This document shows positions 1 through 64,000 of a stretch of DNA of 64,000 nucleotides, piece after piece; within the stretch, counting starts at the first letter, position 1; the number at the start of each line of letters is the position of its first letter. A model generated the notes under the pieces. That model was given only the letters and a program-made list of their open reading frames with translations, had not been told where the DNA came from and did no database searches. Source of the stretch: Trypanosoma brucei (lineage: Eukaryota). The position numbers and the translations under genes were made by a program. The DNA lies in assembly GCA_000002445.1 (NCBI GenBank), contig CP000071.1, positions 1,024,001 through 1,088,000 of the forward strand, written 5' to 3'.

Positions 1-1
1 A

Positions 2-247
2 GTCGCTGTGGACGAATATTTTCCCCTTAGTGAAACGGATTCCCATGTGCTCTTTTTATATTTACTTCCAGAGGCGCTTAATATTATCCGTGATAAATTG
101 TTGGAGGTCATTCAGCGCGTCCGGTTTGTTGTATCGAACCGTTGGGATATACCTTTTTTTTCCAATTGGAAAATTGGGCAGCTGCATACGTTAAACGTGT
201 ACTCCTACCGAGGAGAAAATATTAACTTGTCAAAGTGCAGTAGGTGA
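2..247 (+). CDS. Possible 3' end (C-terminal ~80 aa) of a gene that begins upstream of the window
   Basis: The reading frame is open from the first base of the window through the stop at 248-250. The sequence is protein-like and not low-complexity (...LLPEALNIIRDKLLEVIQRVRFVV...). No domain was recognised. Confidence 0.25.
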   Translation, partial: VAVDEYFPLSETDSHVLFLYLLPEALNIIRDKLLEVIQRVRFVVSNRWDIPFFSNWKIGQLHTLNVYSYRGENINLSKCSR

Positions 248-802
248 GATTTAAGCTAGGGTGCGTCTGTGGAACTATAATTTTCCCAGTGCCTACGTAT
301 ATTTGGAAAAACTCCATAAAATTATGTTTGTTTCACATGAACAGCACAGTGGGGGCAGCCATTTTTTTTTTTTTTTGGTGTGTGTGTTTTGCTCCATTGC
401 ACATTTTCCCTGTATAGTTTTCGTCTCCCATGCACGCACATGTACCACACCCTCTCTCGCTGCCCAAACTAATATGGACCGGGATTAGCTGTATTGTTGG
501 TGTAATTTATTGTCTGTAGTCATCTGTGTCTTATTTTGGTGACTCTTTTTTAAAGATTCATTCCGCGTTTTCCTTTGTTTCTTTTTTTTTTGTACATATT
601 TTAAACTGCGATGTGCCTGTAGGAGGGGGTGGGGCGTTATCGCTCGGGGTGTGCAGCTTGCCGTGGAACAAAGCGGGTCCACAAAGGTGTAACCTAAATA
701 AATCAACTAATATACATATATATATATATATATATATCTTTTTTGTTCACCAATACTTCAAATATTTTGTTATATCGTGGCCACCGGACGAGGTTTCGGT
801 GA

Positions 803-2308
803 ATGGATTTCCTTCAGTTTTGCTCATCGGAGCGGTACGTTAGCCGTGTGCCCGTTCACAATCTTTCCTTCCGCATCACACTGTGGCGCGCTCCTCTTGT
901 GGGAGAGCGACAACTGGAGCAATTGTGTACTTTAACAGTGCCATGGGGTGGGAAAGTATTTTCCCCTGCGGAGAGGTTGCAAAAGATACGCACCGGCGTC
1001 GCCATGACCACTCCAGACAGTAACGCAAGTACACGTGAGATACACACCGTTGTGCCGGGTCGGAGAGAAACCGATGGGGATGCAGCAGCTGCTGCCGATG
1101 ACGTTGAGAAACTGCGGGAGGATATCGCTAAGTTCTCATGTACTTTCTTTACTCGGCCGCCTAGTGAGGATTACGTCAGTGAGGCGAAGGAGAACTTACT
1201 TGTGGACCCACCGCAAGCAGCAAGTCCACATGTCCAAATAATCTTACGTGAGCATCAAAACCAGCACCAGGAAGGCAACAGAATGTACTTCATGTGGGCT
1301 TCTGGGGAAATTTTGGGGCCAAGTGAGGGGAAGTTTGATGATGCACAGTGGAAGGGACAAGAACGTGTCATATGTACAATAACGGCGGAGCGAAATAGCT
1401 TGTGTTTTACAGCCAAGCCTTCTCTCAACAAAACTCACACGCTGTTGGTGGACTCTTTGTATGTGTATTCCTTTGTTATTACTCCACTGCAGGCCTGTGA
1501 GCCACGCCCCGACGAGCCAACATCAACCGATTTCGTAGAGCAAATACACGAAATGGTCGCACGTATAAAGGACGACTTGAAATCGCCACACTTCGACAGG
1601 CGAGGTATTCTTCACCAGATACTTTTGCAACAGCTGCACACAGCTCCTTCGGATGAGCTGCCGCCGCGCCTGGACAGTCCATCGTCCCCCTGCTTTCCCC
1701 AGTCTGCGATACGTGACAGTCGTGTGCGATATTACTTGTTTGGAGTTGTTGAGCGCTGCACTTGTGTTGCCGCAGACACACTCTACCTTCATTGTCAATG
1801 GCAGCGTGGGGGCGATAACGAAGATGAGGACGACAAAAGAAACTTATGGAATGAGGGAACACTGGATGGTTTCACGACTCAGCTCTCCTTTGCTAGCAGC
1901 ATGATTATGGATCAGTTTATCCCCGTGTCCATGCATACCTTCAACACCCCATTTGATTACCATTTCGATGGATGGGGCCCTTCACCACTGCGCCTCCTCA
2001 TCACGGCTTATGATGATGAGGGATTGTCAGTTGGCGGACCACAGTCACCAATCGGTTACGCTGCGGTAACGGTACCACATTTCTTGCCAGGTTGCCATCC
2101 GCTTCGAGCCCCGCTGTGGCGCCCGCGGCCAACAGGCCGTGAGTTTGTGCGCTCAGCACTGATGGGTGGCGGGCCGGCACTTGTTGATGTGCGTGACACC
2201 GCGCCCCGTGGTGGAGGCGGAATTTCGGTAAAATGTGGCCTCGTTTCGGAGCCGACCGGGACGGTGGAGCTGCGTGTGACGGTGTTTCATCAAGTGGGAC
2301 CACTCTAG
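803..2308 (+). CDS. MKS1: B9-domain ciliary transition-zone protein, MKS1-like. An alternative start at M1004 (MTTPDSNAST...) is possible.
   Basis: The C-terminal region contains ...HFDGWGPSPLRLLITAYDDEGLSVGGPQSPIGYAAVTVPHFLPGCHPLRAPLWRP. This matches the conserved B9-domain signature of MKS1, B9D1 and B9D2 (GYG..-P--PG-H-----LWRP). A protein of about 435-500 aa fits MKS1 better than the roughly 200-aa B9D1 or B9D2. A polypyrimidine tract at 720-775 lies upstream. Confidence 0.5.
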   Translation: MDFLQFCSSERYVSRVPVHNLSFRITLWRAPLVGERQLEQLCTLTVPWGGKVFSPAERLQKIRTGVAMTTPDSNASTREIHTVVPGRRETDGDAAAAADDVEKLREDIAKFSCTFFTRPPSEDYVSEAKENLLVDPPQAASPHVQIILREHQNQHQEGNRMYFMWASGEILGPSEGKFDDAQWKGQERVICTITAERNSLCFTAKPSLNKTHTLLVDSLYVYSFVITPLQACEPRPDEPTSTDFVEQIHEMVARIKDDLKSPHFDRRGILHQILLQQLHTAPSDELPPRLDSPSSPCFPQSAIRDSRVRYYLFGVVERCTCVAADTLYLHCQWQRGGDNEDEDDKRNLWNEGTLDGFTTQLSFASSMIMDQFIPVSMHTFNTPFDYHFDGWGPSPLRLLITAYDDEGLSVGGPQSPIGYAAVTVPHFLPGCHPLRAPLWRPRPTGREFVRSALMGGGPALVDVRDTAPRGGGGISVKCGLVSEPTGTVELRVTVFHQVGPL

Positions 2309-2824
2309 TAGTGAATGATCTTGGAGTGCTTTCATTCTTCTTAAATGTTTTCCCTTACTGTCTTACTGGATGAACTGAAGGGTCTTAATGCAAGCTGTGC
2401 CACGATGCACATTTATTATTTCTTGCTTGGCGGAAAGACAGTTGTTAACTGGGTTTTTGTTTCAATTGCTATTTTTTTTGTTACTATGCATGTGTCCACG
2501 CTGAATCAGACATTAGCATCTGTCACAAACGATCGATTGTGCCGTTGGCCTCGTTATTACCGTTGACTAGTTGCGATGTTGCTTCTCTCTGGTCATCCAC
2601 ATTATTGTTTTCATTGTTACTACCGTTTGTAGATGTGTTGCTTAGCTTGATGATCTATATTATCGGTTCCTCCCTTTTACTTCCTTACCAAATGAAAGCG
2701 AAGAACACACTGTGACGATAATTAACGTGAGAGTCTACCAAATTGTTTCAGACTGTGGCATATCAAAACTTGGGGGAACGTTTCATTGAAACTGCAGGAT
2801 AGCCGACCGACGAGGAACTCGTGA

Positions 2825-3160
2825 ATGAGTGTTGGGAAATTTAAACGGTCAAATGGAGAACCCGCTTTCGCACAAGTGTGCGCGGTGCCAAGCATACCGG
2901 CACTGCTGCGGCCGCAGTTTGAAGTCATTCGTGAGGAGAATATCGAGGCTCTGAATCGTCGCATGGGACGTACCGAAGCCTCTCGGATGGAAGCGGAAAA
3001 GATCAAGGAAAGGTGCGCACAGGCGCGGGAGCAACGCAGCAGGAGGCTGCAAGAAAGAATCGAAACAATACAGAAAAGATCGGTGCGATTAGCAAGTGCT
3101 GCAGCACTACGTGAGGAAAGACGGCTGAAGGCAGAATGGCGTCAAATGTGCCGCTGGTAA
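2825..3160 (+). CDS. Small basic, charged (coiled-coil-like) hypothetical protein
   Basis: 111-aa ORF with non-repetitive, highly charged sequence (EAEKIKERCAQAREQRSRRLQERIETIQKR...). No domain was recognised. It may equally be untranslated UTR sequence. Confidence 0.25.
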   Translation: MSVGKFKRSNGEPAFAQVCAVPSIPALLRPQFEVIREENIEALNRRMGRTEASRMEAEKIKERCAQAREQRSRRLQERIETIQKRSVRLASAAALREERRLKAEWRQMCRW

Positions 3161-3790
3161 TACTCATAGACAAGAGATACAAAAAACGTTTAGAATAGCT
3201 TGGTAGCAGTCCAGCTCCAACTGCACATCATAGATCCACCTTTTAATCTTCCTTTGTTGCTGTTGCGTTGGTAATGTTATCAGTTCTTTACCGTAGCAAA
3301 AGTTATACCGGGCGGTGCGGTGTTGTTGTTTTTTCTCTCCTGGTCAACGCTTTCAGAATAGCGGGCCCTACGACAGTACTGCATTCGGTTCGGAAACATG
3401 GGAATTCCCCTTTTATTTCCCTCCTTCGTCATGGCTAACAGCTACGGACGCACACCGTATGCTTGCTTCTGGTCCATGATGCGATTAGCGCGTTGTTTGG
3501 CGTGTGCGTGGGGTGGTTTGCAAACCTATTTCGTACCCACCTATTATTTCCATCCCTTCTTCCGGACCTCAATCGTGTATCTCTTCTCTTCTTTCTTTTT
3601 TTTTTAATGCTTTTTTTTTTTCTAAATACTGTAACCACTGTTAGCCTCCTCTCGTTCGAAGGACTGACAGCATCTGCGATTGACATCAAAGGAAACCCCT
3701 ACGTGTGTGTGTGTGTGTGTCTGTGCACATTGTGGTGACCACAATAACAGTGGCATAAGCCAAATAGCACATCTGGAATTAAGTAGCGTA

Positions 3791-4213
3791 ATGCGGGGCT
3801 CTACGGATCCTGCTAACGTTGATCAGTACGACTCCCGTACCTACACGCGGAAGGGACTTGCGACGCGTGTCGTAGTCCGTGAAAAGCCATATGTTAAATC
3901 GCGCTCGCAGCGGCTAGTCGACTTCCTTCGACCTTCGATGCGCACTGGTTATAACGTTGTGCAGGGGTTTGAGCTGGCTAAGGTGATGTTCTGCGTCATA
4001 TTCCCTGTTTTCATGCTCATATATTGGAAAAGCGTCCAGCGGAAACTTCCAGACCAATGGGAAAGCCAACTTTCTGGGCTGCAGCATCGTCAACTGAAGG
4101 AGGAGGCGGTTCCTGAGCACGACACGGATTATTTTTCGATTATTGAGACCTTTCAAGAGCGGCGAGAGAAAGCGCTGCAAAAGAAACAAAGGGAGGTGGT
4201 AGGGACCTCTTAG
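3791..4213 (+). CDS. Small hypothetical protein with one predicted TM helix. The computed ORF starts at 3680 inside a GT repeat, so the realistic start is M3791.
   Basis: The ORF is preceded by a long polypyrimidine tract (3585-3625) and a (GT)n run. It has a hydrophobic segment (VMFCVIFPVFMLIYW) and a charged C-terminus. Confidence 0.3.
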   Translation: MRGSTDPANVDQYDSRTYTRKGLATRVVVREKPYVKSRSQRLVDFLRPSMRTGYNVVQGFELAKVMFCVIFPVFMLIYWKSVQRKLPDQWESQLSGLQHRQLKEEAVPEHDTDYFSIIETFQERREKALQKKQREVVGTS

Positions 4214-4722
4214 CCAGCTATCAATATGTCAAACCACTTGAAGGAAGGAAAGGTCGAATGCAAACATGTTGACGCGTGCACATGTAGCTTGTAACTGAGT
4301 GACGGCACATGTAGTACCTCCACCCTCCGTACTGGACACACATGTAAATACGGCTCCGTGCAATTGGATACTTCAAATGAACTTTGACGTGTCTGCAGTA
4401 GATTTTAGCTGTTGCCTCTGTTATTTTCTTTTGGGTTTCATGATGGTTGTGGGAGTGTGTTGATGCCCTTCATCCTTCATTTCGAATTTCACCAATGATC
4501 GCTAGCACAACCGTGTGTGCTATAATTGAACCTAAGGTTTGAACGTTGCGTGCACGACAAATACATAAAATATCATTTCGCTGGATATTCCTTCCTTCCT
4601 TCTAAATATAACACTGATATCACGTACTCGCTGTGTTTGGGTGTGGGTCATTTGTTCACTCTTTTTTTTTCATTTTCAGTGCACAACTCAAAAGGATATT
4701 TTCACTCGTTGGCAATTTGACC

Positions 4723-5610
4723 ATGGACGGACGGAACGGCTCAAAGAGGGCCCGAAGTGAGCCCGCTAATGGTCCCAACCAAAGCAACGTGGGAACTTCA
4801 GGTGTTGAGGAGCCGCACGTTGAGGAGGTGCCGGCTCGTGATCCGGAACTGGAACGGCAACTGGACCGCTTGAACATTGACGACAATCTAAAGGAATCCC
4901 TGCGCGGCTTGTCGCCTTCCACTCGGGGAGAAGTAATGAATGATATCATCCGAAGTGAAACTATCGAGAGGGCCAGCAGTTTGATGGAGCAAGCCAACTT
5001 ATTGTCTTTAATTGAACTTAGGCGGTTACCGGAGTTAATGGAGGAGGGAATGTCTTCCCAACATTACAGGGCAGACGTTGATGACGATAGTGAGCTACAT
5101 GAGTTTGGTCAAGCTCTGGAAGACATGCAGGCCGATGGTCAGTCGCCGTCTCCGCAGCGTGGGCGCCCTCATGGGATGCTCCACACGCCCGGCCCACTTA
5201 TTCTGGAGTTCCTAAGGGCGTTCGCTGCTGGAACCCATGCTGCTTTTGCCGATGCGGCGGGTGTATCGGAGCACCTCAACATACTTTCCGAGCTGGCAGC
5301 ACAGCGCGCCATGGGGGTGACGGAAGACGTTGATAACATGTCATATGAGGAGTTGCTGGAGTTAGAAGATAAAATCGGGTATGTCAGTAGAGGTGTAAAG
5401 CCAGAAGATGTGCAGAAATGTGTGAAGGATGTTCCTACGCCTCATGAAGGTAACTGTGTCGTGTGTCAGTGTGAATGGTCGGATAACGCAGAAACGGCGC
5501 CCGCTGTGGTTGAGTTAAACCGGTGCAAACATGTGTTCCATCGCACCTGCATCAGGGAATGGCTCCTCAAAAACAAGAAGTGCCCCGTATGCACGCAAGA
5601 GGTTGTTTGA
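4723..5610 (+). CDS. RING-H2 zinc-finger protein, a putative E3 ubiquitin ligase. The start is taken at M4723; the computed ORF from 4633 reads through a polypyrimidine tract.
   Basis: The C-terminus reads CVVCQCEWSDNAETAPAVVELNRCKHVFHRTCIREWLLKNKKCPVCTQEV. This fits the C3H2C3 RING-H2 spacing, including the conserved W after the second His. Confidence 0.6.
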   Translation: MDGRNGSKRARSEPANGPNQSNVGTSGVEEPHVEEVPARDPELERQLDRLNIDDNLKESLRGLSPSTRGEVMNDIIRSETIERASSLMEQANLLSLIELRRLPELMEEGMSSQHYRADVDDDSELHEFGQALEDMQADGQSPSPQRGRPHGMLHTPGPLILEFLRAFAAGTHAAFADAAGVSEHLNILSELAAQRAMGVTEDVDNMSYEELLELEDKIGYVSRGVKPEDVQKCVKDVPTPHEGNCVVCQCEWSDNAETAPAVVELNRCKHVFHRTCIREWLLKNKKCPVCTQEVV

Positions 5611-8468
5611 AGAGGAAATCACAGCGAAACAGATGGGTAGACGAAAAGTGAAAAAGGGGGAGAGCGCACTGCGTTTTGAAAGTGGATGGTAGGGCAGCCA
5701 AATGGGTCCGTTCGTCAATGATAGTGCAAATGGAAGGAACCGAAGCGGAGATATTTATTTCCCTCCCTCTTCACTACAATAAGAGGAAGAAGGAGGAGGA
5801 AGAAGGTCAAAATAAGGGAAGCAAAGGAGTGAAGCACACGTATATATACATATACATAAACATATATGTATATATAGACGAACGGGAGGGAAATCGCATA
5901 TATACGTACGACAGTGGGGAAAGTAACAGTTTAGCGGGAAGGGCAATTAAATTTCGAGGGCATGAATTTTTTTTGTTTGTTGAACAAGAAGGAGGAGACA
6001 CGTAGATGCCCTATACAAGAAGCAACAAAGAGACCTACAAGGTGGCGAAGTCTCTGTTTCTTTTTTTGTTTCACTCCTTTGTATAAGGAGGTAAAAACAG
6101 AAAGGAAGCATCAGGGGGAAATATGAAAAGGATATTAGACTAATGTGAATATGTCTACTTGATTTACGTTTTTTTCCTATTTTTTTCACCATTTTCCTCA
6201 GGTCGTGGGATCTGCATATGTACCGGCACCGCGGCTGCAGTGAACTTAAAAACTGAGGCACACTAAAGTAATTATTTATGCTTCTACGGATGCGGTGGTG
6301 GCGTTTTCAGCGGCGGGGTTGAGGAAAAATGTTGATTTTCCTTTTTTTGATGTTTTTTTTAAAAAGTTTTCTTGGTACGACGTGATTGATCGCGAGTAAT
6401 TTCCAAGGAGGTGAAGCAAAAGAAAAAAACAGGGGGCATATGGTCGTAAAATATATGCGGGACTTGGTGGCTTAAGTAAAAGGCACAAATTTTTTTTTTC
6501 ATTTTTCTTTTCTTCTGCTTATCTCGGTATCGCTGCTTGTTGCTTGTCTTGTTCTTCATAGTGGATTTGTGGGCAGCTTCACCGTTTTAAACATTCAGAG
6601 AAAGTAAGAAATGAAATGAAAATGGCGACTTGATATTGATATCTTTTGAAGTAGTTACATGGTTGATGAAGAAAGTGAAGAAGGAGAAACAAGAAGAAAA
6701 TTGATGCGCGTAGCACCATCACATTCGTGGGTTCGTATCTTTTCTGTTTTGTTTCGTTCTTGTTTAGGCATTATATTTGTACAGCTCTCTTCTCTCCCAA
6801 TGCTTCATATTCCATCCCTTATGTTTATCTTCCCTTATCTTCGTTTTCCTTTTTCTCCACAACCGATGTTGTTGCTGCCGCCATATGGTATTGTGGAGCG
6901 TGCGATTTACAAGCAGTTCCATTGCTAAAACACTTATTATCATTATTTATTATTATTACTCAGCGCTTCAAATTTCCCGCACAATCATCTTTTTTGTTTT
7001 GTTTGTTTGTACACACTCAAATATATATATATATATATATATATATACGGTTGCTACCATGCCGTGCTGATGTTGTTGTTGAAGTGCTTTGCTTTTCAAT
7101 TTTGTTTTAAATTGTTTTTCCTTGTGTAATTAAAAAAAAATGTTTACCCATGCTTATTGTTGATATAAATATTTGAGGTGTTACTACACACACTCCATTT
7201 TGCCTTTTCTTTCTTTCCCCCCTCTCATTTACTCTCGAGAGGGAAAATGAATAAATGAATGAGTTGAAGATGAATAAAATAATGAGTATTTGTCACGTTC
7301 TTATGAGTGCATGAGAGTAGGGAGAGAGGGAAAAAGGGAAAGGGCAAAAAAAAAAAAGTGTGAAATGAAATATGCTATGAAGAAAAAAAATAAGAAAAGT
7401 GAACCAAACATTTTTGAAAGGAAAAAAAAGCAATGAAAATGAAATCCAGCAACGGCACCGACCGTAAACACAACACTAACGCCACCAAACTAATCTATTG
7501 CAGAATGACAAGTGGTGGGAAAGGATGGAGATATTTCGTGTTTATTTGTTTGAAAAAATTAAAAGTTGTTTCAAGTGTAGGTTAGGTGAATACAAACGAA
7601 AAGTGAAAAGATGAGGAAACATCTCTTTGTTTTCTTTTCTTTCTTTTTTTTTCCTGTTTCTGTGTGTGTGTGTGTGTGTGTGTCTCTACGGTGTTTTTGT
7701 CGTCGTCGTCGGTATCATTTCACTTCCATTTTTCCTTTTGTTTTGTTGCTGATTCTCTGTGCAGGAACTTTCTGCGTGTGTTCTTTGGATGATATTGGAA
7801 GGGGTAAGAGTAGTAAGAGGAGATGGTGGGAAAGCGAAAGGATATATAAGGAAACGAAAATTTGTACTGAACATATGGTTATCACTGTTGGGCGTGTTAT
7901 GTTCATGTGAAGAATGTAAAAAGTTTCTCATCGGGTGGTTGTTGTTGTGATGCGGAAGGAAGTGAAGCGAGCGGAGAGACATGAAAGAAAAAAGAGCGGT
8001 ATCTAAAGAAAAAAAGAAAGTGGGCCATTTAACGCATACTTGTGCACGCGTTTCTGCGGTGGTATTTGTGGGTGTGTTTTATGGAATGTTGATTCTGCTC
8101 TCGTATTTGCTCACCCATCCACGAAAACTTACACAAACCTCAAACCCGCATTTTCTTTTCCATGCAAGAGTGTGGAAATGAATGAAGAAGGTAGAAAACC
8201 AAGGGAGAGGAAAACAACCCAAAAAGTTTCTTGTCGTTCTCACTTTAAACGTGTACGTACTCGAAAATTTCCCCAAATTTTGATAACAAACAAGGTTGGT
8301 TATGTTAGCTTTCTCAGTTGTTTTTACTACTTTACATTATTATCACCTCCTACCCACATCTTTTCTCCTTTCAACTCCTCATATTTCCACACGCCAAGCT
8401 CCTTTCTTGCTTGTTTGCCTTGAGGCATCGCAATCAGCTCTTTTTTGCTTTGTTTCTCGCCAGAAGCG

Positions 8469-9173
8469 ATGTCATCTGATCTTTTGCGAGAGTACGAAAA
8501 CGACTTCAACGAAACTCTAAAGGAGGCAAACGATGTTGCGTCCCGCCTGCAGGAGTCCCTACAACGAAGCGGTGTTTCGTATCAGGCGCCGCCAGCCGCG
8601 GGGCCACAGAGCCGCAGCCAACAGTGCCATTCGCTCCAACAAAGTCTCACACGACTCCGTGAACTTATTACGAACATGTCGTACGAAAGCAATGAAGTTG
8701 AGCCCGCTTCGGCAAAGGAGGAAGTGAAGCGCCGTCTGGAGGACTACCGCGGAAAGCTGGTGGCGCTTGAAAAACAGTTGTCTCGCCTTCGGCAGGAATC
8801 GAGGGAGGCGGACCGAACAGATCTTTTGGGCAACGGAAGAGAAATGGGAGATGATGGCGGATCCATGGAGGAGCACGCGCGGATGCTTGGAACTACGACG
8901 AAGTTGAAGGAAGGCACTGGCGCCCTGCAGAAGGCAGAGGCGCTGCTTCACGGCACAAACGAATTGGGATTAGAAACCCTTTCAGTCGTGAGGGGACAAA
9001 CAGAAACTATGAAGCATATCCACGGTGTAGTGATTGACGTCGACGATGACGTTACGGAATCACGGCGTATCGTCCACCGCATGCAGCAGGTTGCAAGAAA
9101 ACAGAAGTTGATCATGGCTGGTGTGATAGGTATGTTGGTGTTTACCTTTCTAATCATTGTATTTTGGAAGTGA
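8469..9173 (+). CDS. Tail-anchored Q-SNARE (Qb/Qc-type)
   Basis: The protein has an N-terminal coiled-coil region followed by a heptad SNARE motif with a central Gln (LETLSVVRGQTETMKHIHGVVIDVDDDVTESRRIVHRMQQ). This is followed directly by a C-terminal TM anchor (KLIMAGVIGMLVFTFLIIVFWK) at the extreme C-terminus. The first 8 codons of the computed ORF (from 8445) look like leader sequence. Confidence 0.5.
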   Translation: MSSDLLREYENDFNETLKEANDVASRLQESLQRSGVSYQAPPAAGPQSRSQQCHSLQQSLTRLRELITNMSYESNEVEPASAKEEVKRRLEDYRGKLVALEKQLSRLRQESREADRTDLLGNGREMGDDGGSMEEHARMLGTTTKLKEGTGALQKAEALLHGTNELGLETLSVVRGQTETMKHIHGVVIDVDDDVTESRRIVHRMQQVARKQKLIMAGVIGMLVFTFLIIVFWK

Positions 9174-9632
9174 CATTGGTCGGCCTTGCTCTGCGTGGCG
9201 ACAAATCTTTCTTATCAGTGGCCATATAGCCCCGCACTATTAACCGACCCAGATGCTATGAGAACGAACCAAGCAACAAATGGGCTGCGGTGCGTGCATT
9301 TGATGTGCCGTATTCGAGGGGTGGATTGACTGAGGGCACGTCGGAAGATGATAAAATTAGTAGTGTACTTGCTGTCTCCTTCTTGGTATCATTTGCGCGT
9401 GCTTTCTCTGTCGCTTTCTTTCCCTCTCATATTTTATTCGTCGTGCTGGACATAAACTTCTCTCTCGTTGTAATGGAGTGGGAGGTGCCAGCAACTTTTA
9501 AACGCACGCGTCTAGCACACACAGCCACACCTACACACAGGGTTATGTTTATATCCGCAGTGCATAAATGTTTGCGTATCTCCTCCATCACGTCCTTTTT
9601 GTATTTTCTTACATCCTTTACTTCAAGTATAA

Positions 9633-11582
9633 TTGACAAATAATCGTCACAAATTCATTTTCTTGGGGCCACCGGCAGGCAAAGCAGGTAAGGGCTGTGG
9701 TTACGTTTCGGCAGTGGCTCGTGCGTCTATAGGTCGAAACACATATACCATAAATATGACAGAAGGGATGGACCGCAGGAATGACAAACTCGTGGGGAGG
9801 TCTGCGGAGTTAACTGCGCCACCAGCTATTTCTCAGCTCTACGAGGAGTTGTCTTCTGAACTCGAGGGAGTTACTGCAGCGTACAATCTTCTTATGGATT
9901 TCTTGAGGGAGCCTGTGCAGGATGATGATCCCTCAGGCCGCACCGGTGACGTTCTGAAGCGGCTGGCGGCTCTACTGAAATTCATATCGCAGCGGTTGTA
10001 TTGCAGGTTGCGTGATGCCTCCATAGGATTCGTGCGGGAGAGTGGTGCGGGTGAAGTCAAGCGGTACTCGAAGGAATTGAGTAATTTACGGGGTGTAATT
10101 CGGTCGGGAGCGGAGCAACGACGAGTCTCTGACGAACACGGCACACCACAAGTGGGGAAAAACAGCCGATTCTTTTTCGCCATTTCCTCCCTTTACAACA
10201 GGGAAGAGCGGGACCGCACAAGCAAGCTCGTGTCACGTGGGCTTAAGAAGAAGGTGCTCATGCTTCCTTCGCCTAATGCTGAAGAAGAAGAAAGTGAAGC
10301 AGAAACAGCGCTCAAGATGGGATGCAACGTCCTTGTTTCTCCGCAAATAGAAAAGGCTACATGGGCCGCTCGGATTGTAACGATGGAGTCGCTTTCAGAG
10401 TTTGTGTACAGGAAGTGTGGTGATGAAGGTGAGTGGGATTCCGCGCGACAGTTAGAAGACGGCGAATGTGATATCGACGAAGAGTTGGATGAGTTGCTTA
10501 ATCAGTTGGAGGATACTTCCCGAAATCAAGTTTCCCAGTTTGTTGTCGAGTTTCCCGAGGCTGAGGAAGCGTCTCACTCGGAAGTGGTCCCGCGAGACCT
10601 CCTGCGTGGGTTTAATGGCCTGTCTTCCCAATCAGTATACGCAGATGTCGACTCGCAAATCGCAGTTCCCGCATGTGGGCTGGATAGCGGTAGGCGCCCG
10701 GTTCTCCTCCCTGCGAGAAGGACTTATTCGGATAGTCAGATGGGTTTATTGCTGGGCAATTCTGTTGATTTCGATGGAGACATGCCCTCGCAGGTGATAC
10801 GCTACAAGCGCGAGCCATCGCCGATATCATCTCCGGAGGGTTCCTTTTCTGAGGAGAGCTTAGAGACACTGTCACCATCGAAGTGGTGTTTTCAGGTTAG
10901 TCACCTGGTGGAGGAAAGGGAAGAAGTTATAAGTGCCATAGGGAAACTTGGGGCACGAGTTGTAACAAGAGGGACGTACTGCAAAGAAACAACTCATTTG
11001 GTTATAGCCGGAGGTGCAACAGAGCGCACGGCGGCATTTCTTGGCTGCTGCGCCGCTTTAAAGCATGTCGTCACGCCCCGTTACGTGTTTGAGTCGCGTG
11101 CACGGGGGCGGTGGATTGTTGGCCGTCTACATGAGTACGAGAGAAATCCTCTGCTAAGAGATTGGGTGATTCCAACCCGGGCAGTGTTTGGTGGGTGGCG
11201 TGTAGCCCTTTTTACGACGAGCATAGAAGTGGAACAAGGTATAACAAACGTTCTAGAGGCAGGTGGCTGCAAAAGTATTACACCCTTTAGGATAGGTCAC
11301 GAAAGCACTGCGGCAGTGGATCCCTCAACCATACAAAAGTTCTCCCATATACTCGTGGAATGCTTTCAAAGTGTTAAAGAGTTGTCTTACTTTATTCCTC
11401 CTCCCAAATTTCCTGAGCAACTGATGCACATGAACGTTGAGATATATGCACTGGAATTACTCCATCAGGTGTTATGCCTTGCCACCTCACCTATCTTCGA
11501 CGCAACGGGTCGGCTCATGGATGGTCAAAAGCTTCCCGAATGGTGCTACGTAATGAAAGCTGGGGGCAGTGTACAAAAATAA
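9633..11582 (+). CDS. Hypothetical protein with a BRCT domain. An alternative start at M9756 is possible.
   Basis: The segment WCFQVSHLVEEREEVISAIGKLGARVVTRGTYCKETTHLVIAGGATERTAAFLGCCAALKHVVTPRYVFES has the BRCT pattern (THLIA...T.K...A...vV...WV..s). The N-terminus is acidic and low-complexity. Confidence 0.45.
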   Translation: MTNNRHKFIFLGPPAGKAGKGCGYVSAVARASIGRNTYTINMTEGMDRRNDKLVGRSAELTAPPAISQLYEELSSELEGVTAAYNLLMDFLREPVQDDDPSGRTGDVLKRLAALLKFISQRLYCRLRDASIGFVRESGAGEVKRYSKELSNLRGVIRSGAEQRRVSDEHGTPQVGKNSRFFFAISSLYNREERDRTSKLVSRGLKKKVLMLPSPNAEEEESEAETALKMGCNVLVSPQIEKATWAARIVTMESLSEFVYRKCGDEGEWDSARQLEDGECDIDEELDELLNQLEDTSRNQVSQFVVEFPEAEEASHSEVVPRDLLRGFNGLSSQSVYADVDSQIAVPACGLDSGRRPVLLPARRTYSDSQMGLLLGNSVDFDGDMPSQVIRYKREPSPISSPEGSFSEESLETLSPSKWCFQVSHLVEEREEVISAIGKLGARVVTRGTYCKETTHLVIAGGATERTAAFLGCCAALKHVVTPRYVFESRARGRWIVGRLHEYERNPLLRDWVIPTRAVFGGWRVALFTTSIEVEQGITNVLEAGGCKSITPFRIGHESTAAVDPSTIQKFSHILVECFQSVKELSYFIPPPKFPEQLMHMNVEIYALELLHQVLCLATSPIFDATGRLMDGQKLPEWCYVMKAGGSVQK

Positions 11583-12192
11583 GAAGAGAAACGAACGAAA
11601 GCGGATCTAAGGAATGAAAAAAAAAACTGAGGGAGTTTGTGGTAGTTTTCACCTTGTTCAGATTTGTGTTACCTTTGTCGTGTATGCTTGACCATTCTTT
11701 GCTATTCCTCTTCATCTTTTACTTTCCCCTGTACTGACCAAAGCGAGGGAGGAAGAAAGACCCATGTTCCTTTGGCTTGCGGTCCTTCGATGAAATCAGG
11801 AAATGATCATATGTGATATCGACAATTTGGACTCTGTTGTTCCCCTACCGAAATGACTCTGGGGGGTATTTTGCTGTCATTGCAATCTATGCCTCGTCCC
11901 TTAGAACCAATGTTGTGACACTATGAGCTTGTGAGGGTTTCTTGTGACGGTTCCACCTGTAGCAAATAGAAAGGTTGCCGTTTTACCCGTGTTGTGCTTG
12001 CACGGCAAAAGTCACTTGGTAATTTCCAGTCCGAGCAATACTTAAGGATGGACCCGCTTCGCAGGGGGGGGGGAAAGAGGATGGAGGAGAATACTAACGT
12101 ATTATAATGGTGTTGTTGAAGGCATATTGAATGATATCTGCGGACTGAAAAGGTTTCATCATGTCCGCATTGTACCTGGACGAGACGTGTCC

Positions 12193-12471
<279 letters not shown>

Positions 12472-12785
12472 CGCGCAATGCATTGCTTCACATCAGGTAG
12501 GTCTGTTTTCCCAAGGAAGCATCTTCTGAAAGTAACGCGCGTGCGGAGTATTGGGAAGTTTCCGTGGAGTAGCAATAGTATGAAATGGTTGACCTACTTG
12601 GGAGCCGAATTCTGCTGCGCTTGTTCTAAAAATGTTATACGACACCCCACCACGTGCTGCACCTTTTTCTTCGTGGCGGTGTTCCCTTCCCTTTTGTTTG
12701 TCAATGTTGGAACTATTATATTTTACTGAGGCGTGGAGCGACATGTTTTGCACTGAAGTCAGCTTTCACTCCGTGCACGCTCGTA

Positions 12786-12852
12786 AGTTCTGTTACCCTG
12801 TGCGTGCCCATCTACTCCCCCTAAGTTTCCACAGTTTTTTCCCCCTTTAAAG
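12786..12852 (+). promoter_or_regulatory. Polypyrimidine tract plus AG, a likely trans-splice acceptor region for the 12869 gene
   Basis: A pyrimidine-rich run (ttctgttaccctgtgcgtgcccatctactccccctaagtttccacagttttttccccctttaaag) lies immediately 5' of the ATG at 12869. This is the architecture kinetoplastids use for SL trans-splicing and for polyadenylation of the upstream gene. Confidence 0.4.
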
Positions 12853-12868
12853 GTGTTGTACTAGCGAA

Positions 12869-15800
12869 ATGAACTTCTTATCCCAGATTTACACCGACAG
12901 TTGTTACAAGAGCTACCTTGATAATGAGCCTCCCTTCTTGGTTGCCGTCGTCAGTGGAAAGCGGCTATGCATATCTGAGGGATTGTCTCGCATGTCAAAT
13001 CAGTCGTCACTCTTTCACATCAAATATTTTCCAGACCTGAGATCGCTCCCCACGAAGCAAAAGGCTGCAGGTGCACCTCTTCCGAGTGCACTCGGTGTTC
13101 TGAAAAGCGACTGGTGCACGAGGCATTTACATTCCAGGTTTAGCTGCGTTATTTTTAGCCTGGATTGGGAAACGGTGAGCGATGTCGCAATGGATGAGAT
13201 TGGGAATTCCAGCATGTGGGACCAACTGCTGGCGTGGACACGCACACTGCGAAGCAAAATTATTGTCGCACTCGCAACTGAGAAATGTTCCAATGAAGGA
13301 GAGGATGTGAAAGAAAAACTAGAAACACTGCAACGAGTACTCAAACAGAGGCTAGGGGATGATTTTAATGAGCTGATAATTTTATTCAAACTAGGGATGG
13401 AAAGGGAGAGCGCGGAACGCCTCTACCATATGTTGAAGAAAACATCAACGGCATATCACATGGAGGAGTTGGCTCGCATTAGGAACAAGCCACCGGAACC
13501 AAATTACCGTGCAGTGCGATTGGGGTTCAAGGCCGGGTGGCACTCTCTTGTTGTGCGTGATTTGGGTGCGGCTGTAAAGCATTTTACCAACGCTTATAAC
13601 TGCCTAAGAGATGTTGCCCCTCCTCAGTCACCGATGGAATTGCGCATGTGCGGCACGGTCATTATTATGCACTTACTGAATGCTGCCAAAGCTCTGTCCG
13701 ATGTTAGCTTTGAGGATTTATATTATGGTATGTGTGAGGATCATATCGTATGGTTGGGACAGATCACTCCTTCTACTGGTGAGAACTTTACCATGGTGCA
13801 GTTTCTGAAACCGTTGCTTATTGCTGAGTGCCATTACTGGTTAGCGAAGAATACCTGCCATGCGGTGCCTGTTGCTTCGATGGGCCATCTTTGCGCATGT
13901 ATGTTTGCTTATGAAGATGCTCTTAAGGTAAATCGGTCACTTGAGACTTCTGCACAGCAAACTGTGGCGCCTGTTCTGATTGGTGTGGAGTGCTGCTCAG
14001 AGGCGCACGTTAATATTTGCTCACTCAGTGGAACCTCGGATGCTCTCACGAAACGAGTGGGTGAATTGTTGAGCGAATGTGCGTCCTTGACCGTGCCGAC
14101 GGTAGAACTGCTTTACACTTCGGCGCGGCTGAATGTCATGCTTCGAAGGACTGATGAAGCACTGTATTCACTGGAGATGTTGTGGGAACACGGTGTTAAG
14201 TCGTACGAAGGTGCTAAGGTTATTCACGGGTTGCTAATAGAATTGTCGAAGTCAGTACCCGACGAATTAGTAGAAAAGTGTTCCAGGGAGGTCACTCTTT
14301 CTTACGCCTCCTTGTCCTTTGGACCTGGTGCGGAGGAAAGTCAAAGGCGATTTCGTGATTCATTTGCGAAGATGATGTCTAGTTTTTCACTTGACAGTTT
14401 TCTTTCATATCCGCACAAAGGGTATTACGCTCCCTTTAACATCTTCTGCGGTTTCAGTGAGGTACATGGGGATGATTCAATGCATGAGTTGGTAATGGTG
14501 TTCCGCACACATTCCATTGACAATGTAAATGTGGACTCCCTTTGCGTCAATCTTTCTCGAATGCGTGATAACAAATTGGATAGTTGGGCCAAGCAGACTT
14601 CCGTTGATAGGTCTGTTGAGCTGTGCTCATGTAACTCCAGTAGCGTTTCTGCTCTTTTCGACTTGAGAGAACCAGGGGTTTATTATTGTTCACGCGTTCA
14701 GGGCCGTGTGAAATGTGGCGATATCTGCTTGAATGTAGAGTGGAGTTTTGATGATACCTCTGTTGAAAATTATTTTCTACAGCACGGTCAATTCAAAAAA
14801 TGGGGTGTTAGCTGTTCTCAATGCACGCCATGGGTTTGCGTGGCGGAACCGATATGCCACATTGAGGTTCATGCACCCGATTACATCGTGGGTGTCGAAG
14901 GCGAAGTTGTGGAGGTGGATGTAGTGATTGATACCAATAGCGATCTGAGGGATGACACGAGCTTTGTTTTGACTCACCTCCCCGCAGTTTATGAGTTCGT
15001 TGGGTGTGATGCTGGAAATTGTTCTTTGAAGGAGCGTTGCGACGGTGGGAAAGGGTACGTGAGTCTTCTCTTGAACAACCTCCCGCCCATACTGTGCGGT
15101 AGTCCTTCGCGTCTGACAATGAGATATAAATGCAACAGAGCGGGGAAGTACGTCATCCCCATTACTTTTTGTGCCCTTTCCAACACAAGCGCAAAGGTGG
15201 AAATAACGAAGAACGTTCAGGCGCACATTTCCTGCCCCTTTATACCGTCATACACCCTTTTCAAAAGCATTCCATGGACTATGGAAGCTCAAAATACAAA
15301 TGATGGTGGAACATCCCTCGTCACGCTGGAGGTGCCTGAAGTATCTTCCCCATTCGTACGGAGCGGGTCATATACTCTACTCCGCCCTCAGGATTATATT
15401 AATGAGGATCTTAGTACTCTCCACGGTAACAGAAGTGTCACGCTCTACGGTGCATTCACCAATAGGGAGAAGTGTGGTGATATTAACTTCTCAAAAGGGG
15501 AGACTATTGTAGTAGTGATGACCATGGAATGCCGCGCTTTTCAAGGTTTAACTCTATCGTCTTTCGACGCAGTTGTTTCTGATAATGTGGTGCTGCTCTC
15601 CCTAACCGCCGGCACTCTTCCGTTTCAAGTTGACTACATGGAATCATTCACAGTAACAGCCAAACTTCGTGTGTTGAGGACGGGAAGGGTTTCGCTGGGG
15701 TTTGTGCGTATGCTCATTTCACCAGGTTCAAGCACACAGCGCATTGTATCCGACGTTTCCTTGCCTGAGGTTGAGACCGATGATCACGTTCTTGAGTTAA

Positions 15801-16120
15801 CCCTGGAGTGTCCTTCAACCGTGGCGAGCGGTTCCTATGTTACTTTGGTTTGTAATGTTGTCAACAAAACCGCGATTCCTCAAAGTTGTCAGTTGACGCT
15901 GGAGAGAAATGGGGAGTTTTTCCTAGTGGGCGGGATAGAGCAATGGAACTTCCCCATTGGACCCCTTGCGGTTTACTCGACACGCATAGTTCTGAAACCC
16001 CTTGCTGTCGGCGTGCTCCAGCTCCCTTCACTCCACCTTAGACATTCATCAGGAGTGTCATTTGGAACCGTATCTTCCTTCCAGTTTGACTCTCAGAAAA
16101 TCTGCGTTTTGACGCCGTAG
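12869..16120 (+). CDS. Large conserved hypothetical protein (1083 aa). The N-terminal half looks alpha-helical and the C-terminal half beta-rich. A TRAPP-II/III large-subunit-like architecture is possible but unproven.
   Basis: Long uninterrupted ORF with a clean start after a polypyrimidine tract. The N-terminal region is helical-looking (…ELRMCGTVIIMHLLNAAKALSDV…). The C-terminal half is rich in V, S and T, as expected for beta-sandwich (ASH/Ig-like) repeats. No catalytic motif was recognised. Confidence 0.55.
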   Translation: MNFLSQIYTDSCYKSYLDNEPPFLVAVVSGKRLCISEGLSRMSNQSSLFHIKYFPDLRSLPTKQKAAGAPLPSALGVLKSDWCTRHLHSRFSCVIFSLDWETVSDVAMDEIGNSSMWDQLLAWTRTLRSKIIVALATEKCSNEGEDVKEKLETLQRVLKQRLGDDFNELIILFKLGMERESAERLYHMLKKTSTAYHMEELARIRNKPPEPNYRAVRLGFKAGWHSLVVRDLGAAVKHFTNAYNCLRDVAPPQSPMELRMCGTVIIMHLLNAAKALSDVSFEDLYYGMCEDHIVWLGQITPSTGENFTMVQFLKPLLIAECHYWLAKNTCHAVPVASMGHLCACMFAYEDALKVNRSLETSAQQTVAPVLIGVECCSEAHVNICSLSGTSDALTKRVGELLSECASLTVPTVELLYTSARLNVMLRRTDEALYSLEMLWEHGVKSYEGAKVIHGLLIELSKSVPDELVEKCSREVTLSYASLSFGPGAEESQRRFRDSFAKMMSSFSLDSFLSYPHKGYYAPFNIFCGFSEVHGDDSMHELVMVFRTHSIDNVNVDSLCVNLSRMRDNKLDSWAKQTSVDRSVELCSCNSSSVSALFDLREPGVYYCSRVQGRVKCGDICLNVEWSFDDTSVENYFLQHGQFKKWGVSCSQCTPWVCVAEPICHIEVHAPDYIVGVEGEVVEVDVVIDTNSDLRDDTSFVLTHLPAVYEFVGCDAGNCSLKERCDGGKGYVSLLLNNLPPILCGSPSRLTMRYKCNRAGKYVIPITFCALSNTSAKVEITKNVQAHISCPFIPSYTLFKSIPWTMEAQNTNDGGTSLVTLEVPEVSSPFVRSGSYTLLRPQDYINEDLSTLHGNRSVTLYGAFTNREKCGDINFSKGETIVVVMTMECRAFQGLTLSSFDAVVSDNVVLLSLTAGTLPFQVDYMESFTVTAKLRVLRTGRVSLGFVRMLISPGSSTQRIVSDVSLPEVETDDHVLELTLECPSTVASGSYVTLVCNVVNKTAIPQSCQLTLERNGEFFLVGGIEQWNFPIGPLAVYSTRIVLKPLAVGVLQLPSLHLRHSSGVSFGTVSSFQFDSQKICVLTP

Positions 16121-16341
16121 TTTCTCAACTGTTGACTGTGTGCCGCCAATTGCTATGCGTCTCTGTGTGCAGGGGAACCAAGGCAACTTTGTGTCGTATT
16201 AAATTAATCTTTGTGTTCGGAAGGTCGTTGTTTGTTTCTGCACATACCTTGCTTTTTACGCTTATACAACGTCGACATTCTTCCTACCTTTCCTCCATTC
16301 TGTTGAAAGGTGGGTTGTAAACGCCACCGGGAGGGAGGGAG

Positions 16342-19293
16342 TTGCAGTCACTTTACGGTTGCCTATCGCCTGAAAACTGGTTGTCAGTAGAAGAAAACTT
16401 GAAGAAACCAAGAATAGGACGAGTAAAGAATATATATCGAAAAAGTAGTATGTCTGTTGAGGAAGTTGATACATTACTTCAAGGTGTTGTTACGTGCGGG
16501 ACTAACGCTGATGAAGTGGCGCTTGAAAAGCTTCGCGAAATCCCTCTTCTGCAATTATCGCGCATGATGGGTAAATACCTCACAGGAGAAGAGCACGTTG
16601 TAAATGCAGTCCGTGTTCTGGGGCTTGCTACAGTGAATCGGCGCGACCGCACAATTGAAGAGGTCGATGTTATGCTGAGGTTTTTCTCCAGAAAGCTCTC
16701 TTCAATGCAAACGATCGCGGTTGCTGTGGAATCTACGGCCCTTCTTGTCAGAGAGCTGTCATCAGAGGGGCCATGTACCAGTGACGTTTTCAACGTTTTA
16801 CACACTGAGTTTTTGCAGAGCTTCAGTTTGCAAGCCCTCCCGACCAACGTCCGGAGTTGGGGGTACGACGTTCTTCGCTTTACTGTTACAAAAGAGACCG
16901 CAACGTGGTTCACCACCCCCTTTCTTCAAGTTGTCCTAAAATCTATGGATGAGGAAAATGAACCGGAGTTACTAATGCGTGCGCTTGAGTTACATCACAT
17001 AATTGCCTCTTATGCGAGAGAAGATGCCATGCAACCCTTGCTGGAGGAGTATTTTGACAGTATTTCTAGTTATTTCCCGGTGGTATTTTCACAACCACCC
17101 GGATGTAAGGTGTCGAAAGAGGATTTGCGGCGTGTCCTGTCGGCATGCATGACGCATCCCTTGTATTTGAACATTTGTGTCCCATTTCTGTTGTCAAGAA
17201 TGGCGTCCCCATCCTCTGTTGTTAAGCAGGAATCCACGAATGCGCTTTTAAACATTTTCTCGTTGGATTCGAGTCACACCACCGAGAGTTTGTGCCCGCA
17301 TGTGGTTTCTGTGACAAATCACATAAGGAACGAAGTCGTCCGAGCAGTATCACTCGGGTCTGGGGAATGTGAGCCGTACGTTAAGGACTGCGTACACGTA
17401 TTGAAGTTCATCTCCAAAAGAGCGCAGGATGTTTCGTTATCAATCGTCCGCTCGTGGCTAGAGCCAATGACGAGTGGCGCACTGGCTAGTTTGAGGTCGG
17501 GACCAGCTGTGTGTTCCGCCTATGCAACTATGTTCTATCACCTTGTCAGCAGTAGCACATGCTGCGGTGCGGCCACTGTGCAGTGCTTTTTGCTGCAGCT
17601 ACTGTCGAATACGCGGGAGGATAGTTTTGAAGTCGACGATGCGGTCCTCATCATTTCCGCCATACTTAGTGGGATTTTCGATGCGGGTAATGGTGGCGAA
17701 TGTGGAAAGAGGCCGCCCCCACAGCGTGATGTTAAAGAAGGTCTCGAAACCGTGAGTGAGAAATTGTTTCAACTTGTGGAGAAGTTGACCTTGTCACTGC
17801 AAAAGGCTGACGCATCTTCTGTGCATGTAAGGTGCGAGTTGCTTGCATCGCTGGTTACCCTTGCAGCATGGCTTCCACACTGGATGCCCGATGACACAGT
17901 TCTACTCATCTACAAGAGACTTATAGCACTTTGTCTCTGTGGAGATGAGGAAGTCGGCAACAGGGTTGTGAAGCATATCTCACGCATTGGCTCTGTCGAG
18001 GGAAATTTACTGAATGTTGCGCTGTTGGACATGCCTGCTGACATAAATCCCACAGCAGCCGGTATTCTTACACTCTACAAAGGCTTGTTAGGGTCGCAGG
18101 CCTCTTTATCACTAGCTGCCACAAAATCACTGTTAGAATGTCCAGAAGGTTTGTTCGGATTTACCCTTACCGAAAGGGATGTTTTTTCCTTGTGTCGCTC
18201 CAGTCTCTCTGCGCACGCGGACTACTCTACCGAAGATATTCGTTGCCTTCTGCTTTTGACCAAAAAGAGGAATTCTGTGGCAAGCTTTGACTATCTGTGC
18301 GATTTGCTCCTGCTGCTTCCCATTGCTTTCGTTCCATCTGTGCTTCAGGAGGTGGGGGGAGAGCAATGGGGTGTATTGACAGCTTCTCTAGTTTCATGTT
18401 TTGACATGGATGTCCTGGGTGCTTCGGATCACATAGAACATTGGATGTGCGAAGTTTTGGATGCAATGCGCAGCACACCGACAGATGTATTAACAATGCA
18501 GAGTGTGTCATTACTGTGTGCGCGGGTGCCCGGTGTCGCAGGTCGCTTTCTCGAAGCAGCGAAGCGGTTGAACCCAACCACGCAGCTCGCGGCGCGGGCA
18601 GCTGTTGCTCGTGGCCTGCTTGCTTGTGGTGTGGCAGAAGGCGGGATTATTGAACTAATCATCGAAGAAATTACCAACTCCCTTCGCAGTGGATACGTAC
18701 AGGATTGTTACGTTGATATACTGACGGGAGTGTTCGTGTTCTGTTATCAAGGGTGCAGAAAAACCACGACCCTCATTTTGCCTCTGGTGCATGCTGCCAC
18801 GAGGGGCAGCAAACCCGTTTCACTCGAGTTGCTGAGAGTTGTTGCAAAACTCCTCCAGGATGTGTCACCCACTTGTGGGTTGGAGTGGGGTGACATCGTC
18901 GAATTTTCCCGAAGAGTGTCGAAGCCACTGAATGAAGAGTTTGTCAACGAGCTTGTGGAGCTGCTCGACCTTGCTTTGTCTCAGATGGACCCGAAGAATG
19001 TGTTGGTAGAGGCACTTTTAGGAACCGACGACCTTCTGCCACTGGTGCTGAGTGGTGTTAGATCACCATTACTTAAGGTGCGGTGTACCTCGCTGCGTCT
19101 ATTGAGTGAGGCAGCCTTGTTTGTCATGCAGTTTTCATCAGAGAATGGTGACAGCGGCAACTCCTACATGAGCAGCGCGTTGCAGGTAAGAGACGAAGTT
19201 CTTCATGTGTCTCAGGTGGCATTGAATGATCACAAGCGGATGGTACGACGTAGTGCCGCTCAGTGCCGGCATCAGTGGTATAAATTAAAGTAG
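16342..19293 (+). CDS. MMS19: MMS19-like HEAT-repeat protein, a cytosolic Fe-S assembly and DNA-repair factor. An alternative start at M16450 is possible.
   Basis: 983 aa and alpha-solenoid-like throughout. The segment ...EEYFDSISSYFPVVFSQPPGCKVSKEDLRRVLSACMTHP... matches the conserved MMS19 N-terminal-domain core (YFPITF-PPpnDpygIt-edL). Its position about 230 aa into the protein is appropriate. Confidence 0.55.
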   Translation: MQSLYGCLSPENWLSVEENLKKPRIGRVKNIYRKSSMSVEEVDTLLQGVVTCGTNADEVALEKLREIPLLQLSRMMGKYLTGEEHVVNAVRVLGLATVNRRDRTIEEVDVMLRFFSRKLSSMQTIAVAVESTALLVRELSSEGPCTSDVFNVLHTEFLQSFSLQALPTNVRSWGYDVLRFTVTKETATWFTTPFLQVVLKSMDEENEPELLMRALELHHIIASYAREDAMQPLLEEYFDSISSYFPVVFSQPPGCKVSKEDLRRVLSACMTHPLYLNICVPFLLSRMASPSSVVKQESTNALLNIFSLDSSHTTESLCPHVVSVTNHIRNEVVRAVSLGSGECEPYVKDCVHVLKFISKRAQDVSLSIVRSWLEPMTSGALASLRSGPAVCSAYATMFYHLVSSSTCCGAATVQCFLLQLLSNTREDSFEVDDAVLIISAILSGIFDAGNGGECGKRPPPQRDVKEGLETVSEKLFQLVEKLTLSLQKADASSVHVRCELLASLVTLAAWLPHWMPDDTVLLIYKRLIALCLCGDEEVGNRVVKHISRIGSVEGNLLNVALLDMPADINPTAAGILTLYKGLLGSQASLSLAATKSLLECPEGLFGFTLTERDVFSLCRSSLSAHADYSTEDIRCLLLLTKKRNSVASFDYLCDLLLLLPIAFVPSVLQEVGGEQWGVLTASLVSCFDMDVLGASDHIEHWMCEVLDAMRSTPTDVLTMQSVSLLCARVPGVAGRFLEAAKRLNPTTQLAARAAVARGLLACGVAEGGIIELIIEEITNSLRSGYVQDCYVDILTGVFVFCYQGCRKTTTLILPLVHAATRGSKPVSLELLRVVAKLLQDVSPTCGLEWGDIVEFSRRVSKPLNEEFVNELVELLDLALSQMDPKNVLVEALLGTDDLLPLVLSGVRSPLLKVRCTSLRLLSEAALFVMQFSSENGDSGNSYMSSALQVRDEVLHVSQVALNDHKRMVRRSAAQCRHQWYKLK

Positions 19294-19380
19294 TTGCGTA
19301 AGCCATATAAACCGTGTAAGTTTTGTTTTCTCAGTTTTGTTTCCCGCACATGAAGAGGAGGAGGCGCCGCCTGAGCTGGC

Positions 19381-19440
19381 TTTTTTTTTTTTGCGACTGA
19401 GCATAATAGTTGCTAGGTTTTCCCTTTTTTTTTCTTCTCA
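19381..19440 (+). promoter_or_regulatory. Polypyrimidine tract, a trans-splice and polyadenylation signal region between MMS19 and thymidylate kinase
   Basis: The sequence reads tttttttttttt…ggttttccctttttttttcttctc, followed by AG dinucleotides just 5' of ATG19455. The computed ORF start at 19410 translates this tract (MLGFPFFFLL), which is an artefact. Confidence 0.4.
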
Positions 19441-19454
19441 CGAAATATACATCA

Positions 19455-20492
19455 ATGGTGGCCGTGAACCGAAAAATTGTAGTTTTCACGGATGTTGAGG
19501 ACAAACAAGTCCTTGAGGTGATCAGAGAGGTAGCGGGTGATGCGGAAACTATACAGCTCGAAAAGTCTTTCGCTTACGAATTTATGTGGCGAGGGAAACA
19601 CACGCCTTACAGGGTTGGTACCCCCATGTGTTTTATTACTGAAAAGACAGTGGAGGATGCAGATGTCGTATTTGCTGTTTATTCAAAGCGTGTTCCCGTA
19701 CTTTCGCTTACCACTGGTGGCGAAACCACTAACTTACTTCAGACGATTTCCTCCCTCGGTATCGAGTGCAAACAAAATACTTCAGAGACATGGGCCGATG
19801 CTGTAAGAGCATTCTTGCCCAACAATGACTCAGAAAGTGCCGTAATTGTTTTTGGGGGTGGAGACGGTGCCGGGAAGGCCACCCAAACGGAGTACATGCG
19901 GAAACGGCTGGATAAGGAAGGAAAGGCTCACGCTAGTCTTGACTTCCCATCGGACAAACATCGATATGGGAAGCTCATTCGCAAAGTCCTATCAGGTGAA
20001 AGAGGCGCTTTACACGGTTTGGATCCTAAACTGTTCAGTTTGCTTTTTTCCTTGAATCGCTTTGACACTCTCCCGGAACTCAGGTACTGGTTGACACACG
20101 GGAAGAAGATTCTCCTCGACCGTTACTACACGTCCAACTTTGGTCACCAGGCCTCTAAGCTTGAGGAAAGTGAAAGGAGTGACTTCATCAGACACCTTGA
20201 GCAATTGGAATTGGAATGGCTTAAGCTTCCTCCCCCGGATGTCGCTCTTTATCTTGATTTGCCACCCGCAGCCGCGCTAGTGGCGATGCAAAGGGATGAG
20301 AAGCGTGAGTCGCTGGACATTCATGAGACGGCTGGCCTCTCCTACAAGGAAAATGTCAGGCAAACTTACGTTTGGTGCTGTCAGAACCAAAGGAATTGGG
20401 TTCAAATAGAATGTTGTAACGACGAGGGCGAACGCTATAGTCGTGAGAAAGTACACGAGATGATATACAATGCCGTCGCAAAACATATTTAA
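19455..20492 (+). CDS. TMPK: Thymidylate (dTMP) kinase with a roughly 135-aa N-terminal extension
   Basis: The protein has the P-loop VIVFGGGDGAGKATQ and the thymidylate-kinase sequence context FPSDKHRYGKLIRKVLSG…LFSLNRFDTL…ILLDRYYTSNFGHQASK (the DRY motif). A lid region follows, so the TMPK fold signature is complete. Confidence 0.7.
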   Translation: MVAVNRKIVVFTDVEDKQVLEVIREVAGDAETIQLEKSFAYEFMWRGKHTPYRVGTPMCFITEKTVEDADVVFAVYSKRVPVLSLTTGGETTNLLQTISSLGIECKQNTSETWADAVRAFLPNNDSESAVIVFGGGDGAGKATQTEYMRKRLDKEGKAHASLDFPSDKHRYGKLIRKVLSGERGALHGLDPKLFSLLFSLNRFDTLPELRYWLTHGKKILLDRYYTSNFGHQASKLEESERSDFIRHLEQLELEWLKLPPPDVALYLDLPPAAALVAMQRDEKRESLDIHETAGLSYKENVRQTYVWCCQNQRNWVQIECCNDEGERYSREKVHEMIYNAVAKHI

Positions 20493-22955
20493 ATGAGTTG
20501 GCACGTGCACTCGCTTTCACTGCAAGTGAATGTGACTCCATTATAGATTATTACCATCTTTTTTGGTTTATTAGTATCCAGTGGATGAAAATTGACTGTT
20601 GTCTCTTCCTTCTTCCATCTCCTCGAGTTTCTTTTTTTTTTCAGTTTCATGCCTAACATTTGTTTTCCTAAGCGCGTGTGTTTCTCGCTAAGTGAGAAGC
20701 TGTTGTGCTGTTCTACTCGCTATCTCTTTTTCTGTAACGCTAATTTTTGGTCTTTCTGTTTAGATTTTAACCCAATGTGGCTCTCCTCTACGAATGAGTG
20801 TGATTAAGTAGCAGTGAGTGACCTCCCGTGTAAAGTTGAGTGAAGGGACGGCATGGCTGCAACTGCCGTATTGTTTACTCGCCGTGCGACATGGCGGTGA
20901 CTCGCTACCAATGACGCAACCGCCTTCATATGTTGCACAGCGAGTTGGTGATACCGGCACGAGTCATTTTTGTAGTTTCTTTTTCTTTTTGGGGCTGTGT
21001 TTGTGTGTGTGTGTGTGTTGGTTGGGGATGGCGAAGGGTTGTGAGAGGAACTCAGAGAGAATTTCTCTGACAACAGATCGTCGTTGGGGTGACTGTGTTT
21101 AGTTTTGGGGGAAAAAATTCAAATGAGACAAACGCTGATGACCAAGTGGGGCTGCGGTAGACGATGACCTTTTTTTTCCCATATTCGATCGTGTGTGATG
21201 GGGAGAATTGTTGAAAAACTCTCAGCACCGGCAGTTTGCACGCGCCCCAAAGCTTTCCCTAGGCGTGGAGGTGCCTCCTTGTAAAGGTTCACACCACCTC
21301 TTGCCATTACCACCAAACTTACATTTTTCCTCCAGGGAATATCTGTAAATCGCCTCAACTACGGTGTAGTCGGTTGGCGAGTGTGAACGCAAATCGAGAA
21401 GGGGAAAAGACATGCAAACCATAGGCGCTGTGAAGGGCTGTTGTTTGGAATATGCGCATGCATCGTAGATTTGTATGCGTCTTCTCTAATATCACATAAA
21501 CGTCTTCTCATCACTACAGTCCTTCCAGGAATAAAATCTGATTTAAAGGGATTTCACGGCGCCGCGGGTGCGGCGTTTGACGCTATTTCCCCCTTTAGAT
21601 GCTTCATTCCCGTCGTGGTGGCGTTGCTTTCTCACCTTCGATCGGTTCGTATGTTTGTCTGTTCGACTGCGCCGCGTTTTTCTTCTCTCCCCATCCTCTG
21701 CGTACAGCACCGGCCTCAGAAGGTGACGGTTCTGTTCATTCTCACCATTATTTCCAGTATCATTGAGTATGCCGTACAAATCGTGGAACTTCGCAAGAAA
21801 TTGACCATTGATGTGTTGTTACTTTACTTATTGGAAATATGCTTTGATGATGTACAGTTCTCAAGTTCGTATGCACTCTTCGGTTCGCGGTAGACCCGCG
21901 GCTTCCATGCAAAGTCTGCCGTGTGTTGTGTTTCCAAAAACAACGTTGAGCGCTCGTTAGTGGTACCAACTCCCCGCGGTGGTGGTGTACTTTTTGTGTG
22001 AGTGTAAGTGGAAAAGTTTTGTAGATAAAGGGTTTGGTGACTTAGGAGGGAAGTAAATTTCGTGTTCTGTTTTTTTGGTGCTATTGAGTTGGGAAAAAGC
22101 CACGGAGATTCTCACCTCATAAGTGGTATTCCACATTTGTTTTTGCGGTGTTAATCACCGGAAAATGGGAGGCGTACGTGTGAAACATGGGCCTGCCATC
22201 CACTATATCAAAGAAAGGAGCGCCCGTAAGGGACAAAATTGCTTTGGTCCCCCTCATCCCTTCAGCCATATGGGATCTGTTTTGTCCATTTTAATCCATC
22301 CACCAGGCGGAAAACGTGTTGCCCTCGGAATACGGTACTTCTCGCCTACCACTACGACACCAATGCCATTAATAGCCCGTGTTTTTTTTTTCCACGTTTT
22401 CGTTTCGGGGCGCCGCAGTGTAATTTGGCTGCGTACCGGCGAAAAAAGTGGGGGCGTGTGTACCATTATCTATTGCCCTGTTTTTTCCCCCAGATGAGCG
22501 CGAGGGGAAAACCGTAGGGTACCAGTATGTGAATAGGTAACTTTATCATCAGTCAGTGGTTAGTGGGGCCGGCGAGCTGCGGGGGACTGAGTTCCCTATA
22601 TGCTGAAATAAATCCAGCTCATTCCCACCCCCACAAACGTGAGTTAAAACATAGCTGCTTTCCGGGACACGTATCATAAACACGGGTTTCACCACCGGTT
22701 GATGCTGGACGTTCGTGGAAACTGTGTGATTGGTCGGTGGGATGGGACACGAGTGCGTGAATATTTAAGCGTGGGTGGTGGTATTCCGACTGCTAAATCG
22801 TTCTCAGTTTGTGCATCTCGCACGTTTTCTCTGGAGCTTCACATTTAACCCCCTGGGGTGTTATTCGCACCTGAGGTTGTCTTTGAAGGCAGCAGTGGAT
22901 TCATTTATAAGGCTAGGGATATTTGACACGGCATCCGCCGGGTACCACGTAGGTA

Positions 22956-24728
22956 ATGAACTTCTCTGGTGGAAACAAGGAAGGACTGGACAAGCAGTCT
23001 TATACAAGTGTTCCCCCGGGGACACGAGAGGAGGAAATTCAGAATTCAGGGAACCTTGCCGTTAAGCAGCCCACTGTTCCAACTCTTAGTTCTGCCACCG
23101 CTTCTCCAGCGAACACAGCAGCGGGTGAGTTAAATGACCCTCGCCCTCACAACACCGTCGCCTCTTCTGGTGCTGCCGGTTCTGTGGGACATCTGCAGGT
23201 GGAGCGAAAACAAGAGTGCGATGATCAGCAACCAATGAAATCGCCTACGCCCTTAGAGGAGACCCTGAATACTGTGACACAATATTTGGTTCAGAGGGAC
23301 GATCTTCCAACCATTCCATTGTTGCAACAGCAGGCACTGCTTTTAGGAGAGGTACCTGACTTAAAGGAAGTGCCAGAACCTTCACAAACGGTATTTACGC
23401 CTCCGAAGGAATACGGGGACGAAACGGGCCCGTGGGGATCCTTTTTGAGTCTAAAGAAGGCCACTGGAGAGACAGTTTTTGGAATGATGTCTTTTTACGA
23501 TCAAGTTATGAAGCTGCAGGTTACACATGAGAAGGAGGCCGCATCCTACCGAGAAGCTGCTGAACATACGGTTAGCCAACAGCGTCAGACCATTGAGGCA
23601 CTCACTTCCGAGTGCAGGATTTTACGTTCGAGAAATGACCGTATGAGGACCATCATTGATAAAACAAATCAACAACTCAAACAGTGGGAAAGCGAAAACA
23701 GCGAGCTAAATAAAAAGCTAAGAGAAGTTGAACAGCGTTGCGCTCACGTTGAAGACCGCGCGGTAGTCGCGGAATGTGGTCGGAAGATGCTTGAACTGCG
23801 CCTCCGGGAAGTAGAAATGTCGTTAAACTACAGCACAGATGCAGTCAACAAGCTTAGAAAGAGCTTGAATGAGGCGAACCGGGACAGGGATCACGCCCTA
23901 CAAGAACAGTATAATGTTTATGAGGCAAACAGAAGGGATATGATCGAGTTCTATGATAGACGCGAGAGGGAACTGGTTCACGAATTTAACGAAACGGTGA
24001 CTAAACTTCAAGATATAATGTACAACGCCATGAAGGCTCATGAAGATAAGTTGAGGGAGTGTTGGAATGATATGCAGCGTCTTCAGCAAGAGAAACATGA
24101 AGAGTCTATCAAAGAGCTCAACATACTGAGGGAAAAAGAAGAACGAGACTATAACGCAAGAATTTCACGGGTGGAGCAAGACAATCAAAGGCGATACGAA
24201 CAGTATCGTAGCGAGATGGCACTTCTTGAGCAGCGTCAGAGGGAACGGGAAGAACACTTGTTGATGGATATATCGCAAAGGGAAAGGGAGCTTAGTGAAA
24301 GGGAGCAGCGGCTTCGCGTACAGCGGACACAGGATGAACAAGACACGAAGATAGCTTTAATGGCTAAAGAGACGGAAGTGAAGACATACTATGAGAGACT
24401 AATGGAAAACATGCGGTCGGCGTTCGACAAGGAACGTGAGAAGATGTGCACCTTCTTCCGGGAGCAGGTGCAGGAAATATCTCAGCTCCATCTGGAAAAT
24501 GAACGGCAACTGGAACGGACGCACCGGGACAAAGAGAGAGAAATGGCACAGCGATATCGTATCGCGGGGTATGAGGCTGAGGATCGCAGAGGGAACGTGG
24601 AGCTTCGCGATGTTTCCATGGCGACCCAGTCTGCGCTCCTATCAAAATTTGACGCTATCGAGGCACGGCAGCGCGAACGTGCAGAAAAGGCCCGTGCTGT
24701 ATTTCAAAATCAACCCGAATCGAAGTAA
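22956..24728 (+). CDS. Coiled-coil hypothetical protein (590 aa). It is the last gene of the + strand unit before the strand switch.
   Basis: The N-terminus is rich in S, P, T and A. From about aa 170 onward the sequence is a continuous charged heptad-like stretch rich in E, R, K and Q, as in structural or cytoskeletal proteins. No enzyme motif was recognised. Confidence 0.5.
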   Translation: MNFSGGNKEGLDKQSYTSVPPGTREEEIQNSGNLAVKQPTVPTLSSATASPANTAAGELNDPRPHNTVASSGAAGSVGHLQVERKQECDDQQPMKSPTPLEETLNTVTQYLVQRDDLPTIPLLQQQALLLGEVPDLKEVPEPSQTVFTPPKEYGDETGPWGSFLSLKKATGETVFGMMSFYDQVMKLQVTHEKEAASYREAAEHTVSQQRQTIEALTSECRILRSRNDRMRTIIDKTNQQLKQWESENSELNKKLREVEQRCAHVEDRAVVAECGRKMLELRLREVEMSLNYSTDAVNKLRKSLNEANRDRDHALQEQYNVYEANRRDMIEFYDRRERELVHEFNETVTKLQDIMYNAMKAHEDKLRECWNDMQRLQQEKHEESIKELNILREKEERDYNARISRVEQDNQRRYEQYRSEMALLEQRQREREEHLLMDISQRERELSEREQRLRVQRTQDEQDTKIALMAKETEVKTYYERLMENMRSAFDKEREKMCTFFREQVQEISQLHLENERQLERTHRDKEREMAQRYRIAGYEAEDRRGNVELRDVSMATQSALLSKFDAIEARQRERAEKARAVFQNQPESK

Positions 24729-27700
24729 TCATCTGGTGTTGTGGTGGCGCATGTTGCGTCTAATCACTGACATGTCGGCTAAGTTGCTTGCTTTAGCGAA
24801 ATATAGGTGCACGTATGGTGTTATATTACTACATCTAGCTCCCGCAGAAGGGGAACGCTGCTACTTATGTTTCCCTGCGTGATCGTCTCTGTCTTGTGTC
24901 AGATCCCATGGCTCCCTTATCAGGGGTTTCTGCCTGACCAACTTTTTCCATCGGTCTTACGCCTATCCATTTGCCGCTGCGCTGTTAGTTGATGGAACAA
25001 CAGATTCCCCTCGCTGTACGGTACTGCCGAGAAGCGTCGTTTCCATGCCTCTGTTACCACTGGCGCCTAGCTAGATCTGGGAAATATTCTGCTGTGCCAG
25101 GTTCGTATCGATGTTTTTTATAATTTTCGACCCGAGAGAATCAGAGGAACAATTCCTCCCTTGTTGTTGTGCATTTGCGAGGGGCGGAGAACTCTCACGC
25201 CGTCTGGGTACCGTAGACGTCCGTTCCACATACGCACTCACGCATCATTCCCTACTGGAGTTGATATGGCTGTCTGCTTTGTTTTATGCAAACCCAATGA
25301 AACGGAGAGCCTTAGCGGCTGTGAGTGCGGCGACGACCACAGTCTGCTCCGTTGACGGAACGGAGTACCCATTTTGAGTTACTCATTGCTGTCGAAGAAG
25401 CCCCCAAATGTGGCTTTATTTAGTTCATGAGCTCGATGGGTGGCTCGCCTCATGTCCGCGACAGTGTTGCTGCGCCTGCCACGTCGTGCTGATGTTGTTG
25501 AAGGAGCTGTAGCGGTGGGAGGCTGATGGGGCCGCGCCATTTTAACGAGTCGTGGCGCATGCTATGAACTTTGGTATTGGACAAAAGTGACCTCACCCAC
25601 ATGTTTTATCCCGACTGCAAGTGCTCAATGTTGCAGTGGCGAGCCCCGGTGCAGGGTGGGGCACAGCTGCATACCAGAACTTGTGCTCTAACACTTTGCT
25701 ATTGGATGGGCGTGCGCGGCATGCTTCCATTTTTTAATTAGTTCCCTCTTTGCTCTCCACTGAGTTGAATCACAGTGCACTACCCACCACATTCTTGTCA
25801 CCAAGCACAACCCTAGTTGTTCCCGCTTCTTCAAAATTTTGTTCTCTAGTTCCGATGACCAATGAGCTCATGCGTCCTGTTGCCTACTTTTGGGATTCAG
25901 TGCTGCAGTGCGTTGCGCCCAAATCTGACAAAAAAACTCGGACACCTAAAAAATGTAGTGAGCATAAAACCAAATCGATATACCGCTGCACCAACGCCGA
26001 GACGTTGCCTTCCACATTTTGGTTTTGCAACAATAGTGCGGCTGGCCAAAAGGCAGAAAAAATTGCACCGCAACGACAGAAAGCTAAAAGGGTGCATTTC
26101 TCCGAGAAAATAAACGTAGTACTCATTCAGGGTATAAATAGAGGTAGCGTGTAGAGAAGCGGAGTTGCGCTTTGCCTCCTGGTGGCGAGTCGGGCCTCCG
26201 TGGAGAGGTTGTTCGAAGTTGGTGTCGATGTGGAGGAAGAAGTATGAAGCAAATTGCGGAGGACGCCTACTGTCCGTTTCCATCCACACGCACCCTTGTT
26301 AAAGGGTAAGGGATTGCAAAGTTATACAAATTCTTTAATGTATGCTGAAGGGTGCATCTTGAAACTTGAACCGCTGGTTATCCCTGAAGCCGGGTTCCAC
26401 CCTGTTCTCTATCAAATAATTGCGGCGAATGATCGGGTTCAACTGGTGCGTGCTGGAGTGTAAACGACCACGGGAGGACGAAGCTCCTTGCGAATTTGGA
26501 AAAAAGCATCCCTATGTGTGCGTGGTATGGAAGCAAGGGTGCGACAAAACGCGTTCCACGAAGTCTGGGTATAATCGAGCTGGAGAATTTCCACATAAAA
26601 ACAGTTCCATATAACTAAATTTGGACTCATGCTGGCAACTCATTTTCACGTGCATATTACATTTTGTTACGAATATTAAAGTGTGCAAGATAAATCATCT
26701 TTTTCCCCTTTATCTTCCGTCCAACCAAAGGAGCGCGCGCATACAGTAGCTCAGAGGCATGGAATGCTTCACGTTGCATTCCCCGCGTAAGGAACTCGGT
26801 GGCTGACAGCTCCGATGGCGGTGCCCATTTAATAAGGGATCATTTGAGTACTGTGGAGAATTTTGTTCTAGGTGTGAGCTGATTTCACGCAAGCGTGATG
26901 GGAAAGCGCGAACCACTGATTAAGCACTTCGGAAACAAAGCGTGAAGCTTGGGGGTGTGACACTCAGTCATTCGACGTCGATGCAACAGCCGTAGCCATT
27001 CAACAAGTTTCCCCCTATATCCGCCAATACCTACGAACGAAAAGATGGGTGGGGGACCGATCGCGTTCCTTCAACGTAAAAGCGTATATTTAATGTCATC
27101 TCAAACACCCCTACAATTTTTAGTTGAGGAGCATGTGTGCATCCAGAACCTGCGTGCGCGGGTGAATAACGCCTTTGGTTCAGTATTTTGACTTAGAGTT
27201 GGACGTTTCCGGTGGATCGTCATTACCGAAAGTCTCTCTAGTGAACCCGGCACCGCCCATGCCAATTACTCCGTCCATGGACGGCGCGCCTTTCTAGTTC
27301 GGTTGCGTTCCGTTGGTTCAAAACCTCATACCGCTCCGATAGGTCCGTATACGCGCTTAAAAACGTTTTGGCACACGCATTGCGACATCAGCTGGAGAGT
27401 GCGATCGTCAGCAAAGAATGGATCCCCGTCACCATTGGTTTCGCTTATATTCGTTCATTCCCAGCGGAAACGAGAACTGGAGATAGAAAACAACCGGCAT
27501 CCACCCTTCTGTCAACTCCACCGATGGTGGTCGAATGCTTTCCGCTTACTACGTCACCACCCTTCGAAGTTTTGGAATAAGCTTTTTCACTATGTGTGCA
27601 ACTTTAAAGCGCATCAGCATGATTCGTTCCAGTCCTTCGCCCGTGTCGCATAGCTCTTTCCGCTCAATCGCTGACCTTTCATCATAAACTCCTCCATTTC

Positions 27701-29325
27701 GTTTCGCGCCTCATCACTCTGCCCTTCCGCCGGTTGTTGGATGTGCTTGTGCTTTAACCATAATCCGATATCGCACGCGTTCCCGCGGGGCGCGCACCTC
27801 AGCGGGGTTGTTGCTACATTTCAAATTTTGCACGAGCTTCCCCACAAGTAGCCTATTCCATGACATTTTCTTCTTCACCTAGATATGCTGAGCCATTTTC
27901 TCATTTCGATCCGGTCCCTCCTGGTGTTCCCACATTGGATCGCCGGTTCGGGTCACCCCAGCTATTTCCTCCACCTCCCTCCTTAACGACAACTGCAGAG
28001 TCGAGGAGGCCGTTGCTTGTGTCTTTTTGTCTCCCGGGCTCATCCCGCTCCTTCACCAACCCCAAGTGCACTTGGTTGCCGACATTTCTGCTTACACTTG
28101 TGTTCCGGTGAGTTCATCCCCCGGGCGCACGCGGCGCTGCGCATCCCGCGGCTGAGAAAACTGAAGAACTCGGCCGTGGGCAATCCGACTCAGGTATCGT
28201 CGGAATCCCCGATGACCTGCGACCTTTCCTAGTATATCAGGCTGCCGAGCCAAGGGATGAAGAATTACCCTCTTGTCATTCATTTAGCGGCGGCGGCATA
28301 GCCGCTGGGCACTTTTCACGCTTTTTTTTTTATCCTCCATATCTTTCACGTGGCACGCCAGGTTTTCGCTATGTTCAATCTCTACTGTTGTTTTCGGTAC
28401 CCACCCCGTTACCGCGCAGTCTTCTCAATCCCCACCCCCACAACCTCATTACCGCACTTTCCCTCCTTAGCCCAGATGTCGCGGCTCTTTGGCTCCGATG
28501 TTCGTTTCAGGCCGGCGTCGCCATACAAAGGCCTTGATCCAGGCTTATCTCCCCCAACCGTCTCGTTGCCCAACGTTCCTCACCCCTTTTCTTCACGACC
28601 GACAACTATAACTCCGACCAATCGCCATAGCCCCGTGCCTTTCTGCTTTCCCTGACAATGGCCGCTGTTTCAGCGTGCCGTCAGGCGCCGATGCACCTTT
28701 AGCGGTGAACCCAAACGGGCAAATACAACTCTGTTTTTGAATTGGCTGTGGGAGGAGGGTTTCGATATCAACTTACCATCGCTCACATAACCGATCCGTA
28801 TATGGAAAGGTATTGTCCCGGAGATCCCTCCAGTAATGGGAAGCCACACCGTTAACGGCATTATCCGCACCAAACTGCTTCGTTTCGCGCAGAATTCTCT
28901 AAGTTGCGATCTGCAGCGAGGGGTGAAGCTCATCCTTTTACGCGTGGGTTTCTTTGGGTAATGTTCCAATCGCAGCGCAATGAAAACTGCGAATCCTTCT
29001 TTTTTTTTTGTGCGTGTGTGTGTGGATACGTTCGAACTTTTCCCGACCGAACCGCATTATAAGATAAAGTTAGGACGAATATGCGGACAGGGACTCATCG
29101 TGCCTTTGGTAGTGACAGGCTCATTTTTTCCCTGTGGCATGAGCGTTAAGTATATAATTGTAACCACAGGTGTGGAAAATAGGAGAACGAACTTTTTTAT
29201 TTCCTAACGTTTTTTTTTTGTGATAGCTAGGTTTTCAAAAAGCTTAGCATGCATGCTGAAGGAACCGGCGAAGTCATCGGCGAGCGGGAGTCAGATGGCC
29301 CCCCCTTCCCTCCTCCGGAAAACTA

Positions 29326-29397
29326 AGGACCCACCCGGGTTTGAACCGGGGACCATTCGGACTGCAGCCGAATGCTCTACCACTGAGCTATGAATCC
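29326..29397 (-). tRNA. tRNA-Cys (anticodon GCA), left copy. It is the innermost element of the left palindrome arm.
   Basis: The reverse complement is GGATTCA-TA-GCTC-AGTGGTA-GAGC-A-TTCGG-CTGCAGT-CCGAA-TGGTC-CCCGG-TTCAAAC-CCGGG-TGGGTCC-T. The cloverleaf has a 7-bp acceptor stem (with 2 G·U pairs), a 4-bp D-stem, a 5-bp anticodon stem, a 7-nt loop with U33-GCA-G37, a TTCAAAC T-loop and a U discriminator. A TTTT Pol III terminator follows. Confidence 0.85.
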
Positions 29398-29539
29398 AAG
29401 GGCCCGAACACAACAGAAAACGTCGTATTATTATTATATTTTACGGTTCAGCGAAGTTATTTTCAGATAAAAGTAAAAAAGGAACATGCTTCACGATAAA
29501 AATATTAACTGCTGAAATAATTTGATATACCCTCCACGT

Positions 29540-29611
29540 GGATTCATAGCTCAGTGGTAGAGCATTCGGCTGCAGTCCGAATGGTCCCCGGTTCAAACCC
29601 GGGTGGGTCCT
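29540..29611 (+). tRNA. tRNA-Cys (anticodon GCA), right copy. It is identical to the left copy and oriented head-to-head with it.
   Basis: The sequence and cloverleaf are identical to the left copy, with the 5' ends facing each other across the 142-bp spacer. It is followed by TTAGTTTTCC, a T-run terminator. Confidence 0.85.
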
Positions 29612-32600
29612 TAGTTTTCCGGAGGAGGGAAGGGGGGGCCATCTGACTCCCGCTCGCCGATGACTTCGCCGGTTCCTTCAGCATGCATGCTAAGCTTTTT
29701 GAAAACCTAGCTATCACAAAAAAAAAACGTTAGGAAATAAAAAAGTTCGTTCTCCTATTTTCCACACCTGTGGTTACAATTATATACTTAACGCTCATGC
29801 CACAGGGAAAAAATGAGCCTGTCACTACCAAAGGCACGATGAGTCCCTGTCCGCATATTCGCCCTAACTTTATCTTATAATGCGGTTCGGTCGGGAAAAG
29901 TTCGAATGTATCCACACACACACGCACAAAAAAAAAAGAAGGATTCGCAGTTTTCATTGCGCTGCGATTGGAACATTACCCAAAGAAACCCACGCGTAAA
30001 AGGATGAGCTTCACCCCTCGCTGCAGATCGCAACTTAGAGAATTCTGCGCGAAACGAAGCAGTTTGGTGCGGATAATGCCGTTAACGGTGTGGCTTCCCA
30101 TTACTGGAGGGATCTCCGGGACAATACCTTTCCATATACGGATCGGTTATGTGAGCGATGGTAAGTTGATATCGAAACCCTCCTCCCACAGCCAATTCAA
30201 AAACAGAGTTGTATTTGCCCGTTTGGGTTCACCGCTAAAGGTGCATCGGCGCCTGACGGCACGCTGAAACAGCGGCCATTGTCAGGGAAAGCAGAAAGGC
30301 ACGGGGCTATGGCGATTGGTCGGAGTTATAGTTGTCGGTCGTGAAGAAAAGGGGTGAGGAACGTTGGGCAACGAGACGGTTGGGGGAGATAAGCCTGGAT
30401 CAAGGCCTTTGTATGGCGACGCCGGCCTGAAACGAACATCGGAGCCAAAGAGCCGCGACATCTGGGCTAAGGAGGGAAAGTGCGGTAATGAGGTTGTGGG
30501 GGTGGGGATTGAGAAGACTGCGCGGTAACGGGGTGGGTACCGAAAACAACAGTAGAGATTGAACATAGCGAAAACCTGGCGTGCCACGTGAAAGATATGG
30601 AGGATAAAAAAAAAAGCGTGAAAAGTGCCCAGCGGCTATGCCGCCGCCGCTAAATGAATGACAAGAGGGTAATTCTTCATCCCTTGGCTCGGCAGCCTGA
30701 TATACTAGGAAAGGTCGCAGGTCATCGGGGATTCCGACGATACCTGAGTCGGATTGCCCACGGCCGAGTTCTTCAGTTTTCTCAGCCGCGGGATGCGCAG
30801 CGCCGCGTGCGCCCGGGGGATGAACTCACCGGAACACAAGTGTAAGCAGAAATGTCGGCAACCAAGTGCACTTGGGGTTGGTGAAGGAGCGGGATGAGCC
30901 CGGGAGACAAAAAGACACAACCAACGGCCTCCTCGACTCTGCAGTTGTCGTTAAGGAGGGAGGTGGAGGAAATAGCTGGAGTGACCCGAACCGGCGATCC
31001 AATGTGGGAACACCAGGAGGGACCGGATCGAAATGAGAAAATGGCTCAGCATATCTAGGTGAAGAAGAAGATGTCATGGAATAGGCTACTTGTGGGGAAG
31101 CTCGTGCAAAATTTGAAATGTAGCAACAACCCCGCTGAGGTGCGCGCCCCGCGGGAACGCGTGCGATATCGGATTATGGTTAAAGCACAAGCACATCCAA
31201 CAACCGGCGGAAGGGCAGAGTGATGAGGCGCGAAACGAAATGGAGGAGTTTATGATGAAAGGTCAGCGATTGAGCGGAAAGCCTAACCACCGCAGACCCA
31301 AACAAGACGTCGTACCGTGGGCTTCGACAATTCTCACAGGCGCCAGGGATATGGCAGATCCTGTGGCGCCGCTAGGGAGATTTTTCACGATGACAGGAAT
31401 GTTGTTGCCCATATTTGGCCAGTGGAACGAGCAACGGGTGTGCGGTCGGGGCTGAAAAGGAAGGATAGGATGAAGACGGTAAGGTACTATTATAATCGTG
31501 TGTTCAAAACAAGTTTGTGGAGTGGGAAAGGTATTTGGCGTTGTGTTTGTGTGTGCGGAGAGATGGGATACGCTCATTCCAGTAAACTATGAGAAAGGTT
31601 TATCCTTAGGCTCACGGCCGAGCTGGGACGTGGGTGGTGCAGGCGGAATTACGCCGGGCCACCAATCCCACTACAAACTGTATGGGACAAAGGGCCTTAT
31701 TACACATCTTACGCGCGGCCACGCATCTAAGACAGCACGAGAGTGACAGGTGAAAATAAGGCCGCTGCAAAGAGGAGTGGATGCTTTTATGCACGCCACA
31801 GCAGCGGGCTGTTGAGGTTATCTGGTACTTAGACTTGTGGAATTCGGTCTCAACCCGAAAAGACTGGCAGTAAACTGAAGTTTGCCGTCCGCCAGTGAGC
31901 AGGTTACCGTTAAGAGGCTCAGGCTGGGCACACCATTGGCAGTTGTGGCCGCACCGACGGCGTCTACGCGACACAGCTCTCCTTTAAAGAGAATCATCCC
32001 AACACACAATTCCCGTACCTTCCCACATTGAGTTACAGCCGGTCTGAACACCCATGCGCTTATTAAGCCTTATTGGTGTACGCGCAGCGCGCCACTGCTA
32101 GTGAACAGCTTCTTTTTCAAAAAAAAACTTTCCACAGCTCTGCGCAATGCCAAATGGTATTTTCATAGGGCTGCCGCCCCAGTAGGTCTCCTTGTGAAAT
32201 TCACTTTTTTTGAACTGGTGTTTTCCCGACAGCTCCTGATTCCTTGTCCCTCAACAGGCGGTTGGTAGGTAAATCCAGGTATTAATCCAGCTGCCAGACG
32301 TTTCGCCCATTTCCTCCCAGCCTTACCTCAATATTTAGGACAGCAAAACCCGCACCGAAATTGTATAAGACATGCACAAATGCAAGCCACCCTTTAATTA
32401 AAATTCGTCCAATCGATCCCACTGCTTATATGTCGAGAGAATAAAACACAAAACGCGGTCACTTCATAATCGCAAAATCATCCAGTTTTGCGCAAAAGCG
32501 TATCATTACCTCCCTACCCCAAATCTCCCTCGACATATTTTGATTACTCTTACGAGCACTCACGTGTCACAAAAGCAAGTGCAAAAAAAAAAGCTCTACT

Positions 32601-33496
32601 GATCTCGAAGAAGCCCAACTGATGCAATACACCCCTCCCCCACAATCAAAAACGAAATTGCCATTTAATCGCCCTCGTGCAAATCATATCAGCTCTAGTG
32701 CAGCTATTACGCTTACGGTGTGGGCCTTTCCCCCCTTACAGTTTCCATTCAAGGGGAAAGTAAGCATTACCGTGGTTAAAAAAACCACCATAAGGCGCAA
32801 AAACGTACCGGCACGCATGCTCAACCGAAAAAGAAAAACACACCCCCACCCACCTAACCAACATACGGAACTGTACAATACGCCTGATGATGGCGGGAAT
32901 GGGGAAAGATATGGGGCATGAAAAAAAACTCTTTTCCCGTCAGTATGGTATGCATCACACGGCGCATGCACCCCAAACATCCCAACGAAAGATGTCCTCC
33001 TGCGGGAAAACAGAAGGTCGGATAGCAACTACATCATTTTCATACAACCATCTAATATAACTTTGTGAAGGCAAAAATCAAAGTGTGGTAGAAAGAAAAG
33101 GTTGAGAGAACAAGGTTGTGTGGCATGTTCCGCAAGATAATGACAGCAAGTGACGCAGAGCCGGGTAGCGGCACACACACACACACACGGCAGCGGTTGG
33201 CCGCACATAAGAAAGTTTCCAGCATCAGGCCTATAAGGCTATTCACGTTTTAGAATTGTTGGATCAAAATAATGAGAAACGAAAAAGAAAAGATTCAGAA
33301 GGGCAAAAAATTGAAGAAACCTTAGATTCAACCGTTAGGATGCCGCATAATGAGGAAGGAACGCAATATGGTTACAACCTCGGTGCGCACTGCCGCTTAC
33401 TCCCTATTGTTGTTATTGAAATATGGCATATAACAAGAAAGGAAACCCACGTCCACTTTGCTAAACCCACACCACCCACACGAATGTAATCGTGTT

Positions 33497-34561
33497 TTAC
33501 ATTTTGGAAGTGCGCGGGAGCGCCGGGAGCCCCTCATCAGCCAACTTGCAGGAGTTGAGCTTCTTGAACGAGCGTTTGGCACAACCGTTGGCATACAACA
33601 CATTGTAGACCTCATGGCATATGGGGAGGTGCACGTTGTGCTTCTTGGCGAGTCGCTCCAGCGGCTCAGCGGTTGCAACACCCTCAGCAACGGCCTTGCT
33701 GGTGCGCTTGATCTCTTCGAGGGAAATGCCTTGGCCGAGCTTCATGCCCACCGTAAAGTTACGTGAGAGTTCTGAAGAGCAGGTGAGCAATAAGTCACCG
33801 AGGCCGGGAAGGCCGAAGACAGCCTCACCCGTGCCGCCAAGTGCCAGGGTCAGGTCACGGATTTCGAGAAGACCACGAGAGATGAGGGCAGCGCGGGCAT
33901 TGTTCTCAGTTCCAAGTCCCTTTAGTGCACCTGAGGCAATGGCAAGCACATTCTTCATGGCGCTTGCGATCTCGCATCCGATAACATCGGTGGTTGCCCA
34001 GCAACGGAAGGAGCCGTCGGATGTGGTCATGATTTTCTGAATCTTTCGTGCCATGTTGATGTCGGCCGCGGCAGTGCAAACATTTGTCAGCATTCCCTTA
34101 GCAACTTCAATGGCGAATGAAGGGCCAGCAATAACACCGATTGGATAGTTGGGCAGGAACTCCTCCAAGATCTGTGCGGGGAAGAGGAGGGAGGAGCGCT
34201 CGATGCCCTTGCTGCACATCACCACGGGCACGTTGCGGGAAACAACGTGGTTGCGGAGGATGTGGCTGTTCTTCTGGAGGAACCCGCGGAGGAACTGCGT
34301 CGGGATGACGAAGAGGACAATCTCCGCACCTTTCGCGCACTCCTCAGCATCGGCCGTGAAGGTAAGGTTAGCTGGAAGCGGTGCACCGGGAAGGAAATAT
34401 ACGTTTTCGTGCTTCTGGTTCACAACACGGGCCTCATTGGCGTTCATATGCCATACGGACACAGACTCACACTTCTTTGCAAGGACGCACGCCAGAGCGG
34501 TACCGAAGGCGCCACTGCCGAACACCGCACCGCGCTTCAGATATGTCACACCGGAGACCAT
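33497..34561 (-). CDS. GPDH: Glycosomal NAD-dependent glycerol-3-phosphate dehydrogenase, 354 aa with a C-terminal PTS1 -SKM
   Basis: The protein starts [24 protein letters not shown], which is the GxGxxG Rossmann NAD-binding motif. The GPDH family core follows (…GPSFAIEVA…KNVLAIASG…[14 protein letters not shown]…) and the protein ends …ALPRTSKM. The computed ORF extends 57 codons further upstream (to 34732), but that stretch has no protein-like character. M34561 gives the 354-aa length typical of trypanosome glycosomal GPDH. Confidence 0.85.
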
Positions 34562-35271
34562 TATGTGTTTGATATGATTTCTTGCTGTCTTTGATATTAC
34601 TGTAGCTTTTGCTCGTTGATTAATATAACTGAGGCTTGTAGTATTGCTAACCGTGGTTTCGCAAATACGTCCAGTAGAAAAAGGAAAAGAGACGGGAAGT
34701 TGAAGCAACAGATATGGCGGAGGTGCATGCACTCAACAAAATGCTCGCACACGATGCAGAGTAATCACTACCAGCAGCTTAGACGGAAACCGTTCTATAA
34801 CCCCGAAGGGGATCTCCATGAATGTGTATACCATTGCCATGAGGCGGCGCACAGGCACATATGCGCATGGTGGAGAGGTTGGCTATTGGTTGGCTAAGCC
34901 TCCGTTTTCCCTACTTTTTTTTGGGGGGGGGAGGGATGGGGCTGTAGAGTTTTGTATTTATTTTTATCGTCCCCATTCCTTCACCATTGGTATATTTTTC
35001 AATATTTCTATTTCATTCTATCCAGTTTCCGCCCCAACAACGGAATGTGTAAAAAATAAAATGTTGGGTTGCCATATTTTATACGTGTACACGCGTAGAC
35101 CCTTTTTCATTTGGACCCCTCCTCCCTTTCTCAAAGGCCACAGTATGATGGTCAGCAGTGCTGTTATTATCATTTTTTAAAAAAATTAACTCTCCGTTTC
35201 ATCTCTTTCCCTTCCCATGGTTGTAACTTGGTTAAGGTTTATAATGCTACGACTTGTTCCCTGCTGTTGTG

Positions 35272-38178
35272 TCATTTGCTTTCGATTGAGGCGTAACACA
35301 CTACGTAGATGGCACCATAGCCGTGATTGTCAAACCCAGATGGATTCTCCCACGCGGTGGTATTGTCATCTTCACCCGCTACCAGCGCCACATCCCGATA
35401 AGTCACGCGATCATTCTCAGGGCAATCGTCATCACAGTAACATTTTGTTCGTGGACCCGAAGAGTTTACAAACCTGTAAAAGTGCACGCTTTCGCTTCCC
35501 AACCTCAGTACAGACGTATTAGAGTGAAATTTCAGCGTTACACGCAGCCCAGCCCGCTTTGCATCATCACCTGCTGGCGTATCGCTCATGCTGGAAGGCT
35601 GCGACTCGGAGAACTGAATGGACTCAGTGTATGTAACATGCTTGCCACCACCCCATACGTAGCATAGATGTACCACCGCTCCAGTGTAGAGTGCGTGCGA
35701 ACCCCTGTATCGGAAAGCAACGGAACTTGTGCTGTCATTTCCCGAAAGCGCTGTAGAATTCAGGACGGTATTCGGTTTATTGCTCAATGGTGGGCACACC
35801 TTCGTCTTCGTACCGAGCATGACATCGTCCTTAAACACAAGAACTGTGTCCTCGCTGGCGTTTAACCCTCGGCCTCTGAATGTCGAATTCAGCGATACTT
35901 CACCAACACGCCACACATCAGGACTATGGCCAGAGTGCTTGACCACCTGATCTTCCGCCTCAAATACAATATTCGCTGCTGACAACTCCCTGCCTTTATG
36001 CAACACGGGTATATACGTTTCCGCACCGTTCTTTGCACACAGGATGTACTCCACGTTGGTTGAGGCACCGAAAATACTCACTGAATTCTCAAACCGCGCA
36101 GAGACATAGTCATCTTCATTCTGCGGCAACTCGCAAGCTGATGTATATCTGTTATTAATTAGGCAGAAGTGGAAAACACATCTCTCCCATGAGCGCACAA
36201 GTTTCATGTCGGAGGGCATGATACCTGATGACAGTGTTACAGTGGCCGTTTCCTTGAGAGTAAGCTTACCGTCTGGTAGTTCGAAACGAAGATCATACTC
36301 ACTCACATATAAATGGTTCTTCCCACAATTGCCATTTGTGGGTTCCATTGTGCCTTGCGGGCGTGCTACAGACCATACACCAAGTGATCGGATGTAATAA
36401 CACACTTTCAGACATTGGTGCGCCTCACCAACAACATCGTACCTGTATACTGTTCCTTTCTCCACTTCAAAACCGTTCTCGGCACGGAATTTATTGGACT
36501 GCATACCATGAGTGCACTCCGTATCAACAGAAACGAAATACACTGTATCCGCAGCGGAGAGATCATGCCCATGGAATGTCATGGAACCCGTTTGTCCACC
36601 ACGCAGAGGATACGGTGCGAGTTCGAAGGAGGGATTGCGGTCGTTGATAGTGATTCTCCCATTCACCTCAGCGGCATTCAGAGACCCACTCTTTCGGTAA
36701 CACACTCTCAGCATGCCACCACCGTTTGAATCAGGGTCTACAACAACTCGACACCTTGGTGTGTTCCCATTCCTTAACGAGCAGTTAAACCTTGTCACAC
36801 CATCTTTTTCGTGATCCCCACACGTGTCCAATGACACGAAGGCGGAGTCCCGCGTAGCATCAAGACCCGTGCCATTAAGCTCAATTTCCACCCTTTGCCC
36901 AATGACAACTGCGGGTGATACCACTGTGAAGGATGTGGGCTGAAGTACCTCTATCGTAAAATACGATTCCTGCGATTCGTCACCGTCGCCAATCCTTCGC
37001 AACTTACTCCATTCGTTGGAGGAGTGATTGTAATAGCATACATTACCCTCCATTTTATCATCAATAAGCATTTTAGTTGAAAAATTGACTCTCGCCATCG
37101 CATTCTCAACACTAATTTTTCCAACCTGTAGACCATATAGTAACGGCGCTTTGTCTGAGCAAGCCGAATCTTTCTGTACAATTATTATTTTATCTCCCTC
37201 AGTGGGAGTACTACCACCATGAAGTTGCAGGTAACCTTCCTCACGTGCCTGTGGTCTCACGGGTATTGTGCTGTATGTGTTGGTATTAGTGGCCTCAAAA
37301 GTAATGATTGCTCCGGTATTGTCTTTTTTGCCGTCCTCAACTGCGGTGTATGACCTTTCCTGATGTGAGGGGTTGCTACATGCCTCTGCTCCGGCACCGC
37401 AGTATGATACACAGATGGCAAAGGTTTTCTTGGTCGACGACGGTTGCAGGGAGAAGGTTCCCGTGATCCTTCCTGTTCCAACACCCTCCAGCTCATTCAA
37501 TTCGATGGTGTCTTCACTTGCCTTGGCACATAATTCTGAGACATGACTGGCATCACTACATTCCTCCACATTTCCACAGGGGAAAAGGAAGATGGTACGG
37601 TTTCCACCGAAGCCGCTGTTGACGGGGCGTCCCTTCTGTGCTGTTTCCTCCACAGTGAGGCGGAAGAGATCCAACCCATGGGGACTTGGTTCTACACTCA
37701 AAGAAAAATCCCTGTAAAGACTTGGCCATACATCCAATTGAGAGCCATCTCCTCCAGAATCCACACGCTTTGCAGGGAAGGTCTTGTTACCAGACACATA
37801 ACATACACCGTATTTATCCCCCACAGTAAAGATACTACTGCGCACTGTGAACGCCCCCTTGGCATTACCACCGTCGTGATCGACAGTAGAGACGTTGAAG
37901 ATATCATCTGGAATTGGTTTGCTATTACAATTTTTGGCATTTTCCTGTCGCACAAAATAAAACATATCAGTGCTAGAAAACTTCATGTCATCATTACCAT
38001 CACTGGAACCCTTGCTGAACTCTACTTGTGCGGTTTGATGTAGTGAGAGTTGCACAGCATCTGTAAGCTTGAACTCTACAGTGGCCATTGCTTTACCCAC
38101 AATAACCAACAGAATCACCGCAAGTAAAGTAGACAGATTCAGACGTCCATGTCTCACGCACTGATTAGTATAGCTCAT
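35272..38178 (-). CDS. Large secreted or luminal cysteine-rich glycoprotein-like hypothetical protein (about 968 aa from M38178; the ORF is open to 38304)
   Basis: It has a predicted N-terminal signal peptide (MSYTNQCVRHGRLNLSTLLAVILLVIVGKAMA|TVEF). Cys residues and many N-x-S/T sequons occur throughout. There is no C-terminal hydrophobic or GPI-like segment, as the protein ends …VVCYASIESK. The beta-rich composition suggests repeated Ig-like or lectin-like folds. Confidence 0.5.
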   Translation of the reverse strand: MSYTNQCVRHGRLNLSTLLAVILLVIVGKAMATVEFKLTDAVQLSLHQTAQVEFSKGSSDGNDDMKFSSTDMFYFVRQENAKNCNSKPIPDDIFNVSTVDHDGGNAKGAFTVRSSIFTVGDKYGVCYVSGNKTFPAKRVDSGGDGSQLDVWPSLYRDFSLSVEPSPHGLDLFRLTVEETAQKGRPVNSGFGGNRTIFLFPCGNVEECSDASHVSELCAKASEDTIELNELEGVGTGRITGTFSLQPSSTKKTFAICVSYCGAGAEACSNPSHQERSYTAVEDGKKDNTGAIITFEATNTNTYSTIPVRPQAREEGYLQLHGGSTPTEGDKIIIVQKDSACSDKAPLLYGLQVGKISVENAMARVNFSTKMLIDDKMEGNVCYYNHSSNEWSKLRRIGDGDESQESYFTIEVLQPTSFTVVSPAVVIGQRVEIELNGTGLDATRDSAFVSLDTCGDHEKDGVTRFNCSLRNGNTPRCRVVVDPDSNGGGMLRVCYRKSGSLNAAEVNGRITINDRNPSFELAPYPLRGGQTGSMTFHGHDLSAADTVYFVSVDTECTHGMQSNKFRAENGFEVEKGTVYRYDVVGEAHQCLKVCYYIRSLGVWSVARPQGTMEPTNGNCGKNHLYVSEYDLRFELPDGKLTLKETATVTLSSGIMPSDMKLVRSWERCVFHFCLINNRYTSACELPQNEDDYVSARFENSVSIFGASTNVEYILCAKNGAETYIPVLHKGRELSAANIVFEAEDQVVKHSGHSPDVWRVGEVSLNSTFRGRGLNASEDTVLVFKDDVMLGTKTKVCPPLSNKPNTVLNSTALSGNDSTSSVAFRYRGSHALYTGAVVHLCYVWGGGKHVTYTESIQFSESQPSSMSDTPAGDDAKRAGLRVTLKFHSNTSVLRLGSESVHFYRFVNSSGPRTKCYCDDDCPENDRVTYRDVALVAGEDDNTTAWENPSGFDNHGYGAIYVVCYASIESK

Positions 38179-38759
38179 GTTTCCAACCAAACAACCGTAA
38201 CACCCTTGCGAGGTACTGCGCGCAATAGCAGTGTTGTATGCGTTCCTTGGCGTACAAACAACCAATAATATCCGCTTCTTCTTCACGTCCGCTTCCGTAG
38301 CCACTACCGCGGAACAAATTTGGGGAGATAACTAAAATGTTTTAGCACTACCTGTTTTGCTTTAGGAATATGTAGCGCCGATAATGTGATCCTTCTTTCC
38401 TGCGTTGCTGTTGGCTTAATTTTACTTCGATCCTGCTTTCGTTACGTTTTTGTCGGATGTGTGGGTGTGTGTATTTTTATGTGTTTATATGTGCCTAACA
38501 CAATGGGACAAACCAAATAGGAACGTCGCCGTAACACACACCCAAACAGACACAACAGAAGAGTTTTGTGCGTTTTTTGTGGATTTTTTTTTCTATGGGA
38601 TGGTGACGAGAACGCCAATATTCGTTAATGCGAGACGGTATTTACTCACGTGATCAAAATGTCGTGAAGGGAATGTACAGCTTCCCTTAAAACGACAAAG
38701 CCTATGGTTGATTTTCAAATAATAATAATAATAATTAAAGACCAAAGTAAGAAAAAAAG

Positions 38760-41060
38760 GAAAAAAATGAAGAGAAAATTTTGTTTTCTTCCTTGCCTAC
38801 CTCCTCCCCCCTTTTTGCTTACTTTCTATGTGTCCTAAATTAGTTTTGCAAGGTGAAGAACCTAGTGATTGATATGTTTCAATCTTTGTAAGGCAGGGTG
38901 ATGTCGTGCGAATGTATTTGTATGCGAAGGAATTATAGAAAGAAGAAACCAGAGAAAGAGAAAGAGGGAAAGAGAGAGAGAGAGACAAGAGGAAGTACAA
39001 TTAAAAATGACAGAAATAACATCAGAGAGAATGAAAGCAAAACAAAACAAAAAAGGAAGAATGCAGTGCGTGAAATTAAGTAAATAAAAAATGGGCACAC
39101 AATGCACGAGCAGACGCACACACATATAATAAAGATGGGTAGTAAACAGAGACAAATGCGATTCAAAATCGTAAGGGCATCAGTTAGGAGGGAGAGGGCA
39201 AGGATAAATAGACATAAAAAAGAAAATGCATGAGCCAGAAAAAAACGGCTGTTGCCAAGCGTGTGCATCCGCAAGGACGAAAGAAGTAGAACAAACCAGT
39301 TAGAGCAAAAACAACAACAGAAACGCAACAACAACAACACACACAAACACAAAAAAAACACATAAACTTCGGTAGGAACACCTTTTGCACGTATAAATAT
39401 ACTTATATATATAAATACATGCAACTTGATGAATGAAGCGGGAGAAAAAAGTAGAGAGAAAGAGGGAAACAATCACAGCATTAATGATAACAATAACAGC
39501 CGATGGCTAAGGTAAATAGAAATCCCCCTTCTCTTTCCTTCTTTTTCTCCCTTTTCACATACGCATGCACCTGAAGAATTGGTGTGATGACAGGAAACTA
39601 GTTCGATGCTAGAAAAGGGTGGTGGGGAAACTACAAGAGAAAGAAAAAAAAAGGGTAAAGGTATAACAAACAAGAAGCCTTCTCTATCTCATGTGCTTTT
39701 CTTTTTAAATTTTTTTGTATTCTATTTTAAATCTAAGTTACGTATATATTTATACATATATATATATAAATATATACGCATGCATTAAACTTTCCCCATT
39801 TTTTCCATTCCCTTCCCTTCCTCACAATCATTTCCTTCTCTGTCATTTCTTTCCCTTAAACACTCACTTTTACTCCTTTTTTTCTTTAAATAACAATAAT
39901 ATAATGGTATAAAAATACCAAATGTACGACGCAAGGTTATTGGACGTTTCTTCTAAGTACAAAAAAAAAAGACACAAAATAAAGTGGAGGCTTCGGTTCA
40001 CCAATTCGATTGAAACAAAGACGACAACAAAAAAAAAAGAAAAAAGAAACAAACTGTTACAAGCTATAGAAGGGACACGGGATGAGAACTGACGCTGATT
40101 AAAAAAAAAAAGGACAACATCAACGACAACAGAACAAAAACGTGATGGAATATGGCGTGTCAAATTAGACGGCAAAACAAACAATAACAGTAAAAACGGC
40201 AACACCAATAGTGAAAAAAAAAACAATTAGTGTCAAACAAAAAAAAAAAGAAAAAACGAAACGAAACTACGGCAACAAACAATAGTAATAATAATAGTAA
40301 TAATAACTTTCGCCTCAATTTCCTTCTTTCCTTAACTCACTTCCATTCATCCATTCATTCACTCATTCCCTTCGTCTTCTTCATTCTTCTTCAATTACTT
40401 TGCACGTGCGTGTGTACATGTATTTTTCTTCCTGCTTCCGCATTTGTGTGCTTGTTCGCCTTTTCTCCAAAAGCAAACAAAAAGAAGGGAGAGAGAGAGA
40501 GAGAGAGGGGGGGGGGGGGCGGGAAAGAAAAAAGAAAAAAAAACATATAGACGGATTTTTAAACTTTCGCCTTGTCTCTCCGTCTGTTCGACTTTCTGGT
40601 GTAAATGTTTCATTTCGTCATCTTTTCTTCACTCACTCACGCAACACAAATTCAAATACAAAAGTACAGATACCGTCACAGTTCAACCACGTCGCAAGTA
40701 AGCAAAGTAACGAAGAACGAAAAAAAAAAAGGGAGAAAGAAAAAAAAAATTACAACAATACGAAATGCCAAACAGATGAGGGTTAGAAGATGAACAACCA
40801 AGTGGCATCCAAGCAAACGGGTAACCAAGAGGCGGTTGTTCATATATATATATATATATGTGTGTGTATATATAAAGGAAAAAAGAGAACTAACCAATAA
40901 TAATCAAATTATTGTAATTGTAATAACAACAGCATCCGCAGCTGCAGGAAAAGGAAAAGAAAAAAAGTCCGGAAAAGAAAAGCAACAACAACAACGACGA
41001 CAACACAAAGCAGATGAAAACAACAACAATAACCAAAGTAGATATGGACAAGTAGGATTC
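38760..41060. repeat. Purine-rich (on the + strand) low-complexity intergenic tract with embedded (AG)n, (TA)n, (CAA)n and poly-G runs
   Basis: Visible compositional bias: runs such as agagaaagagaaagagggaaagagagagagagaga, (ta)n at about 40845-40866 and G13 at about 40507-40519. On the - coding strand these are polypyrimidine tracts, the UTR and processing signals for the MAPK and the secreted-protein gene. All ORFs here are low-complexity artefacts. Confidence 0.6.
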
Positions 41061-41069
41061 TTCACGAGG

Positions 41070-42185
41070 CTACGCGCCTTTCGGTATTTGGCTTGCAAGA
41101 TGTGGATTAAAGCTGCATATTTCATCCCAGAATGCCCTACGGAGGGAGTCAAGACTCATTTCCTGCATTTCATATGGCCACGCGAAGGATGTCGGACACA
41201 CCGGCTCGTCCACTTCATCATGCAACGGTGCCATGAATGGATGGCGAAGTAATTCAGCCGCTGATGGCCTTTTCCGCGGGTCAAGCTCCCACATTTGGCT
41301 GAGAAAATCAATTCCATCTGCACTTGTCAACCCGGGCACAAGTTTGCCCATGTCCAATTCGCCATCAGGAAGTTGATTTAACTTCTCCAACGCCTCTGCA
41401 CTCTCTACCATATCCCTTGGAGGCTTCCCAATATGTGTGCAAATGAGCCGCAGCTGATCAATCGTGTTTCGGCCCGGAAGGACTGGCTTGCGATTGTACA
41501 TTTCTGCCATAATGCAACCGACTGACCAAATGTCTACCGCGGTGTCGTAGTAACTGTTTTCTAGAAGCAGTTCCGGCGGTCGGTACCAGCGTGTAATGAC
41601 GTAGTCAGTCAAATCATGATGTGGGATAGTGACGCTACGGGAAAGACCGAAGTCAATAATCTTCAGCTCGCACGAGATGTCAGTGACTAGGTTGGCTGGT
41701 TTCAAGTCACGGTGTGCCACACCGGCACTATGTAAATATTTTAAACCCCGAAGTATTTGATAAATGAAGTACCGGACGTGAGTTTCCTCTAGCACCTGAC
41801 GCGAGCGAAGCACAACATTCATATCAACATCCTTCAGGGGCGTTACTATGTAAACATCACGGAATTCATTGTAGCCCTTCATGGGCGGCAATATATCCAT
41901 GACATGTAACAAATTCTCGTGCCTGAAGAAGCGCATCATCGCAACCTCACGCAGAACGCGCCTGCCATCATCCAAGTCACGGAATACCTCTCGGCACTTT
42001 TTTATCGATACCTTCTCCTGTGTTTCTTCATTCAAGCAACTGCACGCAATACCATAAGCTCCCATACCAAGTATTTTCAAAAGTGTGTACTTCCGTGGAA
42101 CCTCAAACTCGGATCCACCAACATTGTACACCTTAAAGCCCCCTACAATTGTAGGCTCGCACAACTCTTGATTACTTTTGTGCAT
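41070..42185 (-). CDS. Mitogen-activated protein kinase (TDY-type activation loop)
   Basis: Kinase subdomains are present: GxGxxG (GMGAYGIACS), VSIKK, HRDLKPANLV and DFGLSR. The activation loop reads TDYVITRWYRPPELL, which is the MAPK TxY dual-phosphorylation motif followed by the P+1 signature. A C-terminal CD-like region is also present. Confidence 0.8.
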   Translation of the reverse strand: MHKSNQELCEPTIVGGFKVYNVGGSEFEVPRKYTLLKILGMGAYGIACSCLNEETQEKVSIKKCREVFRDLDDGRRVLREVAMMRFFRHENLLHVMDILPPMKGYNEFRDVYIVTPLKDVDMNVVLRSRQVLEETHVRYFIYQILRGLKYLHSAGVAHRDLKPANLVTDISCELKIIDFGLSRSVTIPHHDLTDYVITRWYRPPELLLENSYYDTAVDIWSVGCIMAEMYNRKPVLPGRNTIDQLRLICTHIGKPPRDMVESAEALEKLNQLPDGELDMGKLVPGLTSADGIDFLSQMWELDPRKRPSAAELLRHPFMAPLHDEVDEPVCPTSFAWPYEMQEMSLDSLRRAFWDEICSFNPHLASQIPKGA

Positions 42186-42189
42186 TGCT

Positions 42190-44930
42190 TATCACGGTGA
42201 TGTTCCCCTCCTCTTCCCACAACCTAGTTCAACCTTTTCTTCTATTCTTTCCTTCACTCTATCCGACTCTTCTTTCTTCTTCTGTTTCAAAAAATACCTT
42301 TTTTTCTTACCCTTTAGCTTCTCCTCTTTTTGAAAAATGGGAAAATTAATAATTGTCCTTTATTTTTTTCTTCCCTCCGTCTCCGTTTCCTCCTCCTCCT
42401 TGGCTCGAAGTGTAACGCTTCCCCAAGCAGAAATAAGGCACCACAGTGTATAGAAGCAAACCGACAGCAAAATAAATAATAATAATGGTAATGATGATAA
42501 TGGCACGGCGGTTACCTTCTTCTATGTGCCTTTATTATCAGTTATTATTATTGTCGCGGTTGATGATGATGACGACGGTGATGTTATTATTTTTTTGTTC
42601 ACTCCCTTTTTGCTTGGGTTGTTGGCCCTCAGGATGTATGAGGAACGCAATCTAACTGTATGAAGATGCGAGTTTTTCGTGCCTTCGAAGCACTTCCTTC
42701 CTTTCTTCTCTGTTTTGCTTTCTCCTCAAGGTTGGCGATAATACTCTCCCTCTTTTTGTTTCTCTTTCCTCTCAAAATTTTTTGTAATGTGTCGGTACGT
42801 ACACGCTCACTATCTAAATCTTTATGGTGTGCGCTGCTACCGGCACCAATGACTTTGTATAAATATATACAAATAAATAAATATAAATATAAATATAAAT
42901 ATATATATGTGTACGCCTGTTTCTGTTTCTTAAGTTGTTGAAGGCCCTATGGTGAAGTCCTTTTTACACTCCCAATTTCTTACTCTTTTCCCTTTTTTTT
43001 CCCCCCTCCCTCTTAAAGGCCTCCTCTTCACTTTCCTTTTCCCCCCTTTCTTCTATTTTTTCGCCTGTAGCCCCTACCGCTACCCCTTCCGTGTTATTAT
43101 TTTCCGGCTTTGTTGAACTGCTCCGGTAGCCGCTTACTTAAGTGACGTCTTCCTTTTTCTTTTACTTTTACTTTTTTACTTTTTCTTCTTCACTTTCCCC
43201 TGCCCACTCCTTTTTCCTCGTGTAAATATAAATATTTCTTTGTTATTTTATTTTCCCCACCCCCTTTCCTTCTCTAATGATTTATACGGTGGTATCACTT
43301 TATTTTATTTTCTTCAGTCCTTTTGGTCACCGACTCACCGGGTTGCAGTCGCCAGCCAAACGTCACTCCGTTTCAGCTGTCTAATTTGCAGCAAACCAAT
43401 CAATCAACCCGTTAATTTTAGGGCAGTACCCGTTAAAAATTAAAAAAAAACCCTTTCCCCGTCACTTAGTTTGTAAGGCCGCCGTGATGGAGGACGGAGA
43501 GGGTTGCGTTGGCTTCTTTAAAACTCTTTTCTTTTTCTTTTTTTTGTTTTGTTTTATATTGCTATTTTTGTTTTAAAGTAGGGGTAAAAAAGAAAAAAAA
43601 GAGAAATGAGGGATACGTGTGAAGGGAACGAAAGAAAAGAAAAAGAAAAAAATTAAGAAGAATAGAGAAAAAGAAAAAGGGGTAAAACTAAAAGACTTTT
43701 GCTTTTTGTATTTCCTTCTTTCTTTTTATTCTCCTTTCCTTTACGCTATACATAAAACAATAAAAACAACAACAACAGCAACAATAAAAAGAAAAGGAGG
43801 TAAGAGAAGAGAGGAAATAGATGATAACCGGATATCAAAGTTTCAATTCGCAAGAGGAACAGAAGGAAGCATAAATACATATATATTCACACACACACAC
43901 ACGGAGAGAGAGAAAGAGAAAGGAGGTGGTGACACAAAATTCAACATAAGGGAAGCACAAATGAAGAAATTAAGTTACTTCGTGGCCAATGGTTGGTGAG
44001 GGAGAAAATGGTGGAATCGTTACGCTTTGGGATGAAAACAGACAAAACAAGGCAGAAAACAAAAAAAAAGGAGATGGAGCGGCGAAGGGTCAAATAAACA
44101 CACAAACACAAGCAACAAAAAAAAAAAAAGAATAAATAAGTAAATGAAAAGAAAAGGACGGAAGAAAAGGAAAATCACACAGTGATATTCCCACAACATT
44201 TGCCCCTCCTTTTCATTCCCCTATCCTTTCCCATAAGCACCGTGGCACATTTATGAATGCATCCATATCTATTTAATGCTCCTTTGCATAACTCCAACAT
44301 CTTCTCACCATTGGGATTATATTTCCTTTCCTTTTCCCTTTCCCTTTCCATTCCCCACATTTTTTCAAAATTTCCCCTTCTTTCCTGGCCTTTAGGCTTG
44401 CGCGCCTTCTTTTTTTTTTTCCCCCTTTTAACTCTCTCTCTCTCCATCTATGAATGCACTTCCTCCTCCATTCCCCTTTCTCTCCTTCACGCTAAATAAT
44501 AAACTGTCAAACAGTTATCAAAAAGTACCCGCAGCAGCACCAGCACGGGCAAAGGGAGAAGAACTATAGTGAACAACCTTCAACATGAACAGGTAAGAGA
44601 TGGAGGCAAGCCTGCAGAAGAAAAAAAAATAAACCAAGAAGGAAATACGCGCCGTGGGTGAGTACAGCCAAACCCATCCATAAGCATAAGATGTTTTTTT
44701 TTTAAAAAAATGTGTCACTACATATACGTATGTATATGTATCTCTATGCTAGTAAATATGAGCGTGAGTGGGAGGGATAAACCAAGAGGGAGAGGCGGCA
44801 AGAGCCAGCAGTCACTGATAACGGGAGATTCTAAACGGACTTTAAAGTACCTCTATTTGCGTTTCGTGCAGATAAAATAGAACTCTCTAAAGGAATGAGT
44901 CATATCGTCTTTTTCGCTCATCGCTCTCGG
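42190..44930. repeat. Low-complexity purine- or pyrimidine-biased intergenic tract between the MAPK and PIF1 genes
   Basis: Runs of cttt, ccct and aaag motifs, (AAATAT)n-like repeats at about 42880-42910, and poly-A and poly-T. No credible ORF. Confidence 0.5.
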
Positions 44931-47717
44931 TTATTCTTCCACTTCCCCTTCATACTCCCCATCACCCTCTAGTGCCTCTTCATCACCCTCTGTTCCATCA
45001 TCCTCAATCTCATTATCCAGTTCCTCCTCTTCTAGAACCGTGTAAAACTCCTTCGCTCTTGGACACGCATGGACGGAGGCATTGTTGAAGTCCAACAATC
45101 GGATATTATCCAGCCGTGTGCTACGACTAAGAGCCACATACGCCTGACCAGGAGAAAAGAAGCGATGGATTGCCACTTCCACGTGCGAAATTGTCAAACC
45201 TTGCGCCTTGTGAACCGTCATTGCCCATGCTTGGCGCAGGGGAAGTTGTGTACGCGTGGCAACGGGTTGATCCCCCATGTACCACTGATGCGAACTGGGT
45301 GATATGAAGGCGTAGACATGCTTTGGGAGACGTTTACTACCATTTGCGAACCCGCCATCTTCAACCGCACCACTGTCGGAGGATGTGTGGTTTCCCTCCC
45401 GTAGGTCCAACCTAACAATAGGTAAGCGCGTGAGACGAACGTGTTGCGGTGCAATGCCTCCCAAATACATCTCTAGGGGATGCACGGCATTCGCAGACTC
45501 AGTTTTGCCAAGACCAACAAGACGCAAGATGTCTCGGCAATGTGTGTTTCCATATACGCAGCCATAACTTGCGTCTTCAGGGCGGCGAATACCACGCTCA
45601 CGCAGGTAATAGAAAAGAGACTGACCAAGGGCGGTGTCGACACAGCGGAACGCATCTTGTAATGTAGGCAACCCTGCGCGCTCCAACAATTCTTGTCCAC
45701 GGGCCGAGGGGAAATGGCGTTCACGCGGAGCCCGAAGAACAAGTTCAACAAGCTCAAGCGGATGGAGAAAACCGACCACCTCACCAACGGACCCATTGAC
45801 TAGACCAAGTCGAAGCGAAATGTTCTGAAGTACCATCACTCGCGTACCAACCTTTAGTGCAAGATCTGTTGGAAGTGTGCTGTCCTCAAACCGTACCCAA
45901 GGTTGCGATGGTTGTGTACCTGTAGTTGTCTCTTCAGTCGTTTCAGGTTCAGTTTCATGAGTGCTGTAGGCATCATAAGCTCGGTACACTTGAAGGGGAC
46001 GCATTGTGTCTTCCTCCGTCACAGAATTAGCACCATTACTGCTGCCAGTCTGTTGTGAGGAACCGTCGTTTGGTGATGGATAAATTGGAAGGCCCTTGGG
46101 TTCGAGCGCGGCAAAATACTTTGCATTACGCATTTCCACCTCCTTGTTTGTTGCGCAGAGTCGCACGTGCCGATCTTTCTCTGCCGCTGCTGGCGTTGTC
46201 TCTGCGTCGGTAAGTGGTAGCACACCATCATTTCCGGCATCCTCATCCTTCTTTTTGCGTGACTTCGCGCTGGATTTCGAAGCAACAGTACGAGATAACA
46301 ATAGTTCGTATGACTCAGGTGACAGTGATCCGACTCGAAGCTCGTCAAGGACCTGCTGAAACGCCAAATCATCGTGCTGCCTGAATTTCTTATGAAGAAT
46401 GACGGTTATTAGATTCAACGAGGTCCATGTACTCGTCTCAAAGCAGTACTGTAGTTTGGACGGCGCCGGTGTCCCATCAGTTGGATCACCACCTTCTTGC
46501 GCTTCGGCATTTTCCTCCGTCTTTTGTTGTGGCTTATTGCGCGGTGGAATAGGCGGTAACTGCAGGAAGTCCCCACATAGAATTACCTGAATACCACCGA
46601 ATGGTTCATTACGACGGCGTATAGCGCGTGCAATCACATCTAACTTATCAAGTAGCAGGGGATCCATCATTGAAATCTCGTCGATGATGAGTGTTTGGCA
46701 GTAACGCCATCGACCAGCCGCACGCCTACTGCGGCGAACCCACTTTAATAACTGACGCGCATCCCCATCTCCAAACTTCACGCCGGCAAAACTATTCACA
46801 GTTGAGCCGCGAACATTGAGAGCGGCTACTCCAGTAGTTGCCGTCACATATACGCAGCGGCGTTTGTTGTGCCGAAGTTGGTAAACGATCTCGCGGATGA
46901 GAAGTGACTTTCCAGAGCCTGCCCCACCCGTTATGAATAAGTTGCGCCCCTTTAATGCAAGCCTTAGTGCGCGCTGTTGCTCTGGACTGAGTGATGTTAA
47001 AATGGGAAGTTGGCTATCAGCGTCAGCATCACTGAAGTGGGTTTGTCCCTCGCTAGCCCCCTCTGCTTTTCCCTGAGCCGATATCTTCGCCTCAGTACCC
47101 ACCGGTTGTGTGCGTTCAGCAACCCCTAACTTCGAGAGATATTCTTTATCATCCGTTACTTCAGTAGGTTCAGCGGCTGCTTTTGCTCGGAGGCGCTTCT
47201 TTTTCTCCTCCTCGCGCCGCAGAGCTTCCTCCTTCAACAGCTGCATCAGTTGCTTACTTTCCTCATCCACAAGTTTCTCATCGTCATCATCATCTATGGC
47301 AACGTCAGAAGCACCTCCTTTTCCCGGAGCACTTCCTTCTATACCATTGGCTCTTCTTGCAGTGTTAAACGCACTCGCTCCCACGGTTCGACCACTTCGC
47401 CGCTGCTTCGATTTGGTTACGGCAGCAGCTTTTGTTTTTCCACCTCCGACTTTCCGTCGCCTCGTCATGTGTTCCTCAGAAATCCGCGGCGGCTCAAGTG
47501 GCGGTGGTGGGGAGTCGATTTTAATGGCCGCTCGCCCGCGTTTCTCCACCGGTTCCGCCTTTGCAGTGCGGGAGCGGGCCGCAATGCCACTCACCAGCGG
47601 CGGTTCATTTGGTTGAGTGCTGCGGTTGAGGCGATTGCCGCATGTGGTGAAGTCAACGCGTTGAATCCGCAGTGCCACACGTGAGGGACGCCATACGGCG
47701 CTTAGACGGGAGAGCAT
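44931..47717 (-). CDS. PIF1-family 5'-3' DNA helicase, with a predicted N-terminal mitochondrial presequence and a long basic low-complexity N-terminal region
   Basis: Walker A LFITGGAGSGKSLLIREIV is present. The Pif1 family signature reads …DKLDVIARAIRRRNEPFGGIQVILCGDFLQLPPI. Motif III-like VYVTATTGVAALNV and the C-terminal AYVALSRSTRLDNIRLLDF are also present. The N-terminus, MLSRLSAVWRPSRVALRIQRV, is an amphipathic R-rich presequence. Trypanosomes encode several mitochondrial (kinetoplast) PIF1 paralogues. Confidence 0.8.
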   Translation of the reverse strand: MLSRLSAVWRPSRVALRIQRVDFTTCGNRLNRSTQPNEPPLVSGIAARSRTAKAEPVEKRGRAAIKIDSPPPPLEPPRISEEHMTRRRKVGGGKTKAAAVTKSKQRRSGRTVGASAFNTARRANGIEGSAPGKGGASDVAIDDDDDEKLVDEESKQLMQLLKEEALRREEEKKKRLRAKAAAEPTEVTDDKEYLSKLGVAERTQPVGTEAKISAQGKAEGASEGQTHFSDADADSQLPILTSLSPEQQRALRLALKGRNLFITGGAGSGKSLLIREIVYQLRHNKRRCVYVTATTGVAALNVRGSTVNSFAGVKFGDGDARQLLKWVRRSRRAAGRWRYCQTLIIDEISMMDPLLLDKLDVIARAIRRRNEPFGGIQVILCGDFLQLPPIPPRNKPQQKTEENAEAQEGGDPTDGTPAPSKLQYCFETSTWTSLNLITVILHKKFRQHDDLAFQQVLDELRVGSLSPESYELLLSRTVASKSSAKSRKKKDEDAGNDGVLPLTDAETTPAAAEKDRHVRLCATNKEVEMRNAKYFAALEPKGLPIYPSPNDGSSQQTGSSNGANSVTEEDTMRPLQVYRAYDAYSTHETEPETTEETTTGTQPSQPWVRFEDSTLPTDLALKVGTRVMVLQNISLRLGLVNGSVGEVVGFLHPLELVELVLRAPRERHFPSARGQELLERAGLPTLQDAFRCVDTALGQSLFYYLRERGIRRPEDASYGCVYGNTHCRDILRLVGLGKTESANAVHPLEMYLGGIAPQHVRLTRLPIVRLDLREGNHTSSDSGAVEDGGFANGSKRLPKHVYAFISPSSHQWYMGDQPVATRTQLPLRQAWAMTVHKAQGLTISHVEVAIHRFFSPGQAYVALSRSTRLDNIRLLDFNNASVHACPRAKEFYTVLEEEELDNEIEDDGTEGDEEALEGDGEYEGEVEE

Positions 47718-47719
47718 TT

Positions 47720-50700
47720 GCGTGTTTATTTAAAAACAACAAAAATTCAAATAGTTGATTCAGAAGTAGCCTAAAATTATTATTATTTTTTTTAAAAAAG
47801 AAAACAACGACAACCCCACCAACGGAAACAATGCGTGAGATCGGTGGAAGGACCAACGAGTAAAAAGGGGAAAAGTGTCAACAGTTTTGCGCCCTACCTA
47901 CGCGTAGCGGTTATGATCAGGCTGCCTTTGTGTGACGTGTTACTGCGTTATCACTGCTTATTGTTGTTCCTTTGGTTAGTGCAAAAAAGTAAAAGAAAAA
48001 GAAAAAGAGAAATTACCGTTGAAAAGTGCACACATACCAAGAGAGAGATGAGCCGTGCAGGTGCAGAAAGGTTCAACATTACAGAAGTATCAAATCATAA
48101 TATTTGTAGTTATACTTCACCCACCGTTATCTTCAATCATTCCCATGTTCCATTTCTCCACCAGCTCACGTCCTCTCTTCAGTTCTTTTCTGCGCTCCCC
48201 ATTCTTTTTTTCTTTTTTGGTTTTATTGAGGAAAGGAGGAATGGATGCGGTGATGCAATGACGAGCCGGTGGCGTCACAAACTGAAATCATTGCAACGCA
48301 CATGCACAGAGAAACACACACACGAAAAAAAAAGAAAAAAGGAGCCGAGAGAAAGAAATGAATGACCGAAAGCTGATGGGAGCGTCGAAGAAAAGAAAAA
48401 AAAGAAAGCTATACAAAAGGGGGAAAAAAAAACAAGAAACATAGGGGAACGAAAAAGAAGAAACCAGACTGGGGTTGCAGAAGCCGAATAAGGGGGAAAA
48501 AGAATAATGGGGAATTAGAGGAAGAGGATCCGGTACGCGGCAAGACAGAGGCCACATACAAAACGGAATCAAACGCCGTTAAATTAAAGAAGCAGAGAGA
48601 GAGAGGTAAAGAGAAAACAAAACAGACGAAAAAAAAAAAGAAAAGAAGAAAGGGGTTACGGCGGAACAACTCCACCAGAGTTGACGCTGTTTTCTCGATA
48701 TTGCTTTCCCCATCATAAATCCTCATTGATGCTTTTCTTTACTTCTTTCGCTTCATTTCGTGTCTTCTATTTTTTTCCCCCCCCCCCTCCTCTCTCCATC
48801 AGTGACGCGTATAAATATGTATGTATACAAAAAATATAAACATACATGAAATGAAACAGACAGCCAACTAAGAAAAATCTGTTTTAATGCTGCCGTAGAC
48901 AAGCGCACACGCGACACCCAAACGGGGAAGAAAAAAAAAAAAGAGAAATGGAGAAACCTTCATTAAAAGTTTCGCTGAGGGCGAAGCAGTGGATGATAAG
49001 ACGAGGACACAAACACAAAAACACACAAGAAGGGGGGGGGGGAAAAAAAGGAGAACTAAAAGAAGACACAACATTAAATATTTTAAATATATACAAATAC
49101 ACCAAATAACCGGATCCTTCACCACTCCCAATGTGACGAGAGGAAGAAAATGCAGAGTTGGGTGAAAACAGATATAAAAAGAAACAAAAACAAAAACAAG
49201 AAACGAAGCTGATGAGTACATAAAGATACAAAAAGTAAAAAAGAAAAAAAAAGAAAAAGAGGGAAAGGGAGAGAGAAGCGGTACTTGTGCAAAACAACAA
49301 CAACATCAACAAAACACACACACACACACACAAAAGGAAGCAAAAAAACAAAAAAACAAACTCCCCCAATAAAATAGCAACAATCCGAACTTGGCGTAAA
49401 AAACAAAAAAAACGCCAGAGACAAGATGGCTACGAAATATACGCCCCAAAACCGCATGCATATTGACATAAACTTCCCTCCCTCACCATCCATTAAAAAA
49501 AAAAACCCCTTCTTCAAACTGTAATTGCTCGTCACGTTAATAACATCAAAGGAGAGGAAAGAAAGCGGAGGGGGAATGCACCATGAGGAAGCAGATGCAC
49601 ACCAATGCATAAATAAAATTAACATAAAATATACCGCAAAAAATGCTGCAAATATAAAATTTGTGATGCATGAACGCGTATATGATATCTCTTCTCTATT
49701 GTTTTCTCATATCTCTCCGCCATCATTCGTCCACACTCCCATCACATAATGCCAAACGGAAGTTACGATAGCAATAACAAAAATGATAGTGAGAAGGAAA
49801 GAAGAGTAAAGTTTTTTTTCTTTTAAACAAAACAAAACAAAATGTATTGTTGCACCCGTTTTCTCTCCCCCTTTTATTTACCTTTTTTTTTTCACACCAC
49901 ATTTTTTTTTCCTCGAACCCGATGGCACAATCCGTGAATTCAATTTCAGCGAATATCTCTACAATTTTTTTCTGTTTACTGATCCGATTGGTATTACGCT
50001 ACAGCTTTTAAAGCTATTTATATTAGTTTCGGTTTCCTTTCCTTTCTTTTTTTTTTTTCATTACTTATTTCTTATTTCCACCTTTCCTGTTCACACATGT
50101 TCCCTGCCATCCCCAAATTATCAAATAAAACAATACGAAAAAAACAAACAAACAAACAAAAAGTACGGCGGGACAGCAGGGATTGCAGTAAAATGGAGGG
50201 TGGCGGGGACTGATGGCGTTTGAATTAAGTCCCCACTTCCGACTTAATCATGACTGTACAACGTAATTTTTTTTTTCCTTTAGAGAAAGAGACGAAGCAG
50301 CGAGAAGACGAGAAGGAAAAACACACACACACACACACACACACAGGGCAAAAACAGAGCAGTAATGAGATACATGATACAACATAACAAAATTATATAT
50401 ATATATATATATATAATTACTTATTTACCTATATATACCGATATCTATAAATGTGTGGTATATATATGTATACAAGTATATACGAAAAATAAAAATAAAA
50501 ACAAAAACAAATCAACAGGAATCCCTAAAAAAAACCCATCTGCTTCTCCTACCTTTCCTCTTCGTACAATACACAAACAACACACAATGCATCAACGTAC
50601 ACAATTTAAGCAAAAACTTTCCGCACTTCCATCAGTGTAATATATATTGCCATTACTGGTATTTTTGTTTATTTTCAGTCCCTTACACACAGTATTGTTT

Positions 50701-51170
50701 CTATCTCCTTTCACTTTTACTTACTTTCTTGCTGTACATGAATCGATTTATGAGCATGTTCGCTTGTATGTATGGACGTGTGGAGATAACAAAGCATGGT
50801 AGGAAGCAATTTCGGAATACGAACCATATTGTCAGAAACCTTTCTTCCATATATATATATATATATATATATATGTCTCCTACCACTGTTTTCTTTTCTC
50901 ATTTTAACCGACACGCTCGACATCTTTCTTTTTCCCCCTTCTACTGTCTTGACCAGTTGTTGTTCACGTATCATTTTTCATATATATTTATTTTTCATGA
51001 TGATAAAAGTAAGTGTGTACTGCTGTGGTGATAGTGGTGGTAGTGTGGGGCGGGTGGATGGTAGCCGGAGAGCATAATGAAGGTGAATCCACGAACAGAG
51101 CAATCTGTTAGCAGGCAAAACAGCGGTTCGCAAAGGGGGAAAAATATTAGTAACAACAACACCAACAACA
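47720..51170. repeat. Low-complexity A/G-rich 3.4-kb intergenic tract with (CA)n, (TA)n and poly-G or poly-C microsatellites
   Basis: (ca)n lies at about 49318-49334 and 50319-50345. (ta)n lies at about 50396-50418 and 50848-50874. G10 lies at about 49034-49044 and C10 at about 48778-48790. The overlapping ORFs here translate to poly-F, L, C and S artefacts. Confidence 0.5.
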
Positions 51171-51176
51171 ACTGCA

Positions 51177-51923
51177 TTACGGTATAAACACACGAGTTGT
51201 TTTTCTGTATGGTTGGTTACAGTAGGGGCATGCCTTCTTTTGTAATTGACGGAGGCAACCATCACATGTGCAAAGGTGACGGCAGGGTAGAAACAGTACA
51301 AGGGACTGCCTCTCTAAACAAATGCAACACTGTCCGTTGTTAGTTTCCTGAGCCCTGTTAGAAACATATGAGGCTGGAGCCATGGTGGATATATTTGGAA
51401 AACGATCAGAATTTGTTTGCCCAGCGTGTGGCGGGGCCGTATGAGCCGCCTGCTCATTTTCTGCGTCGCGCTGAGCCACGTGGTATTCCTGACGTATGTA
51501 ATTATTGGTGTTTCCACGTGGGCTGGTAAACGGTGGTGGTAGCACTAAACGAATGTCGCTCTGTTGATGACCATCATTCTGCTGTTGACGCTGCTGAGGA
51601 CGCGGTGATGTGAGAGGCGGTAAAACCTCCTGCACCGCCAGTTCACCCCTGAAACTTCTACGCCAGCGCAGTTGCGGTTGCGGTTGCCGATTCTGGTGCC
51701 TATTGTCCGGGTGACGTGCCGTATGGGGCATTTCTGATGAATTCGGTTGGAAGAGCAAATGACCCCCCAAGAAGACGGGTTGGATGCCTGTTGTTATTTT
51801 AAGCAACTGCAAGCGATGCCGCCTGTTGGAGGAAAAAAGCGTTCTACCATTACCACCACCAGCTGGAAGGACAAGATTCGTGGTCATGAGAAAGTTGCGG
51901 AATGTTATATCCACACTAAACAC
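51177..51923 (-). CDS. Proline/glutamine-rich hypothetical protein with a C-terminal C3HC4 RING finger (IAP/MUL1-like position at the extreme C-terminus)
   Basis: The C-terminus reads GQCCICLERQSLVLFLPCRHLCTCDGCLRQLQKKACPYCNQPY, which fits C-x2-C…C-x-H-x2-C-x2-C…C-P-x-C spacing. The remainder is low-complexity. The start codon is uncertain because several in-frame Met residues are present. Confidence 0.45.
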   Translation of the reverse strand: MFSVDITFRNFLMTTNLVLPAGGGNGRTLFSSNRRHRLQLLKITTGIQPVFLGGHLLFQPNSSEMPHTARHPDNRHQNRQPQPQLRWRRSFRGELAVQEVLPPLTSPRPQQRQQQNDGHQQSDIRLVLPPPFTSPRGNTNNYIRQEYHVAQRDAENEQAAHTAPPHAGQTNSDRFPNISTMAPASYVSNRAQETNNGQCCICLERQSLVLFLPCRHLCTCDGCLRQLQKKACPYCNQPYRKTTRVFIP

Positions 51924-52640
51924 CTATACTAACGGTGGGGGCGATTTCACCCTCCAGTTATAATAAAGTTGGGGCTTATGTGGGAACACCCTTTAAAAAT
52001 GATTCAAAGTAGGGCCAAGCATTTTGGAGAAGAGAAGATAACATGTTTGTTATGAGCAAACGAACACTGTACAACAATCCTCAGCAGAGTAACTTTACAC
52101 TGTAACTCCCTCTTTCCCTTTCTTTCCCAACACAGCTGAGACACGATAGCTTAGACTAAGGCGATATATTTGTGTGAGGAGCGCGCGACAGAGAGGGGGA
52201 ATGGAAACTGGGTGCCGTTGCACTCGCTTCATGTGAACCTGCAACTTTACCTGCAGCAGAGAGATGCGGCCCTTCGTTGAAGCTATTATCACCTATTCAC
52301 CGAGAGGCACCCACCTATTCATTCTGGAGATTCTCTCATAGGAACACAAATTACAACAAAAGGCGAGCATATCCGAGCGTCGTCCCCCAATTTTTCCTCA
52401 TACCAAACTACTGTTTTTTTTTTTTCAACGTTTTAATTCTTTCCACACCCCTTATTCCTTTTGGCAGTCCTAAACCCGAGGGTTAACCGTTACAGAACCA
52501 TTGCTCCACCCACCGATAGACACGACATTCATCTCTGCATGTCAATTGATACCACGAGAAGCGCTGCGAAGCATATTCACAGCAGCCCCTCCCCCTCCAA
52601 ATCGGCAGCAACTACAGCAGCAGTAATACTGAATCAGTTC

Positions 52641-54110
52641 TCATTGCAAGCTGTGTAACATCGGTGCGCGTTTCAGCCGTGCAGCAACCTCCTCCTGTTG
52701 CCGCGCACGGTGCACGCGCTGTTCAAACGACTTGACCGTGGAAAGAAAATTTGGAAGCTCACGCACTGCGACGTCGGCTCTGTCGCGGTGAAGGAAGAGA
52801 TGGGACTGAATTTGCGCTACACTCAGTTTGCCAGGCAGCAGCTGCAAGGCGAACGCTTCGTGGAGAGACTCCGGTGCCTCGGGAAAGAATTTACAAAATA
52901 GTTTCCGTGCTTGCTCACGCGATATCAGACCAATTTCGACCTTCAAATCACAGCGACCGGGCCGGATGAGGGCTTCATCCAGTCGCTCCACGTGATTTGT
53001 TGTCATAAACACGATTCGACCTTCCTGAGCGGCGACACCATCGAGTGCGTTGAGCAGTCCACTCATCGTAATGTGACTATCGGCGCTAAATGCCCGATCA
53101 ATGTCTTCCAGTAGCACAATAGAGCGGATTGGGGCGGTGTTAAGCAACTGGACGAGTGTGTCGTCGCTCAATCCGCGGCCAGAGAGACTCAAGGGACAAA
53201 TGGAAAGTCGTAACTCGCCAGCAAGCGCCATCACCACGCTGCTCTTGCCGCAACCAGGAGGACCGTGAAGCAGGTAACCGCGGCGATACGGAACGCCTAA
53301 ATCTTCATAATACCTGCTTGACTGAAGAAACAGTTTCGCATCCTCCAAAAGCATGTCCCCAATCCCATCATTAAGCACTACAGAATTCAGCGGGCGCCGA
53401 CGGCGTGGCTCTTGCCGCACCCAACGACCACCAGCGTTCTGATAAATGACCGTATGATCGCTGTTTCGCATGGAGGTGAGCTCCCGCGCCTCCTCGAGAA
53501 TCTCACGCATAAAAGTCGAGGATAGACCCAATGTAGTCAGTTCCATTGTCTCAAGAACGTCAGTGCCCATTGCCTGGGTTTCCACACGGCGCCGTTGCAG
53601 TACAATTGGTCGGTGTTTGTACCAGAACCAGTGCCGAATGTTGGTACAGGGGGCATACATACACTCATGCGATGACTCGTCGTTGGAGTATATGGTGGTG
53701 TTGCGCGTGGTGACGTTCACCTGTTGAACCTGGAACGCGGGCTTGCTCGAGAGCCACCGCACCATCCACCCGTAGCTTTCGTCCTGACTTGTCACCTCCA
53801 TTGAAATGACGAACCGCCGGCGCATGACGGATTTGAACATTGTGGACACTGAACGTGTGGCGGCACCAGTGAATGTCAGCAAATAAAGCCCGACGCCCGC
53901 ACTAAAAAACGGATTTTGCAGCAGGTTCCCCAATGTTCGACTAAGGACGCCACCTTCCCCCCTCCAGCGCTCCGGTACAAGAGCGGCAAGTTCAGCTAAT
54001 GCCACATCGGCACTCACTGCGGTGGAGGAGGAAGAACCGCACACGGCGGGGTTACTTCCATCGGCGAGAGCAGCAAGATTCATAGCGAGACGACAGCAGA
54101 TACAACGCAA
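52641..54110 (-). CDS. BCS1: BCS1-like mitochondrial AAA-ATPase chaperone
   Basis: An N-terminal TM segment (FFSAGVGLYLLTFTGAA) is present. A BCS1 N-domain follows. The AAA module has Walker A GYLLHGPPGCGKSSVVMALAG, Walker B SIVLLEDIDRAF, and MTTNHVERLDEALIRPGRCD (sensor and arginine finger). This is the canonical BCS1 arrangement. Confidence 0.75.
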   Translation of the reverse strand: MRCICCRLAMNLAALADGSNPAVCGSSSSTAVSADVALAELAALVPERWRGEGGVLSRTLGNLLQNPFFSAGVGLYLLTFTGAATRSVSTMFKSVMRRRFVISMEVTSQDESYGWMVRWLSSKPAFQVQQVNVTTRNTTIYSNDESSHECMYAPCTNIRHWFWYKHRPIVLQRRRVETQAMGTDVLETMELTTLGLSSTFMREILEEARELTSMRNSDHTVIYQNAGGRWVRQEPRRRRPLNSVVLNDGIGDMLLEDAKLFLQSSRYYEDLGVPYRRGYLLHGPPGCGKSSVVMALAGELRLSICPLSLSGRGLSDDTLVQLLNTAPIRSIVLLEDIDRAFSADSHITMSGLLNALDGVAAQEGRIVFMTTNHVERLDEALIRPGRCDLKVEIGLISREQARKLFCKFFPEAPESLHEAFALQLLPGKLSVAQIQSHLFLHRDRADVAVRELPNFLSTVKSFEQRVHRARQQEEVAARLKRAPMLHSLQ

Positions 54111-54978
54111 GGCTTACAATTTGAGGGAAGGTAAGCTGCGCGCCCCGAGGGAACTTTCAATTTGGTCAGCAAATGATGTGCAACGCCGGTTTGCTTCGAC
54201 TCGTTGCGCCCTTCAAAGAGAAGTGCTGTTGCCGCCTCTCGGCGAGCTAATTGTCTCCTTCCTTTAATGTACGAAAGCAAAATACAAAGAAAACAACAGA
54301 AACGAGAAAATATCGCGGTTTGAGTACGGGAATAAGCTGCGGTAAAACACATATCCCACCCTGTCACATACGTGGCGTCGCTGCAGTGTCTCGTTTATGT
54401 GTGCCGTGTGGTAATGAAAGTAGAGGTAGTAACAGTGGTACATGCGCGTTACCCCTCTTTATATCCCTCCCTCCTTCCTTCCCGACGTCTCACACTCACA
54501 AACCATGTGTGGATGCAAAAACGTTTCGGGCGAGTTGCGAAGCGCTCCCTTCATTCCTTTTTTTAAAAATTATTCATGCATATACCCTGGTGGAAAATAT
54601 ACCATGTGATTTTGCGATTGGTGACACGAACAGCGAGAATACAAATAATGTGGGGTAACCCTCAACGGATCTTATACGATGAATTGGTACAAAAATACCT
54701 GTACATTATGAGTGTGTGTAACGGTAGAAAGCAGATGAATAGAATACACGGTACAGCAAAAGAAATATACATTGAAAAAGGTCTCCCTTTCATTTCTCAA
54801 TACAATAAATTAAAATAGCCTAGTTGCTTACTGCATTGCATTGACGACGCCCTTCCGAAAATACACCTACAGAGAAGCTCACAGCGAACTTCAGCATCAC
54901 CTGCCAATGCTGAGAGGGATGCCGACGCTACGAGAAGATTCGCACTAATACTCCATCGTCCTCCATTTCCCTCGCCAG

Positions 54979-56937
54979 CTATGACGGGACAGGAGAGGCT
55001 TCTGATGCACGAGAGGGACTTTCCACAGTAGTGTTCATAAAGGCAAGTCGGTTTGCCACAATGTTCGATGCCATATGCCGCCGCTTAAGGGCACTCAAAA
55101 GGACGTCCCGCAGCGGTGGTGTTGCAACCTTCTCCCAGTCCACTTCGTCCCTCACTCCCCGATGCTCTTCCGTTGTCCCATCTTCATTACCCTCCTGGCA
55201 AGTTGGCGCAGTGTAATCGTCATCCATGTCTTGGTCATCGCTATACAAGCCATACGACGCGGCACGCTTCCGTCGTGGCCATGTTGGTGCAAAGAATGCC
55301 GGGAGCCACATGTGCGCAAAGGCTGCCACCAAAAACGGCATTGTGTCAAAAAATCGGCAGAACTCTTCATAACTTATGTGTGAGCGGCGCATCATGTTCA
55401 ACGGTATGACTGTTTTCTGGTGGGGTAACAAGGATGCTGCTTTAACACTCTTCCTATTCTTCCTCCCCTTTAATTGCGAGCGGATGTACGCCTGCTCTTC
55501 CTCTTGATGTAACACATCCAAGGAATCCCTTAGTGCCTTCACGATACTCGGCGACAATACGCTTTCCGGCTCCTCACAGGACTCCCGGCCGTCCCGCCGT
55601 AACTGAGTCAGGGCAGACTTGTGGATGTAATCGTCGGTCTCCAAAACACTAAAACAAAGTTTCCGAATCACATCCTTCAACTCCGCACCATTGACTAAGG
55701 CATCAAAACCAGCAAGCAGTTCACGGACATGGGCTTCTGGAGATTTCTCTCGCTGACTCGTCTCATTCACCACCGGTGCGGGGATGTTAACACCCGGAAT
55801 AGGAAATGTCTGGTTACCGCGATTACCGGCAAGCACCGGACTCATTTTGGCAACTGACATGTTCGATGAAGAGGTTTGCCCTGCTCCACTGCCCTCTATT
55901 GTGCGGTGTAATGACGCGTGGTGGAGCTGAGCTGCCTTTAGGGGGGAGAGACTTCGCACTCCACTACTAGCAGCAGCAGTGTTATGTGACGTTTCAAGAC
56001 GACCCACTGCGTTGACTCCAGACTCACTCATGGAAGATGATGGGTGGGCAACTGAGAAAAAATTCTCGGCAGCCTCATCATCCCTTACTTCGAACGGTGC
56101 TTGCCTGAGCATATCGAGAAATGCATCGAGTGTTACAATCCCACTGGAATCCGCCACGGTCAGTAGTGCTGACTGCAGAAGCCGGAGGTTCGGTGCGGGT
56201 TTTCCTTCTTCCACCACCTCTTGCTTCTTTTTCTTTTTCTTGCCACCGCGGTTCTTCCTACTTGGGGTTCCCAGCGACTGCGATCGTGCCCCGGTTCTCG
56301 TTGGGGAATTCCGCGCTGCTGCTGCTGCAGTGGCTGCCGCAACTCTTGACTGCCGCTCTTCTTCCTCCAGCTTTCGCACTAGCGCCTCCGGATTTTGCTT
56401 GTAGTAGGCTGCTATGAAGTAATCGTTAATGTCCTGCACGACCCGTCTATGGGCGAACTTGGGCAGGGATTCCAGTATCATTTTTTCCTTCGCCTTCGTC
56501 ATTGGTCCCTGTAGCACTGGTAGAGCAACCGCTTTCCCCTGTTGTTCATTAAAGCGCGAATTCGGTGGAGGAAGTCGAAATAAAGTTTTATAGTAGTCGG
56601 TCATGGAGATACGACGCTCCATCATAATCTTCCGCTGCTCTCGTTCCTTCGTCTGCTGCAGGCTCTCCCGTCGGCGCACATGCCAAAGCACACGGTCCTC
56701 TACCGCGGTGTTTCGCAGCCGTTCCACATTTGGACAGGGAGAAATGTTTGACGCCACCACACGCTCTGCCGTCGATGACATCCGCGCAGTGGAAGCCTTC
56801 GCATCCATCGAGAGAGAGGTTGCACTCCTCGTTCCAAATGTGGTTGTTGACATCTTCTCGCCTGAAAATATGCTTCCCGTACGCCCCTTGCTCTGGCGGC
56901 TTCCCTCAAGTGCATCGCTCACACCCACAGAACTCAT
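54979..56937 (-). CDS. Hypothetical protein (652 aa) with a central basic K-rich patch. No recognised domain.
   Basis: Long ORF with normal composition. It contains RKNRGGKKKKKKQEVVEEGKP (NLS-like) and a conserved-looking C-terminal hydrophobic core (…FCRFFDTMPFLVAAFAHMWLPAFFAPTWP…). Confidence 0.5.
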   Translation of the reverse strand: MSSVGVSDALEGSRQSKGRTGSIFSGEKMSTTTFGTRSATSLSMDAKASTARMSSTAERVVASNISPCPNVERLRNTAVEDRVLWHVRRRESLQQTKEREQRKIMMERRISMTDYYKTLFRLPPPNSRFNEQQGKAVALPVLQGPMTKAKEKMILESLPKFAHRRVVQDINDYFIAAYYKQNPEALVRKLEEEERQSRVAAATAAAAARNSPTRTGARSQSLGTPSRKNRGGKKKKKKQEVVEEGKPAPNLRLLQSALLTVADSSGIVTLDAFLDMLRQAPFEVRDDEAAENFFSVAHPSSSMSESGVNAVGRLETSHNTAAASSGVRSLSPLKAAQLHHASLHRTIEGSGAGQTSSSNMSVAKMSPVLAGNRGNQTFPIPGVNIPAPVVNETSQREKSPEAHVRELLAGFDALVNGAELKDVIRKLCFSVLETDDYIHKSALTQLRRDGRESCEEPESVLSPSIVKALRDSLDVLHQEEEQAYIRSQLKGRKNRKSVKAASLLPHQKTVIPLNMMRRSHISYEEFCRFFDTMPFLVAAFAHMWLPAFFAPTWPRRKRAASYGLYSDDQDMDDDYTAPTCQEGNEDGTTEEHRGVRDEVDWEKVATPPLRDVLLSALKRRHMASNIVANRLAFMNTTVESPSRASEASPVPS

Positions 56938-58669
56938 CGGTGTTTACGTGGCGACGCAGCCCCTTCTGCTGAGCAGGCAGGTGGGTAGCTGAGCTTCAGC
57001 CTAGTGTAATTTGAACTAACAACCAAACGAGCGCGCACACAAACAGCAACAATTCACTTTTTGAAAAACGCAAGGAACAGAGATAAGTCTGAAACCAATC
57101 TTAAATAAGTTGCCTCGACCCTTGTTTTACCTTCGCTATGCTCTGACGAAAGCCGAAAAGCAGGAGCTACAGCCCCTATGGATGACTAAGGGTGCTTAAC
57201 ACTGCTTATGTGCATACATTTATTTAAGGGGAAGTAGAAGGATAATGCAAGGAACTATGAACAAACGTTAGTGCAACCAGTCTACACAACGGCATGTTTC
57301 TCAAGAATCTTACTGCATTGATGCTTACACATCCCTTATCCAACCAATCGACAAACGATGAATGTAAAACATAGGGACAGGGATCTTCAGAGTGTGTAAA
57401 AAAAAAAAAAAGCGACCCTTAGCCGTTATGCGGCACTTGCTGCGATGCGTCAGTTTTAGTGATGTAAACTTGAATATTAGCCGCAGATCGGTGCCACCTC
57501 CTCCATTCTATGTGGTTCCCCCGTCATTCCACAGTAAGGCCAATCCAACATACTCAGCCGACACCTCATGCATGTCAGCGTTGCCTTCCTCAGTCGACGC
57601 CCATTGCCACGTCCGCCAGTCGTATCGCTCTTACTTTCACCCATCTTTTTGACCAACTGTAGTGGAATTACAGAGCGTCGGCGTGCCAACACACGCGTGT
57701 AGCCGGAAAAATCTGTTGTCTCCAAATGCCTGCGCATCGCCATCAGGAGGGTGTTGCTTTTGGATCCAGTGGGCTTACGTCCCCTTGGTTCCGTTCCGCG
57801 TCCTCTCCCGCGCATGGCCTAATAAATTTGTTCCCTGCTGCTTTCACCCTCTTGAAGGTTGTTTCCCCCCCTTCTTTCTCTCGCGACCAATCACAAATAC
57901 ACACAGTCCTGCTGTAAATGTAGAGAGTTTAGATTAGTGAGAAGGAATGTTAGGAAAAAGACAAGTGATGAAAGGATGAGGGGATCACACGAATAATATT
58001 CCCAAATAGACAACGGAGTTACTAAGTTACGCTTGGAAAAGATGTGGGTAATAAACATAAGTAACCAATACACCTTACTCTCCAGCTTCACAGAATACCA
58101 GCGTTGTGCTAATGGGACGGATAACCACGGTTGCAATTAGATGGTCCATACAATTCTCTGGCCGCTATCTGACTTCCATCTACCACTGCACATCGAGGTA
58201 GTGAAGGCACGAAACGGTCATTAGAGTTGCTCCGCCGCCGCTGGTAACGAAAAGCGGACACAGCAACTGGGTGTCCAAATTTTTCTAAGGGATGAGAGGG
58301 GGGAAAAGAAAAAAAAAACAGCAGGCGATCCGCGTTAGCAAAGAAAGGGTAAGCGGATGCGCATCCTATGACTCTTCCGACCATAGTACCACGAACCGAA
58401 AAAAAGTTAGTGACGACGCAGGCAGTGGCCACAACGAACATGCCAATGGGTACATATCTTTTGCCTTTGGGATCAAGAGCTAATCTAGTGAAACAAAAAC
58501 TACCGACTTACGTGTTTTAGTGAACGAGAGTATGAAAAGGCAAATCAAATAATCCCTTCTTCCAAAGGCGGGAACTCAAGACAAAAGGTATCTCATATCA
58601 AAATAATAAGCAAGGAGGAATAAACTCGAATCATAAACGAGACAATGCAGTTGTTTTCAGATAGACACG

Positions 58670-60031
58670 CTAAAGGTAAACCACGGCCTCGCATGGGTAA
58701 CACTCGTTCACTGAATCGTAGCCTAGAGCGCACAACTCAACTTTATCAATGAATACAGGGCTCTCACATAGCGAAACATTTGCAAAACGCCGTAGAACCT
58801 CCGATGCATTAAACGGTAAATTTTTTCCGCCGCTTTGTTGTTTCCCTTCACCCGTACGCCACTTCGTGTTCATCAGCGTGACGTGAAGTAACTTACTCTC
58901 CGACACACGTGGGTCATCACATATGAGTTCCCCAAAACTGCTGTGAACGATGTCCTGCAATGCTCTAACCGTCGCGGTGGATTCCTCGTCTGCCAATCCC
59001 ATATACAACACATTTGCCTTCTGCACATGTTGACCTCGGCTAGTCATCACGTGCAGTCCACCTAAGCGAATGGGAATTCCCACACTGTCATCAGGCCCTG
59101 CTTTACCTTTATGTAGGTGTTGCTGTTGCTTCCACCCATAGATCTGGTCTTGCAGTACCTGCATACATTCTACAGCCAGTGCAACATCTTCACATGTCGG
59201 AAGGGATAACATGAGGAGGGTTAAATGCGTGCGTGGTGCACTAGTAAATATCTCCTCCGTTACACCGTTTGCAGGATCAACACAACACTGTTTCATCTCC
59301 CACAAAAGTGCCTCCGCCCTTTCGCCAAACACTTTTACCTTTCCGATGGGTAATGCAATGAAGTGAGTATACGGTTTCTTGTAGAAATGCTTTCCGACCC
59401 TCCCACCGAACGTCGAACCAACGTTTTTTTCACCGCTTTCGTGGGTTTCCACAGCATATTTCCTCTTGGAGGCGCTTCCCTCCCCTACCACCTCACGAGA
59501 ATCGGGAGCGCTGTCAACCACTTCTGCACTCGCAGACTCATTTCCGCGTGCATGACCTTCAGTGGCAAATATTCTGTAGCAACGATTCTGAGGGAAACGG
59601 ACAACACGAATGGAGGAATCATGCGATATGCCGTCATCTCTGCAATTATGAACAGGAACGACGTGCATTCCACTGGTTCCACTGACATTTTTCTTATCAA
59701 CACTGGCACCAACAGACGCCATAACAGACGGGGACACGGCAAGACAGTAACCGCAAATAAGACGGGCGTCATAACTAACCTTACCGCAAGAGTTGCAGGT
59801 CCAACCACACCCATTTGTTAGGCACTTGCAGCTCCTTTTTCCGTTGCATTCCTTCTCATTTCTTTTATTAGTGGATTCATTTGAACCGTAACGCGCCGCT
59901 AATCGGTTTCGGGCCATATTGTCGAGTGCCTTCTCACGGTGCACCCACTCCACCGCAGCCGCGCGCTCAGTGACATCGGTAGAAATCGACGAAAGAGCCC
60001 TCCACGACATATCCTCCGACTTATTATACAA
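58670..60031 (-). CDS. Hypothetical protein with a Cys-rich zinc-finger-like N-terminal segment and a C-terminal 2H-phosphoesterase-like domain (AKAP7/ASCC1/LigT superfamily)
   Basis: Two H-x-T-x motifs flanked by hydrophobics (…RTHLTLLML… and …LLHVTLMNT…) lie about 110 aa apart. This is the diagnostic tandem HxT/S pattern of the 2H fold. Upstream, CKCLTNGCGWTCNSCGKVSYDARLICGYC resembles a RanBP2/C4-type zinc finger. Confidence 0.4.
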   Translation of the reverse strand: MYNKSEDMSWRALSSISTDVTERAAAVEWVHREKALDNMARNRLAARYGSNESTNKRNEKECNGKRSCKCLTNGCGWTCNSCGKVSYDARLICGYCLAVSPSVMASVGASVDKKNVSGTSGMHVVPVHNCRDDGISHDSSIRVVRFPQNRCYRIFATEGHARGNESASAEVVDSAPDSREVVGEGSASKRKYAVETHESGEKNVGSTFGGRVGKHFYKKPYTHFIALPIGKVKVFGERAEALLWEMKQCCVDPANGVTEEIFTSAPRTHLTLLMLSLPTCEDVALAVECMQVLQDQIYGWKQQQHLHKGKAGPDDSVGIPIRLGGLHVMTSRGQHVQKANVLYMGLADEESTATVRALQDIVHSSFGELICDDPRVSESKLLHVTLMNTKWRTGEGKQQSGGKNLPFNASEVLRRFANVSLCESPVFIDKVELCALGYDSVNECYPCEAVVYL

Positions 60032-61475
60032 TCCACTTGACAGTCCCCCAAAAGAAAATCAAATACGAACACCATCATAGGAAAGTGATATGCACAGAAG
60101 CCCCAAAAGAAAAGAAGATCCATCAACAACTTGAAGAACAACACGAGCCACCAACACCACAAAAAGATTATTCAATGAACAGAACGCCCCCCCCCCACTA
60201 TGCGACACAACACTAGTAATAAAACTTACGACATTCCTTAATGGATTCGCGGGCCACCTATTACTGATGTCGACTCGCGCACAGTAATACGAGAGTAAAA
60301 TTATTAATAAGGTAAAATTTGCATCTGAGGTCGAGGCCAGGCAAGTAAGACGGGGAAAAAATGCAGGAATGGAGAAGGTAGAAAGTATGGAGACACACAT
60401 TCCACAGTGTAGTACTAACACGTACAGATGTCCATGCAGAACAGATCGCTCTCCCGCTTCACTCCCTGAGGCTCGGTCGACCGAAAATACATAAATGCAG
60501 GTCAAACCCCCTAAACTGAGTGCATCGGACCATTGAATAATATCATTATTTCCTTACTTCGACCCATTCTGTTTGACCCTTACCCCATACAAAATCCAAA
60601 AGAAAAACAAAAAAGGTAAGTGAAGTGGAAAAATACTGCGGCACCTAATCATGGGCCCAGAATTATTTAATATATACCAAATTTTTATGAAAATGATTTC
60701 CTAGAAACGACTTGGACAACGCCTTCAGCGACACCTCGCGAGGAAGAAAAAAGTAACAAACTCTTCCCCACTCTGCCTTATATTTTATTACAGCTCCTCA
60801 CGGATGCGAAACGAACGGTAAACAACACAGTTATAATAGGTTAAGGAAAAATTGACGACCATTTTGTCACCAACTGATTTCTTCGAAGAAGCGATTTAAA
60901 ATATGCACCCGTGTGCATCGGAATCACGTAAAATATGGTTAAGATAATGAACTCTTCTGATTATTTGTTTAGAATACTAAATACTGTAAACAAATTACCG
61001 AAATAATCCACTAGACAGTGAACAACATCGTGATAAGACGCCGGCGTCGTAAGTACATCCTACGACCGCTACCCACAGGGTATATTGAAACAACATATCA
61101 ATATGTAAAAAAAAAATATTTGTAACCATCCCCACGAAAAAAAAACAGTAATATTAACAAAAACGTTTTTCTTTAGACCTTCATGTTAAAAAAAATATTA
61201 ATAACAAAAGTAACTTTGAACGTCCAGAGAGCAGTATCAGAAATCCTAACGCTTCTACATGTACTTACAAAGATACCTATCACACACACACACACACACA
61301 CACGTATGCCATTGAAGAGCGTAGGAAGGAAGAGGTTGCGATGGAAGGGGCGTGTCACTAAACATGTAAAAAAAAATGGTCACCGCAGAAAAAAAAAACG
61401 ATATAGAACTCCCATTTGTAAGCCGCAATGATGGATCGATTCAGATATTGGTGATGGAAGGGTTTCGATATGGTT

Positions 61476-63401
61476 CTAATTGGCTGTGGGTTCCCGCCGT
61501 CTGGGAGAATCATTAGAGGGGGCATGAACATCCTCCGCCTTCTTTGTAATAGCTTTGCCGTTTTCGTCAAGAACATCACATATACGTGCCGCAGGTATCA
61601 GTAAAAACACAAGAGGAATGCTGATGAGTGGAGTGCCAAAGTGACCAAGAAGTAGAAGCCACTTCACATTACTGAAGTCGCATGGACCCACCGTAATGTC
61701 TGATTGCACATTCCATACGTATTCCATCAAAAGCCATCCAAGTGTGTTGGAAACGGAACGGCCAAAATGCGCACATCCTGCAAGTACCGCATACACCATA
61801 CTTTCAGACCCACGGGGACAGAGCCTCGAAATGAGCATTACAGTTGGCATGAAGTGCATCATGTAGCACACCTGCTGTATAATTTGGTCACCAAGAACGA
61901 ATACAACGTGATCGCTAACATACGGACGGTTCCATCGCTCCACAATGATTATATCAAAGATACTCGAAACTATCTCAATCAAAGTTGTTACGATGAATGT
62001 TAGGCGATAGCTGCGCTTTGAGAATACGTATCTGAATAACGTCACACCAATAACACCACCCATAGTCCCAATCACGTTACCCACAGTGTTGTAGTAAAAG
62101 TATGAAAAGTTAGGACCACCAGGGAAACAATCGGGGGTCGCCATGAAGACATTGTCCATTGCGCCACGAAGTTGGATGTACGTGACCCTCGAGATGAATG
62201 TGAACATATTTGCCTTCGCGATCACAAGTGGAAGGGCAACGAAACCGAGTCCACAGAGTGTAAATGACGCCACAACACTGGTTATTAGCAGCTGCAACCT
62301 TGTGCCAAGGACTGTCACGAGAACCATACCGATGGCGCCAAGTGTGAGAAGCATGCAGTAAAACACAACCTTCTTGTTGCGAGCAAACACTTCTCGATTC
62401 ACTTCAAAGGCACCACAGCAACAAGGTAGTATCCGTGCTCCGCCCTCACCCACTTCCTCGGTATCCGATGGATTGTCCAGTGAGCCACTTGTTGCTTCGC
62501 TCCCCTGTAACCTCACGGCGTCGGCTTCATGCTCCAGCTTCTTTTCGCGAATAATCTTCAGGTCGTACGCACGTTCCTCTCGGTTCTTCCGTTCACCATA
62601 CCAATTCAGTATGAAGAATATCGTCGGCACCAACTGCATCCCAGCAGAGATAAACACAGCCACTCGCTGCAACCTCTTATCGGTAAGTGGTCCTACAATG
62701 GAGGACGCAACAAGGGAGCCAACCAAAAGGCACCACCAAACCCAACTCACAAGCGATGGGCCCGCCAATGGGACGCGGCGAATCAAGCGACTGTAATGCC
62801 CTTGTGTGAGGATATCAAGGTTAGCAACTGTGAAGGTAATGACAAAAACAAGGAAGCCAGCCACCGGTACATACGACAACTCTCCGGGCAGTGAACCGTA
62901 CACAATAGCGAGGGTGGAACCCACCACACAGGATAGAGCGAGGTACCATCGCTTCGTGTACCCAAATAACGCAAAGAGGTCACTGAACATAGCTGCAAAC
63001 GGCTTCACTGCGTAACCCAACGACGACATACCACCCATCAGTTGGTAAAGCTTTGCATCAGCACCAAAGGTGTAGGTAAACATTGGAAAAAGTGAGGATC
63101 GAATGATGTTGTCAGCAATTCCTTTGCCGAAGAGCTCGCAGAAACCAAGGGCGAAAACAAACTTCGGTCCGAACGCTTCCACAGCAGTGCCGAGTACGGG
63201 AATGCTCCACACGCATGGCAGCTTTCGGAACAAGGCCCTTGCGTCAGGGTGTACAGGACGAGCATCCATTGTTTCCTCTGCAGAGAGTTTGTGAGTTGTA
63301 CACTCAGCTTCGTGAGCTTGGGGTGCGGAATGTTGAGGTGGTTGGTCCTGGCATGCGTTCGGTGACGTGGTCATTGCTGGTACTCGAATATGTTCCCACA
63401 A
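61476..63401 (-). CDS. Folate/biopterin transporter (FBT/BT1 family) multi-pass membrane protein
   Basis: At least 12 hydrophobic helices are predicted. The N-terminal region contains FALGFCELFGKGIADNIIRSSLFPMF…YQLMGGMSSLGYAVKPFAAMFSDLFALFGYTKRWYLAL. This matches the conserved BT1-family block (…LGFSQ…KGLAD…P…SD…GYRRRPY). A central hydrophilic loop and a C-terminal six-helix bundle follow. Trypanosome FBT genes occur in arrays. Confidence 0.6.
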   Translation of the reverse strand: MWEHIRVPAMTTSPNACQDQPPQHSAPQAHEAECTTHKLSAEETMDARPVHPDARALFRKLPCVWSIPVLGTAVEAFGPKFVFALGFCELFGKGIADNIIRSSLFPMFTYTFGADAKLYQLMGGMSSLGYAVKPFAAMFSDLFALFGYTKRWYLALSCVVGSTLAIVYGSLPGELSYVPVAGFLVFVITFTVANLDILTQGHYSRLIRRVPLAGPSLVSWVWWCLLVGSLVASSIVGPLTDKRLQRVAVFISAGMQLVPTIFFILNWYGERKNREERAYDLKIIREKKLEHEADAVRLQGSEATSGSLDNPSDTEEVGEGGARILPCCCGAFEVNREVFARNKKVVFYCMLLTLGAIGMVLVTVLGTRLQLLITSVVASFTLCGLGFVALPLVIAKANMFTFISRVTYIQLRGAMDNVFMATPDCFPGGPNFSYFYYNTVGNVIGTMGGVIGVTLFRYVFSKRSYRLTFIVTTLIEIVSSIFDIIIVERWNRPYVSDHVVFVLGDQIIQQVCYMMHFMPTVMLISRLCPRGSESMVYAVLAGCAHFGRSVSNTLGWLLMEYVWNVQSDITVGPCDFSNVKWLLLLGHFGTPLISIPLVFLLIPAARICDVLDENGKAITKKAEDVHAPSNDSPRRREPTAN

Positions 63402-64000
63402 GTATGAATGTTTGTCACTATCGTTGCTTTGGTTTCGACTTTATCTCCAGAACAAAATGGAAGGGTTACCTTTTCGATACAGCGGGTAGAGGACAACATA
63501 GTGGCAGCACAAGAGAGCGGTTGAAGGAAAGAAATCGCAATGAACATTGAGAACGGAATCAGGCCGTCAAATAGCGCGTGAAACCACTGCAGCACTTGCT
63601 GGTACCGTACGTCAACTGGATACAAAGCGCTTTGCGGTATTGTATAATGTTATGCAGTATCATCAAGGCATCTACAAGATCGGAAGTCTATCTTCAGAGA
63701 CCTGTCTACATACAGTTCATGGAGGTACTTACAGTTGTTACTGCACTGCCCCGTTACACTCTCACCTTTTCGTTTACTTGGCGTACAGTAAACATGTGTC
63801 ACGCAGCCCAAGGGGCAGCCACACTTTGCGGGGCCTTCTCACCTTTTCTATTTACGTGAACATGAAAAAAAAATGGAGAAGACAGTGTGGAGGAAATACA
63901 ATGTTCTGGCAACATTTTCTCGTGTTCGTGAGGCAATATGGTGAGCACTCAATAAACAGCGATTATTGGGGTAAGACAATAAACAAAAAAATGCGTGGAA

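What the first reader, a model, noticed from the sequence alone, without database searches (positions are those of the whole stretch)
27861..28040. Palindrome arms differ by a few SNPs that cluster at the outer ends, so this is not a trivially duplicated contig end
By manual comparison, the reverse complement of 27861-28040 differs from 30890-31070 at three positions (G/C, G/A and A/G). The inner roughly 1.3 kb of each arm, covering the ORF pairs at 28017-29207 and 29730-30920, appears identical. A poly-T at 28322-28331 and a poly-A at 30606-30615 are both 10 nt long. An assembler-generated fold-back would be 100% identical. Real palindromes, such as the primate Y-chromosome palindromes, show exactly this pattern: arms are homogenised by intrachromosomal gene conversion and divergence rises toward the outer boundaries.
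Basis: seen in the sequence. Interest (0 to 1): 0.5.

Follow-up and report, generated by a model that had tools for sequence, protein, structure and literature searches.

The report
Known trypanosome palindrome carrying two tRNA-Cys genes

Summary
The window is Trypanosoma brucei TREU927 chromosome 8. The palindrome has arms at 27656-29398 and 29539-31281 (1743 nt each) and a 140-nt spacer. It lies at the centre of a convergent strand-switch region. The bias toward the outer end is not significant. The outermost 211 nt are identical and the boundary is abrupt.

Each arm starts at its inner end with a tRNA-Cys(GCA) gene. By a published count these are the only two tRNA-Cys genes in T. brucei. 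The rest of each arm looks non-coding.

The repeat is already published as Tb927_08_IR5 (1,743 bp, 5 mismatches), a weak source of Argonaute-bound small RNAs (Tschudi et al. 2012).

The comparison with T. b. equiperdum IVM-t1 and T. b. gambiense appears to be new. At 20 sites both arms of one strain share one state and both arms of the other strain share another. At no site is a difference arm-specific across strains. This supports arm-to-arm gene conversion, if the arm sequences of the assemblies are right.

The spacer is inverted in IVM-t1 and diverges about tenfold faster than the arms. Both points need long-read confirmation.

Verdict: real, ordinary for this genome, already known.

The parts
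27656..29398 (.). Palindrome arm A (1743 nt). Its + strand is pyrimidine-rich (58% C+T), like the sense strand of the polycistronic gene cluster on its left.
   Evidence: boundaries, 5 mismatches, no indels; composition
29399..29538 (.). Unique central spacer, 140 nt, 33% G+C, not self-complementary. It is inverted in IVM-t1 relative to TREU927 and DAL972. It differs from the other two strains at 12-14% of positions, mostly within about 25 nt of the 29399 end. 29480-29538 is nearly invariant.
29539..31281 (.). Palindrome arm B (1743 nt), the reverse complement of arm A apart from 5 mismatches.
29326..29397 (-). tRNA-Cys (anticodon GCA), copy 1. Its 5' end lies 1 nt from the inner end of arm A. 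It is transcribed leftward, head-on to the + strand gene cluster.
   Evidence: ARAGORN; Rfam RF00005, 64.7 bits; A box TAGCTCAGTGG and B box GGTTCAAACC
29540..29611 (+). tRNA-Cys (anticodon GCA), copy 2, identical in sequence to copy 1. It is transcribed rightward, head-on to the - strand gene cluster.
29615..29618 (+). TTTT run 4 nt after tRNA copy 2, a likely RNA polymerase III terminator. Its mirror image for copy 1 is at 29319-29322 on the - strand.
   Evidence: read directly from the sequence (60 nt downstream); a T-run follows all trypanosomatid tRNA genes (PMC2695483)
27867..28016 (.). Outer group of three arm differences: 27867 T (partner 31070), 27957 C (partner 30980), 28016 C (partner 30921). 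At the first two, arm A carries the state found in no other sequence. At the third, arm B does.
29030..29075 (.). At both, arm A carries the state found in no other sequence.
28322..28331 (+). T10 tract, with its mirror A10 at 30606-30615. Further T10/A10 pairs are at 29000-29009 / 29928-29937 and 29210-29219 / 29718-29727. Their lengths vary between strains.
22956..24728 (+). Last gene of the left, + strand gene cluster: a conserved hypothetical protein of 590 aa (XP_847183.1 / AAZ13117.1).
33497..34561 (-). Last gene of the right, - strand gene cluster: glycosomal glycerol-3-phosphate dehydrogenase, 354 aa (XP_847184.1 / AAZ13118.1). Its accession number directly follows that of the left gene, which suggests that no protein is annotated between them.

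Best explanation
SHOWN. This is the published long inverted repeat Tb927_08_IR5 of Trypanosoma brucei chromosome 8. It is a genuine 3,626-bp palindrome at the centre of a convergent strand-switch region. Each arm consists of one tRNA-Cys(GCA) gene at the inner end plus 1.67 kb of downstream sequence that looks non-coding. The two tRNA genes point away from each other across a 140-nt A+T-rich spacer.

INFERRED FROM THE STRAIN COMPARISON. The arms stay near-identical through recurrent recombination between them within the chromosome. New mutations are either erased or copied to the other arm, so the arms change together over time. An occasional crossover would flip the spacer. The five mismatches in this genome are recent single-arm changes, or possibly allelic or consensus noise. 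They are not a gradient of divergence toward the outer ends.

INFERRED FROM GEOMETRY AND LITERATURE. The locus supplies what a published count gives as the only two tRNA-Cys genes in the genome. It places an RNA polymerase III gene head-on in front of each incoming RNA polymerase II gene cluster, in a zone where polymerase II terminates. The RNA read from arm A by the left cluster and the RNA read from arm B by the right cluster have the same sequence; they are not complementary. Double-stranded RNA therefore forms only when a polymerase runs past the centre and copies both arms into one hairpin. That would fit the low published yield of small RNAs from this repeat.
For: IDENTITY.
- The flanking proteins are 100% identical to T. 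brucei TREU927 XP_847183.1 and XP_847184.1, which lie on a 2,481,190-bp contig.
- Tschudi et al. 2012, Table 3, lists Tb927_08_IR5 with a repeat length of 1,743 bp, 99% identity (5 mismatches) and 1,390 AGO1-bound small-RNA reads. This matches exactly.

CONVERGENT REGION. All long ORFs left of 24.7 kb are on the + strand. All long ORFs right of 33.5 kb are on the - strand.

tRNA GENES.
- ARAGORN and Rfam find two tRNA-Cys genes.
- T. brucei has exactly 2 tRNA-Cys genes and L. major has 1 (PMC2695483).

THE PALINDROME IS REAL.
- It has the same boundaries in IVM-t1.
- Its centre is present in DAL972.
- An OVI contig breaks 31 nt into arm A.

CONCERTED CHANGE.
- Arm versus arm within a genome: 5 and 8 differences. 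Between strains: 23-30.
- At 20 sites both arms of one strain differ from both arms of the other. With DAL972 arm B as the third sequence, 10 of these are derived in both TREU927 arms, 8 in both IVM-t1 arms, and 2 have three states. No site shows an arm-specific pattern shared between strains.
- Between strains the arms diverge at about the rate of the non-coding flanks: 1.2-1.4% against 0.5-1.1% substitutions.

SPACER. It is inverted in IVM-t1: 120 of 140 positions match the reverse complement, against 78 of 140 in the direct orientation.

NON-CODING ARMS. There are no Pfam or further Rfam matches. Strains differ by frame-breaking indels.

HAIRPIN. An RNA spanning the whole palindrome folds with 97.6% of its bases paired.

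CHROMATIN. Inverted repeats and convergent regions are enriched in histone H3.V, and their siRNAs increase when H3.V is lost (PMC4721609).
Against: - No reads were available, so arm sequences in every assembly may have been partly homogenised by consensus building or polishing.
- IVM-t1 was built from MiSeq reads plus about 2.4-fold PacBio coverage (my arithmetic from the published read count and mean read length), polished with Pilon and ordered against TREU927. Its arm differences and spacer orientation are therefore of limited reliability.
- DAL972 lacks arm A (gap at L003 15204-15303). It gives one arm only.
- Four of the 20 concerted sites lie within 8 nt of each other in a T-run/GT-repeat region (29006-29013) and may be a single event.
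- IR5 was not one of the two repeats that the authors verified by PCR.
- The termination and roadblock role, and the link between low siRNA yield and geometry, are inferences. No data for this specific locus were examined.
Confidence: 0.8

Rival explanations
1. The five arm differences are not arm-specific. They are heterozygous alleles of the diploid genome placed in one arm or the other by a mosaic consensus, or they are plain consensus errors. On this reading the arms of each haplotype are identical. This rival concerns only the mismatches and is compatible with the palindrome being real.
For: - All five are singletons. The odd base is found in one TREU927 arm only and in none of the other four arm sequences.
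- They fall in two short patches of 150 nt and 46 nt (nearest-neighbour P = 0.026). This is what one would expect if a stretch from a different clone or haplotype entered the consensus.
- Four of the five odd bases are on arm A.
Against: - The same five mismatches were counted independently on the same reference, but that does not test them.
- IVM-t1 also shows a handful of arm differences.
- Nothing here distinguishes the two readings.
Confidence: 0.3
2. The palindrome, or its near-identity and apparent concerted change, is an assembly artefact. It could be a fold-back chimera, or two diverged copies collapsed and polished with pooled reads.
For: - Short-read and low-coverage assemblies cannot resolve 1.7-kb inverted repeats.
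- DAL972 has a gap in arm A, and the OVI contigs stop at or near the arms.
- IVM-t1 was polished with short reads that map to both arms.
- IR5 was not verified by PCR.
Against: - Two assemblies made with different technologies have both arms with identical boundaries.
- DAL972 independently shows arm B, the spacer and the start of the inverted tRNA copy.
- The arms are not identical in either assembly.
- Pooled polishing would have to pick the non-reference base in both arms at all 20 sites. At 10 of them DAL972 agrees with IVM-t1 against both arms of the Sanger-finished TREU927 sequence.
- Two other repeats of the same class were confirmed by PCR.
Confidence: 0.06
3. The arms are alike simply because the inverted duplication is very recent. 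There has been no gene conversion.
For: - No tRNA and no inverted repeat was found within 10 kb of the G3PDH gene in T. vivax or T. theileri, or within the 1.8 kb available in T. grayi.
- L. major has a single tRNA-Cys gene.
- The duplication is therefore young on the scale of the genus.
Against: - The palindrome has the same outer and inner boundaries in TREU927 and IVM-t1. DAL972 has arm B (including its outer boundary), the spacer and the first 38 nt of the inverted tRNA copy. The duplication therefore predates these lineages.
- Without conversion, the arms of one genome should differ at least as much as orthologous arms do between strains. The observed figures are 5-8 against 23-30.
- There are 18 polarised derived changes present in both arms of one lineage.
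Confidence: 0.05
4. Selection for a perfect hairpin at the RNA or DNA level, perhaps through RNAi, keeps the arms identical. This is the speculation of Tschudi et al. 2012. On this reading neutral recombination is not the cause.
For: - The authors raise this possibility.
- The locus yields AGO1-bound small RNAs.
Against: - Selection cannot by itself place the same new base in both arms at about 18-20 sites. A copying mechanism is still needed.
- Between strains the arms diverge as fast as the non-coding flanks, so the sequence itself is not conserved.
- IR5 gives few small RNAs, with weak dependence on either Dicer: 108% of wild type without DCL1 and 49% without DCL2.
Confidence: 0.1

Closest known systems
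Tb927_08_IR5, one of seven long inverted repeats of T. brucei (Tschudi et al. 2012, BMC Genomics 13:427, PMC3447711)
   Same: It is the same object. It is on chromosome 8, has a repeat length of 1,743 bp and 5 mismatches, and is described as a source of Argonaute-bound small RNAs.
   Different: In the passages and supplement searches I made, the paper does not mention several things: the tRNA-Cys genes at the arm tips, the positions of the mismatches, any comparison between strains, or the spacer orientation. IR5 was not among the repeats verified by PCR.
Primate Y-chromosome palindromes (P1-P8), kept alike by arm-to-arm gene conversion. The comparison rests on my own knowledge of Rozen et al. 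2003 and on the ape sex-chromosome paper listed, which I did not read.
   Same: Near-identical inverted arms surround a unique spacer. The arms within a genome are more alike than orthologous arms between lineages. There may be a spacer inversion polymorphism.
   Different: The scale is 1.7 kb, against 9 kb to 1.45 Mb. The arms hold a tRNA gene and sequence that looks non-coding, not testis-expressed gene families. The chromosome is an ordinary diploid, recombining one. No rise of divergence toward the outer boundary is seen here.
Hairpin-RNA (endo-siRNA) loci of animals and plants, for example the Drosophila hpRNA genes (cited in PMC3447711)
   Same: A long inverted repeat whose read-through transcript folds into a long double-stranded hairpin, which Dicer processes and Argonaute loads.
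   Different: There is no dedicated promoter here. Transcription would come from read-through of convergent gene clusters. The yield is low and depends only partly on Dicer. No target is known.
tRNA genes at convergent strand-switch regions of trypanosomatids, which mark the end of polymerase II transcription (L. major chromosome 3; PMC2695483)
   Same: tRNA genes lie exactly between two converging gene clusters. About 35% of T. brucei tRNA loci sit in such regions.
   Different: Here the tRNA is duplicated as a mirror-image pair embedded in a 3.6-kb palindrome, so each cluster meets a head-on copy. Termination at this particular locus was not examined.
Flip-flop inverted repeats, such as the chloroplast inverted repeat and the yeast 2-micron plasmid (my own knowledge)
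   Same: Recombination between inverted copies both homogenises them and inverts the segment between them.
   Different: No site-specific recombinase is indicated. The inversion rests on one draft assembly.

Membership tests
T. brucei long inverted repeats that yield siRNAs (Tschudi et al. 2012, IR1-IR7) | Two inverted copies of 422 bp or more on one megabase chromosome, essentially identical in sequence | tested here: met
   1743-nt arms with 5 mismatches and no indels. This is the same length and mismatch count as the published IR5.
T. brucei long inverted repeats that yield siRNAs (Tschudi et al. 2012, IR1-IR7) | Located on chromosome 8 of TREU927 at about 1.048-1.060 Mb | tested here: inconclusive
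   The flanking proteins are TREU927 chromosome 8 proteins on a 2,481,190-bp contig. The window's absolute coordinates could not be read.
T. brucei long inverted repeats that yield siRNAs (Tschudi et al. 2012, IR1-IR7) | Produces AGO1-bound small RNAs of 22-25 nt | not testable with these tools
   Taken from the literature only: 1,390 reads in wild type, 108% of that in dcl1-/- and 49% in dcl2-/-. The capacity to form a hairpin was confirmed by folding: 97.6% of bases paired.
Palindromes kept alike by arm-to-arm gene conversion (Y-chromosome type) | Near-identical inverted arms around a unique spacer that is not itself palindromic | tested here: met
   The spacer shows only chance-level self-complementarity.
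Palindromes kept alike by arm-to-arm gene conversion (Y-chromosome type) | Arms within a genome are more alike than orthologous arms between lineages, with derived changes shared by both arms | tested here: met
   5 and 8 differences within genomes against 23-30 between strains. 20 concerted sites against 0 arm-specific sites. Caveat: this rests on assemblies, not reads.
   The outermost 211 nt are identical. Mean-position test P = 0.28. The IVM-t1 differences are evenly spread.
Palindromes kept alike by arm-to-arm gene conversion (Y-chromosome type) | Spacer inversion polymorphism caused by crossover between the arms | tested here: inconclusive
   The spacer is inverted in IVM-t1 relative to TREU927 and DAL972. 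No assembly's spacer orientation could be verified without reads or clones longer than 1.9 kb.
Convergent strand-switch / transcription termination region with tRNA genes (trypanosomatids) | Two gene clusters converge and one or more tRNA genes lie between them | tested here: met
   ORF orientation. tRNA genes.
Convergent strand-switch / transcription termination region with tRNA genes (trypanosomatids) | Enrichment of H3.V, H4.V and base J, and loss of polymerase II signal at the site | not testable with these tools
   Only a general statement that inverted repeats and convergent regions carry H3.V (PMC4721609).
Functional nuclear tRNA gene | Cloverleaf with anticodon, internal A and B boxes, and a downstream T-run | tested here: met
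   Rfam 64.7 bits against a threshold of 29. ARAGORN calls Cys GCA. A box, B box and a TTTT run 4 nt downstream.

The most novel reading that the evidence does not exclude
The palindrome behaves as a natural flip-flop element. Frequent recombination between its arms keeps the genome's only two tRNA-Cys genes identical. The same recombination inverts the spacer, so that both orientations circulate among Trypanozoon strains. It also goes with repeated breakage and repair at the centre, seen as roughly tenfold faster divergence of the spacer, concentrated at one end. If confirmed with arm-resolved long reads, this would be, as far as the searchable literature shows, the first demonstration of concerted evolution and inversion polymorphism at a long inverted repeat in T. 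brucei. It would also replace the published idea that RNAi or hairpin selection maintains these repeats.
Probability: 0.4. Interest if true: 0.4.

Novelty: already known. Interest (0 to 1): 0.22.

Why it matters
The locus itself adds nothing new. It is a catalogued inverted repeat of a well-studied parasite genome. The cross-strain comparison adds modest value in three ways.

1. It gives a simple mechanistic answer, gene conversion between the arms, to the question that the 2012 paper left open: why are these repeats so nearly identical?

2. It shows that the only two tRNA-Cys genes lie at the arm tips, each facing an incoming gene cluster.

3. It flags a possible spacer inversion and a fast-evolving centre. 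Both could be checked easily with existing long-read assemblies.

For the scan, the lesson is that hand-counted mismatches in one sub-interval gave a misleading picture of where the differences lie.

Tried and rejected
- **Homologues of the 590-aa flanking protein in T. rangeli and T. conorhini.** They lie in a different gene neighbourhood with no tRNA, so they are uninformative about the age of the palindrome.
- **G3PDH neighbourhoods in T. vivax, T. theileri and T. grayi.** No tRNA-Cys and no inverted repeat was found. T. congolense, the most useful outgroup, has no contig on record.
- **Exact-protein look-up of the 83-aa ORF that covers the three outer variants.** The aim was to find read-level assemblies carrying either haplotype. 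Nothing is on record.
- **Pfam scan of six ORFs in the arms and two in the flanks.** No credible match.
- **Rfam scan of 25000-33500 at a relaxed threshold.** Only the two tRNAs.
- **Bacterial promoter and terminator scan.** Not meaningful for a trypanosome. Ignored.
- **T. equiperdum OVI contigs.** One ends 31 nt inside arm A and the other 307 nt outside arm B. They give no arm sequence.
- **DAL972 sequence after its gap.** It matches nothing in the window, so arm A of that strain is unavailable.
- **tRNA-derived SINE or retroposon as the origin of the arms.** Considered because each arm starts at the tRNA 5' end and contains A10 runs on the tRNA sense strand. Rejected for lack of any other copy in the window, and because the A/T runs vary in length between strains like ordinary intergenic homopolymers.
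Full report
**1. The observation**

An inverted-repeat search finds one pair in the region. The arms are 27656-29398 and 29539-31281, each 1743 nt, with 140 nt between them. A base-by-base comparison shows 5 mismatches and no indels, which is 99.71% identity. A position x in arm A pairs with 58937-x in arm B.

The mismatches are at 27867/31070, 27957/30980, 28016/30921, 29030/29907 and 29075/29862.
- The true partner interval of 27861-28040 is 30897-31076, not 30890-31070.

Outside the arms, complementarity drops at once to chance level, so the outer boundary is abrupt. The outermost 211 nt of the arms are identical.

Simulations do not support a concentration at the outer end.
- Three of five mismatches in the outer 385 nt has P = 0.075, for an interval chosen after the fact.
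- A shift of the mean position toward the outer end has P = 0.28.
- The five sites form two tight groups, one near each end of the arm (nearest-neighbour P = 0.026, also post hoc).

**2. Where the window comes from**

Long ORFs are all on the + strand up to 24.7 kb and all on the - strand from 33.5 kb. The ORF at 22956-24728 is 100% identical to XP_847183.1 of Trypanosoma brucei brucei TREU927. The ORF at 33497-34561 is identical to its glycosomal glycerol-3-phosphate dehydrogenase, XP_847184.1. Both are recorded on a contig of 2,481,190 bp.

The window is therefore T. brucei chromosome 8. The palindrome sits in the middle of a convergent strand-switch region, where two polycistronic gene clusters meet. 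The two protein accessions are consecutive, which suggests that no protein is annotated between them.

**3. What the arms contain**

ARAGORN and Rfam each find exactly two RNA genes in the 64 kb. They are tRNA-Cys(GCA) at 29326-29397 (-) and at 29540-29611 (+). A relaxed Rfam scan of 25000-33500 adds nothing.
- The two tRNA sequences are identical.
- Each has A and B boxes and a TTTT run 4 nt downstream.
- Each begins 1 nt from the inner end of its arm. An arm is therefore one tRNA gene plus 1.67 kb of its downstream sequence, and the two genes diverge across the spacer.

A published census gives T. brucei exactly two tRNA-Cys genes and L. major one (PMC2695483). These two copies are therefore very probably the whole complement.

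The rest of the arm looks non-coding.
- No ORF in it exceeds 101 codons.
- None of its ORFs matches Pfam.
- Strains differ by 1-nt indels at 28029 and 28631 that would break the reading frames.

The + strand of arm A is 58% pyrimidine with T10 tracts. From my own knowledge, this resembles intergenic sequence on the sense strand of a trypanosome gene cluster.

**4. Already published**

Tschudi et al. 2012 surveyed TREU927 for long inverted repeats and found seven. Their Table 3 lists Tb927_08_IR5: repeat length 1,743 bp, 99% identity with 5 mismatches, and 1,390 AGO1-bound small-RNA reads in wild type. The read count was 108% of wild type without DCL1 and 49% without DCL2. The length and mismatch number match the window exactly.

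The authors verified IR3 and IR4 by PCR, but not IR5. They called the high identity a curiosity. They speculated about selection on a hairpin, or a role for RNAi, in maintaining it.

A later study reports that inverted repeats and convergent regions are enriched in histone H3.V, and that their siRNAs rise when H3.V is lost (PMC4721609). Further searches of the held library found no later work on how these repeats evolve.

**5. Is it real, and do the arms evolve together?**

I fetched the locus from other assemblies through the flanking proteins.
- T. b. equiperdum IVM-t1 (L005) has the whole palindrome with the same boundaries. Its arms differ by 7 mismatches and 1 indel.
- T. b. gambiense DAL972 (L003) has arm B, the spacer and 38 nt of the inverted tRNA copy. 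A 100-N gap follows, and the sequence beyond it is unrelated to the window.
- A T. equiperdum OVI contig stops 31 nt into arm A. This is where a short-read assembly would be expected to break at a repeat.

A five-sequence alignment of the arms gives these numbers of differing alignment columns, indels included:

| Comparison | Differences |
|---|---|
| TREU927 arm A vs arm B | 5 |
| IVM-t1 arm A vs arm B | 8 |
| Any between-strain pair | 23-30 |

At 20 sites both TREU927 arms share one state and both IVM-t1 arms share another. I used DAL972 arm B as the third sequence to infer direction. Ten of the 20 are derived in both TREU927 arms, 8 are derived in both IVM-t1 arms, and 2 have three states. 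No site shows a difference that stays with the same arm across strains.

Between strains the arms diverge at 1.2-1.4% substitutions. That is about the rate of the non-coding flanks, 0.5-1.1%. So the sequence is free to change, but it changes in both arms together.

This is the signature of gene conversion between the arms. It rules out a recent duplication without conversion, because the duplication has the same boundaries in these lineages and so predates them.

All five TREU927 mismatches are singletons. Four of the odd bases are on arm A and one is on arm B. They fit either young unconverted mutations, or allelic or consensus noise. The eight IVM-t1 differences are spread evenly along the arm.

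**6. The spacer**

In the 927-IVM alignment the spacer appeared 54% different. The reason is orientation. TREU927 matches the reverse complement of the IVM-t1 spacer at 120 of 140 positions, against 78 of 140 in the direct orientation. DAL972 matches TREU927 directly at 123 of 140.

The spacer is thus inverted in IVM-t1. A crossover between the arms would produce exactly this.

Even after reorientation the spacer differs from the other two strains at 12-14% of positions. That is about ten times the divergence of the arms. The changes are concentrated in the 25 nt or so next to one tRNA copy. The 60 nt next to the other copy are almost invariant.

Caveats apply.
- IVM-t1 was assembled from MiSeq reads plus about 2.4-fold PacBio coverage. 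That figure is my arithmetic from 7,508 reads of 8.5 kb mean length.
- It was polished with Pilon and ordered against TREU927.
- In any assembly, the orientation of a 140-nt piece between 1.7-kb inverted repeats needs reads or clone pairs longer than about 1.9 kb.

I treat the inversion as a lead, not a result.

**7. Age**

No tRNA and no inverted repeat lies within 10 kb of the G3PDH gene in T. vivax or T. theileri. The same holds within the 1.8 kb available downstream in T. grayi. L. major has one tRNA-Cys gene.

The inverted duplication therefore seems confined to the T. brucei group, or at most to close relatives that were not sampled. T. congolense could not be fetched.

**8. How it most likely works**

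*Shown.* A real palindrome, two intact tRNA-Cys genes, a position between converging gene clusters, and the ability of a full-length transcript to fold into a hairpin with 97.6% of its bases paired. The concerted change of the arms is shown at the level of the assemblies.

*From the literature.* Small RNAs are made from the locus at a low level.

*Inferred.*
- Each incoming polymerase II cluster meets a head-on polymerase III gene. tRNA genes at convergent regions are thought to help terminate polymerase II (PMC2695483).
- Arm A read on the + strand and arm B read on the - strand are the same sequence (1738 of 1743 positions). Convergent transcripts that stop at the centre therefore cannot pair with each other. 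Double-stranded RNA needs read-through past the centre. This would fit IR5 giving 1,390 reads where IR3 gives 372,045.
- From my own knowledge, a 140-nt unique spacer should also make cruciform extrusion and breakage less likely than in a perfect palindrome.

**9. Verdict**

The object itself is already known.

The cross-strain evidence for concerted evolution, the tRNA-Cys content and the possible spacer flip are small additions. They are worth a check with long reads but are not surprising to a specialist.

Noticed in passing
window 29399-29538; L005 15026-15163; L003 15030-15165: The 140-nt spacer of the palindrome is inverted in the T. b. equiperdum IVM-t1 assembly relative to TREU927 and T. 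b. gambiense DAL972. This is either a real flip caused by crossover between the arms or an orientation error in a draft assembly.
   Followed up: partly
window 29399-29425 versus 29480-29538: The spacer differs from the other two strains at 12-14% of positions, against 1.2-1.4% for the arms. Almost all of the divergence lies in the 25 nt or so next to one tRNA copy. The 60 nt next to the other copy are nearly invariant. Possible causes are repeated breakage and repair at the palindrome centre, or a conserved original 5' flank next to a junction created by the duplication.
   Followed up: partly
window 12195-12470: A perfect (GT)138 dinucleotide repeat of 276 nt lies just upstream of the 1083-codon ORF at 12869-16120. 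The repeat finder first reported it as an 8-nt periodic family.
   Followed up: no
L003 15204-15303 and beyond (T. b. gambiense DAL972, FN554971.1): The DAL972 chromosome 8 sequence has a 100-N gap that starts 38 nt into arm A. The sequence after the gap, which includes a gene with a PTP-like phytase domain, matches nothing in the 64-kb window. The scaffold therefore joins to a distant region, or arm A and the left flank are missing from that assembly.
   Followed up: partly
L008 2081-3145 and 10001-11065 (T. vivax, SOPI01000535.1): In T. vivax the G3PDH gene is part of a tandem duplication of about 7.9 kb. The 354-, 380- and 188-residue genes each occur twice, with a 503-residue gene upstream of each unit. 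The genes downstream continue on the same strand, so there is no convergent region within 10 kb.
   Followed up: no
window 6001-8000, 38001-44000, 48001-52000, 60001-62000: Blocks with 37-42% G+C lie in a window that otherwise averages about 48%. They appear to fall between long ORFs and may be long A+T-rich intergenic or UTR regions.
   Followed up: no
PMC3447711, supplementary file 3: In the passages returned by my search, the convergent transcription units on chromosome 8 run CTU27, CTU28, CTU30, CTU31. CTU29 did not appear. It would fall between 0.86 and 1.58 Mb, where IR5 lies, so this convergent region may have been counted under the inverted repeats instead.
   Followed up: no
L006 and L007 (T. 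rangeli, T. conorhini): The closest homologues of the 590-aa protein in these species follow genes for a capping enzyme, DnaJ, Rad10 and NF-X1. In T. brucei the upstream genes are MMS19 and thymidylate kinase. Either synteny is broken there or these are not orthologues.
   Followed up: no

What the first reader, a model, noticed from the sequence alone, without database searches (positions are those of the whole stretch)
58670..60031. Hypothetical protein combining a C4 zinc-finger-like module with a 2H-phosphoesterase-like (tandem HxTx) domain
Two H-hydrophobic-T-hydrophobic motifs (HLTL…HVTL), about 110 residues apart and each embedded in a hydrophobic beta-strand context, define the 2H superfamily. 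That superfamily covers RNA 2',3'-cyclic phosphodiesterases, LigT, AKAP7 and ASCC1. Combined with an N-terminal Cys4 finger (CGWTCNSCGKV…CGYC), this suggests an RNA-end-processing or RNA-repair-associated protein. The possibility is interesting given trypanosomes' extensive RNA editing and tRNA splicing.
Basis: partly seen in the sequence, partly recalled or inferred. Interest (0 to 1): 0.5.

Follow-up and report, generated by a model that had tools for sequence, protein, structure and literature searches.

The report
KH-less, zinc-finger ASCC1-like 2H phosphoesterase
This Trypanosoma brucei gene encodes a real two-histidine (2H) phosphoesterase with a zinc finger, and it is best read as the trypanosome version of ASCC1, an RNA/DNA-damage and ribosome-rescue complex subunit, that has lost ASCC1's usual KH RNA-binding domain.

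Summary
ORF 58670-60031(-) is real, but the eukaryotic start is the ATG at 60010, giving 446 aa. It is identical to T. brucei TREU927 XP_847192.1, which is already labelled "AKAP7-like phosphoesterase domain-containing".

Evidence for the 2H domain (aa 211-446):
- It matches Pfam AKAP7_NLS at E=1e-20.
- It is modelled at pLDDT 92-98.
- Both HxT motifs (H262, H376) are conserved from trypanosomes to animals.

The Cys4 module (aa 70-89) is conserved. It is homologous to RanBP2-type fingers in free-living relatives.

New here:
- The nearest relatives form a series. Animals have β-pin + KH + 2H (canonical ASCC1). A prokinetoplastid and environmental sequences have finger + β-pin + KH + 2H. Trypanosomatids have finger + β-pin + disordered linker + 2H.
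- The "GRCYR" β-hairpin, predicted in human ASCC1 to tether it to the ASCC3 helicase, is retained (aa 131-150).
- KH is undetectable.

Most likely this is an ASCC1 orthologue whose finger stands in for KH. Its substrate is unknown, as it is for human ASCC1. Nothing ties it to RNA editing or tRNA splicing. It is a modest new variant of a known kind.

The parts
58670..60010 (-). Coding sequence, 446 aa plus stop codon (58670-58672). Start is the ATG at 60010-60008. The TTG at 60031 is an artefact of the bacterial table.
   Evidence: exact match to XP_847192.1 / Q580Y1. Orthologues exist in T. congolense, T. vivax, T. grayi, T. theileri and T. rangeli at 37-44% identity.
59888..59974 (-). N-terminal alpha-helix (aa 13-41) carrying the conserved motif V-x-R-E-K-x2-D-x7-L-x3-Y-G. 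It is shared with the finger-bearing relatives and is absent from animal ASCC1.
   Evidence: Model helix H13-41, pLDDT 79-93. Consensus lines of alignments A1, A2 and A3.
59729..59803 (-). Cys4 zinc ribbon (aa 70-94): W-x-C-x2-C-x3-S-x-D-x-R-x2-C-x2-C-L-x3-P. This is a divergent RanBP2-type finger in which the canonical Asn is replaced by Ser.
   Evidence: Conserved in all full-length orthologues. An HMM built only from trypanosomatid fingers hits the N-terminal fingers of 18/18 KH-bearing relatives at 7-36 bits, while the best of 760 shuffles scores 7.6. 13 of 47 aligned family members hit Pfam Zn_ribbon_RanBP, best E=2.5e-6. Model pLDDT is 81-90. The T. brucei finger itself does not hit PF00641.
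59561..59620 (-). Beta-hairpin ('beta pin', aa 131-150): D-SSIRVVRFPQ-N-R-C-Y-R-IF. It carries the ASCC1 hallmark G/N-R-x-Y-R.
   Evidence: R143 and R146 are invariant and Y145 is >=90% conserved across 47 sequences from trypanosomes to animals. Strands E134-139 and E143-148 are modelled at pLDDT 80-85. An HMM built only from canonical KH-2H ASCC1 N-termini places its best hit at this position in 38/39 finger-bearing relatives. T. brucei scores 5.2 bits, against a best of 1.7 in 780 shuffles. The beta pin of human ASCC1 is predicted to tether it to ASCC3 (PMC11214414).
59381..59560 (-). Poorly conserved, predicted-disordered linker (aa 151-210). It occupies the position where relatives carry a KH domain.
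   Evidence: pLDDT 32-48. No KH by Pfam at E<=10, by a local KH HMM or by hhalign (probability 0.0).
58673..59380 (-). 2H phosphoesterase domain (aa 211-446) of the AKAP7_NLS / ASCC1 type. It begins with the K-K-P-Y-T-H-F-I-A-L-P junction motif.
59216..59227 (-). First catalytic motif, H262-L-T264-L.
   Evidence: H262 is invariant in 47/47 sequences. T264 is >=90% conserved, with Ser in the exceptions.
58874..58885 (-). Second catalytic motif, H376-V-T378-L, followed by the ASCC1-like M-N-T-K-W-R.
   Evidence: H376, T378 and N381 are each >=90% conserved across 47 sequences. It aligns to LHVTVMNT of Alvinella ASCC1 and LHATVMNT of human ASCC1.

Best explanation

Shown:
- The conserved core is a C-terminal 2H phosphoesterase domain with an intact H-x-T / H-x-T active site.
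- That core is preceded by the ASCC1 'GRCYR' beta-hairpin.

Inferred from the human model:
- The hairpin docks the protein onto an ASCC3/Slh1-type dual-cassette helicase.

Shown by comparison:
- Kinetoplastids added an N-terminal helix plus a RanBP2-type Cys4 zinc ribbon.
- Trypanosomatids then lost the KH domain, leaving a disordered linker.

Inferred:
- The zinc ribbon now supplies the substrate- or partner-recognition function that KH supplies elsewhere.
- The 2H domain acts on an RNA-derived phosphodiester or 2',3'-cyclic phosphate end that arises in helicase-coupled RNA/DNA damage handling or stalled-ribosome handling.

The exact substrate is unknown, as it is for human ASCC1.
For: - 2H domain. 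Pfam AKAP7_NLS at 75 bits, E=1e-20. Model pLDDT 92-98. All top fold hits are 2H enzymes.
- Graded architecture series. The library-wide profile search gave 524 hits. The top ~40 share the finger and the 2H domain. The next tier is finger+KH+2H; it includes the kinetoplastid Apiculatamorpha, tagged K18666 ASCC1. A profile of that tier hits animal ASCC1 at E=1e-60 to 1e-40.
- Pfam over 47 aligned members: AKAP7_NLS in 47/47; KH_1 in 27/47, none of them among the 20 trypanosomatid-type sequences; RanBP-type finger in 13/47.
- Beta-pin motif. Invariant R143 and R146 from trypanosomes to Branchiostoma and Vanessa, and a predicted hairpin.
- Junction and second-motif signatures. [KR][KR]xP[FY]THF and HxTxMNTxxR are shared with ASCC1 (PMC11214414).
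- Catalytic His and Thr are conserved.
Against: - KH, which the ASCC1 structure paper treats as defining, is absent.
- The beta-pin match in T. brucei is short and weak on its own (5.2 bits). Its ASCC3-tethering role is itself only an AlphaFold-multimer prediction in the literature.
- I could not check whether T. brucei encodes ASCC3, ASCC2 or TRIP4 orthologues.
- I ran no formal phylogeny with AKAP7 and LENG9 outgroups.
- Human and Alvinella ASCC1 showed no activity on 2-5A, cGAMP, 2',3'-cAMP or 3',5'-cAMP, so catalysis in this clade is unproven.
- The T. brucei finger lacks the canonical RanBP2 Asn and does not reach Pfam PF00641.
Confidence: 0.7

Rival explanations
1. It is an AKAP7 (AKAP18)-type protein, as its public label suggests: either a 2',5'-oligoadenylate phosphodiesterase or a PKA-anchoring scaffold.
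Against: The sequence profile hits ASCC1 but not AKAP18 at E<=10. Identity to ASCC1 is 20-24%, against 14-16% to AKAP18. The ASCC1-specific beta pin and the HxTxMNT signature are present. KH-bearing intermediates link it to ASCC1. No OAS/RNase L pathway is known in trypanosomes (own knowledge).
Confidence: 0.05
2. It is a stand-alone RNA-end healing enzyme (a 2',3'-cyclic phosphodiesterase or ligase-like protein) serving tRNA splicing or mitochondrial RNA editing.
For: The 2H fold is shared with LigT, the CPDase domain of tRNA ligase, and Usb1. The catalytic motifs are intact.
Confidence: 0.07
3. The 2H domain is a non-catalytic scaffold or nucleotide-binding module, like the T. brucei mitoribosomal 2H-fold protein mS64, and the protein acts purely as an adaptor.
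Against: Both His and both Thr/Ser are conserved across about 47 sequences spanning kinetoplastids to animals. Inert domains rarely show that pattern. This protein is not mS64: 446 aa against 256 aa, 16-17% identity, and no sequence-level hit to the T. brucei chain.
Confidence: 0.1
4. The zinc ribbon is an NZF-like ubiquitin- or protein-binding finger rather than an RNA binder. It would recruit the phosphoesterase to ubiquitinated targets such as stalled ribosomes.
For: The RanBP2/NZF class includes ubiquitin-binding fingers (own knowledge). The ASCC/RQT pathway is ubiquitin-driven (PMC7447978, PMC10076317). The relatives' fingers have an aromatic residue after the first CxxC.
Against: The ubiquitin-binding T-F dipeptide of NZF fingers (own knowledge) is absent: T. 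brucei has G-K and relatives have G-[FY]. The finger persists exactly where KH was lost, which fits a nucleic-acid-binding substitute.
Confidence: 0.1

Closest known systems
[quoted passage not shown]
   Same: - C-terminal AKAP7_NLS-type 2H phosphodiesterase domain with two HxT motifs.
- The [KR][KR]xP[FY]THF junction and the HxTxMNTxxR signature.
- The N-terminal 'GRxYR' beta pin.
   Different: - No KH domain.
- An extra N-terminal helix and a Cys4 RanBP2-like zinc ribbon.
- A 60-residue disordered linker in place of KH.
- The Lys two residues before the second His (K-L-H in animals) is shifted (K-L-L-H).
- Complex membership is untested.
Finger+KH+2H ASCC1 homologues of free-living Euglenozoa (e.g. 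Apiculatamorpha spiralis P0045; environmental P0023, P0027, P0031, P0169)
   Same: The same N-terminal helix, a homologous zinc ribbon, the beta pin and the 2H domain.
   Different: They retain a KH domain that Pfam detects. They also keep a canonical RanBP2 signature (W-x-C-x2-C-x3-N-[FY]-x2-R-x2-C-x2-C). T. brucei has Ser in place of Asn and has lost KH.
AKAP7 / AKAP18 gamma/delta central domain (PDB 2VFK, 5JJ2)
   Different: Lower sequence similarity: no profile hit at E<=10 and 15% identity. AKAP7 has no beta pin and no finger. Its PKA-anchoring helix is not a feature here (own knowledge).
T. brucei mitoribosomal protein mS64 (PDB 6HIV/6HIW chain DQ)
   Different: It is a different protein (256 aa, about 16% identity) and is a structural ribosomal component.
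RanBP2-type zinc fingers (Pfam PF00641; ZRANB2/FUS-type RNA binders and NZF ubiquitin binders)
   Same: W-x-C-x2-C-x10-C-x2-C spacing. Homologous fingers in relatives hit PF00641.
   Different: The T. brucei finger lacks the conserved Asn and scores below detection for PF00641. Its ligand is unknown.

Membership tests
2H phosphoesterase superfamily | Two H-x-[TS]-x motifs with hydrophobic neighbours, roughly 80-120 residues apart | tested here: met
   HLTL at 262 and HVTL at 376. They are conserved in orthologues and in distant relatives.
2H phosphoesterase superfamily | Bilobed alpha+beta 2H fold | tested here: met
   [not shown]
2H phosphoesterase superfamily | Phosphodiesterase or cyclic-phosphodiesterase activity that depends on the two His residues | not testable with these tools
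   Requires a recombinant enzyme assay. ASCC1 itself was inactive on the four substrates tried (PMC11214414).
Pfam PF10469 AKAP7_NLS | Score above the curated gathering threshold over the full profile | tested here: met
   75 bits against a cut-off of 24.4, profile positions 1-206 of 208.
ASCC1 | The 2H domain is closer to ASCC1 than to other AKAP7_NLS members | tested here: met
   [not shown]
ASCC1 | KH domain immediately N-terminal to the 2H domain | tested here: not met
   No KH_1 hit at E<=10. No local KH-HMM hit in T. brucei, and only non-significant (E>1) hits at inconsistent positions in a few trypanosomatid-type sequences. 0 of 20 such sequences hit KH_1, against 27 of 27 others. hhalign probability 0.0.
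ASCC1 | Conserved N-terminal beta pin (hydrophobic strand, G-R-x-Y-R) | tested here: met
   R143 and R146 invariant, Y145 >=90% conserved. HMM hit at the expected place. Predicted hairpin at pLDDT 80-85.
ASCC1 | Stable subunit of a complex with ASCC3 (and ASCC2, TRIP4) | not testable with these tools
   The T. brucei proteome could not be searched here. No literature was found.
RanBP2-type zinc finger (PF00641) | W-x-C-x2-4-C-x3-N-x6-C-x2-C signature and a profile hit | tested here: inconclusive
   The Trp, the four Cys and the spacing are met. Asn is Ser in trypanosomatids. T. brucei gives no PF00641 hit, only zf-ChsH2 at E=0.036. Homologous fingers of relatives hit PF00641 at E down to 2.5e-6 but below the gathering score.
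AKAP7 proper (A-kinase anchoring protein) | Amphipathic helix that binds the PKA regulatory subunit | not tested
   No test was available. Sequence affinity favours ASCC1 over AKAP18.

The most novel reading that the evidence does not exclude
Trypanosomatids carry a natural 'KH-swap' ASCC1. It keeps only the beta pin and the catalytic 2H domain, and it recognises its target through a RanBP2-type zinc ribbon.

If it rides on an ASCC3/Slh1 helicase, it would couple clearance of stalled ribosomes or damaged RNA to processing of a specific RNA end.

Probability: 0.25. Interest if true: 0.6.

Novelty: new variant of a known kind. Interest (0 to 1): 0.35.

Why it matters
The substrate and biochemical role of ASCC1 are unresolved even in humans, where loss of the gene causes a severe neuromuscular and bone disease.

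This lineage shows two things:
- The beta pin plus the catalytic 2H domain is the conserved core.
- The RNA-binding module is exchangeable. KH is present in most eukaryotes examined here, finger and KH occur together in a free-living kinetoplastid and related environmental sequences, and the finger stands alone in trypanosomatids.

That sharpens ideas about what the accessory domain is for. It also offers a genetically tractable organism for testing them.

For trypanosome biology, it replaces a misleading 'AKAP7-like' label with a concrete hypothesis: a subunit of an ASCC/RQT-type helicase complex. The search found no published work on that pathway in kinetoplastids.

Tried and rejected
- **Repeat homologue search.** A second word-indexed search with the trypanosome alignment returned only the same seven proteins. 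The exhaustive representative search was what opened up the family.
- **KH remnant.** I looked with Pfam, a local HMM and hhalign. There is none in trypanosomatids. Two unnamed finger-bearing sequences (P0033, P0036) show a weak signal for the C-terminal half of KH, P=1e-4 and 1e-3.
- **Identity with mS64.** Rejected on length and identity.
- **Direct Pfam RanBP2 assignment for the T. brucei finger.** Not obtained. The trypanosomatid-finger HMM also fails to hit the separately inserted C-x4-C RanBP2 finger of the diplonemid Artemidia.
- **TriTrypDB gene ID.** I could not pin it down. Tb927.8.3590 is mentioned once in the literature with pI 9.95, while this protein computes to pI 7.8. It is therefore probably Tb927.8.3600 or .3610, for which no paper was found.
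- **Literature searches.** Searches for ASCC1/ASCC3/RQT in trypanosomes found nothing relevant.
- **Unavailable resources.** The AlphaFold-database fold library was unavailable. Soll et al. 2018 was not held.
- **Rfam.** It finds no RNA family at the locus.
- **First structure model.** With only 8 sequences it was poor outside the 2H domain. It was superseded by the 47-sequence model.
- **Environmental contigs.** Those carrying finger+KH+2H genes gave no organism names. They showed only densely packed same-strand genes.

Full report
**1. The observation**

The window is Trypanosoma brucei chromosome 8. The minus-strand ORF 58670..60031 exists. Its listed TTG start is an artefact of the bacterial code. 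The first ATG is at 60010, just downstream of polypyrimidine tracts and AG dinucleotides typical of a trans-splice acceptor region (read directly; inference).

The resulting 446-aa protein is identical to T. brucei brucei TREU927 XP_847192.1 / Q580Y1. That record is annotated 'hypothetical protein, conserved' / 'A-kinase anchor protein 7-like phosphoesterase domain-containing protein'. The T. equiperdum copies are labelled 'AKAP7 2'5' RNA ligase-like domain containing protein'.

The two motifs are HLTL at H262 and HVTL at H376, 114 residues apart. They are the only such motifs in the protein. The finger is W70-x-C72-x2-C75-x10-C86-x2-C89.

Shuffling shows the motifs alone are only moderately unlikely: 2.4% of shuffles have two HxT motifs, 0.5% have them at suitable spacing, and 0.7% have the C4 pattern. 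The case therefore rests on profile and fold evidence.

**2. The 2H domain is real**

- Pfam AKAP7_NLS (PF10469) matches aa 214-444 at E=9.3e-21, 75 bits against a cut-off of 24.4, over essentially the whole profile.
- An AlphaFold2 model built on a 47-sequence alignment has pLDDT 92-98 across aa 211-446.
- Foldseek against the PDB returns only 2H proteins at E<=1e-3. The order is ASCC1 (4e-13 to 2e-12; TM 0.79 to human ASCC1), AKAP18 (about 1e-10), T. brucei mitoribosomal mS64 (1e-8), LigT and archaeal 2'-5' ligase-like proteins (1e-7 to 1e-4), then Usb1.

**3. Which 2H protein is it?**

A profile of the eight Trypanosoma orthologues (alignment A1) was run against all PDB sequences. It hits Alvinella ASCC1 at E=5.6e-13 and human ASCC1 at 8.4e-8. 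No AKAP18 chain appears even at E<=10.

The same profile, run exhaustively against 1.84 billion representatives, gave 524 hits. Sorting the best 150 by motif and by a local KH HMM revealed a graded series.

- **Group A.** Trypanosoma plus Leptomonas pyrrhocoris and unnamed assemblies. Architecture: N-terminal helix, Cys4 finger, short conserved hairpin, low-complexity linker, 2H.
- **Group B.** Includes the free-living prokinetoplastid Apiculatamorpha spiralis (tagged K18666 ASCC1 by its source) and many metagenomic sequences. Same N-terminus, plus a KH domain that Pfam detects before the 2H domain.
- **Group C.** Proteins of 340-400 aa with KH+2H, the canonical ASCC1 architecture.

A profile of group B hits animal ASCC1 (Branchiostoma, Vanessa, Eumeta) at E=1e-60 to 1e-40.

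Across a 47-sequence alignment spanning all three groups:

| Pfam family | Members matched |
|---|---|
| AKAP7_NLS | 47/47 |
| KH_1 | 27/47 (every group B and C member, none of the 20 group A members) |
| Zn_ribbon_RanBP | 13/47 (best E=2.5e-6) |

**4. The beta pin**

Between the finger and the linker, the Trypanosoma proteins share 'VRVLxFPHGRCYRI'. The T. brucei version is IRVVRFPQNRCYRIF, aa 134-148.

The same G-R-x-Y-R preceded by a hydrophobic strand sits at the extreme N-terminus of canonical ASCC1, for example Branchiostoma LLWIDGRCYRKN and Vanessa LIWIEGRCYRVN.

In the 47-sequence alignment, R143 and R146 are invariant and Y145 is at least 90% conserved.

I built an HMM solely from 34 canonical KH-2H N-termini. 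It puts its best hit at the homologous place in 38 of 39 group A and B proteins. T. brucei scores 5.2 bits, and the best score in 780 shuffled controls is 1.7 bits.

The model folds aa 134-139 and 143-148 as a two-stranded hairpin at pLDDT 80-85.

The 2024 ASCC1 structure paper describes exactly this element. [quoted passage not shown] The HxT-x-M-N-T-x-x-R stretch after the second His is also shared.

**5. KH is gone**

Four tests found no KH domain in T. brucei:

- no KH_1 hit at E<=10;
- no local KH-HMM hit;
- hhalign of the group A linker against an 84-sequence KH alignment gives probability 0.0, while a positive control gives 99.2%;
- the region (aa 153-205) is predicted to be disordered.

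Two unnamed finger-bearing sequences, P0033 and P0036, retain a weak signal for the C-terminal half of KH (P=1e-4 and 1e-3). This suggests progressive decay. Because KH is a defining feature of ASCC1 as described, I file the protein as an ASCC1-derived variant and not as a canonical member.

**6. The finger**

The four Cys, the Trp, and an S-x-D-x-R core are conserved in all full-length Trypanosoma orthologues.

An HMM built only from trypanosomatid fingers hits all 18 group B N-terminal fingers at 7-36 bits; the best score among 760 shuffles is 7.6.

The group B fingers carry the textbook RanBP2 signature W-x-C-x2-C-x3-N-[FY]-x2-R-x2-C-x2-C. Several hit PF00641 at E=1e-3 to 2.5e-6, below the gathering score.

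The T. brucei finger has Ser in place of the signature Asn and is not detected by PF00641. It gives only a weak zf-ChsH2 zinc-ribbon hit at E=0.036. It is therefore a divergent RanBP2-type zinc ribbon, and I score its family membership as inconclusive.

Finger placement varies across Euglenozoa:

- The diplonemid Artemidia motanka has pin+KH+2H with a RanBP2 finger inserted after the second HxT.
- Euglena has KH (plus an RRM in E. gracilis) and 2H, with no finger.
- The N-terminal finger therefore looks like a kinetoplastid-lineage addition.

**7. Mechanism**

Shown:
- an intact 2H catalytic tetrad;
- a conserved beta pin;
- a conserved zinc ribbon and N-terminal helix;
- loss of KH.

Inferred:
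- The pin docks the protein on an ASCC3/Slh1-type helicase.
- The finger replaces KH as the nucleic-acid (or partner) recognition module.
- The 2H domain processes an RNA-derived phosphodiester or cyclic-phosphate end in helicase-coupled damage handling or ribosome-stall handling.

Caveats:
- ASCC1 has no yeast homologue and is dispensable for collided-ribosome splitting in human cells (PMC7447978).
- RQT apparently lacks ASCC1, which instead acts with ASCC3, ASCC2 and ALKBH3 in alkylation repair (PMC10076317).
- No substrate has been found for human or Alvinella ASCC1.
- I could not test whether T. brucei has the partner proteins.

**8. Rivals**

I considered four alternatives. Each has low support (see the rival entries):
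- an AKAP7-type role in PKA anchoring or 2-5A cleavage;
- a stand-alone RNA-end healing enzyme for tRNA splicing or RNA editing;
- an inert scaffold like mS64;
- a ubiquitin-binding NZF role for the finger.

**9. Context**

The gene lies in a minus-strand polycistron. Its neighbours are functionally unrelated, as expected for trypanosome gene order:

| Coordinates | Gene |
|---|---|
| 61476-63401 | BT1 folate/biopterin transporter |
| 54979-56937 | unknown, 652 aa |
| 52641-54110 | BCS1-like AAA ATPase |
| 44931-47717 | PIF1 helicase |
| 41070-42185 | protein kinase |
| 35272-38304 | unknown, 1010 aa |
| 33497-34732 | NAD-dependent glycerol-3-phosphate dehydrogenase |

**10. Novelty and verdict**

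The 2H domain of this exact protein is already in public annotation. The following were not found in the searchable literature:
- the ASCC1 orthology;
- the retained beta pin;
- the RanBP2-type finger;
- the loss of KH in trypanosomatids.

This is a modest but real new variant of a known kind. Interest is 0.35.

Noticed in passing
window 27656-29398 and 29539-31281: A perfect (100%) 1743-nt inverted repeat with a 140-nt spacer. Each arm carries a tRNA-Cys(GCA) gene (29326-29397 on the minus strand, 29540-29611 on the plus strand). It sits exactly at the convergent strand-switch between the plus-strand genes (up to 24728) and the minus-strand genes (from 33497). It could be a genuine palindrome at a Pol II termination zone or an assembly artefact.
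   Followed up: partly
P0003 (T. grayi DQ04_10991030): The deposited gene model starts at 'MSVDARHVCGCC', in the middle of the zinc finger. The N-terminus (helix and first CxxC) is probably mis-annotated or truncated.
   Followed up: no
P0175 (Artemidia motanka, diplonemid), aa 390-411: Its ASCC1 homologue has beta pin+KH+2H. It carries a canonical RanBP2 finger (WTCPNINCGASNFASRSKCHKC) inserted in the loop after the second HxT motif rather than at the N-terminus. This looks like an independent placement of the same finger type.
   Followed up: partly
P0176 (Euglena gracilis) and P0052 (Euglena longa): The euglenid ASCC1 homologues have no finger. The E. gracilis protein carries an RRM (PF00076) in addition to KH and 2H. 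This is another swap or addition of an RNA-binding module in this family.
   Followed up: no
P0010, in the 90%-identity cluster of the window protein: A 56-aa JGI/IMG fragment labelled 'chaperonin GroEL' clusters with the T. brucei protein. The source name is almost certainly wrong.
   Followed up: no
P0020 (3985 aa): A giant predicted protein contains the finger (about aa 3058) and both HxT motifs (aa 3365, 3512) of this family. It is probably a run-on gene model that fuses neighbouring genes of a polycistron.
   Followed up: no
[not shown]
   Followed up: partly
window 48001-50000, and also 6001-8000, 38001-44000, 60001-62000: Low-GC stretches (0.37-0.42), most with strong AT skew (up to +0.32), lie between coding regions. 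They are presumably long intergenic or UTR tracts and were not examined.
   Followed up: no
L001 / L002 (environmental contigs carrying P0039): Finger+KH+2H genes from groundwater and other metagenomes sit among tightly packed, same-strand, apparently intronless genes. This is compatible with a kinetoplastid- or diplonemid-like genome, but the organism is unknown.
   Followed up: no
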